From NCBI GenBank assembly GCA_029887765.1, contig JARXPF010000001.1, forward strand, positions 194,378-258,377: a DNA stretch of 64,000 nt, in the 5' to 3' direction. This document shows positions 1 through 64,000 of this stretch, one piece after another. A model generated the notes under the pieces. That model was not told where the DNA came from. It saw only the letters and a program-made list of their open reading frames with translations, and ran no database searches. Positions within the stretch are counted from its first letter, which is position 1; every line of letters begins with the position of its first letter. The translations under genes and the position numbers were made by a program. This DNA comes from Thermoproteota archaeon. Lineage in GTDB: Archaea; Thermoproteota; Methanomethylicia; Methanomethylicales; Methanomethylicaceae.

Positions 1-345
1 AGTAGCACATGCACCACAACCAATACATTTTTCTTCATTTACATATGCTAAGCCTTTATTTAAATAAATAGCATTATTTCCCCTAAGAGAAATTTTACAT
101 GCATCTACGCATAATCCACATCCAATACATAGGTCTCTATTGATATTTATTGACCAATATTTCAATTCTCGCTTAGGCAAAGTATATAATATAGGTATTG
201 CATCAGTAGGACAATGAGAAGCACACAATTCACATAATATACATTTTTTAATATCCACTAATGGTTTTTCGTCAATAATAGGATTAAAACTAATAGCATT
301 TACTGGACAAATTTTAACACATGTTCCACATCTTATACACTTCAT
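1..345 (-). CDS. 4Fe-4S polyferredoxin, partial (runs off window start)
   Basis: Minus-strand translation from the ATG at 345-343 gives MKCIRCGTCVKICP..CILCELCASHCP..CIGCGLCVDAC..CIGCGAC, several CxxCxxCxxxCP ferredoxin motifs. Its ATG overlaps the stop of the next ORF (ATGA). Confidence 0.5.
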   Translation of the reverse strand, partial: MKCIRCGTCVKICPVNAISFNPIIDEKPLVDIKKCILCELCASHCPTDAIPILYTLPKRELKYWSININRDLCIGCGLCVDACKISLRGNNAIYLNKGLAYVNEEKCIGCGACAT

Positions 346-974
346 AATATTTCTCCTCCCCAAGTTATAGTCTTTATAGATAAAGCTCCTACAGGACAAT
401 ACTTTATACATCTACCACACATTACACAAAAACCCCCAGGATACCTATCTTTTAAATACATTGTTTGAGATGGACAAATTTTAACACATTCACCACATAA
501 TGTACATAGTTCTGGATTAAGTTTAATTCTATTCATTTCAAATTTTAAAGCACCATTTGGACAAACTTTAGTACATAGTGAACAAAGTGTACAGTTAATT
601 ATTGATGGTGAAGCATCACCTTTATTAATTTCAAGTTTACCATCAATAATTTTTATAGCTTTTACTGGACATTGTTCATAACACTTCATACACATTACAC
701 AATTCGCTTTAATTATCCTTTCTTTATAACTTTTAGAATTAAAATAAGGCTTTCCAAATTCTTCTTGAGTTATTTTACCTTCAAATGATTCAATAGCTCT
801 TACTGGGCATATTTCAGCACATAAATTACAATGAGTACATATACCAAGTATCTTTACTGAGAATTTAATTGCTTTTGTAGGACATATATTCCTACATCTA
901 CCACATAATATACACTTAGAAAAATCACGAAATATTTTTCTTTTTGATATTTGTAAAACTTTTTGGGTCATCAT
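342..974 (-). CDS. polyferredoxin (multiple 4Fe-4S clusters)
   Basis: 210 aa with at least 6 CxxCxxCxxxCP-like motifs. Confidence 0.7.
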   Translation of the reverse strand: MMTQKVLQISKRKIFRDFSKCILCGRCRNICPTKAIKFSVKILGICTHCNLCAEICPVRAIESFEGKITQEEFGKPYFNSKSYKERIIKANCVMCMKCYEQCPVKAIKIIDGKLEINKGDASPSIINCTLCSLCTKVCPNGALKFEMNRIKLNPELCTLCGECVKICPSQTMYLKDRYPGGFCVMCGRCIKYCPVGALSIKTITWGGEIL

Positions 975-1414
975 TTTACAATTGCCCCCTTTGTAATAAT
1001 TTCTTTTAATCTTTCTGGTGTAGCTATTTCTAAAACAATTGAATAATCAATAGGTTGAGAGATGAATCTTTTTATATCTATTCTTGCATTTCTTGGACAG
1101 ACTTTTACACAAAGCCCACATCTAACACAAATTCCTTTTACTCTCTCTTTTCCAAGATTTTCATCCATAACTATTTTAGCAAAACCAAATGGACAATGTT
1201 TTACACACATACCACAAAGATTACATCGCTTCCTATCAACATAAAATCCACCAAATCTATTCCTTCTTATAGCATGTCTTGGACAGACTTTTGCACATTC
1301 TCCACATGTAGTACAACTAAAGGGTATACCATCTGGATGGATTATACAATCTGTTGGACAAATTTCCCAACATTTTCCACATTTATCACAATCAGTTGTT
1401 GTAAGGTACATCAC
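971..1414 (-). CDS. 4Fe-4S ferredoxin-domain protein
   Basis: 147 aa with four Cys clusters (CDKCGKCWEICP, CTTCGECAKVCP, CNLCGMCVKHCP, CVRCGLCVKVCP). Overlaps its neighbours by 4 nt. Confidence 0.7.
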   Translation of the reverse strand: MMYLTTTDCDKCGKCWEICPTDCIIHPDGIPFSCTTCGECAKVCPRHAIRRNRFGGFYVDRKRCNLCGMCVKHCPFGFAKIVMDENLGKERVKGICVRCGLCVKVCPRNARIDIKRFISQPIDYSIVLEIATPERLKEIITKGAIVK

Positions 1415-1689
1415 TTATCCCCTCTTAATAACTTTCCAATAATAATTCCAATTGTTGCAGTTATAAGAGGTATATTAAAGCCAAGTCCAGGCATGATATA
1501 TCCACCATATATTGAATAAGTAAATGTAAATGTGCCAAATAATAAAGCACCTACAATACTAAATACTATTACTAAAGTTACTATTCTTTTTGTTATTTTA
1601 TGAGCTAATTGAGTACCAAATAGTATTCCTAATATAAAAGCTATTATAGAGGGTGTTATTTCACCTAACACAATCACTCCTCCTGCCAT
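1411..1689 (-). CDS. small integral membrane subunit of Mrp/Mbh-like complex
   Basis: 92 aa, entirely hydrophobic, overlapping operon position. Confidence 0.4.
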   Translation of the reverse strand: MAGGVIVLGEITPSIIAFILGILFGTQLAHKITKRIVTLVIVFSIVGALLFGTFTFTYSIYGGYIMPGLGFNIPLITATIGIIIGKLLRGDK

Positions 1690-2519
1690 CCATAGATGAA
1701 AGCAAAATAAATTAAACCAATAGCCCCTATTACATTAAAAGCTTCTGCAATATTTATCAATGGTATTATTCCAGGTGATGAGAAAAATACACCTTCTTTT
1801 AAGACTAAACTTAATCTAAAAGGATCTCCAAATATGAAGTGAAGTATAGGTGGGGCAATGCCCCATATATCAGCACCAATATTGTATTGCCAAAATCCTG
1901 TAGCTAAAAATCCAGGAAGTCCTAATAGAATATATCCACCAAGCCCAACAGCACCTATACCTATTAGAAAACGCTTTCCAAATCTTATTGGATTATCTTT
2001 TCCATAGAAAATTGCTGCAAGTAAATAAGCTGCAGTCATTATTACACCACACTGGAAGCCTCCACCTCCTGATGTTGAAGAAGCTGTCACTACCATTATT
2101 CCATAAGATAATAATAGTATTGCGGCTGGAAGACCAAGATACTTTAATATAACTGTTAGGGATTCTAATCTAAATTCTAAAGGTTTTGATTGAAGTAGAG
2201 ATTCTTGTTTATATGATTTCATTTGAACTACTCCTCTTCCAATAGCCATGGCAGACACCACTGCCCCTACATAGATTACTGCTGTTTCAAGTAAAGTATC
2301 AAAACTACGCCAATCATAAATCCATGTAGCTATATTATTAGGTGCAACTAAATATGCTAAAGCATTATATATTTGACTTATACCAGGTCTTACATTTCCA
2401 GCTAGCTCAAATAAAGATGAAAGTATCCCTATACTTATTATTAATAAAGCTATTACAGCAATTATTCCTCTTTTTCCTTTAAGCTCTTCCATTTTATCCA
2501 CCCCATATTGTAATTGCAA
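1674..2519 (-). CDS. MnhB/MbhE-F-like membrane subunit
   Basis: 281 aa polytopic membrane protein in the antiporter operon. Confidence 0.45.
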   Translation of the reverse strand: MQLQYGVDKMEELKGKRGIIAVIALLIISIGILSSLFELAGNVRPGISQIYNALAYLVAPNNIATWIYDWRSFDTLLETAVIYVGAVVSAMAIGRGVVQMKSYKQESLLQSKPLEFRLESLTVILKYLGLPAAILLLSYGIMVVTASSTSGGGGFQCGVIMTAAYLLAAIFYGKDNPIRFGKRFLIGIGAVGLGGYILLGLPGFLATGFWQYNIGADIWGIAPPILHFIFGDPFRLSLVLKEGVFFSSPGIIPLINIAEAFNVIGAIGLIYFAFIYGWQEE

Positions 2520-2820
2520 TTATAATTGCAAAATATATTAAAAACCAATAAAGTACTCTATTGAGCTCATTAGAATTTTCTTTTTCTATATTAATTATAG
2601 TAGGAGCAAAATATATGGCAGCTGCTCCAGTCAATACTAAAATTATAATAGCTAAAGGAAAGGAAAATATTCTAAAAAGCGATGCAAGTATTATTATAAA
2701 AATAAGAAATTGAAGTTCTCCTGTTATATAACCAGTCATTATGTTAGTATATCCTCTTCCAATAATAAAATTATCAAGATATTTTTTTAATTTATCATAC
2801 ATAGTAGCTATGGAAGTCAT
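2494..2820 (-). CDS. small membrane subunit
   Basis: 108 aa hydrophobic, operon context. Confidence 0.35.
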   Translation of the reverse strand: MTSIATMYDKLKKYLDNFIIGRGYTNIMTGYITGELQFLIFIIILASLFRIFSFPLAIIILVLTGAAAIYFAPTIINIEKENSNELNRVLYWFLIYFAIIIAITIWGG

Positions 2821-4307
2821 GGTAGAAAACCTCCTTCAACAGCTGGTATAATAAATCTTAAAGCAATATCAGGATATACACCAATAATGATTGTTAAAAT
2901 TATGAAGAACCAAATTCCAAAATTTATAGCTTTTGGAATTTTAGCTTCTAATACTTCAACTTCAGGAGGTTTTAAGAATATTCTATATATTGCTCTTAAT
3001 AGAGCAATTAATGTAGTTATTGATACCATTAATATAATAACTGCAATTTCAGGAAGTCCAGAATTAAGTGATGCTTGAATTAATATTATTTCACTTTGAA
3101 AACCATTAAATGGAGGCATTCCTGCTGCTGCAAATGCACCTAGTAAAACAGCAGCACATAACCAAGGAGACTTTCTTGCAATACCAAAGGAATTCTTTGT
3201 TGAAGTTGCTCCACCAAAGTAATATAATGCTTCACAACAGAATAGTAATACACTCATGTAAATTATGTCATTTACAGCTTGAAAAACTCCTCCAATTATA
3301 CCATCTTTAGTACCAAGTGCAATTCCTAATGTAACAAGTCCACTATGACTTATTATTAAATATGCAATAATCCATCTAAAATCAATTTGTATTAATGCTA
3401 AAACCACCCCTAATATCATAGTTATAACACTGAGAAATATCATAACTTCTTTAATAAAAGGAAGTGTGCCAAAGATTCTTAACATTATAATTCCTATAGC
3501 AACTAACATTAATTTTGATTGAGCTTGTAAAACAGCAGTAGCGTGAGGATAAGAGGCACCATAAACTTCTGATTTTAAAGGATGTATGGGAGCCAATCCT
3601 CCAGCATACATCCAAGCTAATATAAAAAATCCAAAGCTTATATACAAAATTTTCTCCATCCCGCTTATACCAACAGTATTCATTATTCTTATAATATCAG
3701 ATACATTTGCAAAACCTGTAATACCAAGTAGTAATGCTAAAGCAACAGCAAGTCCAGCTCCACTTATAGCTGAAAAAAATGCATATTTCAATGCAGCTTT
3801 ATGACTTATACTTGTTCCTGATGCTACAACAACACCTACTACAATAAGACTGCCAATCTCAACTGCAATCCATAAATGATATAAATCATTAGCCATTATT
3901 ATTATAGCAGCAGAAGCAAATAGTAGAAATATCGTTGCCATATATGGACCTTGGCGTTTTGTTAAACCTACAGTTGCTAATATGACACAGAATACTAGTA
4001 TTAATGAAGAAATTACAATCATAATTTGTTGTATTGGACCATAAACAAATTCTAATGAAAGTCTAAAAGCAGGTATTCCAGGATCAAATGTAAAAGTAAA
4101 AGTATTAGGATCAAAAGCAGGATGACCAGTGAACCAATGATATCCATAGGGCGAAATTATAGAAATTCCTAATGTTATTAAAGCTGATGCAATAGATATA
4201 TACTTAATAACTTCTTTATCATAAATTGCATTTACTATTACTGCTGTAATTAAAGGAATTATAACAATTAATGGAATTGACCATAAGTTCGATACTAATT
4301 CCATCAT
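2817..4307 (-). CDS. MrpD/NuoL/MbhH-like proton-translocating antiporter subunit
   Basis: 496 aa, about 14 predicted TM helices, typical complex-I antiporter-like fold. Confidence 0.75.
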   Translation of the reverse strand: MMELVSNLWSIPLIVIIPLITAVIVNAIYDKEVIKYISIASALITLGISIISPYGYHWFTGHPAFDPNTFTFTFDPGIPAFRLSLEFVYGPIQQIMIVISSLILVFCVILATVGLTKRQGPYMATIFLLFASAAIIIMANDLYHLWIAVEIGSLIVVGVVVASGTSISHKAALKYAFFSAISGAGLAVALALLLGITGFANVSDIIRIMNTVGISGMEKILYISFGFFILAWMYAGGLAPIHPLKSEVYGASYPHATAVLQAQSKLMLVAIGIIMLRIFGTLPFIKEVMIFLSVITMILGVVLALIQIDFRWIIAYLIISHSGLVTLGIALGTKDGIIGGVFQAVNDIIYMSVLLFCCEALYYFGGATSTKNSFGIARKSPWLCAAVLLGAFAAAGMPPFNGFQSEIILIQASLNSGLPEIAVIILMVSITTLIALLRAIYRIFLKPPEVEVLEAKIPKAINFGIWFFIILTIIIGVYPDIALRFIIPAVEGGFLP

Positions 4308-4678
4308 CTCCTCTCACCCTTTAATATAACTGAGGCTTTTAAAGTCCCATATCTACGATAAAGCATTATAACCAATGCCACAAGAATTGCTGTAGTACTT
4401 ACACCTATTACTATATTAGTTAGCACTATACCTATTGGAAATACTAAAGCAGCACGCATTGCAAATTCTGTAATAGACATACCCGGTAGTAAAATTGGAA
4501 CCACTCCACCTTCTATATAGCCTATTGCTACTAAGAGTAAATTAACACCATCAGATAGAAGTGTAAATGCGATTATTTTCTTTATCATGTTATCTAAAAA
4601 AACCATACCAGCTATTCCAATTACAATTAATAATGCAGCAGCAATAAAACCTAATAATTGAATAGTTACTTCAATCAT
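4304..4678 (-). CDS. MrpC/NuoK-like subunit
   Basis: 124 aa, LLSDGVNLLLVAIGY motif typical of MnhC/NuoK. Confidence 0.6.
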   Translation of the reverse strand: MIEVTIQLLGFIAAALLIVIGIAGMVFLDNMIKKIIAFTLLSDGVNLLLVAIGYIEGGVVPILLPGMSITEFAMRAALVFPIGIVLTNIVIGVSTTAILVALVIMLYRRYGTLKASVILKGERR

Positions 4679-4938
4679 TCTTCTTCAGTCCTCCTTGTTT
4701 TAAATATTCCAAGTATAATTATTCCAGGTAATAACACTGTTCCAACTATTGCTTGAGTCAAACCTAAGTCAGGTGCAAGTAAAGCTTGAAAGAAAAATGC
4801 TAATGCTATACTTTCTGCTCCAGATAAAAATGCAGCTCTAATTAAATCTTTTTGTAATAAAGCTGCAATTGCACCTACTGTTATAGCAATTACTATAACA
4901 TATCCCATTATAATAAAACTTGAGGATAGTTCAATCAT
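4675..4938 (-). CDS. small membrane subunit (MbhD-like)
   Basis: 87 aa hydrophobic, 4-nt overlaps on both sides. Confidence 0.4.
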   Translation of the reverse strand: MIELSSSFIIMGYVIVIAITVGAIAALLQKDLIRAAFLSGAESIALAFFFQALLAPDLGLTQAIVGTVLLPGIIILGIFKTRRTEEE

Positions 4939-5417
4939 TCTCTAAGCCTCCTTTGATAAGAATAATAATAAGCATTAGCTAATGCATTCCCACAGAAGGG
5001 AATAAGTACAAAGAAAAAGAATCCTACGGCCACAAGATCTAATCTAAATATTAATAAACCAGCAAAAATCATAACAAAAGAAGCTACAGTATCAATTACT
5101 CCAGTAATATGATTTCTGACATAGAATATATTTGGACCAAATTCATCACCAAATCTAAATAAACCAATACCTGCTAGAATCATTGGTAATGTCCCAGCAA
5201 ACATTATTCCACCTGCTAATATTTTAGCAATACTTTTTATGGCTAAATAAATATCAATACCTTTAAGATAAAGCATAAATGTTGCTATTACTGAAAGTAT
5301 TATAACCACTAATAACAATTTTGCTGGTTCTATAATAAATGAACCTTTTCTTATGTTTAAACCTACAAAAGTAATAATTATTAATGCATATATTAAAACA
5401 AAAATTTCCTCAATCAT
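4935..5417 (-). CDS. MrpG-like subunit
   Basis: 160 aa membrane protein with R.H..G..DT motif. Confidence 0.45.
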   Translation of the reverse strand: MIEEIFVLIYALIIITFVGLNIRKGSFIIEPAKLLLVVIILSVIATFMLYLKGIDIYLAIKSIAKILAGGIMFAGTLPMILAGIGLFRFGDEFGPNIFYVRNHITGVIDTVASFVMIFAGLLIFRLDLVAVGFFFFVLIPFCGNALANAYYYSYQRRLRE

Positions 5418-5707
5418 TCTCCTTCCTCCATTCTAAACAATCTTGCAAATATTATTGTACCTACAGCACCTAGTACAAGTAAAGCAATAGCCGTATCTCT
5501 AGCAAATTCTATTTCAAATAAGATTTGAATTAAATATAAGCTTACACCAGCTGTTGTTGTTAAAGCACTTACTCCCATTAATGAAGTTACTGTCTCTCCT
5601 TTTAATGCAAGTCTAATAGCACATAAGCCAGCAAAAGCTGTTGCAATCATAAATATAAAAGCCCCCCAGAAGAATGTAAGATCAGCAATTGTTAAAACAT
5701 CTATCAT
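5414..5707 (-). CDS. MrpF-like subunit
   Basis: 97 aa, FARDTAIALLVLGAVGTIIF resembles MnhF. Confidence 0.5.
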   Translation of the reverse strand: MIDVLTIADLTFFWGAFIFMIATAFAGLCAIRLALKGETVTSLMGVSALTTTAGVSLYLIQILFEIEFARDTAIALLVLGAVGTIIFARLFRMEEGE

Positions 5708-6018
5708 TTTTCAATCCACCTCTCAATATATGGTTCTAGTGGAATGATTTCTTCTCTTTTCCTTGGATTTATTACACCTACATAAAGTAATTTCTTTGGA
5801 ACATCTACATCTATTGTTACTGTACCAGGAGTATAAGTAACACTATTAGCAAGCATTGTCTGAGATAAAGGCTTAGCTAATACTGAATCTATTTCTTGTA
5901 TTGCAGGATCTATATCACCATTCCAACATCTTTTACATACATCTATAATTGATGCCATAATTTCTCTTATTAATCTTAACCAAAAACGAACACCCCACAA
6001 AAATGCCAATTTTATCAC
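5704..6018 (-). CDS. MrpE-like subunit
   Basis: 104 aa, TYTPGTVTIDVD resembles the MnhE core. Confidence 0.5.
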   Translation of the reverse strand: MIKLAFLWGVRFWLRLIREIMASIIDVCKRCWNGDIDPAIQEIDSVLAKPLSQTMLANSVTYTPGTVTIDVDVPKKLLYVGVINPRKREEIIPLEPYIERWIEK

Positions 6019-6308
6019 CTTGCAACTTTTTTTAATTCTAATAAGAATTTTCTTCCAAAATCCATGTAAATTCCTTCATAACCAGGTTTTACATCTATAG
6101 CTACACTCCTATCCTTACCATCTCCAACATATATGATCAAGTGTATTGTTTTACCAAGAGCTTTTTTATGAAGATGAATAATTTTATTTAATGAATCTTC
6201 ATAAGCTATTTGATAATTTTGAAGTTTTGCAATTTCTTTAATTTTATCATAAAGAGCTTGACCATTCATGTAAAATCTAGCAAAGAGAGGCAATGTCATT
6301 TTCTTCAC
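6015..6308 (-). CDS. hypothetical protein, first gene of the antiporter operon
   Basis: 97 aa soluble ORF with a 4-nt overlap. No recognisable motif. Confidence 0.3.
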   Translation of the reverse strand: MKKMTLPLFARFYMNGQALYDKIKEIAKLQNYQIAYEDSLNKIIHLHKKALGKTIHLIIYVGDGKDRSVAIDVKPGYEGIYMDFGRKFLLELKKVAR

Positions 6309-6352
6309 GTCCCTATAGCAATTAGTTTATAACAAGGAAATATTAATAGTTT

Positions 6353-7615
6353 TTGAGATTATTTATGAAAATTATTACAGACTTTCACATACATAGTCCA
6401 TATAGTAGAGCCTCTAGTGAAAATATGAATTTGGAAAATTTAGATAAATTTGCCATGATTAAAGGAATAAATGTATTAGGAACAGGAGATTTTACTCATC
6501 CTAAATGGAGAGAGAAATTGAGAAATTTAATTGAAGAAAATGGACTATATAGCATAAAAGGAGGAGTAACGAAATTCATAATAAGTGGTGAAGTTTGTAC
6601 AAATTTTGAATATAATGGAAAAATACGTAGAATACATCATTTAATACTATTACCTTCAATTGATATTGCTGATGAACTTTCTAAAAGACTTTCTAAATAT
6701 GGAGATCTAAGCATTGATGGAAGGCCAAATTTATCAATGAGTGGAGCAGAATTAGTAGAAGAAGTTGTAGAATTTGGAGAAGATTGTTTAGTAATTCCTG
6801 CTCATATTTGGACTCCTTGGTTTTCTCTTTTTGGAGATAAAGGAGGAGTAGACAAAATTGAAGAATGTTATGAAGATCAAACTCCTCACATATATGCTTT
6901 AGAAACTGGGTTATCATCAGATCCTCCTATGAATTGGAGAGTAAGTGCTCTTGATTCTTTTACTTTAGTCTCAAATAGTGATAGCCATAGTCCTTTAAGA
7001 ATTGGAAGAGAAGCTAATATTATTGAAGTAAGAGAATTGAGTTATAAAGAAATTGTAAATGCTATAATGTTTCATAAAGAAAAAGTAATAACTATAGAAG
7101 TTGATCCTGCTTATGGGAAATATCATTGGACTGGTCATAGAAAATGTGGAATTTCAATGTCACCAAAAGACTCTATAAAAATTAAGGGAATTTGTCCAAT
7201 ATGTGGTAAAAAAATGACAAGAGGTGTTGCAGAAAGAGTAGAAGAATTAGCTGATAGAACAGAAAATGAATTGCCTGAAAATAGACAAAAATTCATAAGA
7301 CTTTTACCATTAAATGATTTAATAGCAACTTTAATTAATAAAGATTCCTTATCTAATGAAGTACAAAGAATATATTTTGGCATTATAGAAAAATTCAGCA
7401 ATGAATTAAAAGTACTCTTAGAAGTTCCTAAAGAAGAGCTTGAAAAAATATGTGGTAAAGAATTGACTAAATTAATTTTAATGAATCGAGAAAATAAGAT
7501 AACTATTATACCTGGTTATGATGGATTATATGGAAAAATTAAACTACAAGAAGTAGAAATAAAAAAACCTAAAACTCTGGAAGATTATATGAAAGGGGAT
7601 GAAAATGCCCAGTAG
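6353..7615 (+). CDS. endonuclease Q-like (PHP domain plus Zn finger)
   Basis: [44 protein letters not shown]; matches the EndoQ motif pattern from memory. Confidence 0.6.
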
Positions 7616-9041
7616 AGATCAATGGTCCAGTAACTTCAGTGAATGGTTTCATAAAGTAATTTTTGAAGTACCTATATATGATACAAGATACCCTGTTAAA
7701 GGTACTGGTATATGGATGCCATATGGATTTAAAATAAGAAAAGAAGTACTTGAAATTATAAGAGAAGAATTATTAAAAACAGGACATGAAGAAGTATTAT
7801 TTCCAACATTAATACCAGAATATATGCTAAAAAAAGAAGGAGAACATATTAGGAATTTTGAAGGACAGGTTTTTTGGATAACACATGGTGGTACCACACC
7901 ATTAGATGTTAAACTTGCATTAAGACCTACTAGTGAAACTTCAATGTATCCAATGTTTCAATTATGGATAAAAGGTTACTCAGATTTACCAATAAAAATA
8001 TTTCAAATAGTAAATGTATTTAGATATGAAACAAAAGCTACAAAACCAATGATAAGAGTGAGGGAGATAACTACATTTAAAGAAGCGCATACTGTACATG
8101 CAACAAAAGAAGAAGCTGAAAATCAAGTAAAAGAAGGTGTAGAAATTTATAAGAGAATATTTGAAAGATTAGGAATACCATTCATCATATCAATTAGACC
8201 TAAATGGGACAAGTTTCCAGGAGCAGAATACTCTATAGCTTTTGATACAATAATGCCAGATGGAAAGGTTTTACAAATAGGTACTGTTCATTTCTTAGGA
8301 CAGGGTTTTGCTAAAGCCTTTGATATAAAATATATGAATATAGAAGGAAATTATGAATATGTATGGCAAACATGTTATGGAATATCTGAAAGAGTGATTG
8401 CTGCATTATTAGCAATACATGGGGATGATCATGGCCTAGTATTACCTAGTAATGTTGCCCCAATTCAAATTGTTATAATACCTATAATATATAAGGGAAA
8501 AGAAGAAGAGATTATTAAAACTTGTAGAGAAATTAAAAGCATTCTTGATAATGAAGGATTAAGAGTAATAATAGATGAAAATAGAGAAGAGACGCCTGGT
8601 AGTAAATATTTTAAATGGGAATTAAGAGGTGTACCAATTAGAATAGAAATTGGACCAAGAGATGTTGAAAAATCCACAGTAGTACTAGTAAGAAGAGATA
8701 CTTTAGAAAAAATAATAGTTGAAAGAGAGAAAATAATTGAAGAAGTGAAGAGTTTATTAAAAGTTATTGATAGTAATTTAAAAGAGAGAGGAAGAAAATG
8801 GTTAAATGAACATATTTTTAAAGAAAATGATATTAAAAAAGCAATTAATTTATTAGATAATAAAGGTGGTATAATAGAAATTCCATGGTGTGGAAGTGAT
8901 TCATGTGGACAAGAAATAGAAATGAAAATGGATGCTAGAATCCTTGGTACACCTTATGATTCAAAAGAAATACCAAAATGTACTTGTGCAAATTGTGGAC
9001 TTAATGCAATAAATTGGGTTAGGATAGCAAAATCATATTAA
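7599..9041 (+). CDS. proS: prolyl-tRNA synthetase (archaeal type)
   Basis: 480 aa. Class II motifs ([16 protein letters not shown]) and a C-terminal Zn-binding CTCANCG. Confidence 0.85.
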
Positions 9042-9053
9042 AAAATAAAAAAA

Positions 9054-9431
9054 TCATAAAGTAAGACCTGATCGATCAACAAAGCCTTTTGTGATACGCT
9101 TTGGATTAATCTTTGAAACTATATAGTTAAAAGCAAGTTCAGGATCGCTTTTCTCTCCACATGTGAATATGTCTACAGTAGCATAGTTGAATTCCTTCCA
9201 AGTATGTATAGCAATATGACTTTCTAAAATTAGAGCTATTGCAGATACTCCGCCTTTCTCTCCACCAAATCTCCAACTCTTTATATCCCAAATATTCATT
9301 TTTGCAATTTTTGCAGCTTCTATTATGAGATTTCTTAAGAAGAATTCATCATCGAGAAGAGATGGTTCGCAGCCATAGAGATTTGCGTATATATGTTTCC
9401 CTATTACACAATTAATATACGCCTTAGCCAC
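9054..9431 (-). CDS. speH: pyruvoyl-dependent S-adenosylmethionine (or arginine) decarboxylase proenzyme
   Basis: 125 aa, ESHIAIHTW and TVDIFTCG motifs. Confidence 0.65.
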   Translation of the reverse strand: MAKAYINCVIGKHIYANLYGCEPSLLDDEFFLRNLIIEAAKIAKMNIWDIKSWRFGGEKGGVSAIALILESHIAIHTWKEFNYATVDIFTCGEKSDPELAFNYIVSKINPKRITKGFVDRSGLTL

Positions 9432-9519
9432 TTTTGCTTCGAGATCCTCCTAATTTTATATTTCTAAATTTTGTGCAAAAAACTACTAGTATTTAAAGCT
9501 AACTATTGAAATATACAAA

Positions 9520-9669
9520 TTATTTAGTTTGTGCTGTACTTAAGATTCTACGTTTATAATTTCTTCTATTTCTATGAATTGGTCTAAGACCTTTTCTCTC
9601 TTTAGCAGGAATTTTTGGAGTTTGTGATCTTACTTTTCCTGCTTTCGTAAGTGAACCATGTGATGGCAT
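9520..9669 (-). CDS. rps30e: ribosomal protein S30e (not in ORF track, <60 aa)
   Basis: Minus-strand translation MPSHGSLTKAGKVRSQTPKIPAKERKGLRPIHRNRRNYKRRILSTAQTK (49 aa), the classic S30e N-terminus. Confidence 0.6.
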   Translation of the reverse strand: MPSHGSLTKAGKVRSQTPKIPAKERKGLRPIHRNRRNYKRRILSTAQTK

Positions 9670-9710
9670 TCTTTCACCAAAAGAATAGAATAAAAAATAA
9701 TTTAAAAAAT

Positions 9711-10880
9711 TTACTGTCTTTTTAAAATTTTCATTATAATATCCAAAGGAGCGTCTGTTTTAAAACCTTTTGGATTAAAATGAGTTCTACTTGCTTTAAA
9801 TCCAGCTTCTTTTAATTTTTCAATAATAAAAGAAATAGGAGGGGGAGATATTTTTATTCTACTACAAATTTTATCAACAAGAAAATAAGTAATAGGCATT
9901 TCACTTTCTTCAAGAAGTAAGTTTATTAATTTTTTAATTCTCTTATGTGTATTAAATTCTAAAATATTTTGATTATTCATTGAAATTAAAAATTCTTTAT
10001 TAATAAGTTTTCCAAGCCATAAAGGTCCAGCTCTTTTTACTTCAAATGAACAATATGGACACTCATTTATAATACGTTCATTTAATAAAGCTGAATCTCT
10101 CCAACCACATTTTTCACAATAAAATATATATCCCAAAAAAGAGGCAGAGTTATCTGCTTTCTTAGCACTTAAATCAAGCTTAACATATGCTCTAAAGTAG
10201 TGATCTACACTATAAGAAAGTATTACATCAATTCCAAAGTCATGCTTAATAGATGCTTGAACAATGCTTCCTAAAAGAATTCTTAAACCAATTTCATGAC
10301 AAAAATCAGTTTTAATAGATATAGCACCATATTTTCTAAAACATGCTTTTTGATAAACTCCACAAAGTGGAGCTGTGTCAGTTGCAGTTACTGCTAATAT
10401 GCCCCCATTTTTAATTGCTTTAATTGATGCATCTAAAAAATTAATTGGAGATCCAAATGGATCTAAATCTATAAAATCAAATCTTTCATTATGTTTTGAA
10501 TGTTCAATTAATAGTAAATTTGCATCCTTACATTCAATTTTTACAATATTTTCAAGATTATTAATTTTTACATTTTGAACAATAATTGGAATTGCGAATT
10601 TATTTAAATCATTAACAATGCAATTACTTACTCCTTTAACTTCTTTTGCATATCTTATTCCTCTAGCACCAACTCCTGCTAATGGATCGCATATAATTAA
10701 ATCATTTTTCTTATTTGAAATTTCTCTTAATACCATAACACCAATATCTCTACTAAATTCCATTTTTGGATTATAAAAAACAATTGCCCTTGATGGATCA
10801 TAACTACCTTTTCTAGCATATTCAGAAAAATCTGGAACTATAAGTGTAGTAATACCTTCTTTTACTTGAATTAATCGCAA
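9711..10880 (-). CDS. trm1: tRNA (guanine26-N2)-dimethyltransferase
   Basis: 389 aa, Trm1 N-terminus and ICDPLAGVGARGIRYA SAM motif. Confidence 0.8.
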   Translation of the reverse strand: MRLIQVKEGITTLIVPDFSEYARKGSYDPSRAIVFYNPKMEFSRDIGVMVLREISNKKNDLIICDPLAGVGARGIRYAKEVKGVSNCIVNDLNKFAIPIIVQNVKINNLENIVKIECKDANLLLIEHSKHNERFDFIDLDPFGSPINFLDASIKAIKNGGILAVTATDTAPLCGVYQKACFRKYGAISIKTDFCHEIGLRILLGSIVQASIKHDFGIDVILSYSVDHYFRAYVKLDLSAKKADNSASFLGYIFYCEKCGWRDSALLNERIINECPYCSFEVKRAGPLWLGKLINKEFLISMNNQNILEFNTHKRIKKLINLLLEESEMPITYFLVDKICSRIKISPPPISFIIEKLKEAGFKASRTHFNPKGFKTDAPLDIIMKILKRQ

Positions 10881-11408
10881 TTAATTTCTCCCCATGAAAT
10901 AATTTGCAATTTCTTTAGCTATATGTATTCTATTAATCTCATTTACTTCAAAAAATCTAATATTAGGAAATTCAATAGAAAAATTTTTAACTAAAGATTT
11001 ATGAATAATTGCTATTATTGATTTATTACTTTTCAAGATGTCCATTATAAGTTCATAAAATTTTTTACTCTTTAATTCCATTGGTCCTATCTCATCAATT
11101 ACTGTTAAATCTAATTCTTCTATTGACTTCTTAATTGCAGGAATTGCTATTTTTTCTAAATCTTCTAAATTAACATAATATTTTCCAACCATTGGACCTT
11201 TAAAAAAATCCATAGAGGCTAAAATTCCTTTATTATTTGAAGCTATATCAATTATCTCAAATCCAATTCTTTTTCCATTTTTTCTAATTTCTGGACAAGT
11301 TATTCCTCCAATTTTAAAACCATTATTTTTTAGAATAGTTATAACTTCTTTTAATACTGTGGATTTTCCTACACCAGGCCGTCCAGTAATAAAAACTTTT
11401 TTCATCAA
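10881..11408 (-). CDS. P-loop NTPase THEP1 family
   Basis: 175 aa, GRPGVGKST Walker A, THEP1-like size. Confidence 0.55.
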   Translation of the reverse strand: MMKKVFITGRPGVGKSTVLKEVITILKNNGFKIGGITCPEIRKNGKRIGFEIIDIASNNKGILASMDFFKGPMVGKYYVNLEDLEKIAIPAIKKSIEELDLTVIDEIGPMELKSKKFYELIMDILKSNKSIIAIIHKSLVKNFSIEFPNIRFFEVNEINRIHIAKEIANYFMGRN

Positions 11409-11493
11409 TTTAAATAAAAATTCTCACTTTAATAATTTTATCTAGGAGGAAGATTTAATAGAAAAATTAGAAATTTTATAGAAAAATTTCCTA

Positions 11494-12117
11494 ATGGTGA
11501 TTCAAACGAAATTAATAGCTGGAATAGACGAAGCTGGAAGGGGACCAGTAATAGGGCCAATGGTAGTTGCTGGTATTGCTATATATGAAAAAGATGAGGC
11601 AAATCTTTTAGAATTAGGAGTAAAAGATTCTAAAAAATTAAGTTATAAAAAAAGAGAAGAACTTTATGAAAAAATAATAAAGATAGTGAAATATCATATA
11701 GAAGTTATTGATGCTGAAACTATTGATAAAGAAAGAAAAAAGAAAAATTTAAATGATATTGAAATTGATTTAATAATAAAAATTATTAATAAATTAAAGC
11801 CAGATGTTGTCCAAATTGGAAGTCCTGATATAAATATAAAAAATTTTGTAAATAAAATAATAATGAAGGTAAAGAATATTCAAATAATTTCAGTTCATCA
11901 TGCAGAAAGTATTTTTCCCACAGTAGCAGCTGCTTCAATATTAGCAAAAGTTACAAGAGATAGAATTATTGAAAATTTAAAGAAAATATATGGAGATTTT
12001 GGTTCTGGCTATCCTTCAGATCCAAAAACAAAAGATTTTATATTAAATGCTGTAAAAAAAGGGGAAATACCGAATATAATAAGAAAAAGTTGGAAAACTT
12101 ATATTAATTTAATTTAA
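11494..12117 (+). CDS. rnhB: ribonuclease HII
   Basis: IAGIDEAGRGPVIGPMVV motif. Confidence 0.85.
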   Translation: MVIQTKLIAGIDEAGRGPVIGPMVVAGIAIYEKDEANLLELGVKDSKKLSYKKREELYEKIIKIVKYHIEVIDAETIDKERKKKNLNDIEIDLIIKIINKLKPDVVQIGSPDINIKNFVNKIIMKVKNIQIISVHHAESIFPTVAAASILAKVTRDRIIENLKKIYGDFGSGYPSDPKTKDFILNAVKKGEIPNIIRKSWKTYINLI

Positions 12118-13030
12118 GCATTTGCTCAAGTTCTTTCTTATATTCAATTCTTTTAATTTCATCTATAGAAATTGTAGTTATATTGAAATTCCTTCCACCT
12201 AAGTTTGTTACAAGTATTGGATTTGTTTTAAGAATTTTTCCAATATTAATAGCATCTTCAATCTTATTATTTAAAGCTTCAATATTCAAACCTTCATCTG
12301 TTAAGAAACTTACTTCTAAATCTTTTACATGAACTTCAATAGGAGCATTATTTAATCCAATAGTTCTATAACCTATTTTTTTAAGCTTATTATGAAGTTG
12401 CTTAGCAATTACTCCAGAAGGGGCTTTATCAATAACTTCTATTTGATTTTTCCATTTGAATATGTCTATCTCCATGGTTATATCTTCATTCAATACTTCC
12501 TTCATTCTTAATGCAGTTCTTAAAGTAGCACCCATATTAGAATTCTCATATTCATATATTGCTTTTCTACTTACACCTACCATATTTGCAAGTTCTCCAA
12601 GAGAGAGTTTATTCTTAATTCTTAATTTTCTAAGTTTCTCTCCATTTATTCTAAAGTATAATCCTCCTCTTTTAGCATAAGCAATTGGAAATTTTCTATA
12701 TAATACACTATTTCTAAATGTATTTAAATTAACAACATTTATATTAAAATGTTCATGAATGATCCCATCTTCAATAGAACCAATTTGATCTCTTTCACTA
12801 ACTATAAGAGGAGTTGCTGAAAATGCACTAGCCAAAGATCCTAAATTTTCAACAACTTCCTTTTTTTCACTATCAACATTTGTAGAAGCACGTAAAAGTA
12901 ATTTAATATCATTTTTCTTAGCAACTATTTGAACACAATAATTAGAGGATACAATATATGTATTAAAGTCTGCTTTATTTAATATATTATTAACTTCTGA
13001 TAAAATATTAGCAATTTTTCTTCTCATCAA
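12104..13030 (-). CDS. conserved archaeal HTH-XRE transcription regulator (COG1395-like)
   Basis: 308 aa with a central HTH_3 (LRKLRIKNKLSLGELANMVGVSRKAIYEYE). Confidence 0.5.
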   Translation of the reverse strand: MMRRKIANILSEVNNILNKADFNTYIVSSNYCVQIVAKKNDIKLLLRASTNVDSEKKEVVENLGSLASAFSATPLIVSERDQIGSIEDGIIHEHFNINVVNLNTFRNSVLYRKFPIAYAKRGGLYFRINGEKLRKLRIKNKLSLGELANMVGVSRKAIYEYENSNMGATLRTALRMKEVLNEDITMEIDIFKWKNQIEVIDKAPSGVIAKQLHNKLKKIGYRTIGLNNAPIEVHVKDLEVSFLTDEGLNIEALNNKIEDAINIGKILKTNPILVTNLGGRNFNITTISIDEIKRIEYKKELEQMLKLN

Positions 13031-13063
13031 ATATTAAAAAATTGAAAAAGAGAAATATAAAAA

Positions 13064-13489
13064 TTAAACTATTGATTCAGAAAATTTGTAACCAAAAGTA
13101 ATAAGAGATGGAAATTTTCCTATAAGCTCAATAATCTCTGGTAAAAATATGAATTTATCAGTTTCTTCTTTTTTTAATACTCTATTTATTACAGCTATTT
13201 CTAATGGATTGCCTAAGATTGTAAAAACTCCTCTTTTACTCCCAGATTCTTTCACTATAACTATAGGTAAATTAACATATTTACATTCTTCTTCAGATAA
13301 ATAAGAAGAAAGCTCTTTAAGTTCATTTTTATTAAAAGATACTTTCTCATTTGCCATATTTATATAATGAGGATCTTCTTCAATTAATAAATTACTTAAT
13401 GGCTTTCTAGTTTTAGGAAGATTTTCATTTAATCTTTTTAATTCTATTTCCCAAAAAAGTTTTGTTAATCTATCTTCTTCATTCATCAT
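13064..13489 (-). CDS. hypothetical protein upstream of fibrillarin/Nop5
   Basis: 141 aa, no motif; overlaps the fibrillarin stop. Confidence 0.3.
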   Translation of the reverse strand: MMNEEDRLTKLFWEIELKRLNENLPKTRKPLSNLLIEEDPHYINMANEKVSFNKNELKELSSYLSEEECKYVNLPIVIVKESGSKRGVFTILGNPLEIAVINRVLKKEETDKFIFLPEIIELIGKFPSLITFGYKFSESIV

Positions 13490-14172
13490 GTAAACTCTCC
13501 TAAAACCATTGCATGATCTTTGTCAAAAGGATCCAATCTTTTTACATCTAAAACTCTTATACCTCCATCTTCCATAATTTTTATTTCTTTTTTAAAAATC
13601 TCTGTAGGTTCTTTTGTAACGTCAATACTTCTAGCTTTTATTGCAATCATGACTTTTCCTTTTTTTCTTAAATAATATTCAGCATTATCTATCAAAATAT
13701 TAGCTTGATCTGGTTGTGCAACATCACAATATATTACATCTACTATTTCAACAAATGTTCTATAGGAAGAAGGAATTCTAGCATCTGCTAATATAGGAAT
13801 CATATTTTTTCGTAATTTAGAAACTTCTATAAGTTCTTTCATAACTCTTGGAGAAAATTCAATGCAAAATATTTTTCCTTTTTCACCAATAATGTCAGAA
13901 ACATGACTTGCAGTTGTTCCACTTGCTGCACCTAAATATAAAATACGTGTACCTTCTTTTATTGGAATTTCAATTATTCCTTTCTCTATAGAAGCTGCAA
14001 GTTTGCTTCTAAAAGGATCCCAAGCTCTATATTCTTCATCTTTAAATCTATATAATTGTTCTCCATACACTCTAATTCCAGGAGTTAAATTTTTAGTAGC
14101 TAATCTTTCAATAGTTTCATCTTCCACTATGTATATATTAGAAAATTTTGGATGTGATTTTACATTTACCAT
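13486..14172 (-). CDS. flpA: fibrillarin (rRNA/tRNA 2'-O-methyltransferase)
   Basis: VLYLGAASGTTASHVSDI SAM motif, 228 aa. Confidence 0.9.
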   Translation of the reverse strand: MVNVKSHPKFSNIYIVEDETIERLATKNLTPGIRVYGEQLYRFKDEEYRAWDPFRSKLAASIEKGIIEIPIKEGTRILYLGAASGTTASHVSDIIGEKGKIFCIEFSPRVMKELIEVSKLRKNMIPILADARIPSSYRTFVEIVDVIYCDVAQPDQANILIDNAEYYLRKKGKVMIAIKARSIDVTKEPTEIFKKEIKIMEDGGIRVLDVKRLDPFDKDHAMVLGEFT

Positions 14173-14178
14173 AAATTA

Positions 14179-15348
14179 TCACTTCTTCTTTTTTAATTTT
14201 TTAGTTGGTACTGCATATTTCTTCTTTATTTCACTTATTCTTTCCTCTAATTCTTTTTTTAATTTATTTGCAATAAAAGCACCACCAAAAGCATCAACCC
14301 TTGCAGCAATAGACAGCTTTCCTGCAAGCGTCCTTGCAATTTTTCCTCTTTGCCACTTAGGAGATGAATGAATTAATGGACTTTGGAAAATTATACCATG
14401 TTTTGGAGGCCTAGCACCAGTTCTTAGTGCTCTAAATAAAGCTTTCTCAGCACCTAATACTTGTATTGTACTTGCAGGTTTTTTAGCAAGAGCTTCTAAT
14501 CCTCCACTTAATGCAATTAATCTTGCGCCAAGAATTGATCCTACTAATTCTCTTACATTAGGAGCCACTTCCTTCATTACTTCATCAATATATTTCTCAA
14601 GAGATTCTCTATAAGAGTATAAGTTTAAACAAATTCTTGCTAATTCTTGAATTTTTTCCACATCTTTTTCTCTAATTTCAGCACCTATAGATTTCTCCAA
14701 AAGTTCCATTATTGTTTTTGATTTATTTTCATTATGAATAATTTCTTCTAATAAATTAAATTTATAATTAGATCTTTCACCAAATTCACTTACAATTTTA
14801 AGATAAGTTTTATGATCTTGAATTAAATCTCCAAGCTCAGGAAAATGAAGGCCGTACCATTCTCTTACTCTAGAAACCAATATATTTATAATTTTTTCAA
14901 CTTCATCAAGAGAAGTTACAGCTTGAGCTACTAATTTATCTCTTTTTTCAAATGCTAAACGTATTTTTGTTTTAGTAAGTAGTTCTGCTACTTCTTTTTG
15001 TACTTTTATTAAAAAAGAGTTATCAAAACCTATTTTAGACCATTCTCCAATAGGGTCTATTCTAAAAGCCCTCCCTGCAGCACTTGGAGAAATTACATTA
15101 AATTGAAGATTAAATTTAGATTTCAAAGCCATGGCTTCTTTTTCATTCTCAACAATTACTGTATCATAACCAAAATTTGAGATTTCTTTTATAAGATCTT
15201 CTAATAATGAACAAGTCCCTGTTCTTTCTAATTCTAATAACTGTAAAGTAGCTTCATTAGTATCTTTAAAATTTTTAGTAGTAATTATTTTTAAATCTTC
15301 ATCATAAGCAATAAATCCATAAAAACTATCTACTATATAGCACTTCAA
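14179..15348 (-). CDS. nop5: C/D box snoRNP protein Nop5/Nop56
   Basis: 389 aa with coiled-coil and NOP domains, adjacent to fibrillarin. Confidence 0.85.
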   Translation of the reverse strand: MKCYIVDSFYGFIAYDEDLKIITTKNFKDTNEATLQLLELERTGTCSLLEDLIKEISNFGYDTVIVENEKEAMALKSKFNLQFNVISPSAAGRAFRIDPIGEWSKIGFDNSFLIKVQKEVAELLTKTKIRLAFEKRDKLVAQAVTSLDEVEKIINILVSRVREWYGLHFPELGDLIQDHKTYLKIVSEFGERSNYKFNLLEEIIHNENKSKTIMELLEKSIGAEIREKDVEKIQELARICLNLYSYRESLEKYIDEVMKEVAPNVRELVGSILGARLIALSGGLEALAKKPASTIQVLGAEKALFRALRTGARPPKHGIIFQSPLIHSSPKWQRGKIARTLAGKLSIAARVDAFGGAFIANKLKKELEERISEIKKKYAVPTKKLKKKK

Positions 15349-15396
15349 GTGTTTTTACACCAATCAAAAATAATAGTAAAATATATTTAAATTGTT

Positions 15397-15999
15397 TTAT
15401 TTCCAATATCCTTTACATATTAAATATATTTCTGAACTATGTATTCTAGAAGCTTTTGGCTTATATAATTTAACATAATTAAACATTCCTCTTATTTCTT
15501 TTAATAAATTATTAAATTCTGAGCCCATAATTATTTTCATTAATGCATTTCCATTTTTCTTAAGAAGTATAGGAAAAAGTGAGATTATATATTTTGAAAT
15601 AGCAATTTGTCTTGCATGATCCAATTCATGAATTCCTGTAAATTTAGGAGCAATATCAGAAAGTATGACATCTACAGGTCCATTTGATAATTCAATAATT
15701 TTTTTAATAATATTCGAGTCTCTAATATCGCCTTTTATAAAAAATACATTTTCATAATCTAATGGATGAATTTGTGAAATATCAATTCCTATAACTTTTC
15801 CTTTTTCGCCCACAATGCTTCTTGCTACTTGAAGCCAACCTCCTGGTGCTGCTCCTAAATCTAATACTACATCTCCTTCTTTTATAATATGATAGCGATT
15901 TGAGATTTCTAATAGTTTTAGAGCTGCTCTAGATCTAAATCCTAATCTTTTAGCTTCTCTATAATAAGAGTCTCTAAGTATTTTCACTCTTATTTTCAC
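15397..15999 (-). CDS. rrmJ: rRNA (uridine-2'-O)-methyltransferase RrmJ/FtsJ
   Basis: RSRAALKLLEI...DLGAAPGGWLQ. Confidence 0.8.
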   Translation of the reverse strand: MKIRVKILRDSYYREAKRLGFRSRAALKLLEISNRYHIIKEGDVVLDLGAAPGGWLQVARSIVGEKGKVIGIDISQIHPLDYENVFFIKGDIRDSNIIKKIIELSNGPVDVILSDIAPKFTGIHELDHARQIAISKYIISLFPILLKKNGNALMKIIMGSEFNNLLKEIRGMFNYVKLYKPKASRIHSSEIYLICKGYWK

Positions 16000-16357
16000 C
16001 AGAAGAAAGTAATTTTTGATACTCCATTTTTATTGCAATTGTTAATTTTTCACAATTTTCAGGTGATATTGGCTGGCCTCTTCCACATCTTTCTAAATTC
16101 GGGCATGTTGTACATGGAGCCCAACCTATATCATCAAGTTCCACTCTTTGCTCTTTCTTTAAAAGAGATATTTTATAAGTAACTCTTCCATCATCAATAA
16201 ATTTCTCTCTCTTTATTATACCATTCTTCTCAAGTAATTTAAGAACTTTTGATATAGTTTTAGCATTTACACCAAGTTGCTTCGGTAATCTACTTTGAAT
16301 TAATTCACCTGAGTTGTGTAACATTGATAATATTTGATCTACTAATCTCTCTGACAA
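15974..16357 (-). CDS. wHTH DNA-binding protein with C-terminal Cys cluster
   Basis: 127 aa; N-terminal wHTH-like region followed by CTTCPNLERCGRGQPISPENC. Confidence 0.4.
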   Translation of the reverse strand: MSERLVDQILSMLHNSGELIQSRLPKQLGVNAKTISKVLKLLEKNGIIKREKFIDDGRVTYKISLLKKEQRVELDDIGWAPCTTCPNLERCGRGQPISPENCEKLTIAIKMEYQKLLSSGENKSENT

Positions 16358-16389
16358 TTATATTCATAGAAAAATTAGGAAGTGAGAAG

Positions 16390-17322
16390 TTATAAATATA
16401 TCTCCAAATTAAGCTTTTCCAAAAGTTCCTTGTATCTATTTCTAACAGTAACTTCAGTAACACCTGCTGCATTTGCTATATCTTTTTGAGTTCTTTTTTT
16501 ATCCATAAGTATACTTGCAATATATATAGCAGCAGCTGCAATACCTATTGGTCCTTTTCCTGAAGTTAAACCAGCATTATATGCTGATTTTATAATTTCT
16601 ATAGACTTCTTTTGAACAGATCCATCTAAGTATAGCTTAGATATAAGACGAGGAATATAACTGATTGGATCTGTTGGAAGAACTTTTAACATAAGTTCAT
16701 TAGATAAGAATCTAAAACTTCTTGCAATTTCTTTTTTATTTGCCCTACATACTTTTGAAATCTCATCCAAAGTTATTGGTATGTTATGTTGCCTACATGC
16801 AATATACAATACAGCACCAGTAACACCCTCTATGGATCTACCACGTACAAGTTGATTTTCAACAGCTTTTCTATAAATAAGAGCTGAAGTTTCTTGTACA
16901 TTTCTAGAAAGACCAAGTTGAGAAATCATACGTTCTAATTCTGAAAGAGCAAAAGCCAGATTTCTCTCTGATGCATCAGAAACTCTTATTCTTCTTTGCC
17001 ATTTTCTAAGTCTATATATTTGAGCACGTTTTTTCGATGTTAATAATTTTCCATGACCATCTTTATCTCTCCAATCTATTACAGTAGACAATCCTTTATC
17101 ATGAATTGTCAATGTGAGTGGTGCTCCAGTTCTTGATCTTTTTTCTTTTTGCTCATTATTAAAAACACGCCATTCAGGACCAAAATCTACTAATTTATCA
17201 CTTATTACAAGACCACAATATTTACATGTAATTTCTGCTCTATCTTGATCTATTATTAGTGATTTATTTTTACATTCAGGACAAACTAAATCATCAAGAT
17301 TAATTTGAAAATCTTCTATCAT
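16390..17322 (-). CDS. tfb: transcription initiation factor IIB
   Basis: N-terminal Zn ribbon (CPECKN..CKYCG) plus two cyclin repeats, 310 aa. Confidence 0.9.
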
Positions 17323-17587
17323 TCTTTTTTCCTCCTAATTTTTTTAAAAAAATAGGAATACCAACTATTTCATCTTTATTCAAATTTCGTGAAGGCTTTA
17401 TTAAAGCATATGGATTTGCAACAGGTCCAAAGATATCTATGATAATTCCTAGTTTTCTTCCATCCTTAAGATATACAAATGATCCTAATTTTGGTGGAAT
17501 TTTTATTCTTGCAAGAATTAAATTGCTTTTAGAAATACTGAGAACTTGCCCTATTTCACTCAGTACATCATTGTGAGAAGATCTCAT
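17300..17587 (-). CDS. gar1: H/ACA RNP protein Gar1
   Basis: 95 aa, [35 protein letters not shown] Gar1 pattern. Confidence 0.7.
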
Positions 17588-18001
17588 TATAGAATTAATC
17601 CAAAAAATCCAATATATTCTTTATGGTGGTTGCCCATTTCATTAACTACTCTCTATAGGCATTTTAATTTATGTAGATATGATTCACTATTCGTGGGATT
17701 ATTGAGGACTACCTCAGCAGTCAATACGAGTCAATCTTAAGGAATTTATATTTTTCCACCTCTGATAATTATAGAATTACCATTGAGACAAGAGATTTAT
17801 ACAAGCTACGTATTGAATAATAAATGTTTTTCCTGCATTGTTTAAATCTTTCTAGATTAGAAATTAAATTTCTATAGGGAAATTACAATCTAAGCCTCTA
17901 CTTTCTGTTCACCTTAACGTTCTTCAGTCTCACTATCGATAAGTTCACTTTATGTACCTTAGCAATCTCACTAATAATCTTTAAAAATAATTAAAATAGC
18001 T

Positions 18002-18292
18002 TTAAGGTCTATGTTTTCTATTTTTCCTTATTATTTCACAAATTTTAATAAGTAATTTTAGTTTTTTATCAGATTTTTTAACTAATACTCTTCCAGATTT
18101 ATCCCAAGGAGTTCTAGGAAAAGCCTTATTTTTTTCAATTAAAACATCTAATCCAAGTTCTTTACATGCATTTAAAATTTCTTCAATAGATGGAGATTCT
18201 ACAGCTATTTTCTTTGATACTTTTCTACCCTCATTTCTTGAAAGAGAAGAATTAATATATGATGGCCAAATAACAATGTATTCTTTTTCCAT
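18002..18292 (-). CDS. srp19: signal recognition particle protein SRP19
   Basis: 96 aa, MEKEYIVIWPSYINSSLSRNEGRKV SRP19 N-terminus. Confidence 0.75.
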   Translation of the reverse strand: MEKEYIVIWPSYINSSLSRNEGRKVSKKIAVESPSIEEILNACKELGLDVLIEKNKAFPRTPWDKSGRVLVKKSDKKLKLLIKICEIIRKNRKHRP

Positions 18293-18340
18293 AATAAATT
18301 AATATATATTTAAGAATTAAAATATTTTAAGGGTTTGTAA

Positions 18341-18697
18341 ATGCATGAATTCTCACTAGCACTATCAATGATAAATTATATAGAAGAAATTTGTAAGAAG
18401 AATGGAATTAAGAAAATAGATTCCATTCATATAGAGATAGGTGGAATGACTCATATTGATCCTTCACAATTTAGATTTTGTTTTAAATTTTTGAGTAAAG
18501 AAATCCTAGGAGGTACTTTTAGACTTTATATAAAAAAAGTTAAACCTAAATTAATATGTAATAATTGTAAAAAAATTATTGAACTTGATATGAAAAAAAT
18601 AAATGAATTCAATTTTAAATGCCCAAATTGTGAAGGAGAATTAATTATTGAAAAAGGAAAAGAACTAACTCTTAAGAGAATAAAAGGAAGGAAATAG
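18341..18697 (+). CDS. hypA: hydrogenase nickel-insertion protein HypA
   Basis: MHEFSLA start, two CxxC pairs at the C-terminus. Confidence 0.8.
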   Translation: MHEFSLALSMINYIEEICKKNGIKKIDSIHIEIGGMTHIDPSQFRFCFKFLSKEILGGTFRLYIKKVKPKLICNNCKKIIELDMKKINEFNFKCPNCEGELIIEKGKELTLKRIKGRK

Positions 18698-18699
18698 TA

Positions 18700-19086
18700 T
18701 TATTTAAGAAGGATGGCATTTAATATACCATCCTGTCCTGGTCTTGATGTTATTTTTGCTAAACCCAATTCAGTTTCAACAATTGCTCCTTTAGTTATTA
18801 TTCCTCTTCTAGCATAATCTACATTAGATGGATTATCCTTCACTCTTAATATGCGACACTTCTTAGTAGTATGAGTTTTAGTATTAGTAACATTAACAAA
18901 TAATGCTTCATAAACTCTTATTTTTCTATTACCACCATAAGTCCTTATTGAAACTCTCTCTTCTTTTTCCTTTGCTAAAGAAGTTTCAGTAGGTGGAGAG
19001 CCTAATTCATATTTCCTCTTCTCTCTACTATATCTAAGAATACCACCAGTTGGTTTTTTATTATCCCTCCCTTGATAGTAACTCAT
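18700..19086 (-). CDS. rps8e: ribosomal protein S8e
   Basis: MSYYQGRDNKKPTGG...RRGIITKGAIVETELG. Confidence 0.8.
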   Translation of the reverse strand: MSYYQGRDNKKPTGGILRYSREKRKYELGSPPTETSLAKEKEERVSIRTYGGNRKIRVYEALFVNVTNTKTHTTKKCRILRVKDNPSNVDYARRGIITKGAIVETELGLAKITSRPGQDGILNAILLK

Positions 19087-19148
19087 GTTTGACCCTCAGA
19101 AAACTAAAGTTGTAAAAATAAAAATATAAGGTTTTTTAATTTCATAAT

Positions 19149-20174
19149 ATGATTCCAAATAGAATTCAATTAAGTCATGGTGCTGGCGGTACTATAATGA
19201 ATGATTTAATAAAAGAAGTAATTCTTAAGAGAATAAGTATTAGAAGAGTTGGAAGTGGTATTGGATTAGATGAACTTGATGACGGTGCTACTATTCCATT
19301 AAATAATAAAGAAATAGTAGTATCAGGTGATGCATATACAGTAAGTCCTATATTTTTCCCAGGAGGAGATATAGGAAAATTAGCAGTTTGTGGAACTATA
19401 AATGATTTAGCAGTAATGGGTGCAAAACCAATAGCAATGATTGATACAATAGTTGTAGAAGAAGGATTTTTAATTGAAGATCTTAAAAAAATTATTGATT
19501 CAATGAATGAAGTTATAAAAGAAGTTGGTTTAGCAATTGTACATGGAGATTTTAAAGTAATGCCAAAAGGAAAATTGGATGGAATTATTATATCAACAGC
19601 AGGATTAGGCATTTTATATAAAGGAAAACCAATACTTGATTCTGGATTAAGAGATGGAGATAAAATAATAGTAAGTGGTCCAATAGGTGAACATGGTATA
19701 GTAATAGCTTCTCTTAGAGAAGGAATTTCTTTTAAAACAAATATATTATCAGATGTTGCTCCACTTTGGGAATTAATGAAAAAAGCAATGGATGTTGGAG
19801 AGATAACTGCAGCTAAGGATCCAACAAGAGGCGGATTAGCTATGGCTTTAAATGAAATGGCATCAAAATCCAATGTAAGCATATGGATAAATGAAGAAGA
19901 TATTCCTATTAATGAAGAAGTAAGGGGAATTTGTGAAATGTTAGGACTAGATCCACTTGAACTTGCATGTGAAGGAAGGGTAGTAATGGGTGTTAAAAAT
20001 GAATATGCTGAAGAAGTTTTAGAAGAAATTAGGACTACAAAAGAAGGAAGAAATGCAAAAATAATTGGATGTGTAAAAAAAGAAAGGCCTGGATTTGTAA
20101 TTATGGAAACAGTAGTAGGAGGGAAAAGAGTAATAAATCCTCCTTTAGGAGAACCAACGCCTAGAATTTGTTAA
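19149..20174 (+). CDS. hypE: hydrogenase maturation protein HypE
   Basis: PurM-like fold and a C-terminal PRIC motif. Confidence 0.85.
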   Translation: MIPNRIQLSHGAGGTIMNDLIKEVILKRISIRRVGSGIGLDELDDGATIPLNNKEIVVSGDAYTVSPIFFPGGDIGKLAVCGTINDLAVMGAKPIAMIDTIVVEEGFLIEDLKKIIDSMNEVIKEVGLAIVHGDFKVMPKGKLDGIIISTAGLGILYKGKPILDSGLRDGDKIIVSGPIGEHGIVIASLREGISFKTNILSDVAPLWELMKKAMDVGEITAAKDPTRGGLAMALNEMASKSNVSIWINEEDIPINEEVRGICEMLGLDPLELACEGRVVMGVKNEYAEEVLEEIRTTKEGRNAKIIGCVKKERPGFVIMETVVGGKRVINPPLGEPTPRIC

Positions 20175-20706
20175 AATATAAATCTTCATTTATACGAGGG
20201 ATTAAGGCCATTATTACTGCTATTTCTGTTATAATTTCTCTATTTAATATATTTTTTGAAAAATATCCAATTGCACCTTCTTCTTGTCCTATTTTTTGCT
20301 TACCAGTAATTTCAGCCATAATTTTATTTACTTCAATTTTTTCTTTCATAATTCTATTTATTATAAAAGAAGGATACTCAAATGCAGGTCCACCTCCTAT
20401 AGTAATTCTCCCAAATCTATCAATTATTGCAGCAAATTGTTGATCCATATAACCAGAAATTGTATAAGGAATTTGAATAATTCCAGCCTCTATTCCTACA
20501 CCAAAATTTGCTTTTTCTTCTAATTTTAAAGCTTCTTTAGCTCTTGAAATTGCACCTTTTATAACAGTAGTTAATCCTATAGGTTGAGGAGGGGCTTTTG
20601 AAATTACAGGACACATAATAACTTCAACATTTTTAAAAAATTTAGAAAATGCTCTTTCAACAGCCTTAACTTTTATTGGATTTGAAGTCCCAACTACTAC
20701 AATCAT
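20161..20706 (-). CDS. non-canonical purine NTP phosphatase (DUF84/YjjX-like)
   Basis: VVVGTSNPIKVKAV and GIEAG motifs, 181 aa. Confidence 0.6.
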   Translation of the reverse strand: MIVVVGTSNPIKVKAVERAFSKFFKNVEVIMCPVISKAPPQPIGLTTVIKGAISRAKEALKLEEKANFGVGIEAGIIQIPYTISGYMDQQFAAIIDRFGRITIGGGPAFEYPSFIINRIMKEKIEVNKIMAEITGKQKIGQEEGAIGYFSKNILNREIITEIAVIMALIPRINEDLYFNKF

Positions 20707-20752
20707 ACTATCACCATAATGAATAATATTTAGATTAAATTTATTTTATGTT

Positions 20753-21820
20753 ATGTATAAGAATAGACAAAAAGCTCTATTAAGACTTATACAAAATGAA
20801 GATTTAGATGGTATATTAATTACATCTAATGAAAACATATTTTATTTTACTGGAGCACCTTTTATAAAAGATAGTTTTTGTAAAATTCTTTATTTTAATA
20901 AAGATGGAAATTTATATTTAATAGTATCAGTCATAGATTATCAAGAAGTTATTGATAGTGTAAGTGATGTAGAAATAATAAAAGCTGAAAAAGGACTTTT
21001 TGAGGAAATTAAAAAATATATGGGAAGAAAAATTGGATTTGAAGAAAAGGTCATGAATCAAAAAATGTATCAATCTTTAATTAAAGATTATGAATTAATT
21101 CCAATTAGTGATTATATTGAAAAAATGCGTGAAATAAAGGATGATAAAGAAGTTCAAATTATAAAAGAAGTTCAAAAATTAACAGAAAAAGCACTATATG
21201 AAGCTATTCAAAATTTTTCAGAAAATATGAGTGAATTAGAATTAGCTGCAGAATTAGAATATTTTGTAAGGAAATTAGGAGCTGAAACTTATGCATTTGA
21301 CACAATTGTAGCATCAGGATATAGAAGTGCATATCCACATGGATTGCCTTCAAAAAAACGAGTAAAAAAAGGCGAAGGTGTTATAATTGATATTGGAGCA
21401 AGATTTTGTGGTTATTGTTCTGATATAACTAGAACTATATTTTTTGGCAATCCAACAAAAAAAATGATGGAAGTTTATGAAGCTGTGCTTAATGCACAAG
21501 AAGAAGCAATTAAGGTAGTAAAACCAGGAATGAAATGCAAGGATCTTGATGAAATTGCAAGAAATGTACTTAAGGAATATGGTTATGATGAATATTTTAT
21601 TCATGGACTTGGACATGGTATTGGAATAAGTGTACATGAACCTCCATATATAAATAGAAAAGGAGAGGAAGAAATTAAAATAGGAAATGTAATAACGATA
21701 GAACCAGGAGTATATATTCCAAAGATAGGAGGAGTAAGAATAGAAGATATAATATTAATAACAGAAGGAGGATGTAAAAATTTAACAGAATTTAGTAAAG
21801 AATTATATAAAGTGGGATGA
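20753..21820 (+). CDS. Xaa-Pro aminopeptidase/dipeptidase (M24)
   Basis: HGLGHGIGISVHEPP and pita-bread metal ligands. Confidence 0.8.
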   Translation: MYKNRQKALLRLIQNEDLDGILITSNENIFYFTGAPFIKDSFCKILYFNKDGNLYLIVSVIDYQEVIDSVSDVEIIKAEKGLFEEIKKYMGRKIGFEEKVMNQKMYQSLIKDYELIPISDYIEKMREIKDDKEVQIIKEVQKLTEKALYEAIQNFSENMSELELAAELEYFVRKLGAETYAFDTIVASGYRSAYPHGLPSKKRVKKGEGVIIDIGARFCGYCSDITRTIFFGNPTKKMMEVYEAVLNAQEEAIKVVKPGMKCKDLDEIARNVLKEYGYDEYFIHGLGHGIGISVHEPPYINRKGEEEIKIGNVITIEPGVYIPKIGGVRIEDIILITEGGCKNLTEFSKELYKVG

Positions 21821-22617
21821 AGTTGTTGAAAAAATTTTTGAATTATATAGAGAGAAGGATTTTGAAATATATCTATAACTATTATGAAAATAAATTATTG
21901 GAAATTGTAAAAAAAGGAAATATGCCAGAACATGTTGGATTAATACTAGATGGAAATAGAAGATGGGCTATTGAATTAGGACTATCTCCAGAAAAAGGTC
22001 ATGAATTTGGATTTGAAAAAGCAAAAGAAGTACTAAAATGGTGTTGGGATCTTGGAATAAAAGTTGTTACAATTTATGTACTTTCTACAGAGAATTTAAA
22101 AAGAGATGAAAAAGAATTAAAGCATTTATTTTGGCTTATAAAAAAAGGATTAATTGAAATACTGAATAATCCAGATTTAGAAAAATATAAAGTAAAAATA
22201 AAAGCAATAGGAAGATTAGAATATTTGGATGACGATATTATAGATTTAATAAAAAAAGTTGAAGAAAAAACAAAGAATTATGAAGAAAATAGATTGTATA
22301 TAGCTATAGCTTATGGAGGAAGAGCTGAAATAGTAGATGCTACAAGGAAAATTGTAGATGCAATAATTAAAGGAGATTTAAGAAAAGAAGATATCAATGA
22401 AGATATATTTTCTAAATTCTTATATACTCAAGGAGATAAAGATCCAGATTTAATAATAAGAACTTCTGGTGAAGAAAGATTAAGTGGATTTTTATTATGG
22501 CAAAGTGCGTATTCTGAATTATATTTTATGGATGTATATTGGCCTGAAATAAGGAAAATAGATCTTTTAAGAGCTATAAGAACATATCAAAAAAGAACAC
22601 GAAGATTTGGAAAATAA
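21817..22617 (+). CDS. uppS: cis-prenyltransferase (UPP synthase family)
   Basis: HVGLILDGNRRWA..IAIAYGGR..RTSGEERLSGFLLWQ. Confidence 0.85.
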   Translation: MKLLKKFLNYIERRILKYIYNYYENKLLEIVKKGNMPEHVGLILDGNRRWAIELGLSPEKGHEFGFEKAKEVLKWCWDLGIKVVTIYVLSTENLKRDEKELKHLFWLIKKGLIEILNNPDLEKYKVKIKAIGRLEYLDDDIIDLIKKVEEKTKNYEENRLYIAIAYGGRAEIVDATRKIVDAIIKGDLRKEDINEDIFSKFLYTQGDKDPDLIIRTSGEERLSGFLLWQSAYSELYFMDVYWPEIRKIDLLRAIRTYQKRTRRFGK

Positions 22618-22668
22618 TTTTACGCATAATTTATTAATTTGATAATTTAATTTAATTATGGGATAGAA

Positions 22669-22866
22669 ATGTTAATATGTCCTGAATGTGGAGGAGACAT
22701 GAGATTTCAGTCATCAATTAGAAGATATGTATGTTTAAGCTGTGGACTTTCATTAACAAGAGATGAAATTGATGAAATAAAAGCAAAATACAAAAGTGAA
22801 ATAAAAAATGAAAAAGAAGAAATAAAAAAAGAGTACATAAAGTGGTGGACTAAATCTAAGAAATAA
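22669..22866 (+). CDS. C4 zinc-ribbon protein with Lys/Glu-rich tail
   Basis: CPECGG..CLSCG, 65 aa. Confidence 0.4.
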   Translation: MLICPECGGDMRFQSSIRRYVCLSCGLSLTRDEIDEIKAKYKSEIKNEKEEIKKEYIKWWTKSKK

Positions 22867-22909
22867 AACTTTTATTTTTTATTTTAAATCTTTTAAAAGG
22901 GGATTTCTT

Positions 22910-23665
22910 ATGAATTTTATATATATCTTAGGGACTGCAGGTTCTGGTAAATCAGCTCTTACAGCAGCTCTTTTAGATATATTAAGAGCTGATGATCTTA
23001 ATGTTATAGCAGTCAATTTAGATCCTGGAGTAAGATGGCTTCCATATGGAGTAGATGTAGATATAAGAGATTATATAAATTATGATAGAATTGCTGAAGA
23101 ATATCAACTTGGCCCAAATGGAGCATTAATTGCTTGTGTAGATTCTGCAATAAATTATATTAATGAAATGAGAAAAGAAATTGAAAAATTAGAGCCAGAT
23201 TATGTATTAATAGATACACCTGGACAAATGGAGCTTTTTGCTTATAGAGATTCAGGAACTTTAATTACATCTATGCTATCAAAAGAAGGATATTCAATAA
23301 TTTTTCTAGCAGATTCGATTTTCTTAAATAGACCTTCTGATTTTGTATCAATTATGCTATTATCATATTCAGTTCACGTTAGATTTCGTGCTCCTCAAAT
23401 AAATTGTATTTCAAAAATAGATTTACTTTCTGATGAAGAATTAAAAAAAGCATGTGAGTGGATTGAAGATCCAAATATTCTTAAACAAGCTTTTCTATCA
23501 GAAGGAGGAGATCTTAAAAGAGAAATTTCTGAAAGAATTTTTGAATCTATAATGGAAATGGGAGGACCAGGAGAATTTATATTTATCTCATCCTATAGTG
23601 GACAAGGAATGGATGATCTCTACGCTCAAATACAGCGAATCCATACCGGAGGAATTAACATTTGA
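22910..23665 (+). CDS. GPN-loop GTPase
   Basis: GTAGSGKS Walker A, QLGPNGAL GPN motif, DTPGQ. Confidence 0.75.
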   Translation: MNFIYILGTAGSGKSALTAALLDILRADDLNVIAVNLDPGVRWLPYGVDVDIRDYINYDRIAEEYQLGPNGALIACVDSAINYINEMRKEIEKLEPDYVLIDTPGQMELFAYRDSGTLITSMLSKEGYSIIFLADSIFLNRPSDFVSIMLLSYSVHVRFRAPQINCISKIDLLSDEELKKACEWIEDPNILKQAFLSEGGDLKREISERIFESIMEMGGPGEFIFISSYSGQGMDDLYAQIQRIHTGGINI

Positions 23666-24519
23666 TGAATGAAATACAAAATTTAGCTAAACAAATTCAT
23701 AATTTAGAAAATTTACTTAATAAAAACTATTCAAAATTTAATGAACTAAAAAATAAGAAAAAAGAAATAATAGAAAAATTAAAATCAATTAATGAAAAAA
23801 TTTTAGAATTAAAAAATAATAGAGATGAGATAAATAAAAAAATTAGTGAAAAAAAGAAAATAAGAGAAGAACTAAATAATAAATGTAAAGAAATTAATGA
23901 AAAAATAAAAATTTTATTATTAAATAAAAAAGAACTTCTACAATTAGTTAAAGATAGTGAAGTTAAACTTTTAAATCAATTAAAAGAATTAGATTGGAAA
24001 CAACAAACAACACCTCTATCACTTGAAGAAGAAAAAAGACTTTTACAAAAAAGGAGTGAAATTGAAAGAAAATTATTAGTTTATAAACAAGTAAGAGAAT
24101 TAGATCAAAAGATTTCATTATTTAAAAATGAAGTAGAAAAATTAAGAAATGAAGCAAATTCTACTCATAATGAAATAATAACATTAGCTGAAGAATCAAA
24201 AGAATATCATGAAAATATATTAAAGTTAATTGAAGAAAAAAATTCAATAAAACAAGAATTGAATAAAATTAATGAAGAAATAATTTCATTAAAAAATATT
24301 ATAATTAATCAAAAAAGAGAGTTGCATGAATTAAATTCAAATTATAAGAAATTAATGGAAAAAATTATGGAGAAAAAAGTAGAAGAACTTGCTGAAGAAA
24401 CAAAGAAAATTTTTAAAACACGAATGGAATTAGCTAAAAAAGCTGAAGAAAAGATGAAGAATGGAGAAAAACTAACTTTTGAAGAATTCATGGCTATTTT
24501 ATCATTTAAAAAAGATTAA
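23662..24519 (+). CDS. coiled-coil protein (K/E/N-rich)
   Basis: 285 aa with heptad-like low complexity, overlapping the GTPase stop. Confidence 0.4.
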   Translation: MMNEIQNLAKQIHNLENLLNKNYSKFNELKNKKKEIIEKLKSINEKILELKNNRDEINKKISEKKKIREELNNKCKEINEKIKILLLNKKELLQLVKDSEVKLLNQLKELDWKQQTTPLSLEEEKRLLQKRSEIERKLLVYKQVRELDQKISLFKNEVEKLRNEANSTHNEIITLAEESKEYHENILKLIEEKNSIKQELNKINEEIISLKNIIINQKRELHELNSNYKKLMEKIMEKKVEELAEETKKIFKTRMELAKKAEEKMKNGEKLTFEEFMAILSFKKD

Positions 24520-24585
24520 GGCAATTTAAATTAATATATTTAAATTTTTCCATAATGATTTTAAATAACATATTATAAAATTTTA

Positions 24586-25653
24586 TTGAATATAATGAAA
24601 AGAAGAATTCTCATATTAAGTGTAGATAAAGATAATGACATAGGTAGGGTTACTGGACTATCTACACCTATAATTGGAAAGAATGAAGTTCTTTCAGCAG
24701 CAATTCAATTTGCTATTAAAAGTCCAGAAGATTCTGATGTTAATTCTATATTTGCAGCAATTAATATCTATGAAACTTTGGTAAAAGAAGGGCAAGAATG
24801 TGAAATTGCTATAATAACTGGTTTACCAGAAGGAGGCTATAAATCAGATTTAAAAATTTCATCAGAAATGGATAAAGTTTTACAAGTATTTAAAGCAGAT
24901 GGAACTATATTTGTGAGTGATGGAGTGGCTGATGAACAAGTTGTTCCAATAATACAATCAAAAATACCAATAATATCTATAAAACGCACTTTTGTTCAAC
25001 AAGAAAAAAGTGTAGAAGAAACATATATTTTATTATATAGATATTTTAAAAAACTTACAGATCCTGAATATTCAAAAATTGCACTTGGAGTTCCAGGAAT
25101 TGTAATATTCATTGTTACAATATTATATTTACTTAATTTATTGAATTATGTTGCAATCCTATTGGGATTAGTATTTAGTCTAGTATTAATTGTAAAAGGT
25201 TTTAATATTGATAAAATGGTAAAATCAGCATGGTCAGAATCTCCAATTAAATTAATAACTTCATTAATTGGAGTAATTGTTTCAGTTATTGCATTTTATC
25301 GAGGTGTAGGAGTTGCATTAATAGAAATTCCACTTTCATGGGAAAATTTGAATTTATTTATAGGATTAGTATTATTAAATACCATAGACTTATTGGCCTT
25401 AGGATTTGGAGTTTATATTATAGGAAGACTAGTAGTTAAGTATTTAGATGAAGATCCAAAGATATGGCATGAAATAGTATCCCTAGTAGGGATATTTTTT
25501 ATAAGACAAATAGTAATAGAAGCTTCTATTATTATAAGAGATCCAAAAGCAAGTTTAATACCATTTTTATTAGCTGCTGGACTAGGAGTCTTAGTATGTG
25601 GTTTTCTTGTAACAATATTTTCAATAAAACCTATATTCTTTAAAAAAAATTAA
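24586..25653 (+). CDS. DUF373-family membrane protein
   Basis: Soluble N-domain (ILSVDKDNDIGRVTG) plus a C-terminal polytopic membrane domain. Confidence 0.5.
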   Translation: MNIMKRRILILSVDKDNDIGRVTGLSTPIIGKNEVLSAAIQFAIKSPEDSDVNSIFAAINIYETLVKEGQECEIAIITGLPEGGYKSDLKISSEMDKVLQVFKADGTIFVSDGVADEQVVPIIQSKIPIISIKRTFVQQEKSVEETYILLYRYFKKLTDPEYSKIALGVPGIVIFIVTILYLLNLLNYVAILLGLVFSLVLIVKGFNIDKMVKSAWSESPIKLITSLIGVIVSVIAFYRGVGVALIEIPLSWENLNLFIGLVLLNTIDLLALGFGVYIIGRLVVKYLDEDPKIWHEIVSLVGIFFIRQIVIEASIIIRDPKASLIPFLLAAGLGVLVCGFLVTIFSIKPIFFKKN

Positions 25654-26763
25654 GTTATTACATTAGTTAAACCATAATTCTTTACCATTTCTAAAGCTCT
25701 TCTCCATTCCATAGCTGTTAATCTTCTATTAATTTCAGGAATTTCACGAGCTCTCCAATGTGGAGTATATTGATCCATTAAATTAACTCTAGTATTATGA
25801 CCAAGTTCTTTTGCTATAAATTCTAAAATTTTTGATAAACAACAATCTAAATGATTTGGAAGAACTAATATTCTTATAAGTAATTCTCCATTTAACTTAG
25901 CAAGTTTTAAATTTCTAGTTATTATCTCCATATAATTAGGAGCGTCTGAAATTCTTTTTGCACATTCATTATTTCCATATTTAAAATCAATTTTATAAAT
26001 ATCAACAATACCTCTTAATAATTCTGCAGCTTCTATAGTATAATAACCATTTGTATTAAAGAATACTGGCATATTCTCTTTTTCATATAAAAGAACCCTA
26101 AGCCAAAATGGAATATGAGGTATTGGGTCTCCTCCTACCCAATTTTGATTTCTACATCCTCTTCTTCTTGCATCATCTATTAATAAAGCCAATTCTTTTT
26201 CAGTATAATATTCTCCTTTTTCAAATTGTTGACTTATAGTCCAATTTTGACAATGAAGACATTTAAAATTACATCCCAAGCTAATTCGGCCGGCTATGAT
26301 AGCCGTATACCGTAAAGCTTGGGACTATTTCAGGTTCTTCTCCCATATGGTCAAAGTATGATGATACAAACATTTCCTTTCCAATTCTACAATATCCAAG
26401 ATTGTTTTCTATTCTATTTTTCATACATCTATGTTCACAAAGAATACAACATTTTAAAATTTCATCAGCTATAATGGATTTAAGATGAAGTAATGAAAAT
26501 TTAGGAATAATTATTTCAGAGGGTTTAATACTTCCTTCATCTAATAATTTTTCTAATCTATTATATTCAATAATTGCTTTTTCATGTACTTTCCAAAGTT
26601 CTTTCAAGTCTTTAGTAGAAATTTCTTCTACAGCAATCATTCTAGCAATTTTAAATTTTGCAAGTTTCTTATTTTTTACAATATCTACATATCTTGGTAA
26701 TGCTTCCAAAACTTTTGGATCTTCAAGAGCAGAAACTGCATCTGGACGATAAAGAAACCACAA
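25650..26763 (-). pseudogene. PflX-like radical SAM enzyme (COG1313-like), split by a frameshift into 26281-26763 (N-terminal part) and 25650-26324 (C-terminal part)
   Basis: N-terminal part has CILCEHRC..GYCRIG; C-terminal part starts LGCNFKCLHCQNW (CxxxCxxC). The two frames overlap over 26281-26324 around the palindrome ggccggctatgatagccg. Confidence 0.55.
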
Positions 26764-26774
26764 ATTTACCCCCC

Positions 26775-27773
26775 CTAAATAATAATATTTATCTCATTAT
26801 TACAATATACACATCTCTTACCTTTAAGTTTAATATCTAATATTTCAAAACCAAGTCTTTTTATTACAACATTATTACAATTAGGACAATAAGTATTTTC
26901 ATATCTATGACCAGGAACATTTCCTAAATATACATATTTCAATCCAAAATCCTTAGCAATTCCATAAAATTCTTCTAATAATTTTATTGAAGGAGGGGGA
27001 CTTTCAGTATACATATAGCTTGGGAAAAATCTTAAAATGTGTAATGGAATAGATTCTCCAAGTTCGTCTAATATCCATTTTACTAATTTAATAAATGCTT
27101 CTTTTGAATCTCCTCCTCCAGTTACAATTAAATTTGTTATTTCAATAAATATTGATTTACGCTTCATTTCCATTAATGCTTGATATATAGGTGAAACATC
27201 TGGAACTTTACAAAACTTTTTATAAAAATCAGGATCACCACTGCCTTTGAAATCTACAGTAGCAGCATTAAGATAACCATTTATTAAATCAATTGCTTCT
27301 GGCGTAATATAACCATTAGTTACAAAAGTATTATAAATTCCTTCTTTATGTGCTAATTTAGCAGTATCATAAGCATATTCAAAGAATATAGTAGGCTCAG
27401 TATAGGTATAACTAATACATTTACATTTATACATTTTTGCCATTTTAACAATTCTTTCTGGTGGAATATCTTCTCCTTTTACTTCTCTATCTTGACTTAT
27501 ACACCAATTATCACAAAAGACACATCTAAAATTACAACCCACAGTAGCTAATGAAAAAGTTAATGCTCCTGGATAAAAATGAAAAAGAGGCTTTTTTTCT
27601 ATTGGATCAATAGCATAAGATACAGCCTTACCATAGACTAATGTATAAAGAGTCCCATTTCTATTTTCTCTAACTCCACATATACCTCTTTTTCCAGGAT
27701 GAATAGTACATCTAAAACCACATAATTTACACTTTACAATAGAATTTAATTTTTCATATAGCATTGCTTCCAA
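26775..27773 (-). CDS. amrS: AmmeMemoRadiSam-system radical SAM enzyme (PflA-like)
   Basis: CKLCGFRC..GICGVRENRNG..VGCNFRCVFCDNW. Confidence 0.7.
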   Translation of the reverse strand: MEAMLYEKLNSIVKCKLCGFRCTIHPGKRGICGVRENRNGTLYTLVYGKAVSYAIDPIEKKPLFHFYPGALTFSLATVGCNFRCVFCDNWCISQDREVKGEDIPPERIVKMAKMYKCKCISYTYTEPTIFFEYAYDTAKLAHKEGIYNTFVTNGYITPEAIDLINGYLNAATVDFKGSGDPDFYKKFCKVPDVSPIYQALMEMKRKSIFIEITNLIVTGGGDSKEAFIKLVKWILDELGESIPLHILRFFPSYMYTESPPPSIKLLEEFYGIAKDFGLKYVYLGNVPGHRYENTYCPNCNNVVIKRLGFEILDIKLKGKRCVYCNNEINIII

Positions 27774-27979
27774 TAGGAATTCACCATATAAAATTTCGTT
27801 GAGAGATTCATAAACTTTCGTTATTTATTTACATAAAATTTTTCGAGTTTGTTTAAGTATATAATTATTTTTATAATTAAATTTTTCTAAATTATCAATT
27901 TTAAATTATTAATTTTTAAAATCAATGAAAAACCATAAAGATTTAAAGAGAAAATATTTAATCTTGATGTGGTGAAATT

Positions 27980-28849
27980 ATGATAGTAATTTATGGACCC
28001 TCTTCATTAAAATTAGGAGAAAGAGTAGCAAATCAACTTAATGTTAAAGGTTTAAAGATAGATCATAAAATTTTTCCTGATGGTGAGTCTTATATAAGAA
28101 TTCCTGAAAATATTGTAGGAGAAGATATTGTATTAATACATTCAACTTATCCAAATCAAGATAAGAGAATTATTGAATTATTGCTTACAATAGATGCTTT
28201 AAGAGATTTAGGGGCTAAGAGTATAAAAGTAATTGTTCCATATCTTGCTTATGCTAGACAAGATAGTAGATTTAGAGATGGAGAAGCCATTAGTATAAAT
28301 ACTATATTAAAATTAATAGAGAAAATAGGAGCAGATGAATTTTTAACTATAGATATTCATAAAGAACATTCTTTAAATATTTTAAAAATAAAAGCAAAAA
28401 ATATTATGGCAATAGATGCTATAGCTGATTTTTTAAAAAAAATAGACTTAGATACACCATTTATTTTATCTCCAGATAAAGGAGGATTAGAAAGAGCGAA
28501 ATTATTAGGAGAAAAATTAGGATTAGAATATGGATATTTTGAAAAAATAAGAGATAGAATTAGTGGAGCTATTACTATGAAAGGAAAGGAAGTTGATTTT
28601 AATAATAGAGATGTAATTATAATTGATGATGTTATAAGTACTGGAGGAACAATAGCTTCAGCATGTAAAATTGCTAAAGAAAGAAGAGCAAAAAAAGTTA
28701 TTGCTATATGTACTCATGCTCTATTAATTAATAATGCTGTAGAAAGAATGAAATTATCTGGAATAGATGATATTATTGCAACAGATACTGTAGAAGGAGA
28801 ATATAGTAAAATTTCAGTTGCTCAACTTATAGCAAGGGAATTAAAGTGA
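27980..28849 (+). CDS. prs: ribose-phosphate pyrophosphokinase
   Basis: 289 aa, IIDDVISTGGT PRPP-binding loop. Confidence 0.85.
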   Translation: MIVIYGPSSLKLGERVANQLNVKGLKIDHKIFPDGESYIRIPENIVGEDIVLIHSTYPNQDKRIIELLLTIDALRDLGAKSIKVIVPYLAYARQDSRFRDGEAISINTILKLIEKIGADEFLTIDIHKEHSLNILKIKAKNIMAIDAIADFLKKIDLDTPFILSPDKGGLERAKLLGEKLGLEYGYFEKIRDRISGAITMKGKEVDFNNRDVIIIDDVISTGGTIASACKIAKERRAKKVIAICTHALLINNAVERMKLSGIDDIIATDTVEGEYSKISVAQLIARELK

Positions 28850-29871
28850 TTGCCATACTTTTATCAGGAGAACATCCATCAATTCCATATTCTGAAGTTC
28901 ATGCTATATTAAAAGCAGAAGGTATGGAATTTACTGAAATTAATAGATTTAATCAATTAATGATAATTAATGCAAAAAAAGAAGTATGTGAAATATTAAA
29001 AGAAAGAGGGGCATATATTATAGAAGGAGGAGAATTTTTATTTTCTTCTAAACCTTCTATAGATTTTTTAATAAAAGAATGTGAAAAAATTGATTGGAGT
29101 TTAATAAAAGGAAAAAGTTTTGGAGTTAGAGTTTCTAGAGTAAAAGGATTTTGGAGAGAAATATCTTCAATAGAAATAGAGAAAATTGTAGGGGGAATTA
29201 TTAAAAAAAATTCAGACTCTAGAGTAAATTTAGAAAATCCAGATATTTGGATAAGAGGAATTATAACTGATGGTGGAATTTTCTTTTATAAATGTGACTT
29301 TAGAGTAAATAGAAAATCTTTTTATCTTAGACGTCCAAGAAAGAGACCATTCTTTCATCCAGGAGTTTTAGATGTTAAACTTTCAAGAGCTTTTGTTAAT
29401 TTATGTAGAATTAAGAAAGGTGAAATATTTCTTGATCCATTTTGTGGAACTGGAGGATTTTTAATAGAAGCTGCAATGATGGGTATGAAAGCTTATGGAT
29501 TAGATTTAGATGAAAAAATGATTCTAGGTGCAAGAAAGAATTTAAATTATTATAAACTTGATGTAGAATTAATATTAGGTGATGCTAGAAATTTACCAAT
29601 AAATAAAGTAGATGGAATATCAACTGATCCTCCATATGGTAGAGGAACTTCAACTAAAGGAAGCAATATAAAGGATATATTAAATAAATTCCTTGATGAA
29701 GCTTATAGAGTTTTAAAAAATAATAGATATATGTGCATTGCTGCACCTAAAGAAATAGAAATTCAAGAAATAATAAAATTAAAAGGTTATGAAATTCAAG
29801 AAATTCATATAATGAAAGTTCATAAATCTTTAACAAGATCTATATTAGTTGTGAAAAAATATGAATGCTAA
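28846..29871 (+). CDS. trm11: THUMP-domain tRNA (guanine10-N2)-methyltransferase
   Basis: N-terminal THUMP-like region, DPFCGTGGFLIEAA SAM motif, DPPYG. Confidence 0.7.
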   Translation: MIAILLSGEHPSIPYSEVHAILKAEGMEFTEINRFNQLMIINAKKEVCEILKERGAYIIEGGEFLFSSKPSIDFLIKECEKIDWSLIKGKSFGVRVSRVKGFWREISSIEIEKIVGGIIKKNSDSRVNLENPDIWIRGIITDGGIFFYKCDFRVNRKSFYLRRPRKRPFFHPGVLDVKLSRAFVNLCRIKKGEIFLDPFCGTGGFLIEAAMMGMKAYGLDLDEKMILGARKNLNYYKLDVELILGDARNLPINKVDGISTDPPYGRGTSTKGSNIKDILNKFLDEAYRVLKNNRYMCIAAPKEIEIQEIIKLKGYEIQEIHIMKVHKSLTRSILVVKKYEC

Positions 29872-30772
29872 AGTAATAATTTTAGGTTCAGCTGGTGGAC
29901 TTCCTACATCTGAAAGAGGATTACCAGCAATACTTATTGAATATAATGGTGAATTAATATTAATGGATTGTGGAGAAGGTACTCAAAGACAAATAATGAA
30001 AGCAGGATATAGTTTATGTAGAAAAATGAAAATATTCATCACTCATTTACATGGCGATCATATTTTTGGATTACCAGGAATAATACAAAGTATGAATTTA
30101 CTCAATAGAATTCATCCTCTTGAATTATATGGACCAAAAGGGCTTAAAGAGTTTATATATGAAGTTGTGGGAATTGCTAAATGTGAACCTAGTTTTAACT
30201 TAATAGTTAAAGAAATATCAGAAGGAGAAATTCTTTCTTCAAAATATATTAAAGTTTATGGGATTAAAACTGAACATTCTAGAGAAAATATAGCATATAG
30301 CATAATTCTTGGTGGTAGTATTGGAAGATTTTTACCAAATAAAGCAAAAGAACTTGGCATACCTGAAGGTCCACTTTGGGGTATGTTAAAATCTGGAAAA
30401 TCAATTATACTTGAAAATGGAAGAATAATAGAACCTAAGGAAGTTTTAGGAGAGCCTATTCCTGGTATTAAAATAGTATATACTGGAGATACAAGGTATT
30501 GTGAAAAAATAATAGATTTTGCTAATGAAGCAGATTTACTTATACATGAGGCTACATTTGCATCAGATCTTGCAAATAGAGCTTATGAAGAAGGACATTC
30601 TACAGCAGAAGATGCTGCTAAAATAGCTAAAGCTGCAAAAGTAAAAAAATTAGTAATGACGCATATAAGTAGTAGATACAAAGATGCAAAAATTCATGAA
30701 GAAGAAGCAAGAAAAATTTTTGAAAATTCAGAATTTGCAGAAGATTTTAAAACCTATGATTTAAAGAGTTGA
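29861..30772 (+). CDS. rnz: ribonuclease Z (tRNA 3' endonuclease)
   Basis: HLHGDH metallo-beta-lactamase motif, 303 aa. Confidence 0.85.
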   Translation: MNAKVIILGSAGGLPTSERGLPAILIEYNGELILMDCGEGTQRQIMKAGYSLCRKMKIFITHLHGDHIFGLPGIIQSMNLLNRIHPLELYGPKGLKEFIYEVVGIAKCEPSFNLIVKEISEGEILSSKYIKVYGIKTEHSRENIAYSIILGGSIGRFLPNKAKELGIPEGPLWGMLKSGKSIILENGRIIEPKEVLGEPIPGIKIVYTGDTRYCEKIIDFANEADLLIHEATFASDLANRAYEEGHSTAEDAAKIAKAAKVKKLVMTHISSRYKDAKIHEEEARKIFENSEFAEDFKTYDLKS

Positions 30773-31524
30773 AGTGCTTTTTTATAAGATAATATTGCAT
30801 CATTTAATGTATTATTTTCTACAACTGCATATATGCTATTTAAAGAAAATTTTGATTTTATAAGTTGCCAATTAACATTTCCATCTCCAATTACTCTATG
30901 TTCATCTTCAATTCCATAATTATCATGAAGATGTAAATGAATAATTCTATCTCTAAATTCAATTAAAAATTTTTCAAGTTGAGAAGAAGTATTTGCATGA
31001 CCTACATCTAATACAATATCTGGAGAAAGACCATTTTCAATAAGTTCATGGAATTCTTCTACATTTTGTAAAAAACAACGAGTTCCTGCTGGCATATTCT
31101 CTATTGCTACTTTAATTCCTAAATCTTCTCCATAATCTAGAATTTTTCTTAATGATTCTATATTTAGATATCTATTTAAATTTGGAACAATATTTTCTAA
31201 AGGAGTGCTCAAACCTGGATGAATAACAAATATTTCAGCATTAATAGCATTTGCCATTTCCATAGAATTCATTATTATTTTAATAGAAGTCTTTCTTATA
31301 GAATCATTAGAAGCTGCAATATTTATATCTAAAATTGGAGAATGTACTGTATATTTTATATTTGTAGTATTTTTTATTTCATTCAAAATTTTAATTTTAC
31401 TTTTTGTAAGTTTATCTTCCCAATCATCTAAAATTTCTAGAATCTCTATACCTATAGAAGTTAATTCATTAATTATTTGGAATGTTTTTCCAATTGTACA
31501 TAATGTGGATATTCCAATTGGCAT
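30754..31524 (-). CDS. sugar phosphate isomerase/epimerase (xylose-isomerase-like TIM barrel)
   Basis: VIHPG..IENMP..HLHLHDN pattern. Confidence 0.55.
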   Translation of the reverse strand: MPIGISTLCTIGKTFQIINELTSIGIEILEILDDWEDKLTKSKIKILNEIKNTTNIKYTVHSPILDINIAASNDSIRKTSIKIIMNSMEMANAINAEIFVIHPGLSTPLENIVPNLNRYLNIESLRKILDYGEDLGIKVAIENMPAGTRCFLQNVEEFHELIENGLSPDIVLDVGHANTSSQLEKFLIEFRDRIIHLHLHDNYGIEDEHRVIGDGNVNWQLIKSKFSLNSIYAVVENNTLNDAILSYKKALQLFKS

Positions 31525-31940
31525 ATTTCATCAACAGGCACTCCGCCTATAGTTTTTGTTGCAAGCCAATCTATTAATTCCTTTATATTTTCAGTCCAAA
31601 TATGAAAAGTTATCGGACCTAATGGTGATTCTCCTTCTGGTTTACAAAAACTTATTTTTCCTACATAAGCCACTTGTCTATTTACATGAAAAGTAATTGT
31701 TTTATTATCTATTCCTTGTATTATTATTTTTCTTGCAGCATCTAGTATTCTTTCTTTTCTTAATAATTCTCTAAATTTTATAAGTAATGATTCATCACCC
31801 TCTTGAACAATATATTCTAAATTACCTTCTTTTTCTTTTCTATAATTCTCCGCACCAGTTAAGTTTGCAATAGCTTTTAAAAGTTTAAATTCATCTTCAG
31901 TTGGATTTAATTTAGCTCTTACAATAACTTTTGCTTTCAA
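31473..31940 (-). CDS. UPF0201/DUF54-like putative RNA-binding protein
   Basis: 155 aa; size and its pairing with the next gene match the archaeal UPF0201-UPF0200 pair. Confidence 0.45.
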   Translation of the reverse strand: MKAKVIVRAKLNPTEDEFKLLKAIANLTGAENYRKEKEGNLEYIVQEGDESLLIKFRELLRKERILDAARKIIIQGIDNKTITFHVNRQVAYVGKISFCKPEGESPLGPITFHIWTENIKELIDWLATKTIGGVPVDEICQLEYPHYVQLEKHSK

Positions 31941-32469
31941 ACAACTCCCTCTTAAAAAATTCTTTTGACTTATCTATTAATTCTTCTATTGTTCCTTCAT
32001 TAACAAACATAACATCAGCTAAAGCTATTACTGCACCTATTCCTATTTTTATTTCTCTCATATCTCTTTCTATAAATTCTTCAAAATTTTTAGGATCATC
32101 TGCTCTTCCTCTTTTAATTAAACGTTTAAATCTAGTAGAAGGAGATGCATGAACTGCAATTAAAAACACATCAGCAATTTTTTTAAAAAAATTCAATTCT
32201 TCTAAACTTCTAATACCTTCTATTATAGCTATATCATTATTTGATAAATTTTGAATACATCTTTTTGCTATTGCATCAGGACCTTCTTCTTTTCTAAGAT
32301 TAAGCATTAACTCTCCAAGTGCTTCTGGAGATTCCTTAATTCCCCTTCTCCTTGCTTCTTCTCTAATAACATCGCCCATTACAATTACTTTAAACCCCAT
32401 TGATTTTGCAACATTAGCTACTATAGATTTTCCTGCTCCTGGCATTCCTGTTATACAGAATAATTTCAT
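31912..32469 (-). CDS. P-loop nucleotide kinase, UPF0200/adenylate-kinase-like
   Basis: ITGMPGAGKS Walker A, 185 aa. Confidence 0.55.
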   Translation of the reverse strand: MKLFCITGMPGAGKSIVANVAKSMGFKVIVMGDVIREEARRRGIKESPEALGELMLNLRKEEGPDAIAKRCIQNLSNNDIAIIEGIRSLEELNFFKKIADVFLIAVHASPSTRFKRLIKRGRADDPKNFEEFIERDMREIKIGIGAVIALADVMFVNEGTIEELIDKSKEFFKRELFESKSYCKS

Positions 32470-32516
32470 GCAAGAGATTATTTATAAGCAAAAATATAAC
32501 CATATCTGGTGATTAT

Positions 32517-33074
32517 ATGGAATTTGTAAGAAGTTTCATTGCTATAGAGTTAGATGAAGATGTAAAAAATAAAATTATGGAATTTGAAAATAGATTAAAA
32601 GAATGTAAATCAGAAATGAAGTTTGTTGAAAAAGAAAATTTACATATAACTATAAAATTTCTTGGTGAAATAAATATGAAATTATTAGAAAATATTTATG
32701 AAGAAATTGAAAAAATAAAAGAAGAAAAATTTACAATAAGTGTAAAAGGAGTAGGTGTATTTCCTAATGAAAGGTTTATGAGAGTAATATGGGTTGGAGT
32801 AGAAGAAGGAAAAGATAAAATTTTAAAAATTCAAAAAGAAATTGAGGAAAAATTATTAAAATTTGGTTTTTCAAAAGAAAAAGATTTTATTCCTCATATA
32901 ACTGTAGCAAGAGTGAAATCAGTAAGTAATAGAAATGAAATTTTAAAAATTTTTGAAGAATTTAAAGAGAAAAATTTTGGAAAATCATTAATAGATAGAA
33001 TTACTTTAAAGAAAAGTATACTTACACCAAAAGGCCCGATATATTCAAATTTAAAAGAGGTGTTTTTTAGATAA
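32517..33074 (+). CDS. ligT: 2'-5' RNA ligase / 2H phosphoesterase LigT
   Basis: Two HxT/S motifs (HITIKFLG, HITVARV). Confidence 0.75.
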   Translation: MEFVRSFIAIELDEDVKNKIMEFENRLKECKSEMKFVEKENLHITIKFLGEINMKLLENIYEEIEKIKEEKFTISVKGVGVFPNERFMRVIWVGVEEGKDKILKIQKEIEEKLLKFGFSKEKDFIPHITVARVKSVSNRNEILKIFEEFKEKNFGKSLIDRITLKKSILTPKGPIYSNLKEVFFR

Positions 33075-34444
33075 TGAAAGAAATATTAGAAGAGGTATTG
33101 AAAAGAGTAAAACCAAAAGATGAAGATTTTATAAAAATAGAAAAAATATTTGAAAAAATTAAAAATAGAATTATCCAAAAAGCTGAAGAATTAGGAATAA
33201 ATGTTAAAGTAGAAATAGAAGGTTCTATAGCAAAAGGGACTTGGCTTTCTAATGATAAAGATATTGATATATTTATAGTATTTCCATTAGGAACAAAAAT
33301 TGAATTTGCTAAAGAAATTGGATTAGAGCTTGCAAAATATGGTGTTGAAGAAAATTGGAAATTAGGTTATGCTGAACATCCATATATTGAGGCAAAAGTT
33401 AATGATTATAAAATTGAAATAGTGCCTAGTATTGAAATGAGAGAAGGAGAGAGACCACTTACAGCTGTAGATAGAACACCATTACATACAATTTTTATAA
33501 AAAGTAAAATGAATGAAGAAATGAAAGATGAAGTAAGATTATTGAAACAATTTATGAAAGGTATAGGAGTATATGGTGCTGAATTAAAAATAGGAGGATT
33601 TTCAGGATATCTTTGTGAACTCCTTATACTATATTATGGAAGTTTTGAAGAAACTATAAAAAATGCTGCAAAATGGAAACCAAAAACTGTAATAGATTAT
33701 ATGAAGTATTACAGTAATGAAGAATTATGTAAAAAAATATTTGATAGTCCATTAATAGTAATTGATCCTATTGATATGAGAAGAAATGTTGCAGCTGCAG
33801 TAACATTACAATCTTATTCAACTTTTATAGCAGCTTCTAAATATTTTTTAAAAAAACCAAATATTGATTTTTTCTTTCCAAAAGAATTTGAAGTAAAATC
33901 AGAAGATATATTTAATGAATTAAAGAAAAGAGGTACAAATATAGCAATAATAAAAATTAATTGTCCAAAAATTCCTCCAGATATTCTTTGGGGAGAAATT
34001 AATAGAACTTTAAATAAATGTGTTAAACTTTTAGAATCTTATGATTTTCAAGTCTTAGATTATAAAGCTTGGAGTGATGAAGAAAATAATATTTTTTTAA
34101 TTATGGAATTGGAAAGAGATAAGTTAAGAAATGGAAAAATTCATTATGGACCAAAAATATGGTGGGATGAAGAAAAATTTTTAAATAAACATTTAGAAAA
34201 AGCTCTTGCAGGACCTTATATAAAAAATGAAAGATGGTATGTTGAAGTAAAGAGAAAATATACTACAGTAAGAGATTTATTAATAAATGAATTTGGAAAA
34301 CTTCAATTAAGTAAAGATATAATGAATGAAGTTAAAAAAGGATTTTCAGTTTATATAAATGAAGAGATAGGAAAAGAACTTAATCCTGAATTTGCAAAGG
34401 ATTTATTAAAATTTTTAAAAAAGAGACCATTATGGTTGAATTAA
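33074..34444 (+). CDS. cca: CCA-adding tRNA nucleotidyltransferase (archaeal class I)
   Basis: 456 aa, GSIAKGTWLSNDKDIDIF nucleotidyltransferase motif; 1-nt overlap with ligT. Confidence 0.85.
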   Translation: MKEILEEVLKRVKPKDEDFIKIEKIFEKIKNRIIQKAEELGINVKVEIEGSIAKGTWLSNDKDIDIFIVFPLGTKIEFAKEIGLELAKYGVEENWKLGYAEHPYIEAKVNDYKIEIVPSIEMREGERPLTAVDRTPLHTIFIKSKMNEEMKDEVRLLKQFMKGIGVYGAELKIGGFSGYLCELLILYYGSFEETIKNAAKWKPKTVIDYMKYYSNEELCKKIFDSPLIVIDPIDMRRNVAAAVTLQSYSTFIAASKYFLKKPNIDFFFPKEFEVKSEDIFNELKKRGTNIAIIKINCPKIPPDILWGEINRTLNKCVKLLESYDFQVLDYKAWSDEENNIFLIMELERDKLRNGKIHYGPKIWWDEEKFLNKHLEKALAGPYIKNERWYVEVKRKYTTVRDLLINEFGKLQLSKDIMNEVKKGFSVYINEEIGKELNPEFAKDLLKFLKKRPLWLN

Positions 34445-35178
34445 TAAATATTGAAAATGAAAGAGCAAAATTAATATTATCATATCCTAAATTTAATGAT
34501 ATAATTTATTCAAGAAATATTAAAGCTTTAAAAGAAATTGGTATTGAAACATTAATATCAGAAGGAAAAATAAATTTAGGAAATATTAAAGTAATTGGAA
34601 AAGGCTGTGCTAGCATAGTCATATTAGGAATATTGAATAATGAAAAAGTTGCAATTAAAATTTTAAGAAGTGATTCAAATAGAGCTTCATTAATACAAGA
34701 AGGAGAAATATTAAAAATTGTTAATGAAAATGGAATAGGACCAAGGCTTATTTCAATTAAGGATACAGTAATTGTAATGGAATATATACAAGGAATATAT
34801 TTACCAGAATGGCTTAGAATAGAGAAAGATTATAAAAAATTTATTAAAATATTAAAGGATGTTTTAAATCAATGTCATAAATTAGATGTATTAGGAATAG
34901 ATCATGGAGAACTTTCAAATCCAAAAGAACATGTAATAATAAGAGAAGATAGAGCAGTTATAATAGATTTTGAAACTGCAAGTCTTAAAAGAAAGTGTAA
35001 GAATTTATCTTCTATAATGGGCTATCTTTTCTTTAATAAAGAAAATGCTAAAATTCTTAGAAAATTCATTAATTGGAATGATGAAAAATTAATTATTCTT
35101 ATAAAAGAATATAAAAATTCTCTAAAAATTTATAATAGAATATTAGAAGAAATAGGCTTGGAAAATTTAAATTATTAA
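34432..35178 (+). CDS. RIO-type atypical serine protein kinase
   Basis: GKGCASIV loop, VAIKIL, IDHGELSNPKEHVII catalytic loop, IIDFETAS. Confidence 0.55.
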   Translation: MVELINIENERAKLILSYPKFNDIIYSRNIKALKEIGIETLISEGKINLGNIKVIGKGCASIVILGILNNEKVAIKILRSDSNRASLIQEGEILKIVNENGIGPRLISIKDTVIVMEYIQGIYLPEWLRIEKDYKKFIKILKDVLNQCHKLDVLGIDHGELSNPKEHVIIREDRAVIIDFETASLKRKCKNLSSIMGYLFFNKENAKILRKFINWNDEKLIILIKEYKNSLKIYNRILEEIGLENLNY

Positions 35179-35197
35179 AAAATAAATAATATTTATA

Positions 35198-36754
35198 ATG
35201 AAAAACTGGGAAAAATATTTGAACTTCTTAGACAATGGTCCATATTCTATAGATTCGCTAGTACATACTCTTGTTCCAAAAGAAAAAATAGAATTTAATC
35301 AAAGAATAATAATAAATAAAATAAATTATACACTTTATCCTTTTCAACAAAAAATTTTGAATAAAATAAGAGATGATACATTTATTGTAGGTTTACCTAC
35401 TGGTTTAGGAAAGACATATATTGCAGGAGCATTTTTATTAAGAGAAACACAAAAAAATCCAAAGAAAATACTATTTCTTACACCATCAATACCTTTAGGA
35501 GTTCAACAAACTTTATTTGCTCGAAAAATGCTTAATATTGATTCAGCATATTTTATTTCAGGAAATATATCACCTGAAAAAAGAAAATTATTAAAAGTTT
35601 GGAATGCTGGTTTTATAGTAACAACTCCACAAACATTTTATAATGATTTTTTAATTGAATATGAAGATGAAATAAAATTAGCAAAATCTTTGGATAATAC
35701 TTTAGAGATTTTAAAAGAAGTTTTAAAATTTAAATTTCCTTTTGATATTATTATAGCAGATGAATGCCATGGTTATATAGGAGACACTAGTGGATACTCA
35801 ATTTTACTTACTGCTAAAGCTAATGGAAGTAAAATACTTGCATTAAGTGCTACTCCACAATTACATTCTCCAATAAGACTAAAAGAATTGAAGAAAATTT
35901 TTGAAAATATTGAAATGATTTCTATAGAAGATTCTGAAATTCGTGAATTTATTCCAAGAAGAATTATAAATATAATTAATATTAATGCTCCAAATAATCT
36001 TATTTTAATATATAAAAAATTGATGGAAGTAATTAACTTATATAAAGAAAAAATTATTGAAGAATTTGGAAAAAATCATGTAAAGAAATATTGTAAAGAT
36101 CATCCAATTTGCATATCTTTTATAGCATTAAAAACTTTGAGAATGAGAATTATTGAAGATGGAGCAAGTAGTGTAATTAATTATAATATATGGAAATTAA
36201 AAGAATTAAAAGATATTTATAAAATTTATAAAGAAATTTCAAATTCAAATCATAAATTTTCATCAATTTATGAAATCTTAGAATGGGAAAAATATGAAAA
36301 AGCTATAATATTTATTGAATCAGTTATTGCAGCAAAACAACTTGGATTGTTACTTCAAGAGAAATATGGAATTGATAATGTAGCAATACTTGTAGGAAAA
36401 GGAGAAATGAACATGAATCAACAAACCTCAGCTTTAATACAATTTAAAGAAAGAGCAAAAATTTTAGTTACTACTAGTATAGGAGAAGAAGGTCTTGATA
36501 TTCCAACAGCAGATTTAGAAATTTGGATTGATCCACCAAGTAATCCAAAAAAATGGATTCAAAGATTTGGAAGAATTCTACGACAAACTAAAAAAGACAA
36601 AATTGCAAAAATATATACAATTCTAACTATGAAAACACATGAAAAAAGAAAATTCTTTGGAGTAATGAGAAAAGTGGAAAACATATATAAATTCACTCAT
36701 GAAATAAAAAGTATCATAAGAGGACAAAGAAGATTAACAAGTTATATGGGTTGA
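35198..36754 (+). CDS. SF2 helicase, Hef/RIG-I-like helicase core without nuclease domain
   Basis: GLPTGLGKT (motif I), DECH (motif II), LSATP (motif III), QRFGRILR (motif VI). Confidence 0.7.
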   Translation: MKNWEKYLNFLDNGPYSIDSLVHTLVPKEKIEFNQRIIINKINYTLYPFQQKILNKIRDDTFIVGLPTGLGKTYIAGAFLLRETQKNPKKILFLTPSIPLGVQQTLFARKMLNIDSAYFISGNISPEKRKLLKVWNAGFIVTTPQTFYNDFLIEYEDEIKLAKSLDNTLEILKEVLKFKFPFDIIIADECHGYIGDTSGYSILLTAKANGSKILALSATPQLHSPIRLKELKKIFENIEMISIEDSEIREFIPRRIINIININAPNNLILIYKKLMEVINLYKEKIIEEFGKNHVKKYCKDHPICISFIALKTLRMRIIEDGASSVINYNIWKLKELKDIYKIYKEISNSNHKFSSIYEILEWEKYEKAIIFIESVIAAKQLGLLLQEKYGIDNVAILVGKGEMNMNQQTSALIQFKERAKILVTTSIGEEGLDIPTADLEIWIDPPSNPKKWIQRFGRILRQTKKDKIAKIYTILTMKTHEKRKFFGVMRKVENIYKFTHEIKSIIRGQRRLTSYMG

Positions 36755-36758
36755 TCAT

Positions 36759-37751
36759 ATGACTTATTATGAAATTATATCAAACGATGAAAAATTAATT
36801 AAACTTTTTGAATATTTAATTAAAAAAGGAAAGGATTCTTTAATTCCAGAATATGATCCAAAAAATGGAACTACTTATCCAGATGTTATAGAAGCATGTA
36901 ATGCTTCACAAAAAGAAGTCTTTGAAATTGTAAATAAATTAGTTGCTATGGGCTTGGGAAATTTTGAGTATCATGATCAAATTTTAAGATGCCCTTATTG
37001 TGGAGCAGAACATCTTAAAATATATTTTTATTGTCCATTTTGTAATTCTTTACAAATAGTCAAGGAAATTTTAATGGAACATATAAGAGATGGTGTAATT
37101 GGTCCTATATCCAAATTTAGAAAACCTGATGGAAGTTTAGTATGTCCAAGTTGTGGCGCAAAACTTTCAATTGAAGGAAGAGATTATAGAACTATAGGAA
37201 TATGGTATAGATGTCTTTCATGTTATAGACAATTTGATTTACCAAGAATAAATTTTAGATGTTTAGTATGTAAAAAAGAAATGACTCCACATGGATTAAC
37301 AATAACATCAATTTCAAAAGTTATTATAAAAAAAGAAGTAATTGAAGAATTTTCATATAAACATTTCATATTAAAACCATTAATGGAAGAAATAAAAAAT
37401 GAATTAGAAAGATTTGGATTTAAAATAAATTCTCCTGGTATGTTAGTTGGAAAATCTGGAATAACTCATAAATTTAATATAGTAAGCATTGATAACAGTG
37501 GAAATAACATTGTTATAGATTTAATTGCTTCAAAAGAAAGAGTTGGAGAAAGTGAAATAATGAGTTATTTTTTAAAAAATATTGATGTTAGTCCAAAAAA
37601 AGCAATAATTATTGTAATACCAGGATTAATGGAAGAAGCAAGAAAATTAGCAACTTCATACAAAATGGATATAATAGAAGGTAATTCTGTTCAAGAAATA
37701 ATTTCTAAATTTAAATCTCTTATATTAAAAGAGGAGGAAATCCCTACTTAA
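36759..37751 (+). CDS. wHTH, multi-zinc-ribbon protein with possible nuclease-like C-terminal alpha/beta domain (unknown family)
   Basis: 330 aa: N-terminal wHTH-like region, then CPYCG..CPFCN..CPSCG..CLSCY..CLVCK zinc ribbons, then GITHKFNIVSIDNSGNNIVIDLIASKE. The nuclease-like call is tentative. Confidence 0.35.
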   Translation: MTYYEIISNDEKLIKLFEYLIKKGKDSLIPEYDPKNGTTYPDVIEACNASQKEVFEIVNKLVAMGLGNFEYHDQILRCPYCGAEHLKIYFYCPFCNSLQIVKEILMEHIRDGVIGPISKFRKPDGSLVCPSCGAKLSIEGRDYRTIGIWYRCLSCYRQFDLPRINFRCLVCKKEMTPHGLTITSISKVIIKKEVIEEFSYKHFILKPLMEEIKNELERFGFKINSPGMLVGKSGITHKFNIVSIDNSGNNIVIDLIASKERVGESEIMSYFLKNIDVSPKKAIIIVIPGLMEEARKLATSYKMDIIEGNSVQEIISKFKSLILKEEEIPT

Positions 37752-38575
37752 ATAATAAATAGTGAAAAGAAGATTAATGTGAAAAAGAGCATAATAACTA
37801 TATGTTTAAGACCTGCAAAAATAGATCCTTCACCCAATTTTCCAGTAACAATTCCTGAAAATATTGCTTGAATTAATGAAAAATAGAAGAAAATCCTTCT
37901 ATATTCTTCATATTCTAATGGTGATATAAATAAAGGAGTATAACCTAATTGAATTAATGGTAAAAAGAATTGATTAAGTAAAATCATAACAATAGTTAAT
38001 AAAGTAAAAAAAGCAATGTAAGAAATTCCAATGTAAATGCGCATTGTTGCTCTTCTTTCTTCATTCATTGTTATTATCATTTTTACATAATCTCCTAAAC
38101 TTCTCATAACTTCAACAACATCTCCACCAAATTTATTAACATCAGATATTATTGTACTCACTTTTCTCACAAGTTGAGATTCTGTTCTCTCAGCAAGTTT
38201 TTTAATAGCTTCTTCAAAACTCACTCCTAACTTTATTTGAGCTAAAACTTTTTTTAATTCTATTGATAAAACACCATACTCTTTAGTTGTAATAGTTTGA
38301 AGAGCTTTTATAAAACTCATTCCTGTAATTTGTCCTTCAGCAATATCATATAATAAATCAGGAATTTTTTCTTCTATAGCTTTTTTCCATTTATATTCAA
38401 GATAATTTAATGTACCTATTGGAAAGAAAGTAGTCATTATTGCAATTGCTATTAAATAATCACTAAGTCTAACATTTGTAAAATGTACTAAAAATGCAAG
38501 AAAAGCAATTATAACTCCACTCATTATTGATATAATATAAAGGAGATATCTTTCTTTCTTTTTTACAAAAGGCAA
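37748..38575 (-). CDS. type II/IV secretion system F-domain membrane protein (FlaJ/TadC-like), C-terminal half
   Basis: 275 aa with a T2SSF-like soluble region and TM helices; TTG start preceded by GGAGGA. Confidence 0.55.
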   Translation of the reverse strand: MPFVKKKERYLLYIISIMSGVIIAFLAFLVHFTNVRLSDYLIAIAIMTTFFPIGTLNYLEYKWKKAIEEKIPDLLYDIAEGQITGMSFIKALQTITTKEYGVLSIELKKVLAQIKLGVSFEEAIKKLAERTESQLVRKVSTIISDVNKFGGDVVEVMRSLGDYVKMIITMNEERRATMRIYIGISYIAFFTLLTIVMILLNQFFLPLIQLGYTPLFISPLEYEEYRRIFFYFSLIQAIFSGIVTGKLGEGSIFAGLKHIVIMLFFTLIFFSLFII

Positions 38576-38577
38576 AT

Positions 38578-39450
38578 TTATTCCTCCTTAGGTAATACAG
38601 TATCAATAAGTATTATAATTATTAATGATACTATTGGTATAAGGAAAAAAGTAATTAAATAAATCCAGAATAAGACATTACCACTCCATCCAATTAGAGA
38701 TACTATTGAAAGTATTATAATCATTACAAGAGGTAATACTACACCTGCTGTTACAAATATTTCAGCAATTATACCTAATTGTTCTAAACCTTTTTTTAAA
38801 GAAATTCTCCTTAATCTCATGAAAGTTTTTGCTTGAAGACGAAAAAATCTCTTCAAGTCTCCTCCAGTTCTACTAACAATTAAAATTCCTTTTAATAATT
38901 CTGAAAATTGTTTTGATGGAGTTTCTTCAGATTTTTTCTTAATTGATGAATAGAAATCCTCACCTGTAAGTTCCATTCTTCTTATAATATCTGCTATTTC
39001 TTCCCTTACTACAGGATCAATATCTGCTATTGAAAGACTTTGAAAGATTCTTTCTGGAATAACATTAGAAGATGAAAGTATAGCCATATAGTTTGTAATA
39101 TATACTAAAGCTTTTTCCATTCTATTTTTTCTATCTATGGCAATTATTCTTGGTAACATATACATAATCCAAAAAGTAATACCTGCAGAAAGAATTCCAA
39201 GAGCAAAAGAGCCTATTAAAGCATAAAATAAATTTGCTCTTGGAATAAGCAAAAATAGTGGTATAAAAAACGATGATAAAAATGCTATAAAAGAAATCCA
39301 AAGCATATTACTTATGTATTTTGAAAGTGAAATTTTCATTCCAGCACTTTTTAAATCTTTTCTAAGATCTTCAAAATAACTTTCTATTAAAATTGCAAAT
39401 CTTCCAAATATTTTATAAGAAAAAGTATAAAGATCGAAACTTTTTTTCAT
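38578..39450 (-). CDS. FlaJ/TadC-like membrane platform protein, N-terminal half
   Basis: 290 aa T2SSF-like; stop is 2 nt from the next start, in a different frame. Confidence 0.55.
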   Translation of the reverse strand: MKKSFDLYTFSYKIFGRFAILIESYFEDLRKDLKSAGMKISLSKYISNMLWISFIAFLSSFFIPLFLLIPRANLFYALIGSFALGILSAGITFWIMYMLPRIIAIDRKNRMEKALVYITNYMAILSSSNVIPERIFQSLSIADIDPVVREEIADIIRRMELTGEDFYSSIKKKSEETPSKQFSELLKGILIVSRTGGDLKRFFRLQAKTFMRLRRISLKKGLEQLGIIAEIFVTAGVVLPLVMIIILSIVSLIGWSGNVLFWIYLITFFLIPIVSLIIIILIDTVLPKEE

Positions 39451-40922
39451 GTGATTTCCACCAAAGCACGTCTAAAAACTCCTTCACTATCTGTATAATA
39501 TTCTCTTAAAATACTTCCTATTTCCATATAACGTCGCATTCCTTTATTTACCATCCATTTCAATATATGCTTTCTTTTATTAATATTATTCATGATTTCC
39601 TTCATAGGTATTCCTTTTTCTTCAGATATTCTATTTAAAACTACACTTTCCTCTTCCATTATATGAGTATCTTCATTAGGATCCCATCTAGCAAGATAAT
39701 TTATAATAAGTTCATTTTTTTCTCTATTATACTCCTTGATTTCTGCTAAACATGTTGTTCTTCTTACAGAATAACTGCCTTTTTTCACTTTACTTTGAAT
39801 AATTATTACATCTAATAATTCTATCATACTTTTAGGAATATTCATTGGTGGAGATTCGAGTCTACTTATTACTTTTTCTACAGATTCAGCATGAATAGTA
39901 GCTTGAATTCCATGGCCTATGGCTAAAGCTTGAAATAAAGTATATGCTTCTGCACCTCTTATCTCTCCAACAATTATATAATCTGGTCTTTGTCTTAAAG
40001 CATTTTTTAATAAATCAAAAAGTGAAATATCAGCACTTTTTCTTCCAAATCCAGTTCTTGTAACCATGGGAATCCAATTTGTATGAGGAAGATTAAGTTC
40101 AGGTGTTTCTTCAATAGAGACTATTTTCATATCAGGTCTTATAAACATTGATGTACAATTCAATAATGTAGTTTTTCCAGATGCTGTTTCTCCAGCTATT
40201 AATATTGAACGCTTATTTTCTATTATGAACCAAAGATATGCTGCTAAATCAATAGAAATAGTACCAAATTGAATTAAATCAATTATAGTAAGGGGATCTG
40301 CTCTAAATCTTCTTATTGTAAAAGTAGTACCTCTTCTTGAAATTTCAGAACCATATGTAGCATTTACTCTACTTCCATCAGGTAAAGAAGCATCAAGTAT
40401 TGGTTGAGCAATAGAAATATGTTTACCACATAAATAAGCAAGTCTAGTAACAAATCTATTTAATTCTTCTTCACTTTCATATACTATATTTGTCTTTATA
40501 GATTCAAATTCTCTATGCCATATATATATTGGAATACCAACTCCATCACATGATATATCTTCAACATAATGATCTTTCATCAATGGATCTATTTTTTCAA
40601 ATCCAAGAAAATCTCTTTTTAAATAATAAAGTATTTTTTTAAATTGTCCTTCATCTATATTTATTTTATATTCTTTTATAATTTTTTTAATTCTATTCTC
40701 TAATATTTTAGAAGCTTCTTCTTTTGATAATTCCATTAAGTCTATATCTAATTCATCTAAAAAAATTTCCTTAATTTTTTTTAAAACTTTTTTATCTTCA
40801 TCAGTAAGAGTTGGCTCAATGGCAATGTATTTAATTTCCTTAGTTGAAGGATCCTCTACTATAGTTGCATATACATATGGTTCTTCTATTGGATAATGTG
40901 TTTTAAATTTTCCAAATTCCAT
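39447..40922 (-). CDS. type IV pilus/archaellum assembly ATPase (FlaI/VirB11 family)
   Basis: IAGETASGKTT Walker A, 491 aa. Confidence 0.8.
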   Translation of the reverse strand: MEFGKFKTHYPIEEPYVYATIVEDPSTKEIKYIAIEPTLTDEDKKVLKKIKEIFLDELDIDLMELSKEEASKILENRIKKIIKEYKINIDEGQFKKILYYLKRDFLGFEKIDPLMKDHYVEDISCDGVGIPIYIWHREFESIKTNIVYESEEELNRFVTRLAYLCGKHISIAQPILDASLPDGSRVNATYGSEISRRGTTFTIRRFRADPLTIIDLIQFGTISIDLAAYLWFIIENKRSILIAGETASGKTTLLNCTSMFIRPDMKIVSIEETPELNLPHTNWIPMVTRTGFGRKSADISLFDLLKNALRQRPDYIIVGEIRGAEAYTLFQALAIGHGIQATIHAESVEKVISRLESPPMNIPKSMIELLDVIIIQSKVKKGSYSVRRTTCLAEIKEYNREKNELIINYLARWDPNEDTHIMEEESVVLNRISEEKGIPMKEIMNNINKRKHILKWMVNKGMRRYMEIGSILREYYTDSEGVFRRALVEIT

Positions 40923-40958
40923 TATTTTTATTTTTGTTTTACTTAAAATTAAAGTTTT

Positions 40959-41756
40959 TTATATTGTAAAATCAGCATCAATTATATTAATTGAAATTCC
41001 AATAGGAGGAGAACCTCTATAAAGTAAAATAATTGTATGTTTTGTCCCTGGTGATGTAGTTTTTTCAACATAAAAAATAGTTTTTCCAGTTTTCCATCCA
41101 CTATCTATTCCATCAATAATTACTCTAGCACTATCTGTTCCTGTTGCTAAGAAAATAGTTATCTTAATACGAGAACTTAAAGCTGTTACATTTGCACTTG
41201 CATTAAATGCTATTCTTGAATAATCAAGATAGTAAAGATTATTCCATTCAAAAGATAAACTATACCAATAAGATTCTCCTAATTTTGTATTAAAATCATA
41301 ATCATACCATTGAACATACCATTTTCCTATTTTAGAAATTTCTGGAATTTCTGTAATTGGTTTTTCTGCAGTAAATATGTTACCATTACTAGTTACTACT
41401 TTACATTTTTCACTATAATTAAGATTTGTTTGAATTGTTATATCACTTTGTGAAGGAACTACCCATTCTCCTATTTGAAAACTATGACTAGACCATATCT
41501 GAGTTATAATTATAGGCTTAGTAGTTGGATTGAAAGCATAAATTAAAAGATTTCCTGATGAATTTTTAAATTCTAATATAAGCCTCTCTGAGATTTTATT
41601 TACTAAGAACTCTCCTTCTTCTCTTATTGCTTCAAAATAATTTACATAATTTTTAAAAATAAGTAACATTGTTAAAGTAGAAGTCATGAATAATATAATA
41701 AAAATACCAGTTGCTATTAAAGTACTAATACCTTTATTAGCTAACAAGAACTTCAT
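40959..41756 (-). CDS. pilin-like / FlaF-FlaG-like protein with N-terminal hydrophobic anchor
   Basis: KGISTLIATGIFIILF N-terminus, beta-rich remainder. Confidence 0.4.
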   Translation of the reverse strand: MKFLLANKGISTLIATGIFIILFMTSTLTMLLIFKNYVNYFEAIREEGEFLVNKISERLILEFKNSSGNLLIYAFNPTTKPIIITQIWSSHSFQIGEWVVPSQSDITIQTNLNYSEKCKVVTSNGNIFTAEKPITEIPEISKIGKWYVQWYDYDFNTKLGESYWYSLSFEWNNLYYLDYSRIAFNASANVTALSSRIKITIFLATGTDSARVIIDGIDSGWKTGKTIFYVEKTTSPGTKHTIILLYRGSPPIGISINIIDADFTI

Positions 41757-42159
41757 AGAAATTCCCCATTTTAGTTACTATTCTTAAATAAAATGTTGAA
41801 TTAGATAATAGAATTGGAACTGATCCATTAAACCAGACTACATTATTTGGAGCGAGCTTAATTTCCTCTACTTCAGCTTTTGTTCCATTTATAAACATTT
41901 GATGTAATATAACATCTACTTTTCCATAATTATATACAGCAACAGACACTATAGAATTATTGCTTAATACTTCTACAAAAACATCAACAATTACAAATTT
42001 CTCTTTCATACTAATAATATCAATCCTTGTTCTTTCTCCAAATATAGAAGTTACTCCAGTAAGAAATCCTACACTATATGAATATATTATAACACTTATT
42101 GATGATACTATAATTATCATCATTAAAATAGCGATAATTTCACTTATTCCTTTTGCCAT
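41737..42159 (-). CDS. archaeal type IV pilin with class III signal peptide
   Basis: MAKGISEIIAILMMIIIV, a prepilin peptidase-like cleavage motif. Confidence 0.55.
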   Translation of the reverse strand: MAKGISEIIAILMMIIIVSSISVIIYSYSVGFLTGVTSIFGERTRIDIISMKEKFVIVDVFVEVLSNNSIVSVAVYNYGKVDVILHQMFINGTKAEVEEIKLAPNNVVWFNGSVPILLSNSTFYLRIVTKMGNFYEVLVS

Positions 42160-42246
42160 AATTAAGATATTTATTAAGTAAATATATATATCATATTCTT
42201 CAATATTCGAAAAATTTTAATTCTTATGTAATTTTAAGATATATGA

Positions 42247-42324
42247 GCTCCGGTAGTATAGCCCGGTCAAGTATACTGGCCTCTCGAGCCAGTGACGTGG
42301 GTTCAAATCCCGCCCGGAGCACCA
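42247..42324 (+). tRNA. tRNA-Glu (anticodon CUC), CCA encoded
   Basis: Acceptor GCTCCGG/CCGGAGC, T-arm GTGGG-TTCAAAT-CCCGC, anticodon stem CTGGC/GCCAG with loop CTCTCGA, discriminator A then CCA. Confidence 0.8.
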
Positions 42325-42998
42325 AGAAAATTTTCCTATTTTTGAAATATGAGTTGCAATGATGAAGTTTGCATAATGAAGTTTATCCTTGGAGTTGTAA
42401 ATTGTTCTCAGTGCAGTAATTAAATTGGCTTAACATTATTGAAGAAGTGTCTAAAGGATTTATAATAAGCCGAAGTCCAAAACCATTAATTAAAATCAAT
42501 TAGCTCGGTCTTTTTAAGAATTTAATGACTACTAGATAGCATTTAGGGCTATTTGACTAAAAGTTGCTAAGATTTTTATCTAATACTATAGGATATAGTT
42601 AATGTGGTCCCCTTAGATAAGCTATATGCGGCTTGAGGTCTGTCTAGTCTTTCTACTCCTGACTTTTGTTGCATGACTTCACGAGGCTTATTTAAGTAGT
42701 ATATTTCGTGGTTTTAGTTTCAAAACATTCATGATGCTCGTAACTCTACTTGTCATAATCTTATCGAGTTTTAGGATTTACGATCTCCTGCTCAGAAGCT
42801 TTACGTTGGAGCTCAGTATTTATCTTACTCACAGTAGTCTCAATCATAATGTCAGTAGCTCTGGGCATAGCTGTCGCTGCTGGGCATAATTCTAGGTCTT
42901 CGTTGGGCTTGGCTTTTTTTAGGGGCTATATGCAGTCTAGGCTTAATGAGAAGCGTTGACGGAGGCTCGTCTTTAAGGTCTGGAAAGTCGATTATGGA

Positions 42999-43265
42999 AT
43001 GAGTTTACCTCTAACCTCTGTAATCTTCGCTCTGATAAACATAGTCAATTACTGGAGTCCAATTACATCAAGGTGGGAGATAGCTTGGTGGATGTCCATA
43101 CATATCTTAGCATACTTCGCCTTCAGATACTTAGCCGAGGCTATAAGGGAGACATTAGACATTTATACTTCAGCTTCACTACATGAAGGCGTAATGAGTG
43201 CTTATACGTTTCTATCCATTTATACAAGCAAATTGATCCTGAATATCAGTCTATTCATCAACTGA
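42999..43265 (+). pseudogene. membrane-protein gene remnant inside the GC-richer segment
   Basis: 88-aa hydrophobic ORF. Short hydrophobic ORF fragments in other frames lie upstream (about 42733-42990). Confidence 0.3.
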
Positions 43266-43571
43266 TTCATCTTCTTCTACCTTCTAACCATCTTCTTCCA
43301 TGAATATGAAAGCCATGACTATGAATCTAAAGAAAGTAGCCCTCCTTGTATATTAAGAGTCAAAAATGGAAGTTATAATTAATGTGTAAAAATATTTGAG
43401 AACATCCATTATAAGTGAATCTATGAATAAAGAGCTTCCATATTCTTTAATATAATTGTAATTATATAGAACAATTAATTATATTTCCATTAACATAATA
43501 CTCTCAAATAAGCTTAATTTATAAAGACTGTTACTCTAGAAAAACTTAAATGTTTATCAAGAAGTAATTTT

Positions 43572-44429
43572 TTGGGGCTTAAAGATTTGGCACTAGACGT
43601 AGATGAAATAAATAGTATTATAAGAATTCTTGTTCTATTAAGTGTTAAGAAGAATTGTGAATGTGATATTGAGGTATTAAAGCATAAGATTGAAAAATTC
43701 ATAGACTGTCCTCGTTGTGTAGATCGCAAAGAATTTGAGGAGACTCTAAATGAGCTTTTAGCTAAGGGTCTGATAGAGAGAAAGGGAGGGAAAATATCCC
43801 TAACAGAAAGGGGGCATTATATAAGCGAGGAATTGAAAAACGTACTTTTTAAAGACGAGCCCGTTCTGGAGGTTGTGGCTGGACTTACAGATGGTTCTAT
43901 AACAGCGCTCATAGTAACGCTATCTACATTTCTAGCAGGATTGAGCTCTTCACTTACGATTTTCACAGCTACCCTTACTTTGTCAGCAGTGGCAATTACC
44001 AATTTCTCAAGCTTCATACTTGGAGGTAAGACTGAAGATCTAGCAGATTTGATTTCACTAAAAAAACTAATGGAATATAGCACTGAAGGTATAGAGGATA
44101 GTGTAGAACGCAATAAATCTCTTATCTTATTAAGGCGATTATTTGATGTCTTGAAAAAAGAAATTAATAAATCAAATATATATTCTGCATTTATTTGTAG
44201 TTTAACAACTTTTCTTTCTGGTATTATTCCAATAGCCCTTTTCTTATTAATACCCCCACCTTTTGGAATAATCGCTTCTTTAATATTCGTTGGAATTACA
44301 ATAGGAGTGTTTCTAGTTCGTTATAGATCAAAGAAGATGAATATTCGATGGTGGATAACACTCATGGAAACTCTTTCTCTAGTTATAATATCTGTAATAG
44401 TTTCGCTCTTATTAGGAGGAATAACATAA
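43572..44429 (+). CDS. VIT1/CCC1-family Fe/Mn transporter with N-terminal Cys4/wHTH-like domain
   Basis: EVVAGLTDGSITALIVTLS VIT1 signature and TM helices; extra N-terminal CEC..CPRC plus LIERKGGKISLTERG. Codon usage is G/C-richer than the host. TTG start. Confidence 0.6.
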   Translation: MGLKDLALDVDEINSIIRILVLLSVKKNCECDIEVLKHKIEKFIDCPRCVDRKEFEETLNELLAKGLIERKGGKISLTERGHYISEELKNVLFKDEPVLEVVAGLTDGSITALIVTLSTFLAGLSSSLTIFTATLTLSAVAITNFSSFILGGKTEDLADLISLKKLMEYSTEGIEDSVERNKSLILLRRLFDVLKKEINKSNIYSAFICSLTTFLSGIIPIALFLLIPPPFGIIASLIFVGITIGVFLVRYRSKKMNIRWWITLMETLSLVIISVIVSLLLGGIT

Positions 44430-44676
44430 AATCCTTGAAAGTAAACATATGCTTAGCTATCATGGAAACTATGATTAAAAAATACTTAATGAATATTCTA
44501 TAAATTAATTTTATCAATTGATGTCAAAAACATTATCCACTTAGCATAAAATTCAGCTTAATAACAAAATCATGAATCTGTTTATATTGGTTAGATTAAT
44601 AAAAAATTAAATTTATCAATAAGAGAATAGCTAGGCTTAAATAAAATTTTGTTGTATTTTGCTATGCCGGAAGAGT

Positions 44677-44769
44677 GGCCCGGGTAAGATTATAAAATCC
44701 CCGAAGGGTAGTGGTTATCCCGGGGGCCTGTGGAGCCCCAGTTCGCGGGTTCGATCCCCGCCCCGGGCC
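44677..44769 (+). tRNA. tRNA-His (anticodon GUG) with encoded G-1 and an extra roughly 19-nt insert after position 9 (putative non-canonical intron)
   Basis: G-1 then GCCCGGG acceptor, T-arm GCGGG-TTCGATC-CCCGC, anticodon stem GGGGC/GCCCC with loop CTGTGGA, 3' CCCGGGC plus discriminator C. The insert is 44687-44705. An 8-bp leader/trailer stem gccggaag/cttccggc lies at 44666-73 and 44781-88. Confidence 0.65.
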
Positions 44770-44788
44770 CTCGCAACCACCTTCCGGC

Positions 44789-45868
44789 TCATATTTTAAT
44801 TAATTTATATTCTCTAGAACCATATCCTAGTTTTTCCAAAGTAATTATTTGAATTCTACTATTTGTTCCATTAATTTTTCCTAAAGGATCAGGAGGAGTT
44901 ATGCCAAGGTTAGGAAAAATAGGGCTTTCATCAATTAAATCTAATGATGCTTCATCTATGGCTACTGGATCCTTAGATGCTAATATTCCAATATTTTGAG
45001 TAATAATATTCCCAGCTGGAGTGGCACAATCACAGAGTGGAGTAATATCAATAAGAAAATTCATGAAAAATATAGGCTTATTTTTTAATCCTTTAAGTAC
45101 TCCAGAAGCAGCATATGCTAAAGCTTCTTGAAATCTCTCTTTACCATTTTCAAATATTGTTATTGCATTTTGATCACATGAAAACATACAATTTCCACAA
45201 TACATACACTTATTTTCATCTCTTTTAGGCATTCCATTTTTCATAGATATTGCTGAAAAAGCACATGCCATTATGCATTTACCACAATTATTACATTTTT
45301 CATATTGAAAAACAATTCCATGAGCTGCATGTTGATCTCTTTTACTTATTTTTGTTGTACAACCCATTGCTAAATTCTTAATAGCTCCTCCAAATCCTGA
45401 AAGCAAATGTCCCTTCACATGACTTACTATTATTAATCCATCTGCATTAAAAATAGCTTTTGCAATTCTTATTTTATTCATAAAAGGAGATTCTATTTCA
45501 ATATCAATTCCATCTTCTCCATAAGGTCCATCAGCTACTATTATAGGACATGACAAACCTTCTTCAGTAAAACCATTATATTTTGCTGTTTCCAATACTT
45601 CTTTTTCATCTCTTCTAAATCCCGTAGGATATAAAGCAGTAGTTTCAGTTATAAAAGGCTTCATTTTAAAATCCTTAAGAAAATCAACTATTTTTCTAAT
45701 AAAAAATGGTCTAATATATGTATAATTACCTCTTTCACCAATATGTACTTTTATAGCAATTTTAGATTCAGGATTAAAATATTGAATAAAATGACTTAGT
45801 AATTCATCCATTCCTTTTATTATATCTTTATTTTCTCTAAAGTCTAAGAAATAAACTTCAGATTTCAT
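44789..45868 (-). CDS. DUF362-domain Fe-S protein with 2x[4Fe-4S] ferredoxin domain
   Basis: CNNCGKCIMAC..CMYCGNCMFSC. Confidence 0.55.
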   Translation of the reverse strand: MKSEVYFLDFRENKDIIKGMDELLSHFIQYFNPESKIAIKVHIGERGNYTYIRPFFIRKIVDFLKDFKMKPFITETTALYPTGFRRDEKEVLETAKYNGFTEEGLSCPIIVADGPYGEDGIDIEIESPFMNKIRIAKAIFNADGLIIVSHVKGHLLSGFGGAIKNLAMGCTTKISKRDQHAAHGIVFQYEKCNNCGKCIMACAFSAISMKNGMPKRDENKCMYCGNCMFSCDQNAITIFENGKERFQEALAYAASGVLKGLKNKPIFFMNFLIDITPLCDCATPAGNIITQNIGILASKDPVAIDEASLDLIDESPIFPNLGITPPDPLGKINGTNSRIQIITLEKLGYGSREYKLIKI

Positions 45869-45919
45869 AATAAATGAAAGATAAATAAAATTATTTATTA
45901 TTTTTTAAAATCATTTATT

Positions 45920-46417
45920 ATGGGAATGGTAATAATAACTGTTCCAAGTAATAAAGAAGAAAGAGCAAAAATTGAAATTTTAGATTGTATTTTTCCTAAA
46001 GATTATGAAGCTAAATTTATTGAACATAAATATCCTGGATTATTAATATTAGAATCAAAAAAACTTTCTTCAGATGAAATATTAAAATTATTAGAAGAAT
46101 GCCCAACTGCTTATATTTATAAAATAATTCCAGTTGATGATATTGTAGAATCAAATTTAAATTCTATAATAAAAAAAATTGAAGAATTATTAAAAAATAA
46201 AAAAGGAAAAATAAAAGTTGATTGTAAAAAAAGAGGAAGTATAATAAAGTCAAGTCATGAAGTAGAAATATTAGTAGGAAATTTTTTAAAAAAATTAGGA
46301 TTCATAATTGACTTAAAAAATCCAGACTTTATTATAGTTATAAATATAATTGATGAATGGACTGCTATTTCCTTTGGTCCTCCAAAGAGATTCATTGATA
46401 AAAGAATTCATAAATAA
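45920..46417 (+). CDS. THUMP-domain RNA-binding protein
   Basis: 165 aa, matches the archaeal stand-alone THUMP size and pattern. Confidence 0.5.
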   Translation: MGMVIITVPSNKEERAKIEILDCIFPKDYEAKFIEHKYPGLLILESKKLSSDEILKLLEECPTAYIYKIIPVDDIVESNLNSIIKKIEELLKNKKGKIKVDCKKRGSIIKSSHEVEILVGNFLKKLGFIIDLKNPDFIIVINIIDEWTAISFGPPKRFIDKRIHK

Positions 46418-46470
46418 TATTTTACAAAAATCATAAATTCCTCAGAAATAAAATAATAATTCGATAAAAA

Positions 46471-47640
46471 TTGGCTTTTGATATTATTGAAAAAGAATTA
46501 AAAAAACCTACAATATTTAAAAATGAAGGAGCTCTTCTTCCTGATTATGTTCCAATGAATTTAATTCATCGTGAAGAACAATTAAAAGCTCTAAGTAGAA
46601 TTTTTAGATTAATGATAGATTCACCAGGAATGGCTTCTCAAAAAGCAATATTAATTGGAGATGTTGGTGTTGGTAAAACTGTAGTAGCAAAAAGATTTGG
46701 ATTTACATTAGAATTTTTAGCAAAAGAAAGAAAAATTAATTTAAAATATATTCACATAAATTGTTATAAAGATAGAACATTATTTCTTATAATGAAGAAA
46801 ATTATTCAAACAATTATGCCAGGATTTCCAGATAGAGGATTTTCTGCACAAGAATTATTTCATGTAATTTGGAAATATTTAGAAGAGGAAGATGGTTATT
46901 TATTATTAACTTTAGATGAAATGGATTTTCTTACTAGAATAGAAGGAGAAGCTCCAATATATTTTCTATCAAGATTAGGAGATGAATATCTTAATAGAAA
47001 GCAAAGATTAAGTTTAATATTAATTGCTAGAAGATTTGAAGCTCTTGGAGATTTAGATGAACGTACAAAAAGCACATTATTACATAATATAATAAAATTT
47101 GAAAGATATAATTCTAATCAACTCTATGATATAATAAAAATGAGAAGTAATGAGGCATTAAAAGATGGAGTTGTAAATGAAGAAGTTTTAAGAATGATAG
47201 CTGAAATAGCAGCTCCAAGAGGAGATGCGAGATATGCACTTGAATTACTTTGGAGAGCTGGAAAGTATGCAGATGCTGAAGGTTTAAATAAAATTCTTCC
47301 AGAGCATGTAAGAAAAGCACAAGCAGATGTATTTCAAATTCCAGCAAATATAATATTAGAACTTCCATTACATGAACGTTTATTTTTACTTTCAATAGCT
47401 ATTTTATTGAAAAAAAGTAAATCCATATATGTTACAATGGGAGAAGTAGAAAATACATATAGAGTAATTTGTGAAGAAAGAAAGTTAGAGCCTAGAAAAC
47501 ATACTCAACTTTGGGAGTATCTTCAAGATTTAAAAAATTTAGGAGTTTTACAAACAAAAGTAGTGAATATAAAAGGAAGGACTACGTTAATAGGATTAAT
47601 GGATATTTCAGCAGATGCTTTAGAATCTTTATTAAGGTGA
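46471..47640 (+). CDS. cdc6: Orc1/Cdc6 replication initiator
   Basis: AAA+ (GDVGVGKT Walker A, TLDEMD Walker B) plus C-terminal winged helix. TTG start. Confidence 0.85.
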   Translation: MAFDIIEKELKKPTIFKNEGALLPDYVPMNLIHREEQLKALSRIFRLMIDSPGMASQKAILIGDVGVGKTVVAKRFGFTLEFLAKERKINLKYIHINCYKDRTLFLIMKKIIQTIMPGFPDRGFSAQELFHVIWKYLEEEDGYLLLTLDEMDFLTRIEGEAPIYFLSRLGDEYLNRKQRLSLILIARRFEALGDLDERTKSTLLHNIIKFERYNSNQLYDIIKMRSNEALKDGVVNEEVLRMIAEIAAPRGDARYALELLWRAGKYADAEGLNKILPEHVRKAQADVFQIPANIILELPLHERLFLLSIAILLKKSKSIYVTMGEVENTYRVICEERKLEPRKHTQLWEYLQDLKNLGVLQTKVVNIKGRTTLIGLMDISADALESLLR

Positions 47641-47644
47641 AATA

Positions 47645-47923
47645 ATGTTAATTGAAGAAATTTTTTCATCAAAAGGAAAAGTGAAGATACTTAGAGTACT
47701 TTCAGAAAGAGAAGAACTTAATATTTCTGCTATAGTAAAAAAAACTGGTTTAAATCATTCAACAATAAATACTCATTTAAAAAAACTATGTGAATTAGGA
47801 ATTATTGAAGAAAAAAAATTTGGAAGAATAAGAATATTTAGATTAAGAAAAGAAGATCCAAGAGGTTTTGCTATATTAAATTTATTTAATACATTTAAAG
47901 GAGTTGAAAAAATTGAGCGTTAA
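47645..47923 (+). CDS. small ArsR-like wHTH transcription regulator
   Basis: 92 aa, ISAIVKKTGLNHSTINTHLKKLCELGII. Confidence 0.5.
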   Translation: MLIEEIFSSKGKVKILRVLSEREELNISAIVKKTGLNHSTINTHLKKLCELGIIEEKKFGRIRIFRLRKEDPRGFAILNLFNTFKGVEKIER

Positions 47924-48356
47924 AATGATAGATATAAGTCAAAAAGAAATAATAACTAGAGAAGCCAAAGCCATAGGTAGTATAAAATTAAAGCAAGAAA
48001 CTATTGAATTAATAAAAAATAATTTAATAGAAAAAGGAGATGTTCTTACTATTGCAAAAATTGCAACTATTCAAGCTATTAAAAATACTTCAAATTTACT
48101 CCCTCTTTGTCATCCAATACAAATTGAATACATAAATGTAGATTTTGAAATAAAAGATTGTGAAATAGAAGTAATTGTATTAGTAAAAGCAAATGCAAAA
48201 ACAGGAGTTGAAATGGAGGCTTTAGTTGGTGTTGCAATAGCATTATTAACAATATGGGATATGGTAAAAAAGTATGAAAAAAATGAAAATGGACAATATC
48301 CAGAGACTTTAATAAAAAATATTAAAGTTATTGAGAAAATAAAACAGGTAAAATAA
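47904..48356 (+). CDS. moaC: cyclic pyranopterin monophosphate synthase MoaC
   Basis: 150 aa, LCHPI and GVEMEAL motifs. Confidence 0.8.
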   Translation: MKKLSVKMIDISQKEIITREAKAIGSIKLKQETIELIKNNLIEKGDVLTIAKIATIQAIKNTSNLLPLCHPIQIEYINVDFEIKDCEIEVIVLVKANAKTGVEMEALVGVAIALLTIWDMVKKYEKNENGQYPETLIKNIKVIEKIKQVK

Positions 48357-48357
48357 A

Positions 48358-48873
48358 ATGAATCATAAAGAAAATCTTCCAAAAAAATTAAATTATATAA
48401 TGATTGTAACCAGTGATAATATTTTTCTAAAAATTGAAAAAGGAGAAAAATTTGAAGATATTAGTGGAAAAATAGCTGAAGAAATCATAATTAATAGTGG
48501 AAATTCTTTTTTAGGACGCATTTATCTTCCAAATAATGTAGATATAATAAGAGAGAAAGTTAAAGAATTATTAAATAAAAGTGAAATAGATGTTATTTTA
48601 ATAAGTGGAGGAACTGGAATAGGGCCAAAGGATTTCACTATTGAAGCTATTTCACCTCTATTTGAAAAAACTCTTCCTGGTTTTGGAGAAATTTTTAGAT
48701 TTTTATCTTATAAAAAAATAGGAACTTCAGCTATAGCTTCTAGAGCAATGGCTGGGATTTCAAATAAAATTTTAATTTTCTTATTACCAGGATCTCCAAA
48801 TGCTGTAAAACTTGCACTTGAAGAAATAATTATACAAGAAGCACCTCATTTAATAAAAATGATAAGAGGATAA
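48358..48873 (+). CDS. moaB: molybdopterin adenylyltransferase MoaB/MogA
   Basis: ISGGTGIGPKD and LPGSP motifs. Confidence 0.75.
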   Translation: MNHKENLPKKLNYIMIVTSDNIFLKIEKGEKFEDISGKIAEEIIINSGNSFLGRIYLPNNVDIIREKVKELLNKSEIDVILISGGTGIGPKDFTIEAISPLFEKTLPGFGEIFRFLSYKKIGTSAIASRAMAGISNKILIFLLPGSPNAVKLALEEIIIQEAPHLIKMIRG

Positions 48874-48875
48874 TT

Positions 48876-49349
48876 ATGAAAATAATATGTATTATTTCTT
48901 TAAAAAGTGGTTATGGAAAAACTACATTAATTGAAGAAATTATAAAGAAATTGACAAAAAAAGGATTAAAAATATGTGCTATAAAACATTCTTCACATAA
49001 TATTAAAGAAGATTATGGTAAAGATACTTGGAGATTTAGAAATGCTGGAGCCATGGCTTCAGCTATAATTTCTAATGAAGGAATTATTTATCTCTCTAAT
49101 GCAAATCTTACAATTCCACTTATTTCTTTAATGAATCCAGATTTAATAATATGTGAAGGATTTAAAGAATCAAATTATCCCAAACTCATTATTATAAAAG
49201 ATGAAAATGAATTAAATGAAATAAATAAAATAAATAATATTATTGGAATAATTTCTAGTAATGATTTACAAAATATAAATCTTCCAATTTTAAAAAATAT
49301 TGATGAAATTGTAAATTTTATAATTTCAATGGTGAATAAAATTGATTGA
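48876..49349 (+). CDS. mobB: molybdopterin-guanine dinucleotide biosynthesis protein MobB
   Basis: SGYGKTTL P-loop, 157 aa. Confidence 0.6.
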   Translation: MKIICIISLKSGYGKTTLIEEIIKKLTKKGLKICAIKHSSHNIKEDYGKDTWRFRNAGAMASAIISNEGIIYLSNANLTIPLISLMNPDLIICEGFKESNYPKLIIIKDENELNEINKINNIIGIISSNDLQNINLPILKNIDEIVNFIISMVNKID

Positions 49350-50241
49350 TCCATTCAATAGAGAAATTACAGGTTTAAGAATTAGTTTAACACAAAAATG
49401 TAATTTTAATTGTAAATATTGTCATCATGAAGGTGAATTTCAAGTAAATAGAGAAATGACTTGCGAAGAAATTTTAAGAATTGTAAAAATTGCACATGAA
49501 TTAGGAATTAAAAGAGTGAAATATACAGGTGGAGAACCTCTCTTAAGAGAAGATTTAATAGAAATAATAAAGGGATCAATTGAAATAGGTTTAGAAGATG
49601 TTGCTATAACTACTAATGGATCACTTTTAAAAGGAAAATCAAAGAGCCTATTTATGGCTGGATTAAGAAGAATAAATGTTTCAATACCAAGTTTAAATCC
49701 AAAAATTTATTCAAATATTACTGGAGGAAATCTTTTTGATACAATTAATGGAATTATGGATGCTGTAGAAAATGGATTAAAAATTAAAATTAATGTTGTT
49801 TTAATGAAAGGAATAAATGAAAATGATTTATTTAAATTTATAAACTTTGCTTCTTCAATAGGAGGATCACTTCAATTAATAGAATTAGAAAAATTAAATA
49901 TAAGTGATGAATTTTTTAAAGAATACTATATTAGTATATCTTCAATTGAACCTATTTTAAAAAATTTAGCTGAAGAAATCATAATTAGAGAGAATATGAA
50001 TGCTAGAAGAATATATATTATTAATGGAATAAAAATAGAAGTTGTTTCTCCTACAAATAAAGAATTTTGTATGAATTGTTCTAGAATTAGAATTACAAGT
50101 GATGGAAAAATAAAGCCATGCTTAATGAGATGGAATAATCATGTAGATATTCTTGGACCAATGAGAATGGGAGCTTCTGATGATGAGCTTAAAAAAATAT
50201 TTATTAAAGCTATATCACTTAGAGCTCCTTTTTATAAATAA
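49342..50241 (+). CDS. moaA: GTP 3',8-cyclase MoaA (radical SAM)
   Basis: CNFNCKYCHHEG plus C-terminal CMNCSRIR. Confidence 0.85.
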   Translation: MIDPFNREITGLRISLTQKCNFNCKYCHHEGEFQVNREMTCEEILRIVKIAHELGIKRVKYTGGEPLLREDLIEIIKGSIEIGLEDVAITTNGSLLKGKSKSLFMAGLRRINVSIPSLNPKIYSNITGGNLFDTINGIMDAVENGLKIKINVVLMKGINENDLFKFINFASSIGGSLQLIELEKLNISDEFFKEYYISISSIEPILKNLAEEIIIRENMNARRIYIINGIKIEVVSPTNKEFCMNCSRIRITSDGKIKPCLMRWNNHVDILGPMRMGASDDELKKIFIKAISLRAPFYK

Positions 50242-51373
50242 TATTTATATAAGGTAAATATTCGGTAATTACTTTTTTAATAGATGCATGAAGTTCTTTT
50301 CCTAATGCTTTAAGCTCTTCTTTTTTCTTATCTCTTTCATCTTTACTACGACTTAAAATCTCTATAGTTTTAGGAAAGGAGTATTTTGTAAATTTATAAG
50401 GTCCTTTTCTTGCTAAAGCTGCCCCTCCAACTGCAAGTTCAATGCCATAACTTATTAAATCCCACATTTGTTTAAGTTTTGCTCTATTTAAGAATACATC
50501 AGCTTTTGAAAACCAATCATAAGCTTCAGCTCTTTCTTCAGGATTGGTATATTGATTTGGAATATTTTCATTTAACCATTGTATAAGCATGTCAATATCT
50601 ATGGCAGAACTATCAGCAATCATTTTAGCTCTTAAGATTGTATTTGCTGAAAATATTCCTTTCATCACATCAAATATTTCAAGTTCTTGAGATCTTGGAT
50701 AAAGTTTAATAATATCAGATTCTTTAAGAATTTTCTTACCTTCAGCAAGCATTTGGAGATCATTTATAGCTGCTCTAAGATCTCCATTTGCAATTTCTGC
50801 TATTCTTTTTAAAGCACCTTCTTCTACATTAATTCCAGCTAATTGAGCAATTCTTCTTAATCTAACTACAATACTTGGAGACCTGATTCTATTAAATTTT
50901 ATCATATGGCACATTTCTCTAAGTTGTTTAAATCTAGGATCCCAAGGATTATTAGCAATTAAAACTACGGGATGATGAGACACATTAATTATATTAATTA
51001 TAGCTCCAATACCACCTCTATCTTCTTTTCCTGAAATTCCATCTATCTCATCAAATAAAATTAACTTTCCTTTTTTTCCAAATAAAGAATATTGAAGAGA
51101 AGCACCACCAATTATTTCATTTATTATTTCTTCAGTTCTAAAATCACTTGCATTCATTTCTATAAGTTCTAAATTTAATGTTTCTGCTACAAGATGAACA
51201 GAGAGAGTTTTTCCAGTTCCAGGTGGACCGTATAAAAGAGCTGCTTTTTTGTCCACTTTATTTGCTAAATATGCCTTAACCCATTCTAATAATTCAGATG
51301 CAGCTTCAAAATTTCCAACTATTTCTTGAAGAGATTTTGGCTTAAATCTATCAGTCCATGGTAACTTATTCAT
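50219..51373 (-). CDS. rfcL: replication factor C large subunit
   Basis: LLYGPPGTGKT, AAA+ clamp loader. Confidence 0.75.
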   Translation of the reverse strand: MNKLPWTDRFKPKSLQEIVGNFEAASELLEWVKAYLANKVDKKAALLYGPPGTGKTLSVHLVAETLNLELIEMNASDFRTEEIINEIIGGASLQYSLFGKKGKLILFDEIDGISGKEDRGGIGAIINIINVSHHPVVLIANNPWDPRFKQLREMCHMIKFNRIRSPSIVVRLRRIAQLAGINVEEGALKRIAEIANGDLRAAINDLQMLAEGKKILKESDIIKLYPRSQELEIFDVMKGIFSANTILRAKMIADSSAIDIDMLIQWLNENIPNQYTNPEERAEAYDWFSKADVFLNRAKLKQMWDLISYGIELAVGGAALARKGPYKFTKYSFPKTIEILSRSKDERDKKKEELKALGKELHASIKKVITEYLPYINIIYKKEL

Positions 51374-52362
51374 TTATTACTCCCCAATAAAGCTAATTTT
51401 GCAATCATTGTATTTAATTGAATATCATCAGTTCCACCTTCAAGAATCCTATATTCTGTTTCTCCAAGTATTTCTATAATTTTTAATTTAGTTTTTTCAT
51501 CAATATCAAACATTATAACTTCTCTATGTAATTGTTTTATAATATCAAGACCAGAGAGACCATATTCAAACATAAGATTCATTATTTTACTTCTTGCATT
51601 AGAAAAATCTCCAGATAGAGCTTTTTCTAATACTTCTTTTAATTCTTTTGGACTTACTCTTCCAGCTACTTTTAACACTGAAGCTTCATCAACTTTTTTA
51701 CTTAAAGCTGCTGCAGCTTGTAAAGTATTTATAATTTTTCTTAAATCACCATTACCAATGTATATAAGTGCTTCCATTCCATCTTGAGTTATTTCCACCC
51801 CTTCCATATCACATATATATTTCACTCTAGCTTTAACATCCTCAGGTTTTAATGGCATAAATCTAAATAATGCACATCTAGATTGAATAGGCTCTATTAT
51901 TTTAGTATAATAATTACATGCTAAAATAAATCTACAAGTACTAGTATACATTTCCATTGTTCTTCTTAAAGCTTGTTGAGCATCAGCAGTCATATTATCA
52001 GCTTCATCAAGTACAAGAATTTTAAATGGTACATTACCCATACTAACAGTTCTTGCAAATTCTTTAACTGTTGTTCTAATAACATCTATTCCTCTTTCAT
52101 CACTTGCATTAAGTTCAAGATAATTTTTATGATAATCTTCTCCAAATAGATCCATAGCAAGAGCCATAGCTGCTGTTGTTTTTCCAGTTCCAGGTGGACC
52201 TGCAAATAAACAATGAGGCATTGATTTTTCTTTAACAAATCTCTTTAATCTTTCTACTACTTCTTCTTGATTAACTATTTCATCAAGAGTCCTTGGTCTA
52301 TATTTTTCAGTCCACATAATTTCCTTAATTTTTTGTTTTATTGCAGACATTATATTCACCAT
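51370..52362 (-). CDS. rfcS: replication factor C small subunit
   Basis: LFAGPPGTGKTT, DEADNM, SRC motif. Confidence 0.9.
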   Translation of the reverse strand: MVNIMSAIKQKIKEIMWTEKYRPRTLDEIVNQEEVVERLKRFVKEKSMPHCLFAGPPGTGKTTAAMALAMDLFGEDYHKNYLELNASDERGIDVIRTTVKEFARTVSMGNVPFKILVLDEADNMTADAQQALRRTMEMYTSTCRFILACNYYTKIIEPIQSRCALFRFMPLKPEDVKARVKYICDMEGVEITQDGMEALIYIGNGDLRKIINTLQAAAALSKKVDEASVLKVAGRVSPKELKEVLEKALSGDFSNARSKIMNLMFEYGLSGLDIIKQLHREVIMFDIDEKTKLKIIEILGETEYRILEGGTDDIQLNTMIAKLALLGSNK

Positions 52363-52416
52363 TATCTTATACTAAATTGTTAAATTTCTGATTTATTAAT
52401 AGATCTGTGAGTTATT

Positions 52417-52971
52417 ATGTCTATTGAAGTTATAAAATATCATCAATTTATTTATGAAGAAGACTTGGTAGAAGTGGTCTTTCAAAAACCTATTCCTAAA
52501 TTAAGAATAGGAGGAGAAGATTATGGCTCACCTATTAAAGGAACAGAAATTAAAATTCCTAGATGGGCTGCTAAAGCTCTTGAAGAAGAAGGTTATGTAA
52601 AAATAAAAGATGATACTCAATTGAAATTACTAGATATTATTAAATTACTATGGAAAGAAGAAAAAACAGAAACATTATGCAAAATGCCAGAAAAATTTTA
52701 TCCAAAATTAAGAGAATTTTTAAAAATATTAAATGAAAATGTAAAAAGAAATCCTACAGATATTACAATAAATGAACAAAAAAAAGCATATATGAAATCT
52801 CTTGATTTAATAAATTGTAGACTTCAAAAAATTATTAGATTAGCTTTTGAAAGATCTCCTCCAAAATCTTCAATTGATTTACTTGAGCCTGAGGAATTAG
52901 CTTTATTTAAAGCTCTAAGATTTGAAATAGAGAATTGGAGACAAAGAATAATTATTGAGGGGATGGAATAA
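52417..52971 (+). CDS. GINS subunit-like protein immediately upstream of MCM
   Basis: 184 aa alpha-helical; position matches the gins23-mcm arrangement in crenarchaea. Confidence 0.45.
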   Translation: MSIEVIKYHQFIYEEDLVEVVFQKPIPKLRIGGEDYGSPIKGTEIKIPRWAAKALEEEGYVKIKDDTQLKLLDIIKLLWKEEKTETLCKMPEKFYPKLREFLKILNENVKRNPTDITINEQKKAYMKSLDLINCRLQKIIRLAFERSPPKSSIDLLEPEELALFKALRFEIENWRQRIIIEGME

Positions 52972-55026
52972 ATGGAGCCTATTCTTACTAAGGAAATGGA
53001 CTATAGAGAAAGATTTGCTAATTTCTTAAGATATTTTCAAGATAATCAAGGAAGATTTAAGTATAGAGAAGCATTAGCTCAAATGGCTTCTTTAGGCAAG
53101 ACTTCTTTAGTAATAGATTTTGAAGATTTAATGATTTATGATAGTGAATTAGCAAAAGAACTTAAGGAAAAACCTAATAAAATTATTACATATGCAAATT
53201 TTGCTATAGCAGATGTTCTTAGAGTAGAACATATGGAATATGTAGCTAAAATTAAAGAATTTAAAGCAAGATTTAGAAAACTTGATGAAATTGTACCTTT
53301 AAGAGAATTAAAAGCTTCTTTCATAGGAAAATTAATAATGATTGAAGGAATAATTACTAGAACTTCTGCTGTTAAGCAATTATTAAAAATAGCAGTATTT
53401 CAATGTCCAGTTTGTGGAAGAGAAATATCAATTGAACAAAGTAGTACTAATATAATAACACCAAATCAATGTGATGATTGTGGAAGAAAAGGAAAATTAA
53501 AACTCCTTCAAGAAAAATCAGAATTTATAGATTGGCAAAAAATAAGAGTACAAGAAAGACCTGAAGAACTCCCACCAGGTCAACTTCCACGTTCAATAGA
53601 TTGTGTATTACAAGGAGATTTAGTGGATACAATAAGGCCAGGGGATAGAGTTTATGTTATAGGAATACTTCAACCTAGACAAGAATCAAGCAGACTTGCA
53701 ACTTTTTCTGTAGAAGTAGATGTAAATTATATAGAAATTTCTGAAAAAGGAATGGAAGAAGTTAAAATTACACCTGAGGATGAAAAAACAATAATAGAGC
53801 TTTCTAAAGATCCATTACTTTATCAAAAAATATTTTCATCAATAGCTCCATCAATATATGGTTATGAAGAAATAAAAGAAGCTATAGCCTATCAACTTGC
53901 AGGTGGAGTACCAAAGATTATGCCAGATGGAATAAAAGTAAGAGGCGATATTAATATACTATTAGTTGGAGATCCTGGTACAGCAAAATCTCAATTACTT
54001 CAATATGTAGCAAAAATTGCTCCTAGAGGAATTTATACTTCAGGAAAAGGTGCAACTGCTGCAGGATTAACTGCTACTGTTGTAAGAGATAAAGAAACTA
54101 ATGAATTCTTTTTAGAAGCTGGTGCATTAGTACTTGCTGATAATGGTATTGCTTGTATTGATGAAATAGATAAAATGAGATCTGAAGATAGAGTAGCATT
54201 ACATGAAGCTATGGAGCAACAAACAATAAGTATAGCAAAAGCAGGAATAGTAGTTCAACTTAATGCTAGAACTAGTATACTAGCTGCTGCAAATCCAACT
54301 TTTGGACGTTATGTTCCACAAAGATCAATAGCTGAAAATTTATCAGAATTACCAGTTACCATACTTTCAAGATTTGACTTAATATTTCCATTAATGGATA
54401 GACCACAAGAAGCAAGAGATAGAGCTATGACAGAACATATTCTTTCTCTTCATCAAGGAATTGCTGTAAGTAAAACTTCAATAATAAGTCCTGAATTATT
54501 AAAGAAATATTTCTATTATGTTAGAAAAAATGCAAAACCAAAATTAAGTGAAAGAGCAGCAAAGAAAATAGAAGAATTCTTTTTAGAAATGAGGGGGAAA
54601 AGTGAAGGAACAGACTCTCCTGTTCCTATAACAATGAGACAACTTGAAGCTTTAATAAGATTAGCTGAAGCTAGAGCAAAACTTGCACTTAAAGAAGAAG
54701 TTACAGAAGAAGATGTAGAACCAGTAATTAAATTAATGAAATCTTTCTTAATGCAAGTAGGAATAGATAGAACTACAGGAAAACTTGATATAGATACAAT
54801 AATGGTTGGAAGACCAAAATCTATAAGTGATAAACTTGCTGCTTTATTTGATTTATTAATAACAATGGAAAAAGAAAATGGCATGAATCCTGTTAAAAAA
54901 GATGCATTTATAGCAAGAGCTGAAAGTGAGGGTTTTAGTAGAAATTTCATTGAAAATGCTTTAATTAAATGGACTAATGAAGGAATAATATATGAAGCAA
55001 AGCCAGGATATATAAAGAAGGCTTAG
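52972..55026 (+). CDS. mcm: MCM replicative helicase
   Basis: Zn finger CPVCG..CDDCG, Walker A GDPGTAKSQ, IDEIDKM, arginine finger, C-terminal wH. Confidence 0.9.
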   Translation: MEPILTKEMDYRERFANFLRYFQDNQGRFKYREALAQMASLGKTSLVIDFEDLMIYDSELAKELKEKPNKIITYANFAIADVLRVEHMEYVAKIKEFKARFRKLDEIVPLRELKASFIGKLIMIEGIITRTSAVKQLLKIAVFQCPVCGREISIEQSSTNIITPNQCDDCGRKGKLKLLQEKSEFIDWQKIRVQERPEELPPGQLPRSIDCVLQGDLVDTIRPGDRVYVIGILQPRQESSRLATFSVEVDVNYIEISEKGMEEVKITPEDEKTIIELSKDPLLYQKIFSSIAPSIYGYEEIKEAIAYQLAGGVPKIMPDGIKVRGDINILLVGDPGTAKSQLLQYVAKIAPRGIYTSGKGATAAGLTATVVRDKETNEFFLEAGALVLADNGIACIDEIDKMRSEDRVALHEAMEQQTISIAKAGIVVQLNARTSILAAANPTFGRYVPQRSIAENLSELPVTILSRFDLIFPLMDRPQEARDRAMTEHILSLHQGIAVSKTSIISPELLKKYFYYVRKNAKPKLSERAAKKIEEFFLEMRGKSEGTDSPVPITMRQLEALIRLAEARAKLALKEEVTEEDVEPVIKLMKSFLMQVGIDRTTGKLDIDTIMVGRPKSISDKLAALFDLLITMEKENGMNPVKKDAFIARAESEGFSRNFIENALIKWTNEGIIYEAKPGYIKKA

Positions 55027-57180
55027 TGGAGGGTTAAAGAAATTAAAATAGAAGAATTACAAATTCCAAATGAAGCTAAAAATCTTTTATTAGAATTAGG
55101 AATAAAAGAACTATATCCTCCTCAAGAAGAAGCTATAAAAATAGGAGTATTAGATGGAAAAAATGTTTTATTAGCAGTTCCAACAGCATCAGGAAAAACT
55201 TTAGTAGCAATTTTATGTTCAATAAAACATGTTTTAGAAAAAAAAGGGAAAGTGTTGTATTTAGTTCCATTAAAAGCTTTAGCAAATGAAAAATTTGAAG
55301 AATTTAAATCTTTAGAAAAAATTGGAATAAAGGTTACATTTTCAACTAGTGATTATGATAAAGTTGATCCTTCATTAGAAAATTATGATATTATAATAGC
55401 AACAAATGAAAAAGCTGATTCTATTATAAGACATAAACCAAATTGGATAAATAAAATATCATTAATAGTAGTTGATGAAATTCATTTATTAGGAGAACCT
55501 TCAAGAGGTCCAACATTAGAAGTATTATTAACTTCACTTAGAATATTAAATCCAAATGCTCAAATTATTGCTCTAAGTGCAACAATAAAAAATGCTTCTG
55601 AAATTGCAGAATGGTTAAAAGCAATACCTATTAATAGTAATTGGAGACCAATTCCACTTAAAGAAGGAGTGTTTTTAAGAGATACTATATTATTTAAAAA
55701 TGGAAGTATTGTTAAAATATATGAAAAAGAAAAAGATTCTGTAATTGCATTAACTTTAGATTGTTTAAGACAAGGTGGTCAAGTATTAATATTTACAGGA
55801 AGTAGAGCTTCTGCAGTTTCTCTTGCAAAAAAACTTTCTGAATCAGTAGGAAGATTTTTGAAAAATGAAGAAATAAAAAAATTAATGGAATTATCTTCTA
55901 AAATACTTGGATTAGGAGAAAGAACTAGAATTTCTGAAACTCTTTCTAAACTTATTTCTTATGGAGTAGCTTTTCATCATGCTGGTTTAACTTATGAACA
56001 AAGAAAACTTATAGAAAATGCCTTTCGCTCTTCTTTAATAAAATGTATATGTGCAACTCCAACTTTAGCTGCTGGAGTAAATCTTCCTGCAAGACGTGTT
56101 ATAATATATGATTATAAAAGATATGAACCAGGAGTTGGTCAAGTAGAAATACCAATTATGGAAGAAAAACAAATGGCTGGAAGAGCAGGAAGACCAAAAT
56201 ATGATAAAGAAGGAGAGGCTATTTTAATAGCTAAAAATGAAAATGAAATGGAATTTCTTTTTGAAGAATATGTACTTGCAAATCCTGAAAAAATATGGTC
56301 TAAATTAGGCACTTCTTCTTCATTAAGAGCTCATATTTTAGCAATAATAGCAACAAATTTAGTAAATTATGAAGAAGAAATTTTTGAATTTTTTACTAAA
56401 ACATTATTTGCTCATCAATATGGTCTTAATAATTTTAATAAAAAAATTTCAAATGTATTAAATTTATTAATTAAAGAAGATTTAGTAGAAAATTCAAAAG
56501 GAAAATTAAGAGCCACAAAATTTGGAAAAAGAGTAGCTGAATTGTATATAGATCCAGAAACTGCTATAATAATAAGAGATGGTTTAAATTCTCCACCATT
56601 ATCTACAATGGAGTACTTACTTCTAATATGTCAAACTCCTGATATGCCAGGTCTTCCATTTAGAAAAAAAGATCTCTCAATTATTAATGAATTTATTAAT
56701 AATGAAATACAATATGAAGATCCAGAATTTTTAGCAAAATTAGAAAAAATTAAAGTTGCACTTATGTTAAATAGTTGGATAAATGAAGAACCTGAAGATA
56801 AAATAATTGAGAAATTTGATGTAGGTTCAGGTGATATTTATTCATATGTAGAAACTGCTAAATGGTTATTACATTCAGCTTATGAATTAGCAAAATTATT
56901 TAATTATGAGAAACATTTAATCCCACTTAATAAATTATACTTAAGAATTGAAAATGGAGTTAAAGAAGAATTAATCCCATTAGTAAGTTTAAGAGGAATT
57001 GGAAGAGTAAGAGCAAGAGCACTTTATTCAGCAGGATTTAAAACAATTGAAGATTTAAGAAAAGCTGAAATTTCTGATCTTATAAAAATTCCACAAATTG
57101 GTCCTGAGACTGCGAAGCTTATAAAAGAACAAGTAGGTTATAATGAAATAAAAAAGCAATTAACTATAGATAATTGGTGA
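55027..57180 (+). CDS. hel308: Hel308/Hjm (Ski2-like) DNA helicase; start codon unresolved
   Basis: In-frame coding begins right after the MCM TAG and includes the Q-motif (YPPQ) and motif I (VPTASGKT). The first canonical start is GTG at 55252, downstream of motif I. Downstream motifs (DEIH, SAT, TPTLAAGVNLPA, QMAGRAGRP) are present. Confidence 0.8.
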   Translation, partial: WRVKEIKIEELQIPNEAKNLLLELGIKELYPPQEEAIKIGVLDGKNVLLAVPTASGKTLVAILCSIKHVLEKKGKVLYLVPLKALANEKFEEFKSLEKIGIKVTFSTSDYDKVDPSLENYDIIIATNEKADSIIRHKPNWINKISLIVVDEIHLLGEPSRGPTLEVLLTSLRILNPNAQIIALSATIKNASEIAEWLKAIPINSNWRPIPLKEGVFLRDTILFKNGSIVKIYEKEKDSVIALTLDCLRQGGQVLIFTGSRASAVSLAKKLSESVGRFLKNEEIKKLMELSSKILGLGERTRISETLSKLISYGVAFHHAGLTYEQRKLIENAFRSSLIKCICATPTLAAGVNLPARRVIIYDYKRYEPGVGQVEIPIMEEKQMAGRAGRPKYDKEGEAILIAKNENEMEFLFEEYVLANPEKIWSKLGTSSSLRAHILAIIATNLVNYEEEIFEFFTKTLFAHQYGLNNFNKKISNVLNLLIKEDLVENSKGKLRATKFGKRVAELYIDPETAIIIRDGLNSPPLSTMEYLLLICQTPDMPGLPFRKKDLSIINEFINNEIQYEDPEFLAKLEKIKVALMLNSWINEEPEDKIIEKFDVGSGDIYSYVETAKWLLHSAYELAKLFNYEKHLIPLNKLYLRIENGVKEELIPLVSLRGIGRVRARALYSAGFKTIEDLRKAEISDLIKIPQIGPETAKLIKEQVGYNEIKKQLTIDNW

Positions 57181-57184
57181 TATA

Positions 57185-58384
57185 ATGCGTAAATTTCATA
57201 TTGCTACAGATGAAGAAATAAAATCTGGTCTTACATCCGATATTTATTATATTAGAACTAAAGAAATAATTGAAAAGAAAAATATGAATAAAAATGTTGT
57301 AGCAGAAATAACTGTAGGAAAACTTCCAAGAAATTGGGAATGGGGAGTTCTTTGTGGAATTGAAGAACTTGTAAATCTTTATGAAAATGTCCCAGTAGAT
57401 TTATATGCCATACCTGAAGGAACAGTTTTTCCAAAAAAAGATGAAAATGGAATAAAAATACCTTTAGTAGAGATTATTGGAAAATATGGAGATTTTGTAA
57501 ATATTGAAACTGCAACAGTAGGACTTTTATGTCAAGCTTCTGGTGTTGCTACAGCAGCCGCTAGAATAAAAAAAGTTGCTAAAGGAAAAGAAGTTTTAGC
57601 TTTTGGGATTAGACGAATGCATCCAGCGATATCTCCAATGTTAGATAGAGCAGCATACATTGGAGGATTTGATGGAGTTTCTGGAATTTTAGGAGCAAAA
57701 TTAATAGGAATAAAACCTTCTGGTACTATGCCTCATACTTTAATATTAATTTTTGAAGATCAAATTTCAGCTTGGAAAGCTTTTGATGAAATTATTGATT
57801 CTTCAATACCAAGAATTGCTTTAGTTGATACTTTTTGGGATGAAAAATATGAAGCAATATTAGCTGCAAATACTTTAAAAGATAAATTATATGGTATTAG
57901 ATTAGATACACCAGGATCAAGAAGAGGAGATTTTCTAGAAATTATAAGAGAAGTAAGATGGGAATTGGATATTCGAGGATATAATCATGTTAAAATATAT
58001 GTTTCTGGTGGGCTTGATGAAAAAACAGTAGCATTATTAGCTGAAGGACCAGTTGATGGATTTGGTGTTGGAACTTGGGTTTCCAATGCTCCAACAATAG
58101 ATTTTTCAATGGATATTGTAGAAGTTGAAGGAAAACCAATATCAAAAAGAGGAAAATTAAGTGGAAGAAAAAAACCTTGGAGATGTAATTCTTGTTATAC
58201 ATGGAAGGTTACAAAATTTGATTTAGAATCAATAGAATGTCCAAAATGTGGTGAACAAATGACTCCAATGTTTATAAAATACATAGAAAGAGGAAAGATT
58301 ATTGGTAATTTAAAAACTCCAAAAGAAATAAGAGATTATGTTCTTAAACAATTAGAAAAATATAGTGTAGAGGTAGGAAATTAA
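57185..58384 (+). CDS. pncB: nicotinate phosphoribosyltransferase family protein
   Basis: 399 aa, NAPRTase-like N-terminus and a C-terminal Zn ribbon. Confidence 0.65.
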   Translation: MRKFHIATDEEIKSGLTSDIYYIRTKEIIEKKNMNKNVVAEITVGKLPRNWEWGVLCGIEELVNLYENVPVDLYAIPEGTVFPKKDENGIKIPLVEIIGKYGDFVNIETATVGLLCQASGVATAAARIKKVAKGKEVLAFGIRRMHPAISPMLDRAAYIGGFDGVSGILGAKLIGIKPSGTMPHTLILIFEDQISAWKAFDEIIDSSIPRIALVDTFWDEKYEAILAANTLKDKLYGIRLDTPGSRRGDFLEIIREVRWELDIRGYNHVKIYVSGGLDEKTVALLAEGPVDGFGVGTWVSNAPTIDFSMDIVEVEGKPISKRGKLSGRKKPWRCNSCYTWKVTKFDLESIECPKCGEQMTPMFIKYIERGKIIGNLKTPKEIRDYVLKQLEKYSVEVGN

Positions 58385-59652
58385 TGGAATTTATTATAAA
58401 AAAAGTTCATGCACGTGAAATTATTGATTCACGTGGAAATCCAACTATAGAGTGTGAAATTTTTACTGAAAAAGGTTTAGGAAGAGCTTCAGTTCCATCA
58501 GGTGCTTCTACAGGAACATATGAAGCTTTAGAACTTAGAGATGGTAATAGTAGATTTAAAGGAAAAGGTGTATTAAAAGCTTGTAAAAATATAAATGAAA
58601 TTATAGCACCTGCTATAATTGGAATGGATGTTAGAAATCAAGAAGAAATAGATAATAAAATGATAGAACTTGATGGAACAGAAAATAAATCAAAACTTGG
58701 AGCAAATGCTATACTTGCAGTTTCCTTGGCTGTAGCAAGAACTGCTTCAAATATATTGAACATTCCATTATTTAAATATTTAAATGAAAAAGCTTCAATT
58801 TTACCTGTCCCATTAATGAATATAATTAATGGAGGAAAACATGCAGGAAATGAACTCTCAATTCAAGAATTTATGATCGTTCCTGTTAATTTTAATTCAT
58901 TTAAAGAAGCTTTAAGAGCTGGATGCGAAATTTATATGGAGCTTAAAAATTTACTTAAAATTAAACATGGAGCTTCAGCTATAAATGTTGGAGATGAAGG
59001 AGGATTTGCTCCTCCAATTTCTAATACAAAAGAAGCTTTATGTATTATAGAAGAAGCAATTAATAGAATAGGATATTCTAAGAAAGTATTAATGGCAATA
59101 GATGCAGCAGCTACAAGTTTTTACAATAATGGAAAGTATGTAATAGATGGAAAAATAATGCAAAAAGAAGAACTTTTGGACTATTATATTGAAATTACTT
59201 CAGAATTTCCTATAATATTAATAGAAGATCCATTTTATGAAGAAGATTTTGAATCTTTTAAAGAATTAACTAAAAAAATTGGAAATAAAATTGAAGTTGT
59301 AGGAGATGACATTTTTGTTACAAATATAAAACGTTTAAAAAAAGGAATTGAAATTGGAGCTGCAAATTCTATTCTTATAAAAGTAAATCAAATAGGAACA
59401 TTAACTGAAGCAATTAATGTTGCAAAATTTGCACTTAATAATAATTATGGGATAGTAGTAAGTCATCGTTCTGGAGAAACTGAAGATAATTATATTGCAG
59501 ATTTAGCAGTAGCATTAGAAGGAGGAAAAATAAAAACAGGAGCACCTGCAAGAGGTGAAAGAACTTCTAAGTATAATCAATTAATAAGAATAGAAGAATA
59601 TCTTGAAAAAGGAAAATATTTAGGATTATTAGCTTTTAAAAGAAAAGACTAA
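58384..59652 (+). CDS. eno: enolase
   Basis: SHRSGETED and IKVNQIGT motifs. Confidence 0.9.
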   Translation: MEFIIKKVHAREIIDSRGNPTIECEIFTEKGLGRASVPSGASTGTYEALELRDGNSRFKGKGVLKACKNINEIIAPAIIGMDVRNQEEIDNKMIELDGTENKSKLGANAILAVSLAVARTASNILNIPLFKYLNEKASILPVPLMNIINGGKHAGNELSIQEFMIVPVNFNSFKEALRAGCEIYMELKNLLKIKHGASAINVGDEGGFAPPISNTKEALCIIEEAINRIGYSKKVLMAIDAAATSFYNNGKYVIDGKIMQKEELLDYYIEITSEFPIILIEDPFYEEDFESFKELTKKIGNKIEVVGDDIFVTNIKRLKKGIEIGAANSILIKVNQIGTLTEAINVAKFALNNNYGIVVSHRSGETEDNYIADLAVALEGGKIKTGAPARGERTSKYNQLIRIEEYLEKGKYLGLLAFKRKD

Positions 59653-59820
59653 TTTTAGCTCAATGAATTCTTTTTTATATTTTAGAAATTAATGTTTATT
59701 TAGTAAGAAAAATTGTAAAAAGCCTTAGTTATTTATTCTAGATGATTCATTTACTCTAAATTTGTAAAAATGTCTTAAAAGATTATATTTAGTTGGCTTT
59801 AATCTAAAAATATTTATGTA

Positions 59821-59896
59821 TGGGGCCGTCGGGATTTGAACCCGAGACCACAAGCGCCCCAGGCTTGCATCCTAGACCAAGCTAGACTACGGCCCC
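59821..59896 (-). tRNA. tRNA-Pro (anticodon GGG)
   Basis: Reverse complement: acceptor GGGGCCG/CGGCCCC, anticodon stem CAAGC/GCTTG with loop CTGGGGC, T-arm TCGGG-TTCAAAT-CCCGA. Confidence 0.8.
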
Positions 59897-59985
59897 TTTT
59901 AGGTTATTTTTCTTATATAGACTTTTATTTTTTATTATTATGAATTTAGTAAAAGTTTAAAGCCATAAAAATTTAATTCAATATT

Positions 59986-60468
59986 ATGAAATGTTTAGTA
60001 GTTTTTTATTCAAGAACTGGAAATACTAAGAAAGTTGCTGAAAAAATTGCTGAAATGTTAAATTGTGATTTAGAGGAAATTATAGATATAAAAAATAGAA
60101 GTGGATTATTAGGATTTTTACGTTCAGGATTTGAAGCAGTTTTAAAAAAACTCACAATAATAGCAAAAACAAAGTATAATCCTGATGATTATGATCTTGT
60201 AATTATAGGAACACCAGTATGGGCAGGAACAATATCAACTCCAATAAGAACATATATGATTATGAATAAAGATAAATTTAAAAAAGTAGCATTTTTCTGT
60301 ACATTAATTAGAAAAACTGCTCCAAAAGTATTTAAAGAAATGAAGGAAGTTTGTCAAAAAGAACCCATATCTACTATTATGATTAGAGCTTCAGAAATAA
60401 ATTCAGGAATCTATGCAAAAAAATTAGAAGAATTTGTGTCAAAAATAAAGAATTTAAACAATAGTTAA
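59986..60468 (+). CDS. flavodoxin-like protein
   Basis: MKCLVVFYSRTGNTKKVAE FMN-binding loop. Confidence 0.6.
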   Translation: MKCLVVFYSRTGNTKKVAEKIAEMLNCDLEEIIDIKNRSGLLGFLRSGFEAVLKKLTIIAKTKYNPDDYDLVIIGTPVWAGTISTPIRTYMIMNKDKFKKVAFFCTLIRKTAPKVFKEMKEVCQKEPISTIMIRASEINSGIYAKKLEEFVSKIKNLNNS

Positions 60469-60495
60469 ATATTTGTGATTATAACTATAGTCTGA

Positions 60496-60589
60496 GCGGC
60501 CGTAGTCTAGCATGGTCTAGGACGTCGGCCTTCCATGGATAGCCCGAAGAACGCCGAGGACCCGGGTTCAAATCCCGGCGGCCGCACCA
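60496..60589 (+). tRNA. tRNA-Gly (anticodon UCC) with canonical 16-nt intron after position 37; CCA encoded
   Basis: Acceptor GCGGCCG/CGGCCGC, anticodon stem TCGGC/GCCGA, loop CTTCCA, intron at 60536-60551, T-arm CCGGG-TTCAAAT-CCCGG. Confidence 0.8.
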
Positions 60590-61068
60590 ATGTTTCTAAT
60601 CCTGATACAATCAATATAACCTATTTCTCTGAAGCTTACTGGCATGATTATTAATTTCTGCTATTATACTAAAAATTTCTTATATGGTCTTTTATAGAAA
60701 TACATAATTATACATCATAAGCGTTTTAAGTTAATCATCTATAATATTATAATGCCTAGTCTGTTCTTTTTAAGGATTTTCTTATCTATTCACTGGCATA
60801 TTCTACTTTATCAAACTCCATTATAAATTCCTTAATTAGAAATTACAATATTACTAGATAACTCACTTTCCTTAGGTTTAAATTCTAGCAATTGTACCAT
60901 TATTAGTATAATTAATGAATTTATTAGAAATTTTAATATTTTTCATTAATTTTTCTATAGTCGTTAATATTTTTAATAGTTCTAAATGAAGTAATTATTT
61001 AAATGTTAAGTGTTCTTTTATTCAACAAATAAACAAAAATATAAACAAGAAAAACAAATTTCTAATAT

Positions 61069-61863
61069 ATGGGCTATCCACTAGACTTAAGTAGATATAT
61101 AAAGCTACCAAATAGAGAATTACTAGAAATTTTAATTAAACAAAAAGATAAGTCCTCTTTTGACATTTCAAAAATTTGTGATATTATAAAAACTCATAAT
61201 GCAAAATTGATATATAACATTACTTACTATATTGATGGATTATTACATATGTTAATGTTTCTTGATATATCAGATTTGAGTATTTCTACTGATGAATTTA
61301 TTCAAGAATTTAAAAAAGAACCTTTAGAAGTTTTGGAATTTTCAAAATCAAAAATAAAAGGTGTATTAATAGATACAATATCTTTTCCTTTACTTGCTGG
61401 AAAATCAAGAGTTGTAATATTTAGAGATCTTGCATATTCACATATGATACAAGGAATAAGAGAGAAATTTGGATCTGGAGGAGAAGCCTTGCTATACTAC
61501 ATTGGTTTTGAAAGTGGAAAAGGTTTTGGAAAACTTCATAAAGAATTTGCACATAATACAGGAATTAACAATCCTTTTGAAATTTTTAATATTATAAGTG
61601 CAACTTTCTTCCAATGGGCAGGATTTGGTAAAATGGAAGTTATTGAAATTACAGAAAGAGGAGGATTAATTAAAGTTTATGATAATTTTGAATGTGAAAT
61701 TATGAAGAAAAAATCTAAAAAACCATATAGTCAATTCATTAGAGGAGCAATAACTGGAGTTTTAAGTGAAATTTTTAATAAAGAAGTTAGTGTTATTGAA
61801 GAAATGTGTTTAGCTAAAGGAGATGATCTTTGTAAATTTAGAATATTTTTTAAAAATCAATAA
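61069..61863 (+). CDS. V4R (4-vinyl reductase) domain protein
   Basis: C-terminal V4R-like pattern including ..CLAKGDDLCKF. Confidence 0.5.
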   Translation: MGYPLDLSRYIKLPNRELLEILIKQKDKSSFDISKICDIIKTHNAKLIYNITYYIDGLLHMLMFLDISDLSISTDEFIQEFKKEPLEVLEFSKSKIKGVLIDTISFPLLAGKSRVVIFRDLAYSHMIQGIREKFGSGGEALLYYIGFESGKGFGKLHKEFAHNTGINNPFEIFNIISATFFQWAGFGKMEVIEITERGGLIKVYDNFECEIMKKKSKKPYSQFIRGAITGVLSEIFNKEVSVIEEMCLAKGDDLCKFRIFFKNQ

Positions 61864-62307
61864 TGCTAATACTGCTTTTAAAATATCCCATGGAATAAAA
61901 GGTATAACACCTATGAAAAAAGCTTGATAAAATCCAATCCAATATGATAACCAAAGCCAACCAAGAAAGAATATTGTAGTCATGCATACAAATACTGAAA
62001 TCACATCTCTTTTTAAAAATCCTGCAAATGAACCAAAAAAGAAACCAATTATATAACCACCAGTAGGTCCAATTAAAGCTAAATATCCTGGCTTTCCCAT
62101 AGCAAATACTGGCAATCCTATTAGTCCTAAGAGAATATATATTCCTTGACTTAAAAAAGCATATTTTCTAAGTATTAAAACAGAAAGATAAACAAAAAGA
62201 GTTTGAAGAGTAAATGGAACATAAAAAGTAGGAATTGTAATCCATGCTCCTATTGTTGTGAAAGCAGCAAATATTGCAGATATAGCAATAATCCTTGGTG
62301 AAAGCAT
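61810..62307 (-). CDS. bioY: BioY-family biotin transporter S component
   Basis: FTLQTLFV and GPTGGY motifs, 165 aa membrane protein. Confidence 0.65.
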   Translation of the reverse strand: MLSPRIIAISAIFAAFTTIGAWITIPTFYVPFTLQTLFVYLSVLILRKYAFLSQGIYILLGLIGLPVFAMGKPGYLALIGPTGGYIIGFFFGSFAGFLKRDVISVFVCMTTIFFLGWLWLSYWIGFYQAFFIGVIPFIPWDILKAVLALLIFKKYSKFTKIISFS

Positions 62308-62350
62308 AATTTTTTAATTGTTAACTAAAATATAAATATTTGGTTAACAA

Positions 62351-64000
62351 TTAATATCCAAATACATCTAATTTCATTAAATCAATTTTAAATTCAAATT
62401 CTTCTTCACCAAAGGTATAAACTCTTAGTTTTGATGTTCCAGAACTTATATATCTAGAATCTTCCATGTTTATTACTATATTTTCAGGAATATTTGGAAT
62501 TGAAATATAAGAATAAAATAATTGCCATGAAGATGTAGAATAATCCCATATGTAAAATGTTGCATTTACAGATTTTGTAAATATACATGTTATATTATAA
62601 GTCATATTTATTATCATACCAATATTTATATTAGTAAAAGTGAAGTTAGCTTCTAACTCATATTTCGTAATAACACTTGGTGATAAAAGAAGATAATCAT
62701 TCATCATATAGAATTTTCTTCCTATTTTAGTAGCTGTAATTAAAATTTTCCAATTTCCAGCAGAATCTTTAAAATCTTCAGCTCTATGAGATGTACTTTG
62801 AGAAATAGATTCATATGAAAATCCTGGACCTGATATATAATTAACATAACCAAAACCTGATGTTTGATATGCTCCTGTAGTATAATTATACAATTGAATA
62901 GTAACATTTACTGAAGAAATACTAAAAGCTTGTGTTGAATTCCATAATAATGATGTCCATTCTAAAACATCACTTGTTCCATAAAATTCTACAGATATGG
63001 AATGTATATTTATAATTGGAATAAAGTTTAACATATTTAAACTAAAGTTTAGTCCTGTACTTGAACTTAATATAGTAATTTTTATTGACCAATTTCCAAA
63101 AGCATCTCTAAAACTATTTGCTCCTGAAGTTATTTGAAATGTTCTTAATTCTTCATCAACATTATTATAAATAAATTCAAAATATCCTTCTTCACCATAA
63201 TTTGGATATCTATTTATTTCAAAATTATATATTCTTATTATACAATTTGCTGGTGTTATAGAAACATTAGAGACCATGTCTATTATTATGGAATTCCAAT
63301 CATCTGTATCTGCATTTCCTTTTAGTTCTGCATTAAAAATTGTATAATATGATGAAAACACTATGCCCACATCATCTATTCTTGCTATAATATGAGATAA
63401 ATCATATGCTTCTAAGCAGCTTATATCAAATACTATTTTAATTGTATAATTAGTATTTGGATTTAATGAAACAGGTATTCCATTTCTATATAAGTACCCT
63501 ATTGAAACACCAGTCCAACCAATTCCACCATTATCATCATTATAAAGTATTGAAATATCATTTCCCATAAAGTCTGCAAGTATGAGCTTTACTGAATTTA
63601 ATTTTACATGACTATAGTTTCCATAATTATATTTATAACTTGGACTTAATTCAAATTTCCAAGCAAAGCTTGCAAAAGCTGCTTGCCATGAAGATGGTGA
63701 AGTGAAATTAGTATAAAAAGTAATATTTAATCTATAAAATGAATAATCATAATACATGTCATCAATATCAAATTTTAAACATCCTCCACTACTTCCACTT
63801 GGATTTCCATTTTGTGAATCATATAAAGGACCATCTTTCTTTATTAAATCCCTTGGATAAATATAGCCATATAATATATTATTTGCACCATATAAGAAAA
63901 CAAAATCTATTCTTGAAGATAATGGTTTATAAATTGAATTTGGAAGTTGATAACTACCACTATATATAATATTTTCTCCAGACCATGTACCATTATAATA
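62351..64000 (-). CDS. large secreted/surface glycoprotein, partial (runs past window end)
   Basis: Frame stays open upstream of the reported Met at 63757 to the window end. Very rich in N-x-S/T sequons, beta-rich, no TM segment in the visible part. Confidence 0.45.
   Translation of the reverse strand, partial: YYNGTWSGENIIYSGSYQLPNSIYKPLSSRIDFVFLYGANNILYGYIYPRDLIKKDGPLYDSQNGNPSGSSGGCLKFDIDDMYYDYSFYRLNITFYTNFTSPSSWQAAFASFAWKFELSPSYKYNYGNYSHVKLNSVKLILADFMGNDISILYNDDNGGIGWTGVSIGYLYRNGIPVSLNPNTNYTIKIVFDISCLEAYDLSHIIARIDDVGIVFSSYYTIFNAELKGNADTDDWNSIIIDMVSNVSITPANCIIRIYNFEINRYPNYGEEGYFEFIYNNVDEELRTFQITSGANSFRDAFGNWSIKITILSSSTGLNFSLNMLNFIPIINIHSISVEFYGTSDVLEWTSLLWNSTQAFSISSVNVTIQLYNYTTGAYQTSGFGYVNYISGPGFSYESISQSTSHRAEDFKDSAGNWKILITATKIGRKFYMMNDYLLLSPSVITKYELEANFTFTNINIGMIINMTYNITCIFTKSVNATFYIWDYSTSSWQLFYSYISIPNIPENIVINMEDSRYISSGTSKLRVYTFGEEEFEFKIDLMKLDVFGY

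Follow-up and report, generated by a model that had tools for sequence, protein, structure and literature searches.

The locus analysed here raises the question of how a radical SAM gene whose two parts lie in different reading frames could yield a protein. ORF inspection of the minus strand at 26763..25650 of the window (the whole 64-kb stretch of DNA that was analysed) identifies two frames. The ORF at 26763..26281 encodes a Cys-rich N-terminal part of 160 amino acids with the C-terminal end ...PSFTVYGYHSRPN*. The second ORF is open from 26324, is listed from a TTG codon at 26279 to 25650 and begins with LGCNFKCLHCQNW...; it matches Pfam Radical_SAM with an E value of 5.6e-22. The two frames overlap at 26324..26281. 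On the plus strand, positions 26288-26305 read GGCCGGCTATGATAGCCG, and 26291-26305 form a perfect 7-bp inverted repeat with a 1-nt centre. The ORFs and the repeat confirm the original prediction that one radical SAM gene is split over two frames at this palindrome.

The palindrome is by itself only modestly in excess of chance, as three GC-containing 7-bp hairpins with a 1-nt centre are present in the window versus 0.55 expected (block shuffles, maximum 3). The 81 nt around it fold with an energy of -31.3 kcal/mol (z = -5.9), and none of 200 shuffles folds as well. An Rfam search of the whole window at gathering thresholds returned four tRNAs and no match at the split-gene locus.

Predicted BHB intron in the radical SAM gene

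The sequence of this locus and of its orthologues makes it very probable that 26763..25650 (minus strand) is a single radical SAM gene interrupted by a 22-nt archaeal bulge-helix-bulge (BHB) intron (26306..26285) that would be removed by splicing. The gene is divided as follows.

26307..26763, minus strand: exon 1 of the PflX-like radical SAM gene (ORF reading, gapless alignment to intact homologues)
26285..26306, minus strand: predicted BHB intron, 22 nt (ORF restoration, strict scanner, orthologous inserts)
25650..26284, minus strand: exon 2 (ORF reading, Pfam, gapless alignment)

Exon 1 starts with TTG (26763-26761) and contains 152 full codons plus the U that opens the Phe153 codon; its product is the Cys-rich N-terminal domain through ...GEEPEIVPSFTV. 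Exon 2 completes the Phe153 codon with UU, continues with SLGCNFKCLHCQNW... and the radical SAM core with its CX3CX2C motif, and extends to the stop codon. The intron RNA between them is 5'-A CGGCUA UCA UAGCCG GCCG AA-3'. Without splicing, the frame runs into a UAG stop at 26283-26281, directly beyond the 3' end of the intron, and the RNA would yield merely the 160-aa N-terminal fragment.

RNA structure of the predicted splicing motif

The predicted splicing motif consists of an outer exon 1-exon 2 helix, a central 4-bp helix, two splice-site bulges and an inner hairpin.

26273..26325, minus strand: whole splicing motif (MFE fold, RNAalifold, pair counts, single folds of relatives)
26309..26312, minus strand: 5' strand of the central helix, CGGU (invariant in 23/23 sequences)
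26291..26305, minus strand: inner intron hairpin, CGGCUA-UCA-UAGCCG (covariation at two pairs)
26283..26290, minus strand: 3' strand of the central helix and 3' splice-site bulge or loop (fold, ORF restoration, strict scanner)

In the pre-mRNA, the CGGU segment of exon 1, which belongs to codons ACG and GUA, would pair with GCCG of the intron (26290-26287) to form the central helix. The GC-rich palindrome would fold into the inner hairpin, and the two exons would form the outer helix, in which 26325-26316 pair with 26282-26273. The arrangement of the three helices would therefore leave each splice site in a short bulge, AU↓A on one strand and AA↓U on the other (arrows denote predicted cuts). 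The 5' bulge occupies 26308-26306, with cleavage predicted between 26307 and 26306. The 3' bulge or loop (AA↓UU) occupies 26286-26283, and its cut, predicted between 26285 and 26284, is fixed in position because the Phe codon is invariant. A strict hBHBh' scanner returned exactly 26285-26306, along with a tRNA-His intron, and identified helix h as UUA/UAG, helix H as CGGU/GCCG, the bulges as AUA and AAU, and helix h' as CGGCUA/UAGCCG, that is, two 3-nt bulges on opposite strands with a 4-bp helix between them. On each side, the tRNA-splicing endonuclease EndA would cut between the second and third bulge nucleotides, an RtcB-type ligase would join the exons, and the spliced mRNA would be the form that is translated. 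The GC-rich hairpin, previously put forward as the functional cause of the split, retains that role as the inner hairpin of the predicted BHB motif.

The 3' splice site is compatible with two registers. The MFE fold has no clean 3-nt bulge there and puts the site into a 3x4 internal loop (UUA/AAUU) beside an exon-exon helix of 7-10 bp; this register can be classed as a relaxed BHB or as BHL-like. In the fully canonical register, the outer helix contains just 3 bp and is weaker in relatives with a UUC codon. A covarying U-A/C-G pair spans the 3x4 internal loop. The RNAalifold consensus of 23 sequences contains the same three helices, and single-sequence folds reproduce the architecture in five of six relatives. 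It is conceivable, albeit unlikely, that splicing is conditional rather than constitutive and that the two registers (canonical 3-nt bulge and weak outer helix of 3 bp, or long exon-exon helix and 3x4 loop) operate as a temperature- or factor-dependent switch. Such a switch would pick either the full radical SAM enzyme or the 160-aa Cys-rich N-terminal protein alone, and would be a case of archaeal alternative mRNA splicing under regulation.

Protein predicted from excision of the intron

Removal of the 22 nt at 26306..26285 generates a 1092-nt ORF that encodes 363 amino acids. An alignment of the fused halves with intact homologues had been suggested as a means of placing the indel; in this alignment, the predicted spliced protein matches intact 363-aa homologues without gaps across the junction, and the invariant residue F153 is rebuilt from its half-codons (U↓UU). 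The predicted length is that of ∼100 intact homologues, and cutting between the second and third bulge nucleotides on both sides is what produces this functional-length ORF. At the predicted junction, ...ACG GUA U↓UU AGC UUG GGA... encodes ...T-V-F-S-L-G-C.... The spliced RNA would read ...ACGGUAU-UUAGCUUGG... (...CUUUACGGUAU↓UUAGCUUGGGAU... in DNA letters), and the junction-spanning peptide would be SFTVFSLGCNFK. Splicing would restore the frame just upstream of the CX3CX2C iron-sulfur/SAM motif, which corresponds to C157-x3-C161-x2-C164 in the spliced protein.

The Radical SAM superfamily profile (PF04055) matches with 79.1 bits versus a cut-off of 29.5. The NCBIfam scores of the split gene fall below the cut-offs for both PflA (TIGR02493; 32.8 versus 231.75 bits) and AmmeMemoRadiSam (TIGR04337; 38 versus 220 bits). 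The predicted spliced product is a PflX-like radical SAM protein that matches neither TIGR02493 nor TIGR04337 and is presumably of the COG1313 type. No uninterrupted protein with more than 53% identity was found among the best 120 matches in a database of 5.8 billion clusters.

Conservation and covariation of the insert

The insert is located at the identical codon in 16/16 Methanomethylicota orthologues obtained by a protein search (65-91% identity). It is missing in ∼30 readable homologues from Bathyarchaeia and other more distant groups; the proposed survey of orthologues in relatives thus separates the two sets. A further 17 metagenome contigs carry an insert at the same codon; they were retrieved using a DNA pattern with fixed flanks, which is blind to variants having other flanks. 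The inserts are 20, 21, 22, 23, 33 or 34 nt long and represent all three frame classes; the in-frame inserts of 21 and 33 nt each contain an in-frame stop. Excision between the conserved sequences ...ACGGUAU↓R and R↓UUAGC... always restores the ORF, with 211 downstream codons and no further defect.

The structure of the insert is kept by compensatory change and not by sequence. Two hairpin pairs vary and are never unpaired: one is A-U in 14, G-C in 7 and G-U in 2 sequences, and the other is C-G in 19, A-U in 3 and U-A in 1. The changes are G-C to A-U at the former and C-G to A-U or U-A at the latter, and are compensatory in 7 and 4 sequences, respectively. On the alignment, 89.7% of the cells are paired, compared with 18-46% for slid partner strands. 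The alignment has a covariation score of 0.132 versus 0.083 in shuffles, and 0/500 shuffles reach the observed value.

The flanking codons are similarly constrained. The 17 orthologues from the protein search share 168 invariant degenerate amino-acid columns. Just 6 of these columns use a single codon, and four of the six are the contiguous codons 151-154 (ACG GTA TTT AGC) that flank the splice site. Elsewhere, 64-80% of the conserved-residue codons differ in the more distant pairs. As judged from these substitution patterns, the intron and the codons beside it are both under selection for RNA structure, and the synonymous sites of exons can become frozen through selection for splicing.

In an NJ tree, all insert-bearing genes group as a single clade; they share 66-99% identity with each other versus 39-59% with intronless genes. 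The nearest relatives of the source are Methanomethylicota MAGs. A single gain in the ancestor of a Methanomethylicota (Methanomethylicaceae-like) clade, followed by retention, is the probable history of the intron.

Alternative explanations for the interrupted frame

A truly split gene, in which the Cys-rich N-terminal domain and the radical SAM core are two associating polypeptides of 160 and 209 amino acids, is highly improbable. The in-frame TTG at 26279 in the second ORF could serve such an arrangement, and the gene is called as two fragments, predicted as two proteins, in 3/3 related contigs whose gene calls were inspected. However, the TTG codon is replaced by CTG or TCG in four relatives, and a core fragment starting there would have just three residues ahead of its first cluster cysteine and be without the conserved TVF strand. 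Moreover, no selection would be expected to keep the insert exactly removable or to preserve the half-codons U and UU of Phe153. Two separate proteins had been considered as the possible norm among homologues, but no split homologue was found outside the insert-bearing clade.

Still less probable is that hairpin-stimulated programmed ribosomal frameshifting or translational bypass joins the frames, although both frames are open throughout 26324..26281 and a stable hairpin resides within the overlap. The +1 frameshift proposed earlier is contradicted by the orthologous inserts, whose lengths are 0, 1 and 2 mod 3. The relatives would need +1 shifts, -1 shifts and stop-codon read-through, whereas excision at a fixed position fits every one of them. 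Neither a fixed direction nor a conserved slippery site is observed, and the take-off and landing codons are unmatched (GUA-U... versus ...AA-UUAGC). The insert also evolves through compensatory base-pair changes, unlike coding sequence, and the frameshift product would contain ∼7 extra residues between the β1 strand and the CX3CX2C loop that no intact homologue has.

An error in sequencing, homopolymer length or assembly, or a pseudogene created by a recent inactivating insertion, is the least credible explanation. One window alone would be compatible with an indel, and the GC content of the insert (59%) departs from that of the gene (28.4%) and of the window (27.5%). However, 33 independent assemblies from different samples all carry the interruption at one and the same codon, and 27 distinct orthologues, with both halves intact and no other stop or frameshift, combine 66-99% amino-acid identity with synonymous sites near saturation and are therefore under strong purifying selection. 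An RNA-level intron was not among the three mechanisms of the original prediction, none of which survives; the single gene, the role of the hairpin and the conserved neighbouring gene all stand.

Comparison with known spliced mRNAs and tRNAs

Within the open-access literature searched, no earlier description of a BHB intron was found for radical SAM genes or for Verstraetearchaeota, and the cbf5 intron, found in 2002, is the only other archaeal ORF-interrupting BHB intron reported. The cbf5 pre-mRNA intron of Crenarchaeota (Watanabe 2002; Yoshinari 2006; Yokobori 2009, PMC2738675) is likewise short and has a BHB-like, partly relaxed motif with predicted cuts between the second and third bulge nucleotides (PMC2738675). 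It similarly lies between the first and second bases of a codon in the catalytic core, occurs in Thermoproteota and is restricted to a single clade, a distribution that implies gain or loss. The two introns differ in their host genes (a pseudouridine synthase gene versus a PflX-like radical SAM gene) and in their lineages (Desulfurococcales or Sulfolobales versus Methanomethylicota). The cbf5 intron interrupts the catalytic Asp codon of the cbf5 gene, whereas the radical SAM intron interrupts the Phe153 codon before CX3CX2C in a PF04055 host. The resemblance is one of mechanism, not membership. Splicing of the cbf5 intron was demonstrated by cDNA and in vitro EndA cleavage, whereas that of the radical SAM intron is predicted. 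The radical SAM intron has no sequence relationship to the cbf5 intron and therefore represents an independent acquisition, in a new gene and a new lineage (the methyl-reducing Methanomethylicota).

One further mRNA, HVO_1309 of Haloferax volcanii, is also a substrate of the splicing endonuclease beyond tRNA and rRNA (Schwarz 2020, PMC7714728). In contrast to the radical SAM intron, its 46-nt BHB intron is located in the 5' UTR and leaves the reading frame uninterrupted, and the host is a euryarchaeon with an α2-type enzyme. According to a 2023 review, more such mRNA introns probably remain to be found (PMC10485636).

Archaeal tRNA BHB introns share with the radical SAM intron the 4-bp exon-intron central helix, the 3-nt bulges, the inner hairpin and a similar size range. 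They sit in the tRNA body, whereas the radical SAM motif is embedded in an mRNA, where the outer helix is built from two coding segments that constrain codon choice and the 3' site can take the 3x4 internal-loop register.

In eukaryotes, HAC1 and XBP1 undergo unconventional cytoplasmic splicing by IRE1 and RtcB or Trl1, and the XBP1 intron is 26 nt long. As predicted for the radical SAM gene, a short mRNA intron is excised by a protein endonuclease at stem-loops, the ends are joined by a tRNA ligase, and removal shifts the reading frame and decides which protein is made. HAC1/XBP1 splicing differs in its endonuclease (IRE1) and recognition motif and is a regulated stress switch.

The 23 distinct splice-region sequences, with six intron lengths and clear covariation, constitute a natural test set for EndA outside tRNA. 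Screening Thermoproteota MAGs for split ORFs around a BHB motif could retrieve the gene and perhaps reveal others whose splicing is hidden.

Neighbouring gene and other features of the window

The gene immediately upstream encodes a second radical SAM enzyme.

26775..27773, minus strand: AmmeMemoRadiSam-system radical SAM enzyme, upstream partner (TIGR04337, 289.8 bits versus a cut-off of 220)

The suggested pairing of the two genes is borne out by the 16/16 intron-bearing loci in which the AmmeMemoRadiSam gene lies upstream, as it does in many Bathyarchaeia loci. The two genes probably belong to one operon because they are 11 nt apart on the same strand.

The window contains two tRNA introns with canonical BHB motifs (16 nt at 60536-60551 and 19 nt at 44687-44705), which suggests that the organism uses BHB splicing. 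Both have a 3' bulge of the form AA↓N, the same as that of the radical SAM intron. Pfam searches found neither EndA nor RtcB among 40 ORFs of the window, including all of 140-210 and about 450-500 amino acids; a 64-kb window says little of the genome. No second mRNA intron was identified among the 40 top-scoring of 87 strict hBHBh' matches in the whole window. Of these 40, only the radical SAM and tRNA-His introns have GC-rich helices, and the others are AT-rich and chance-like. A GC-richer, ORF-poor region at 42.3-43.3 kb has no Rfam match even at E ≤ 1. A Hel308-like helicase gene at 55252, apparently truncated at its N terminus, was considered as a second split gene and rejected; the absent part lies upstream in the same frame without a canonical start, and the likely reason is not an intron but translation from an AUU that follows GGAGGG.

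Split gene and predicted splice product

The split gene lies on the minus strand and is read in two frames. The first ORF extends from a TTG at 26763 to a stop at 26281 and encodes 160 aa with the C-terminus ...GEEPEIVPSFTVYGYHSRPN*. The second frame, which is open from 26324 to 25650, encodes LGCNFKCLHCQNW... and contributes the radical-SAM core (PF04055, 5.6e-22). A perfect 7+1+7 palindrome is located at 26291–26305 (plus strand), and the 22 nt around it have a GC content of 59%, compared with 27.5% in the window. The original prediction of one gene in two frames with a palindrome at 26291–26305 was reproduced when the ORFs and the palindrome were re-derived.

Introns of the bulge-helix-bulge (BHB) type in the archaeal gene cbf5 are cleaved between the second and third bulge nucleotides (PMC2738675). 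Applied to the split gene, this rule excises 22 nt (26306..26285) and yields a predicted ORF of 1092 nt encoding 363 aa, the length also found in ∼100 intact homologues, mostly from Bathyarchaeia, at ∼50% identity. The spliced protein aligns without gaps over the junction (GEEPEIVPSFTVFSLGCNFKCLHCQNW in the window versus, for example, GEEPELVPSFTVFTLGCSFRCLHCQNY), and the junction codon U|UU rebuilds F153, a phenylalanine that is invariant in the homologue alignment. The intron would carry purines at both ends. The required mature sequence is GUA UUU AGC, which determines both splice sites exactly because other cut pairs fail to give this product.

Splicing would give a radical-SAM enzyme whose N-terminal domain is rich in Cys. 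The name "PflX-like" should be taken loosely, as the protein falls below every NCBIfam cut-off (PflA, 32.8 versus 231.75; AmmeMemoRadiSam, 38 versus 220).

Inserts in relatives

The three closest database proteins (80–89% identity) are fragments of 209–218 aa, and the two-ORF arrangement is repeated on their contigs. A protein search covering one genome from each GTDB species identified 16 loci at 65–91% identity (Methanomethylicota, Methanomethylicaceae or Methanomethylicales), each of which contains an insert at exactly the F153 codon. A metagenome DNA-pattern scan provided 17 further true matches and one chance match. In ∼30 readable homologues from Bathyarchaeia, Hadarchaeota and other groups, the GEEP-to-GC distance is an uninterrupted 45 nt, and L083, a Methanomethylicia homologue at greater distance (40% identity), was matched as a single contiguous stretch.

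The inserts are 20 (commonest), 21, 22, 23, 33 or 34 nt long and represent all three classes modulo 3; those of 21 nt (L090) and 33 nt (L004), which keep the frame, introduce a stop codon each. Cuts placed at the conserved ...ACGGUAU|R and R|UUAGC... restore, in every case, an ORF that has 211 codons downstream and is otherwise free of defects. The strongest argument for an RNA-level intron is that a single structural rule mends every one of the three frame relationships. This also speaks against translational recoding of any kind and against gene decay. The sequencing error, pseudogene and +1 frameshift initially proposed for the split are not supported.

The 17 intron-bearing genes form one clade in a neighbour-joining tree of 48 homologues, with identities of 66–99% within the clade versus 39–59% to intronless genes, consistent with a single intron gain at the base of the clade.

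Predicted RNA fold and putative splicing motif

The 81 nt around the junction fold with −31.3 kcal/mol (z = −5.9 versus dinucleotide shuffles) into the following elements.

26325–26316 with 26282–26273, minus strand: outer helix, GUCCCAAGCU of exon 1 with AGCUUGGGAU of exon 2
26315–26313, minus strand: unpaired UUA
26312–26309 with 26290–26287, minus strand: central helix, CGGU of exon 1 with GCCG of the intron
26308–26306, minus strand: 3-nt bulge AUA
26305–26291, minus strand: inner hairpin CGGCUA-UCA-UAGCCG
26286–26283, minus strand: unpaired AAUU, 3′ of GCCG

The BHB of archaeal tRNA genes has the same layout, with a 4-bp central helix in which the 5′ exon pairs with the 3′-terminal part of the intron, and in both motifs the splice sites lie in bulges 3′ of each central-helix strand. 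A strict hBHBh′ descriptor run on both window strands returns exactly 26285–26306, in a register with AUA and AAU bulges and a UUA/UAG outer helix, plus a tRNA-His intron. The minimum-energy register places the 3′ splice site in a 3x4 internal loop (UUA versus AAUU) beside an exon-exon helix of 7–10 bp; in the canonical register, it occupies a 3-nt bulge and the outer helix has only 3 bp. The position pair across the 3′ loop is U-A in 11, U-G in 5, C-G in 3 and unpaired in 4 sequences, a variation that hints at formation of the loop register. As modeled, the motif is a relaxed BHB.

Alignment of 23 distinct splice-region sequences revealed an invariant central helix and two variable hairpin pairs (AU14/GC7/GU2 and CG19/AU3/UA1) in which every cell is paired. 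In total, pairing holds in 89.7% of cells, versus 18–46% when the 3′ partners are slid by 1–3 columns, and the covariation score is above all 500 shuffles. RNAalifold independently yielded the same outer, central and inner helices and 3-nt bulge, and when six diverse relatives were folded singly (MFE), five showed the same architecture. Hairpin variants include CGGCUA/UAGCCG, CGGUC/GACCG, CGACU/AGUCG, CGACC/GGUCG, CGAC/GUCG and CGGAUU/AGUCCG, and the hairpin is extended in the 33–34-nt introns.

Exon codons were compared in 17 orthologues ascertained by protein search, with DNA-pattern matches excluded. Among 168 columns in which a degenerate amino acid is invariant, only 6 use a single codon throughout, and four of these are the contiguous codons 151–154 (ACG GTA TTT AGC) spanning the splice site. 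Elsewhere, the window and more distant orthologues use different codons at 64–80% of conserved residues. The freezing of codons 151–154 therefore indicates RNA-level selection on the exon bases of the central helix and bulges. The same codon numbers show the predicted protein to be under strong purifying selection.

Comparison with known introns

BHB introns inside a reading frame are described in the accessible literature only for cbf5 of Desulfurococcales and Sulfolobales; the BHB intron of Haloferax HVO_1309 lies in the 5′ UTR. Schwarz et al. (2020) gave cbf5 as the only other example (PMC7714728), and a 2023 review expected that further such introns exist (PMC10485636). For radical SAM genes and for Verstraetearchaeota, no report of a BHB intron was found in the accessible literature. 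The cbf5 introns are termed unconventional or relaxed, and a hetero-oligomeric form of the tRNA-splicing endonuclease EndA is associated with them (PMC2738675, PMC10485636). The split-gene motif is likewise relaxed, would work in the same way and is similarly placed between the first and second bases of a codon in the catalytic core. It is not a member of the cbf5 intron family, from which it differs in gene, lineage and sequence. The split-gene intron would be a further case of a known but very rare kind, reported inside a reading frame only for cbf5 in that literature.

tRNA introns in the window

60536–60551, plus strand: 16-nt canonical BHB tRNA intron, central helix CUUC/GAAG, bulges CA|U and AA|C
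44677–44770, plus strand: tRNA-His gene (with G-1), 19-nt canonical BHB intron at 44687–44705, central helix CGGG/CCCG, bulges UA|A and AA|G

Both introns share an AA|N 3′ bulge with the split-gene intron. The tRNA-His intron is inserted at a non-canonical position, between nucleotides 9 and 10, and Rfam and ARAGORN align only the gene portion 3′ of it. The gene at 60496–60589 (plus strand; anticodon stem UCGGC/GCCGA) is called tRNA-Trp(CCA) by ARAGORN. Removal of 60536–60551 leaves the mature loop CUUCCAC with the anticodon UCC (Gly), in agreement with the GCG... acceptor stem, and the tRNA-Trp call is probably wrong. A Pfam scan of 40 window ORFs revealed no gene for EndA or the ligase RtcB.

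Gene neighborhood and other features

The gene upstream of the split gene encodes a true member of the AmmeMemoRadiSam radical SAM enzymes (289.8 bits). The two genes are adjacent in 16/16 intron loci and in many intronless Bathyarchaeia loci, and this gene order supports the earlier suggestion that they may be functionally paired. In relatives L002 and L003, the radical-SAM pair is followed on its own strand by a Zn-ribbon TF/GPN-loop ATPase/DUF7121/DUF373 block, with a MoCF_biosynth gene in between. In the window (22669–25653), the block is inverted and so converges on the split gene, and MoCF_biosynth is missing. The closest metagenome relative, L001, has a Cas12f1-like/TnpB-type gene (PF07282; 2572–3825, minus strand) just downstream of the split gene, which has no counterpart at this position in the window.

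The first codon of the radical-SAM gene is ATC or ATT, just two codons past a stop, in 11/16 relatives (L002–L004, L014–L016, L018–L021 and L033). In a Hel308-like helicase gene (plus strand), ∼70 N-terminal residues including Walker A are in frame upstream of the first ATG/GTG/TTG (55028–55252), where GGAGGG (55028–55033) is followed 8 nt later by ATT (55042), suggesting an AUU start. Non-canonical AUU/AUC initiation may be common in the lineage.

A region of ∼1 kb adjoining tRNA-Glu (42330–43330) has 35–45% GC, versus 27.5% in the genome. It contains no ORF of at least 60 aa except 42999–43265, which lacks a Pfam match, and a search at E ≤ 1 gave nothing in Rfam. Possible explanations are a decayed integrated element and a structured RNA of a type not yet described. 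At 32517–34444 (plus strand), a LigT/2′,3′-cyclic-phosphodiesterase-like gene (PF02834) directly abuts a CCA-adding enzyme gene, and the two compose a small RNA-end-processing pair.

Follow-up and report, generated by a model that had tools for sequence, protein, structure and literature searches.

A probable imported and decayed CPBP protease gene between a mosaic tRNA-Glu gene and a native VIT-like gene in an AT-rich Methanomethylicaceae genome

We analysed a window of 64,000 nucleotides from the genome of a Thermoproteota archaeon of the Methanomethylicaceae (contig JARXPF010000001.1, positions 194,378 to 258,377), in which a GC-rich patch lies between the genes for tRNA-Glu and tRNA-His. 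As judged from comparison with related and unrelated archaea, this patch is very probably an imported gene of the CPBP protease family that died beside tRNA-Glu, and the VIT-like gene downstream of it would be native, the import having landed between the two.

Results

Base composition of the tRNA-Glu/tRNA-His interval

A sequence-only reading had described the interval 42325-44665 as about 2.3 kb of visibly G/C-richer DNA. The interval as a whole contains 32.6% GC compared with 27.5% for the window, in which 300-nt windows have a standard deviation of 4.1% and a 99.5th percentile of 41.7%. The GC excess is genuine but unevenly distributed. Strong enrichment is confined to 42600-43300 (40.1%, with a peak of 45%), which forms the strongest non-tRNA outlier within the 64 kb; the VIT-like gene at 43572-44429 is mildly enriched (34.0%), and the spacers at 43300-43571 (23.2%) and 44430-44665 (21.2%) are AT-rich. 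The first part, 42325-42600, has 27.9% GC and is not GC-rich. In the GC and codon calculations that had been proposed as a check, the 44 host ORFs showed a GC3 of 9.9 ± 2.0% (maximum 16%) and a codon log-likelihood of 0.52 ± 0.09 per codon, compared with a GC3 of 25% and a log-likelihood of -0.04 for the VIT-like gene. The GC island contains about 35-45% GC at each of the three codon phases, and the pseudogene that it represents has a GC3 of about 45%. The stretch 43266-43571, which had been called ORF-free, takes in the 3' tail of this pseudogene, because the pseudogene spans about 42604 to 43360. The interval is made up of two things with different histories, a foreign block and a native gene, rather than one 2.3-kb island.

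Homology of the GC-rich island to CPBP proteases

The GC-rich island corresponds to a plus-strand pseudogene at 42604-43360 (3' end approximate) of the CPBP family of intramembrane glutamic endopeptidases (Rce1-like, PF02517), a family that takes in CAAX prenyl proteases and bacterial Abi-type bacteriocin-immunity proteins. A frameshift-corrected reconstruction of 214 aa matched intact CPBP proteins with a best E value of 8e-75, 60-65% identity and 99% coverage; the matches include 40 CPBP proteins carrying PF02517. The intact matches are 265-295 aa long and come from Bathyarchaeia, Sulfolobales, Archaeoglobaceae and other archaea. NCBIfam CPBP models matched the reconstruction with E values of 6e-7 to 2e-5, and the Pfam Rce1-like model (PF02517) with E = 1.7e-3 and 19 bits (cut-off 22.4). 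By tblastn, residues 12-77 and 59-264 of a homolog fell on 42632-42817 and 42759-43313, respectively, in different frames. The earlier suggestion that the hydrophobic ORF fragments in three frames are a decayed membrane-protein gene is borne out by these profile, protein and tblastn matches, which name the gene as CPBP. At the DNA level, the pseudogene is 79-82% identical over ungapped columns to three intact CPBP genes, which are 80-84% identical to one another, though they come from different phyla. The pseudogene resembles the family in its full-length homology, in its membrane topology and in the motif order FRG, F-x-x-x-H, H-x-x-x. Motif 3 is kept, WWMP(I/L)HILG of the homologs being WWMSIHILA in the pseudogene with the His present.

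GC-rich islands often correspond to structured non-coding RNA genes in AT-rich thermophiles, and the tRNAs of the window (60-65% GC) illustrate that such islands can mark RNA genes. A structured RNA is nevertheless extremely unlikely here and was rejected: Rfam 15 matched only tRNAs at gathering and relaxed thresholds, the spacer folded no better than shuffled sequence (z = +1.56), the island reaches only 40% GC, protein-level homology accounts for its full length, and polymorphism is ten-fold raised, the opposite of constraint. We give just as little credence to the idea that the island is an integrase (SSV-type or tyrosine recombinase) that decayed on the minus strand beside its tRNA target. 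A minus-strand frame does contain strings superficially like recombinase boxes, and an integrase gene follows the DnaA-like gene in a related mobile element (L026), but the minus-strand translation had no Pfam or PHROG match and the plus strand is fully accounted for as a CPBP gene. This candidate was rejected after tblastn with the proteins of three related element contigs, Phage_integrase included, gave nothing better than E = 0.07.

Lesions and decay of the CPBP copy

Three in-frame TGA codons stand on the plus strand in place of conserved Trp codons (TGG). Two of them are polymorphic: at 42674-42676, TGG is present in 5 of the 14 other-strain loci compared, and at 42957-42959 in 6 of the 13 that cover the site. 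Because some strains have TGG at the latter position, a 138-aa ORF (42849-43265) exists in those MAGs and was called by annotators. The third TGA (43263-43265) is fixed in all strains, and homology to intact CPBP genes runs on past it. In addition, we found eight deletions, located after 42631 (5 nt), 42765 (6), 42797 (6), 42812 (17), 42869 (14), 42894 (17), 42910 (8) and 42946 (9), five of which are not a multiple of three. The 8-nt deletion, between 42910 and 42911 on the plus strand, removed GTTGAGGA of the intact genes (Val-Glu-Glu) and shifted the frame, as seen in a four-way nucleotide alignment. Motif 1 (EExxxR) is broken, with both catalytic glutamates deleted and only ...AFFRG... left, and so is motif 2 (FxxxH), in which FALIHI of the intact homologs is FALINI (His>Asn). 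Near its 3' end, the pseudogene carries a short plus-strand tandem duplication (43298-43322) that is not found in the intact genes; strains L001 and L002 are missing its 15-bp copy at 43298-43312.

The changes private to the pseudogene comprise 42 GC>AT and 9 AT>GC, with a six-fold GC>AT substitution bias. Second codon positions changed at 9.5% in the pseudogene compared with 4-7% in intact copies. Among strains, variable sites amount to about 3% in 42400-43000 against a background of about 0.3%, a ten-fold increase, and 23 of the 26 polymorphisms are GC<->AT interchanges. Unlike working CPBP members, the copy in the window lacks both catalytic glutamates, has Asn for the motif-2 His and has a repeatedly broken frame; it descends from the family but is a pseudogene. 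The dead copy is drifting toward the AT-rich composition of its host, with some inactivating mutations still segregating in the population.

Foreign DNA continuous with a mosaic tRNA-Glu gene

The tRNA-Glu(CTC) gene (42247-42324, plus strand; ARAGORN and Rfam) is a mosaic in a seven-way comparison. Its anticodon arm has exactly the sequence found in all Methanomethylicaceae relatives compared. By contrast, a Bathyarchaeia tRNA-Glu that adjoins an intact CPBP gene is matched, apart from one C>T change, at C16 (42262), at T-stem positions 42297-42298 and 42313, and at the encoded CCA (42322). Next to it on the plus strand lies a non-coding spacer of about 280 bp (42325-42603), homologous to the spacer between tRNA-Glu(UUC) and CPBP in Bathyarchaeia (27.6% GC compared with 35.9% in the donor spacer). 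By blastn, 42245-43309 aligned with positions 3918-5106 of the Bathyarchaeia contig L028 at 76% identity over 1190 columns, tRNA and spacer included; the alignment showed no homology to the Bathyarchaeia CPBP locus upstream of tRNA-Glu. The earlier claim of foreign DNA directly 3' of tRNA-Glu is upheld by this mosaic T-arm, which is continuous with 1.06 kb of Bathyarchaeia-type homology.

The right boundary of the foreign segment lies in AT-rich intergenic DNA (43361-43571; about 23% GC), which did not resemble the sequence that follows intact CPBP genes and in which the boundary was not recognisable. From about 43539, this DNA aligns with the promoter region 5' of the VIT-like gene in the relative L075 (GAAAAACTT(T)AAA). 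At least 10 independent assemblies show the island joined to both of its flanks.

We compared the syntenic regions of relatives, as the sequence-only reading had recommended, and no other species that we examined had the foreign block at that site, all of the genomes being MAGs in which taxonomic labels and some contig assignments could be wrong. Sister species L037 has tRNA-Glu, 98 bp and tRNA-His, and sister species L035 has a spacer of 727 bp with a TnpB fragment between the two tRNAs; neither carries a CPBP gene there, and none lies downstream of tRNA-Glu in L075, L079 or L080. These data suggest that about 1.05 kb was horizontally acquired as a foreign block, which starts inside tRNA-Glu (at or before 42297) and reaches about 43360. 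The crossover position is ambiguous: because C16 is also donor-like, the whole gene could have been swapped for a donor tRNA-Glu(CTC).

The opposite history, in which the CPBP gene is ancestral at this locus, was inherited vertically, was lost in the relatives and became a pseudogene in this lineage, is very improbable. The gene adjoins tRNA-Glu in three distant lineages (4 locus contexts looked at), which could in principle reflect old synteny. However, the block is 76-82% identical in DNA, non-coding spacer included, to its closest matches in other classes and phyla, while native genes are saturated at third codon positions within the family (only about 24-30% identical to relatives). Moreover, the block has 40% GC in a genome with a gene GC3 of 10%, no CPBP gene follows tRNA-Glu in any of the 5 relatives, and the sole Methanomethylicaceae match among the 42 CPBP homologs is the pseudogene fragment itself. 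The MAG accessions of host and donor are among those of the Tengchong hot-spring data set (PMC11770067). The sequence matches suggest that one and the same CPBP gene passes between unrelated archaea in a single hot-spring system and that it often lies immediately 3' of tRNA-Glu.

The VIT-like gene and tRNA-His

The intact gene at 43572-44429 (plus strand) encodes a 285-aa protein that starts with a winged helix and ends with a VIT1-like membrane domain. The sequence-only reading was right that this gene is intact, but its assignment as a VIT1-family transporter is weak: the Pfam VIT1 match (PF01988; E = 4e-4) scores 20.7 bits against a cut-off of 28.1 and covers residues 192-282 only, that is, the C-terminal 90 residues, which align with positions 123-213 of the 214-position profile. 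Winged-helix models match the N-terminus instead (HTH_45, E = 8e-4), and a precomputed PF01988 match is on record for many homologs of about 50% identity. Homologs in the Methanomethylicaceae are 78, 73 and 64% identical, followed by a large family at about 50-55%.

Gene order at this locus is conserved as DEAD helicase - (MFS) - tRNA-Glu - VIT-like - M29 ... DUF362 - THUMP. The VIT-like gene is considered native because tRNA-Glu(CTC) lies directly 5' of its ortholog in the GC-richer Methanomethylicaceae (113 bp apart in L080). Its synonymous sites are saturated in comparison with these GC-rich relatives, as are those of neighbouring genes, and a recent import from them is not supported. The winged-helix/VIT1-like gene would be the ancestral neighbour of tRNA-Glu, between which and tRNA-Glu the import landed. 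A purely native history does not account for its GC3 of 25%, a value also seen in a native AdoMet decarboxylase gene.

The tRNA-His(GTG) gene lies at 44677-44769 on the plus strand according to our alignment, with an encoded G-1 and a non-canonical intron near the D-arm; standard tools placed it differently (ARAGORN, 44699-44770) or matched it partially (Rfam). The canonical intron seen in the GC-rich relatives is missing here, as it is in the AT-rich sister species, and the alignment gave no sign of a junction in this native tRNA gene.

We weighed these data against the possibility that the whole 2.3 kb is the remnant of one integrated element bordered by the tRNAs, with CPBP and the VIT-like gene as cargo, or a block imported from a GC-richer relative by recombination at the tRNAs. 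In its favour, CPBP and the VIT-like gene both exceed the host in GC content, and neither AT-rich sister species (the two on which loss of the VIT-like gene in sisters rests) has the VIT-like gene between the tRNAs. The VIT-like protein is also closer to its counterparts in GC-rich relatives (73-78% identity) than the neighbouring proteins are (45-63%), and tRNA-His shares with those relatives a C at one acceptor position and a trailer insertion. Yet tRNA-Glu followed by the VIT-like gene, without CPBP, is conserved in three GC-rich lineages, and the protein family evolves slowly across phyla (about 52% identity). Synonymous codon identity of the VIT-like gene to the relatives (0.29-0.40) is about equal to that of the neighbours (0.21-0.37), and therefore no recent shared ancestry is indicated. 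Its GC3 (25%) is also far more ameliorated than that of the pseudogene (about 45%), and the two genes therefore did not arrive together. With the native AdoMet decarboxylase gene also at GC3 0.25 and tRNA-His without the relatives' canonical intron, a one-element origin is improbable. The single unit between two tRNAs that had been proposed did not hold, the VIT-like gene being native by synteny and tRNA-His showing no sign of a junction.

A strain-variable element downstream of the pseudogene

The plus-strand segment 43559-43632, a putative 74-bp repeat, is a candidate attachment site of a mobile element that varies between strains and is distinct from the event that left the pseudogene. Contigs L012 and L010, from two MAGs, match the window as far as 43632 and carry foreign DNA with a gene for a DnaA-like protein beyond that point; contigs L021 and L020 begin at 43559 and 43558. 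A comparison of the DnaA-like protein with viral contigs (IMG/VR) gave no relative, and the related element L026 is the one noted above for its integrase.

Searches bearing on the mode of entry

No integrase (tyrosine or SSV-type recombinase) was found in any frame of 42325-44665, and no integrase family was listed within 6-7 kb of the intact CPBP loci (L028-L030, L081-L083). A partial copy of tRNA-Glu or tRNA-His was not found within the 64 kb by blastn-short and a repeat search, whose hits were confined to generic 14-mers from the T-loops of other tRNAs and to chance repeats of AT-rich sequence. The earlier statement that there is neither integrase nor att duplication thus agrees with the recombinase and direct-repeat searches. 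By Smith-Waterman alignment, a displaced 3' half of the native tRNA-Glu scored no better than shuffled sequence. The three intact CPBP loci showed no attR or common downstream boundary, and 42325-43571 had no match in phage and plasmid collections (DNA, distant mode).

Discussion

The left junction inside tRNA-Glu, with foreign DNA 3' of it, agrees with the tRNA-targeted integration remnant that had been suggested, but tRNA-His shows no sign of a junction and entry by an integrase is no more than a possibility. We infer the route by which the DNA entered; the homology, the lesions, the mosaic tRNA, the absence in relatives, the substitution bias and the synteny are observations. Slightly favoured, though tentatively, is a route in which recombination at the conserved tRNA-Glu sequence supplied one end and an illegitimate join the other, because the crossover lies in or near the tRNA gene, because no integrase or att site was found here or at the three intact loci and because the homology that the lineages share does not extend beyond the gene. 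An integrase-mediated insertion of a larger element, with later deletion, comes next in rank as a possible route.

Integration into the 3' part of tRNA genes is known from the integrative elements of Sulfolobus and from bacterial islands. As in such tRNA-associated islands, the foreign DNA starts in the 3' part of a tRNA gene, the tRNA is intact as a mosaic, the composition is atypical and the insertion is absent from sisters; the same site in relatives also collects other insertions (TnpB fragments, an AAA_14/DUF4143 ATPase). Unlike them, the segment consists of one gene in about 1 kb, with no integrase, tRNA 3' direct repeat or other element genes. Homology-facilitated illegitimate recombination, in which one end is anchored by a conserved sequence and the other is illegitimate, has been described for natural transformation in Acinetobacter and Streptococcus. 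It would account for a crossover in a conserved tRNA, for the missing integrase and att sites and for the undefined right junction, and also for the lasting linkage of CPBP to tRNA-Glu across lineages. To our knowledge it is not established in these archaea, and the support here is purely comparative.

It is conceivable, although on balance unlikely, that the tRNA-Glu-linked CPBP gene is a minimal, integrase-less mobile cassette with the near-universal tRNA-Glu as its recombination anchor. The lineages concerned would be Bathyarchaeia, Sulfolobales, Archaeoglobaceae and Methanomethylicaceae, at 79-84% DNA identity. By analogy with bacterial Abi/CPBP proteins, its spread could be driven by a selectable protease function such as immunity to secreted toxins, and the copy in the window would then be one that lost selection.

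Amelioration of horizontally acquired DNA is a concept of Lawrence and Ochman. The present case resembles it in that a GC-richer import lies in an AT-rich genome, with an excess of GC>AT changes both in fixed differences and in current polymorphisms. It differs in that decay and amelioration affect all codon positions, because the pseudogene sequence is unconstrained, and in that inactivating alleles are segregating.

The flagged anomaly is a product of ordinary genome evolution, namely horizontal transfer beside a tRNA gene followed by pseudogenization and amelioration. The case is of a known kind, gene import then decay, but the extreme contrast between an import of about 48% GC and a host with a GC3 of 10% makes it an unusually clean natural example, and the decay is still under way, since two of the three nonsense mutations are polymorphic. 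For annotation, it means that the 138-aa 'hypothetical protein' of some MAGs is a pseudogene fragment and that the tRNA-His gene is mis-delimited by standard tools. For the biology of these archaea, it points to one CPBP protease gene moving among very different lineages in a single hot-spring system, repeatedly beside tRNA-Glu, and to the tRNA-Glu/tRNA-His interval as a recurrent landing site in the Methanomethylicaceae.

A degraded CPBP gene next to tRNA-Glu

The window has a GC content of 27.5%; among its genes are those for Cdc6, MCM, RFC, a FlaI-like ATPase and a TackOD1 protein, which are archaeal replication and pilus proteins. By exact-protein matching, its proteins were found on about two dozen MAG contigs labelled Candidatus Methanomethylicaceae or Verstraetearchaeota archaeon; all were at least 99% identical to the window across the region and thus represent strains of one species. 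Their NCBI accessions (JAVYOU to JAWCDL) fall inside the range JAVYKE-JAWCTO given for 2,949 archaeal MAGs of the Tengchong geothermal springs (PMC11770067).

The sequence-only reading had described the 2.3 kb between tRNA-Glu and tRNA-His as GC-rich with atypical codon usage. Segment 42325-44665 has a GC content of 32.6%, and the excess is unevenly spread. GC richness held for 42600-43300 (40.1%, peak 45%), the top non-tRNA GC outlier of the window (300-nt windows, 99.5th percentile = 41.7%), but not for 42325-42600 (27.9%), 43300-43571 (23.2%) or 44430-44665 (21.2%); the 285-aa VIT-like gene at 43572-44429 has 34.0%. The atypical codon usage was confirmed: GC3 and codon log-likelihood per codon were 25% and -0.04 for the VIT-like gene versus 9.9 ± 2.0% (maximum 16%) and 0.52 ± 0.09 for 44 long host ORFs, while in the GC-rich island (about 42604-43360) GC was 35-45% in all codon phases and no frame carried a host-like codon signal. 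Elsewhere, a 154-aa ORF at 1055-1516 (+) without a Pfam match reaches a GC3 of 0.35; it is possibly a shadow ORF or a further atypical piece.

Variable sites among strains reached about 3% in 42400-43000 compared to about 0.3% in the surrounding 20 kb, and 23 of the 26 polymorphisms swap G/C with A/T. Choosing the G/C allele at each variable site opened two long plus-strand frames, and a frameshift-corrected 214-aa reconstruction served as the query for homology searches. It matched three CPBP-family models of NCBIfam (E 6e-7 to 2e-5), Rce1-like in Pfam (E=1.7e-3) and 40 PF02517-carrying proteins of 228-322 aa in a large protein collection, mostly annotated as CPBP family intramembrane glutamic endopeptidases (best match E=8e-75, 65% identity, 99% coverage). 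These came from MAGs of Bathyarchaeia, Sulfolobales, Acidilobaceae, Desulfurococcaceae, Zestosphaera, Nitrososphaerota, Archaeoglobaceae and Hadarchaeales; the host family contributed only a 138-aa pseudogene fragment called by some annotators. With tblastn, homolog residues 12-77 aligned to 42632-42817 and residues 59-264 aligned, in another frame, to 42759-43313. Rfam matched tRNAs alone. A decayed minus-strand integrase, our first idea, failed all tests made. The 138-aa 'hypothetical protein' P0008 (42849-43265; L005:1360-1776 and L006:599-1015 in host-strain contigs) is called where strains have TGG at 42957-42959; it represents part of the CPBP pseudogene and no gene in its own right.

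Lesions were read from a four-way nucleotide alignment of the island with three intact CPBP genes. TGG>TGA nonsense codons occur at 42674-42676 and 42957-42959, both polymorphic among strains, and at 43263-43265. Eight deletions (5, 6, 6, 17, 14, 17, 8 and 9 nt) were found, of which the 8-nt one, after 42910, removed the catalytic Glu-Glu; motif 2 carries His>Asn, and a short tandem duplication at 43298-43322 is strain-polymorphic. In the 529 columns with the same base in all three intact genes, the island has 56 private changes, 42 of them GC>AT (17.8% of GC sites) and 9 AT>GC (3.1% of AT sites). Second codon positions were changed at 9.5% in the island versus 4-7% in the intact copies. Together with the matches of the reconstruction, these lesions demonstrate that the decayed membrane-protein gene suspected from sequence is real and belongs to the CPBP family, and that it is now inactivated and decaying with the host AT bias.

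Foreign origin and intact loci elsewhere

The island agrees at 79-82% of ungapped columns with the CPBP genes of contigs L028 (Bathyarchaeia; 4319-5152), L081 (Sulfolobales; 1854-2663) and L083 (Archaeoglobaceae; 7001-7837), which share 80-84% DNA identity among themselves, lie in unrelated gene neighbourhoods and all come from the same hot-spring data set. At third codon positions, native genes are only about 24-30% identical to GC-rich relatives of the host's own family. The island-L028 alignment spans 42245-43309 (76% over 1190 columns) and takes in a 280-bp non-coding spacer and the tRNA, and upstream of the tRNA no homology between the window and L028 was found. The intact CPBP genes have 48% GC compared to 40-45% for their surrounding loci.

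A tRNA-Glu lies directly upstream of the CPBP gene in two of these three intact loci. In L083 it is tRNA-Glu(CTC), 95 bp upstream; in the Bathyarchaeia it is a tRNA-Glu(UUC) with an 18-nt intron (L028:3920-4012, L029:1286-1378, L030:1092-1184; Rfam tRNA model, 54.9 bits). ARAGORN in default mode missed the latter, so ARAGORN-only tRNA surveys of these Bathyarchaeia MAGs will under-count.

The intact VIT-like gene and a strain-variable element

The VIT-like protein has a winged helix at its N-terminus, and its C-terminal membrane domain matched only the last 90 positions of the Pfam VIT1 profile, below threshold. The closest homologs are from Methanomethylicaceae (78, 73 and 64% identity); beyond them comes a very large family with identities of about 50-55%. 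The gene shows no sign of recent import, because it differs little from its neighbours in synonymous codon identity to relatives (0.29-0.40 versus 0.21-0.37). Its GC3 is only partly explained; the clearly native AdoMet decarboxylase gene at 9057-9431 (minus; Pfam E=2e-35) has the same value (0.25). We treat the VIT-like gene as native, and an older transfer or gene conversion is possible.

In two MAGs (GCA_038820875 and GCA_038822945), this gene carries a mobile-element insertion at its 5' end. The tRNA-Glu-side contigs (L012:1-1310, L010:1-200) track the window to 43632 and continue into AT-rich foreign DNA (27% GC) encoding a 293-aa protein that matches PHROG 'DnaA-like replication initiation protein' families (E=2e-26), and the tRNA-His-side contigs (L021, L020) start at 43559 and 43558. 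These ends imply a putative 74-bp direct repeat (att) at 43559-43632 flanking the element. The DnaA-like protein has only 6 homologs in a 5.8-billion-protein collection; on the contig of one of them (L026), a Phage_integrase gene lies 300 bp downstream.

The insertion site in relatives

Relatives' loci came from a single genome-collection scan with Cdc6, which returned other species. Both AT-rich sister species, L035 (GC 27%) and L037 (GC 25%), keep the order FlaI - tRNA-Glu - tRNA-His - DUF362 - THUMP - Cdc6, with 727 and 98 bp between the tRNAs, where neither CPBP nor VIT-like sequence was found. The L035 spacer contains a TnpB remnant, a fragment of 130 aa with a Cas12f1-like TNB domain (7681-8073, minus); a 275-aa TnpB-like ORF also adjoins tRNA-His in L031 (3851-4678). 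GC-richer Methanomethylicaceae (GC 47-53%) have the order helicase - MFS - tRNA-Glu(CTC) - VIT-like - M29 peptidase - POR - LigD_N - DUF362 - CorA - THUMP. Between tRNA-Glu and the VIT-like gene lie 113 bp in L080 and about 800 bp in L079; in L075-L078 an AAA_14/DUF4143 ATPase gene is inserted there (L075:6449-7786, minus). From these gene orders and insertions we conclude that tRNA-Glu followed by the VIT-like gene is ancestral and that the DNA immediately 3' of tRNA-Glu is a recurrent insertion site.

On the other side of tRNA-Glu, two genes of 265 and 140 aa with hydrophobic pilin-like N-termini (40959-42159, minus) separate it from the FlaI-like ATPase gene. They had no Pfam match and no tblastn counterpart in the sister species, in which about 80 bp lie between the FlaI end and tRNA-Glu. 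Polymorphism is raised at 40800-41200 (4-5 variable sites per 200 bp).

Junctions and mode of entry

In its anticodon arm, the window's tRNA-Glu(CTC) (42247-42324) does not differ from five Methanomethylicaceae relatives. At C16, at the T-stem bases and at the encoded CCA it agrees, apart from one C>T change, with the tRNA of the Bathyarchaeia; in the relatives the T-stem pairs are different and mutually compensating. The tRNA is thus a mosaic, and the imported DNA has its left boundary within the T-arm or before it. Similarity to the L075 promoter region of the VIT-like gene begins at about 43539, and the right edge lies between about 43360 and 43539. The foreign block, about 1.05 kb, begins within tRNA-Glu, carries one gene and is absent from the sister species.

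The proposed tRNA-targeted integration remnant is upheld as a tRNA-linked transfer remnant, but one whose length is about 1.05 kb, not 2.3 kb, and which excludes the intact gene. Its stated lack of an integrase or att duplication was borne out: no partial copy of tRNA-Glu or tRNA-His was found elsewhere in the 64 kb, nor was a displaced native tRNA 3' half when searched for. The intact CPBP loci have no attR-like repeat, shared downstream DNA or listed integrase within 6-7 kb. The block could have entered by either of two routes. In one, the conserved tRNA sequence would have served as the anchor for recombination and the distal end would have been joined illegitimately; in the other, an integrase would have inserted a larger element that was later reduced by deletion. 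Anchored recombination is slightly favoured, because an integrase and repeats are lacking both here and at the three intact loci and because the shared homology does not extend past the gene.

The tRNA-His(GTG) at 44677-44769 was wrongly delimited by ARAGORN (44699-44770). Its 5' acceptor strand with G-1 is at 44677-44684, and a non-canonical intron of about 19 nt precedes the D-arm at a position conserved in all relatives (L035, L037, L031, L075, L080); GC-rich relatives have an additional canonical anticodon-loop intron. A leader/trailer helix pairs GCCGGAAG (44666-44673) with CTTCCGGC (44781-44788), and its sister-species counterpart, GCTGGAGG with CCTCCAGC, covaries with it, which suggests a conserved processing stem. 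Furthermore, an intron of about 18 nt interrupts the anticodon loop of tRNA-Trp(CCA) at 60496-60589; its neighbour tRNA-Pro(GGG) (59821-59896) is on the opposite strand.

Taken together, the original observation and its interpretation were both partly confirmed. The tRNA-Glu/CPBP remnant is a fresh instance of a well-known type of event, and its value lies mainly in its clarity and in the hint of a tRNA-Glu-linked CPBP cassette spreading across archaeal phyla in one habitat.

Follow-up and report, generated by a model that had tools for sequence, protein, structure and literature searches.

The window, by which we mean the whole 64,000-nt stretch of DNA analysed here, comes from a Methanomethylicaceae MAG and hosts a single tRNA-His gene. 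The locus set out in Table 1 is a tRNA-His(GUG) gene of a Methanomethylicaceae archaeon. It carries the GUG anticodon and the extra G-1 opposite discriminator C73, both of which are invariant in all relatives, and each reference genome likewise gave one match to our scan pattern. A first-pass annotation of this DNA had reported the parts of a cloverleaf, an insert and complementary flanks; each of these was located exactly where it had been placed. The CCA end is not encoded in the gene, and a CCA-adding enzyme gene lies at 33074-34441 within the window. Downstream of the trailer arm come the stop codon of a convergent DUF362 gene (44789-91) and then a TTTT run (44794-97).

Table 1. Features of the tRNA-His locus, in window coordinates.
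Feature	Position	Strand	Evidence or remarks
TATA-like promoter element CTTAAATA	44636..44643	+	Putative; conserved as CTTAAATA or CTTATATA in relatives
Leader arm of bracket helix GCCGGAAG	44666..44673	+	gccggaag; perfect complement of 44781-88
Leader spacer AGU	44674..44676	+	U-2 (44676) immediately 5′ of the expected 5′ processing site
5′ exon	44677..44686	+	G-1 (44677); acceptor GCCCGGG (44678-84); U8 A9 (44685-86)
19-nt intron agattataaaatccccgaa, between positions 9 and 10	44687..44705	+	BHB geometry; cloverleaf on removal; relatives
Intron layout, first part			A, third base of the 5′ bulge (44687); GAUU (44688-91); loop AUAA (44692-95)
Intron layout, remainder			AAUC (44696-99); CCCG (44700-03), pairs with C4-G7; AA (44704-05), first two bases of the 3′ bulge
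3′ exon, G10 to C73	44706..44769	+	D-arm from 44706; anticodon GUG (44730-32)
3′ exon, continued			T-arm GCGGG-TTCGATC-CCCGC (44745-61); acceptor CCCGGGC (44762-68); C73 (44769)
Trailer spacer CUCGCAACCAC	44770..44780	+	Starts with CUC, invariant across the class
Trailer arm of bracket helix CUUCCGGC	44781..44788	+	cttccggc; perfect complement of 44666-73

On the unspliced gene ARAGORN proposed a false 5′ end (44699-44770), and the Rfam tRNA model matched positions 7-64 alone with 38.6 bits, against 58-63 for the other three tRNAs. These errors are of the kind that an insert would produce. When the 19 nt are removed, ARAGORN reads the remaining 74-nt sequence as a perfect tRNA-His(GUG) with an 8-bp acceptor stem. 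In its intron mode the same program labelled the tRNA-His genes of relatives as Arg, Leu, Tyr, Ser or Ala. Because the two tools mis-call the sole tRNA-His found per genome, genomes of this methanogen-related class can appear to have none, and annotators of Methanomethylicia genomes may find that tRNA-His looks missing.

The 19 nt are almost certainly an intron at the 9/10 junction, with the boundaries that the first-pass annotation had proposed for a non-canonical intron; this rests on a BHB motif, a class-wide site and a covarying inner helix. Local MFE folding together with analysis by hand forms the motif at the boundaries of the insert. Two splice-site bulges of 3 nt each, U8-A9-A (44685-87) and A-A-G10 (44704-06), flank a 4-bp central helix between C4-G7 (44681-84) and the CCCG of the intron (44700-03). 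The cuts fall between UA and A and between AA and G, and cutting behind the second base of each bulge releases exactly 44687-44705. The outer helix joins G1C2C3 to G11G12U13 (3 bp, including one G-U), and in the window the inner helix is GAUU/AAUC (4 bp). In the local MFE structure these helices recur with a centre of 3 bp, a register of nearly the same energy; the correct tRNA results from the 4-bp register. The archaeal splicing endonuclease cuts motifs such as the one predicted here, and the intron is of a known kind at an unusual site. When the window's 73 ORFs were surveyed with Pfam, neither EndA nor RtcB nor any RNase P subunit turned up. A broad-specificity endonuclease of the (alpha-beta)2-like type is usual in relatives of the Thermoproteota-related Methanomethylicia (PMC4090602).

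The comparison with relatives was based on 26 distinct, parsed Methanomethylicia tRNA-His genes drawn from 21 reference genomes plus other contigs. Every one of them has an insert at the 9/10 junction, as do three extra metagenome variants. The insert ranges from 14 to 27 nt, its CCCG is invariant, and the bulges read U(A/U)A and A(A/U)G. The inner helix is 6-8 bp in the outgroups and covaries there, e.g. GGUAGC/GCUACC, GGCAGCC/GGCUGCC, GGCUGC/GCAGCC and GGAAGCUU/AAGCUUCC, with 8 double changes at one of its pairs in the RNAalifold output. In the sister species L007, L009, L023 and L029 it is only 0-2 bp, so that the motif becomes bulge-helix-loop-like. Most species also carry a canonical 37/38 intron in their tRNA-His; this two-intron form is found, for instance, in the complete Methanosuratincola genomes CP130488.1 and CP186953.1. 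The distribution points to a 9/10 site that is ancient and class-wide in Methanomethylicia. It is scarcely credible that the 19 nt are instead retained, as a functional enlarged D-region or in a pseudogene: the BHB is present, the insert varies in length against invariant exon sequence and junctions, and the gene concerned is the sole tRNA-His found per genome and gives a perfect cloverleaf once spliced. For the same reasons, the possibility that the insert is simply absorbed into a larger D-loop with no BHB fails.

The second unusual feature is the helix that brackets the gene. The complementarity of gccggaag and cttccggc, already pointed out in the first-pass annotation, forms a real helix of 8 bp, and its duplex energy of -16.4 kcal/mol is equalled by 22 of the 19,870 equally spaced 25-mer pairs sampled in the window (p about 0.001). 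Length alone is less striking: owing to the AT-rich genome, about 2% of comparable pairs contain a perfect match of at least 8. What decides the matter is the comparison with sister species, which keep the helix by way of compensatory changes; these are found in L009, in L029 and in the L007 group. In an alignment of the two arms 35 of 35 cells pair and compensatory double changes fall in 3 of the 10 pairs, while slid registers have none. This covariation score was reached by 20 of 500 shuffles, with just 4 distinct helix sequences underlying the covariation. The counts were made on ungapped mini-constructs; the full MAFFT alignment was unusable for covariation because an indel in the 3′ spacer split the helix registers between columns. 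We regard it as highly likely that the bracket helix is real and under selection, and a conserved flank pairing around tRNA-His appears to be undescribed.

A sceptical reading is that the arms are an inverted repeat with no function in RNA, i.e. a chance match, an acquisition relic, a terminator of the DUF362 gene or the terminal inverted repeats of a mobile element. The frequency of perfect 8-mers in this AT-rich window fits such a reading, as does the position of the trailer arm beside the stop codon of the neighbouring gene, and the trailer arm of L009 and L029 is a repeat of the 3′ end of the tRNA itself (GCCCUC / ACCCUC), suggesting an origin by duplication. However, the three compensatory double changes speak against it, all species have the locus as a single copy in conserved synteny, and the pairing has been kept though the partner site moved. 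Furthermore, about 105 nt lie between the arms, and a scan with bacterial promoter and terminator models, which is uninformative for an archaeon, gave no terminator-like hairpin. Altogether we consider the absence of an RNA function highly improbable.

The first-pass annotation had also suggested that the extended helix might present a BHB to the endonuclease or mark a permuted precursor. Neither suggestion survives. All registers of the bracket were checked by hand in the window, L007 and L009, and none has two 3-nt bulges 4 bp apart. The window has a 3 x 11-nt internal loop, and the spacers are variable: the 5′ spacer is 2-5 nt among relatives, and the L007 group, with 3-5 nt, has no 3′ spacer or bulge. 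After intron removal the gene is colinear from G-1 to C73 and is therefore neither permuted nor split. We found no further tRNA-like G+C islands within the window.

A looser version of the BHB idea is that the leader helix and the acceptor stem make up a relaxed half-BHB (helix, 3-nt bulge, helix), at which the endonuclease cuts between U-2 and G-1 without RNase P. Enzymes of the crenarchaeal type do cut relaxed motifs (PMC4090602, PMC3241643). The L007 leader can pair right up to C73 with exactly G-U-G(-1) bulged, and a cut behind the second bulge base would leave G-1 as the 5′ end. Elsewhere the geometry does not hold. The spacer between helix and G-1 takes the forms UU, AU, AGU, GAGU and GU to GGGGU, the 3′ strand never has a matching 3-nt bulge 4 bp away (in the window an 11-nt loop lies opposite), and the outgroups are entirely without such a helix. 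We think this version very unlikely.

What the outgroups have in its place is a leader that mimics the 5′ acceptor strand and can pair with the 3′ acceptor strand and the invariant CUC of the trailer, its complementarity to the whole 3′ strand amounting to 11-12 bp. The leader variants GAGGGCCUAGG, GGGGGCCUGAGG, GGGGGCUCGAGG and GAGGGCCCAAUU are all still able to pair with the invariant G69-C76. The leader and the 3′ strand plus trailer of the same gene bind with -21.7 +/- 2.2 kcal/mol in the 26 tRNA-His genes and -5.0 +/- 2.3 kcal/mol in other tRNAs, a small control set (n = 7) from which mis-called tRNA-His genes had been removed. Other tRNAs of the same genomes have no bracket. The flank complementarity is specific to tRNA-His. 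These forms can be arranged as an evolutionary series, from two introns with an acceptor-mimic leader, through one mini-intron with an overlapping leader/trailer helix, to a separate bracket helix.

In each of the five subclade species the leader helix has its first G 30-32 nt downstream of the TATA-like box, which fits the usual distance from TATA box to start in archaea. Judged from sequence, the leader arm probably represents the first transcribed bases.

Such flanks might serve to define the 5′ end. The pairing would extend the acceptor helix, RNase P would cut between U-2 and G-1 so that G-1 is kept, and the intron would be incidental. The specificity for tRNA-His fits this explanation, and U-2, immediately 5′ of the expected cut, is invariant in 26 of 26 parsed genes; bacterial RNase P favours a U at this place. 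CUC directly follows C73 in all 26 as well, ahead of variable trailer bases, and it is able to pair with a leader GAG or GGG adjoining G-1:C73. RNAalifold adds two leader/trailer pairs beside the acceptor in the outgroups, and in yeast nuclear pre-tRNAs leader and trailer pair and leave a bulge where cleavage takes place. In the window, pairing between GAG (44673-75) and CUC (44770-72) is feasible with U-2 bulged out; the same leader bases have stronger competing partners, and the CCAC of the trailer spacer could lengthen the bracket by pairing with GUGG (44675-78). That said, an outgroup leader that complements the whole 3′ acceptor strand would destroy rather than build the substrate of RNase P, and a G+C-rich helix of 8-9 bp that sits 11 nt 3′ of the acceptor (window, L009 and L029) has no obvious role in site selection. 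All of the sampled tRNA-His genes carry the 9/10 intron, and thus intron and flank pairing are confounded. An RNase P function seems unlikely to us, on balance.

We prefer to connect the flanks with splicing. As long as the cloverleaf is folded, a BHB built on the acceptor strand is uncuttable, so that one must ask how the precursor reaches a fold in which it can be cut; we found no discussion of this problem in the literature searched. The BHB can form only once the 5′ acceptor strand leaves its normal partner, so the precursor must visit a non-cloverleaf fold. Since the BHB must use this strand, we infer that the flanks may stabilise the splicing-competent fold. The tRNA-His-specific complementarity gives a testable answer to the fold problem.

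The proposed pathway would start from a precursor of about 130 nt, running roughly from 44666 to the T-run beyond 44788. The flanks would make the non-cloverleaf fold reachable and prevent the 5′ exon, which is only 10 nt long, from being lost from the remaining molecule. In the outgroups the acceptor-mimic leader would pair with the CUC trailer and with the 3′ acceptor strand that has been displaced; in the lineage of the window the leader's partner would have been relocated to a dedicated trailer segment, giving the bracket helix. Once EndA and RtcB, the presumed enzymes, had cut and ligated the precursor, the cloverleaf would become the stable fold. Removal of the leader after U-2 (presumably by RNase P, with G-1 kept), removal of the trailer after C73 and addition of CCA would then follow.

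Modelling backs such a stabilisation partly. When the flanks are left out, the BHB fold lies 6.6-13.5 kcal/mol above the cloverleaf in all species, and with the native flanks the gap runs from -3.9 to +9.0 kcal/mol. In the window, L009, L029, L011, L012, L022 and L032, native flanks outperformed 144 or more of the 150 shuffles. In L007 (45/150), L023 (93/150), L020 (29/150), L014 and L036 (15/150 each) the conformer shift could not be told from that of shuffled flanks. We therefore rejected a pure conformer switch, on account of these 5 of 12 species tested and of RNAalifold, which in the outgroup precursors does not choose the switch fold but prefers the ordinary acceptor stem over pairing of the leader with the 3′ strand. 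The bracket of the window, L009 and L029 can coexist with either fold, so that it does not by itself force the BHB fold. Constrained folds had also shown an attractive-looking pairing between the trailer spacer and the freed D-arm (AACCAC/GUGGUU in the window, GGAUA/UAUCC in L009 and L029). This was dropped, as it was equalled by 205, 84 and 201 of 2000 shuffles, respectively.

A pure tether, in which the flanks hold the cut pieces together, was rejected too. At 70 °C the cut pieces of the window's subclade bind each other 1.9-4.3 kcal/mol more strongly with the flanks than without, but the flanks bring no net gain at 37 °C, and in the outgroups none at 70 °C. A tether may act as a minor, high-temperature effect in the subclade only. 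The extra 2-4 kcal/mol of end-to-end binding at 70 °C in the subclade would also suit a general stabiliser, i.e. a bracket that protects the precursor of a thermophile from exonucleases and thermal unfolding until it is processed, with no specific link to the intron. A G+C-rich helix amid a 27% G+C genome, beginning at the probable transcription start, agrees with this. Yet the other tRNAs of the same genomes do without the helix, and in the outgroups the partner is the acceptor strand itself, which leaves the ends of the cloverleaf unclosed. We judge a general stabiliser to be distinctly unlikely.

That the flanks aid splicing thus remains our preferred reading, though we rate its chances at somewhat less than even. 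For the explanation as a whole, a tRNA-His with a 9/10 intron and a selected flank helix that would help its splicing, we see the chances as evenly balanced. A more specific and rather doubtful proposal is that the leader works as an in-built RNA chaperone. As a mimic of the 5′ acceptor strand it would transiently hold the 3′ strand and free the real 5′ strand for the BHB. The fold switch would put splicing before end-trimming and aminoacylation, and in the window's lineage the device would have been rewired into a separate leader/trailer clamp.

If the link between flanks and splicing holds, flanking sequence joins the definition of some disrupted tRNA genes. If it is general, one could expect acceptor-proximal tRNA introns to be accompanied by conserved flanks, and the flanks of archaeal pre-tRNAs would carry functional information. 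The scope is modest: complementary flanks as a general idea were already known, and so were this class of intron and the enzymes.

Non-canonical archaeal tRNA introns were reportedly treated by Marck & Grosjean 2003 and Sugahara et al. 2008. Introns with BHB or bulge-helix-loop motifs are found in Crenarchaeota/Thermoproteales, Thaumarchaeota and related archaea (PMC4090602, PMC4033280), and tRNAscan-SE 2.0 models them (PMC8450103). The tRNA-His intron shares their main traits: it is short, predicted to be protein-spliced and outside 37/38, has 3-nt bulges flanking a 4-bp helix and, in the outgroups, coexists with a canonical intron in one gene. The shrunken inner helix of the sister species resembles the bulge-helix-loop forms cleaved by A. 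pernix EndA (PMC3241643). The positions listed in the part of the review text available to us (3/4, 20/21, 22/23, 25/26, 29/30, 30/31, 45/46, 53/54, 56/57 and 59/60) do not include 9/10. The present case differs in that the intron is fixed in one isoacceptor throughout Methanomethylicia, and in the combination of an acceptor-strand BHB with conserved complementary flanks.

The split tRNA genes of Nanoarchaeum equitans are reportedly the subject of Randau et al. 2005. In those tRNAs, which include tRNA-His, G+C-rich complementary extras hold segments together for endonuclease and ligase (PMC4090602), much as is proposed here. However, N. equitans joins two genes in trans at 37/38, and leader and trailer themselves form the BHB stem, which the endonuclease cuts off. 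In the present case the gene is single and colinear, and its helix, which has no BHB, connects the precursor's outer ends well away from the splice sites. In permuted tRNA genes, e.g. in Cyanidioschyzon merolae and Thermofilum pendens (PMC3218864, PMC3978253), the leader of one transcript also pairs with its trailer. There the 3′ half comes first, the BHB is in the leader/trailer helix and the intermediate is circular, whereas the present gene has the normal order and a bracket with no BHB.

The processing stems of archaeal 16S and 23S rRNA are likewise long-range flank helices that exist only in the primary transcript (PMC7714728). Those stems contain a BHB cut by the endonuclease; the tRNA-His helix has only 8-10 bp and none. 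Finally, in eukaryotic nuclear pre-tRNAs leader/trailer pairing extends the acceptor stem for RNase P. The two systems share pairing beside the acceptor and unpaired bases at the cleavage site, here in the form of GAG/CUC around a bulged U-2. In contrast to the eukaryotic case, the tRNA-His pairing is longer, G+C-rich and found in one tRNA only, and in the outgroups it competes with the acceptor stem.

The 19-nt insert in the tRNA-His gene of the window is an intron of the bulge-helix-bulge (BHB) type. Its boundaries give a helix-bulge-helix-bulge-helix, both by hand and by local folding. The archaeal rule that each bulge is cut behind its second base, which was derived from the canonical 37/38 case (PMC4090602), excises exactly 44687-44705, and the spliced 74-mer adopts a perfect tRNA-His fold whose 8-bp acceptor stem includes G-1:C73. 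The minimum free energy favours a BHB register with a 3-bp centre, nearly isoenergetic with the 4-bp register; the correct tRNA is obtained from the 4-bp register only. The first-pass annotation had proposed an intron at a non-canonical position, with boundaries that are right to the base, and the tRNA elements and flanking arms that it listed were all recovered on reading 44400-45050. That the 19 nt are something other than an intron is next to impossible to reconcile with the BHB, the restored cloverleaf and the junction conserved in all relatives.

Features of the tRNA-His gene and of RNA-related genes in the window
Feature	Position	Detail
Bracket arms	44666-73 / 44781-88	GCCGGAAG / CTTCCGGC, perfect complementarity
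G-1	44677	read from sequence
Acceptor strands	44678-84 / 44762-68	GCCCGGG opposite CCCGGGC
U8 A9	44685-86	
Insert	44687-44705	AT-rich, 19 nt
D-arm	starts 44706	
Anticodon	44730-32	GUG
T-arm	44745-61	
Discriminator	44769	C73
BHB outer helix		G1C2C3 with G11G12U13
BHB central helix	44681-84 / 44700-03	C4G5G6G7 with CCCG
BHB 5' bulge		U8-A9-A
BHB 3' bulge		A-A-G10
BHB inner helix	44688-91 / 44696-99	GAUU with AAUC, closed by loop AUAA
ProRS	7599-9041	upstream of the RNA-modification/RNP set
Trm1	9714-10880	
Fibrillarin and Nop5	13489-15348	
FtsJ-like methyltransferase	15400-15999	
TFB	16393-17322	
Gar1	17303-17587	
SRP19	18005-18292	
THUMP and UPF0020 methyltransferase	28846-29868	Trm11/Trm14-like
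Metallo-beta-lactamase	29861-30769	tRNase Z size
PF01877 RNA-binding protein	31476-31940	
2',3'-cyclic phosphodiesterase	32517-33071	LigT-like
CCA-adding enzyme	33074-34441	archaeal

Annotation tools behave as expected of an interrupted gene: ARAGORN gives the tRNA-His a false 5' end (44699-44770), and the Rfam tRNA model matches model positions 7-64 only, at 38.6 bits, the window's three other tRNAs being matched full-length at 58-63 bits. One of these, tRNA-Trp(CCA) at 60496-60589, has an insert of ~18 nt in its anticodon region. The CCA end is encoded by tRNA-Glu and tRNA-Trp, not by tRNA-His or tRNA-Pro.

The tRNA-His region is 100% identical across six same-species contigs. Its convergent neighbour, a DUF362 Fe-S protein gene (44789-45868), is identical in sequence on several MAG contigs, e.g. 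GCA_038888335.1, and has homologues named Candidatus Methanomethylicaceae/Methanomethylicia, formerly 'Verstraetearchaeota'. A reference-genome scan queried with the tRNA's invariant 3' part hit 21 genomes, each of them Methanomethylicia or labelled a close relative; together with synteny look-ups and one metagenome scan it gave 26 distinct tRNA-His genes with flanks. Every one carries the insert between positions 9 and 10 at an identical junction, GGGU[A/U]-A...CCCGA[A/U]-GGGUAG (boundaries hyphenated). In the majority of genera, among them Methanosuratincola and Methanomethylicus, it is 23-27 nt long with a freely covarying inner helix of 6-8 bp (GGUAGC/GCUACC, GGUAACC/GGUUACC, GGCAGCC/GGCUGCC, GGCUGC/GCAGCC, GGAAGCUU/AAGCUUCC, GGAAACC/GGUUUCC), and RNAalifold counts eight double changes at one pair. 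These genes also contain an intron at the canonical 37/38 site, 15-17 nt long (CUGUGG-CGCG..GCGCAGA.-AGCC). Two introns are thus present in most Methanomethylicia tRNA-His genes (loci L011, L012, L014, L017-L022, L024-L028 and L030-L036). In the window's subclade (the window, L009, L029, the L007/L040/L041/L037/L038 group and L023/L042) the canonical intron has been lost and the 9/10 intron has shrunk to 14-19 nt. Several members have an inner helix of only 0-2 bp and are bulge-helix-loop-like. ARAGORN finds nothing at two-intron loci without intron search, and with it mislabels them as long-intron genes for tRNA-Arg, Leu, Ala, Ser or Tyr (L020 3998-4123, L033 7620-7745, L034 3161-3285, L031 4749-4871, L022 1997-2120 and others), an annotation hazard for Methanomethylicia.

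The 8-bp leader/trailer helix that encloses the whole tRNA, here called the bracket, was also correctly noted in the first pass, and comparison of sister species indicates that it is genuine and selected. Of 19,870 sequence pairs with the same spacing in the window, only 22 reach its duplex energy of -16.4 kcal/mol; by length alone the bracket is a ~2% event. L009 and L029 keep it at the same place with different sequences (CUGGAGGGU/ACCCUCCAG and CUGGAGGGC/GCCCUCCAG), and so do the L007 and L023 groups (GCUGGAG/CUCCAGC). In ungapped constructs with only four distinct rows, pairing holds in 35/35 cells and compensatory double changes mark three of the ten pairs (C:G to U:A, A:U to G:C, U:A to C:G), none being found in slid registers. 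The shuffle control is weak (20/500) because there are only four distinct rows. Because the locus is syntenic and single-copy and shows compensatory changes, an inverted repeat with no RNA function is barely credible. The window's other tRNAs (Glu, Pro, Trp) have no such bracket, and at 27% G+C overall the window has G+C islands only at the four tRNAs and in two coding stretches. In all five species the first helix base is preceded, at 30-32 nt, by a TATA-like box (CTTAAATA or CTTATATA), so the leader arm is probably the very start of the transcript.

It had also been suggested that the bracket might offer a BHB substrate or mark a permuted precursor. Both ideas were rejected: no register offers two 3-nt bulges 4 bp apart, spacer lengths vary, and the gene order is normal. 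In the window, 3 nt (5') and 11 nt (3') lie between the bracket and the acceptor stem; the trailer arm directly follows C73 in the L007 and L023 groups, and the 5' spacer is UU, AU, AGU, GAGU, GU, GGU, GGGU or GGGGU depending on species. This variability also makes it very unlikely that the splicing endonuclease makes the tRNA-His 5' end.

Outgroup loci, from Methanomethylicia species outside the subclade, have no long leader/trailer helix. Their leaders hold a conserved element, G[A/G]GGGC[C/U] followed by 3-5 nt and GU, that complements the entire 3' acceptor strand and the first three trailer bases (e.g. UGAGGGCCU-GG with CC-GGGCCCUCA; range -20 to -26 kcal/mol). Among the 26 genes U-2 is invariant and CUC always starts the trailer (26/26), the bases after it varying. 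Every leader variant can still pair with the invariant G69-C76: C and U interchange opposite G69 and G70, and A is replaced by G opposite U75. The energy of the leader against its own 3' strand is -21.7 +/- 2.2 for tRNA-His and -5.0 +/- 2.3 for seven other tRNAs of the compared loci. The bracket belongs to this tRNA-His-specific, class-wide flank complementarity, whose role we infer, and the subclade leader (GCUGGAGGG...) appears to be a homologue of the outgroup element. The L009/L029 trailer arm (ACCCUCCAG / GCCCUCCAG) repeats the tRNA's own 3' end and trailer (G/ACCCUC), and the L007-group bracket still overlaps C72 and C73, which suggests a downstream duplication of the partner site as the origin of the window's separate bracket. 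The L007 group equals the L009/L029 sequence minus 14 nt between two CUC copies; the separate bracket may have arisen by a short duplication, or been collapsed by deletion. Outgroup leaders (L012, L017, L036, L011, L018, L031, L032) have a further small hairpin, ~20-35 nt before G-1 and 5' of the GAGGGCC element, that keeps its pairing as its sequence changes (CUCCCU/AGGGAG, CUCCC/GGGAG, GCCC/GGGC, CUCC/GGAG); such leaders are hence structured and span ~30 nt.

Because C4-G7 go into the central BHB helix and G1-C3 into the outer one, the splice-competent fold excludes the acceptor stem. In constrained folding without flanks, the cloverleaf beats the BHB fold by 6.6-13.5 kcal/mol in every species; native flanks reduce the gap to between -3.9 and +9.0 kcal/mol. 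Compared with shuffled flanks, the effect of native ones is strong in L011, L012 and L022 (1/150), L029 (2/150), L032 (3/150), L009 (5/150) and the window (6/150), and indistinguishable in L007, L023, L020, L014 and L036. At 70 C only, and in the subclade only, the flanks gain 1.9-4.3 kcal/mol toward keeping the 5' exon attached. From these results we tentatively take aid to splicing of the acceptor-proximal intron as the likeliest function of the flanks. In the outgroups the leader would take the 3' acceptor strand, leaving the 5' strand for the BHB; in the modelled structure both BHBs and the T-arm form with the leader so placed, though RNAalifold prefers the ordinary acceptor stem. The flanks might also hold the 10-nt 5' exon after cleavage. 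After splicing, the leader would presumably be cut after U-2, the trailer after C73, and CCA added. Pairing that defines the RNase P site for G-1 would fit the invariant U-2 and the GAG/CUC pairing; an outgroup leader competing with the acceptor stem does not fit, and we consider this unlikely, although it is inseparable from the intron explanation because every sampled gene has both traits. General end protection is more doubtful still, leaving the specificity for tRNA-His unexplained.

A cluster of tRNA/RNA-maturation genes spans 28846-34441, the CCA-adding enzyme, tRNase Z-sized protein and LigT-like phosphoesterase lying within 29861-34441; the window encodes neither EndA nor RtcB nor any RNase P subunit. 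RNA-modification and RNP genes are also densely set in 9714-18292. THUMP domains of known enzymes bind tRNA acceptor regions. A stand-alone THUMP-domain protein of ~165 aa (45920-46417, + strand) has the same position in L001-L015, and the order Cdc6 - (AIRS) - THUMP - (CorA) - DUF362 - tRNA-His is kept across the class. Between tRNA-Glu(CUC) and tRNA-His there are ~100 nt in L007 (5153-5251) and L023, and 2.3 kb in the window (42325-44665), with a 285-aa ORF lacking a Pfam match (43572-44429) and an 88-aa ORF, so this stretch looks like an insertion.

Complementary G+C-rich leaders and trailers are shared with split tRNAs, including N. equitans tRNA-His, and with permuted tRNAs and rRNA processing stems. 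However, in all three the helix carries a BHB, whereas the window's bracket has none. A limited full-text literature search returned no description of a leader pairing with the acceptor strand displaced by an intron BHB. It is well established that non-canonical introns of BHB, hBH, HBh' and BHL form occur at many positions, that a tRNA gene can hold several introns and that crenarchaeal-type endonucleases cleave them (PMC4090602, PMC4033280, PMC3241643, PMC3218864), and tRNAscan-SE 2.0 seeks non-canonical introns with 60 nt of flank (PMC8450103). Position 9/10 is absent from the positions named in the portion of review text consulted. The intron of tRNA-His belongs to an established class and occupies an unusual site, one that in the genes collected is fixed across a whole archaeal class.
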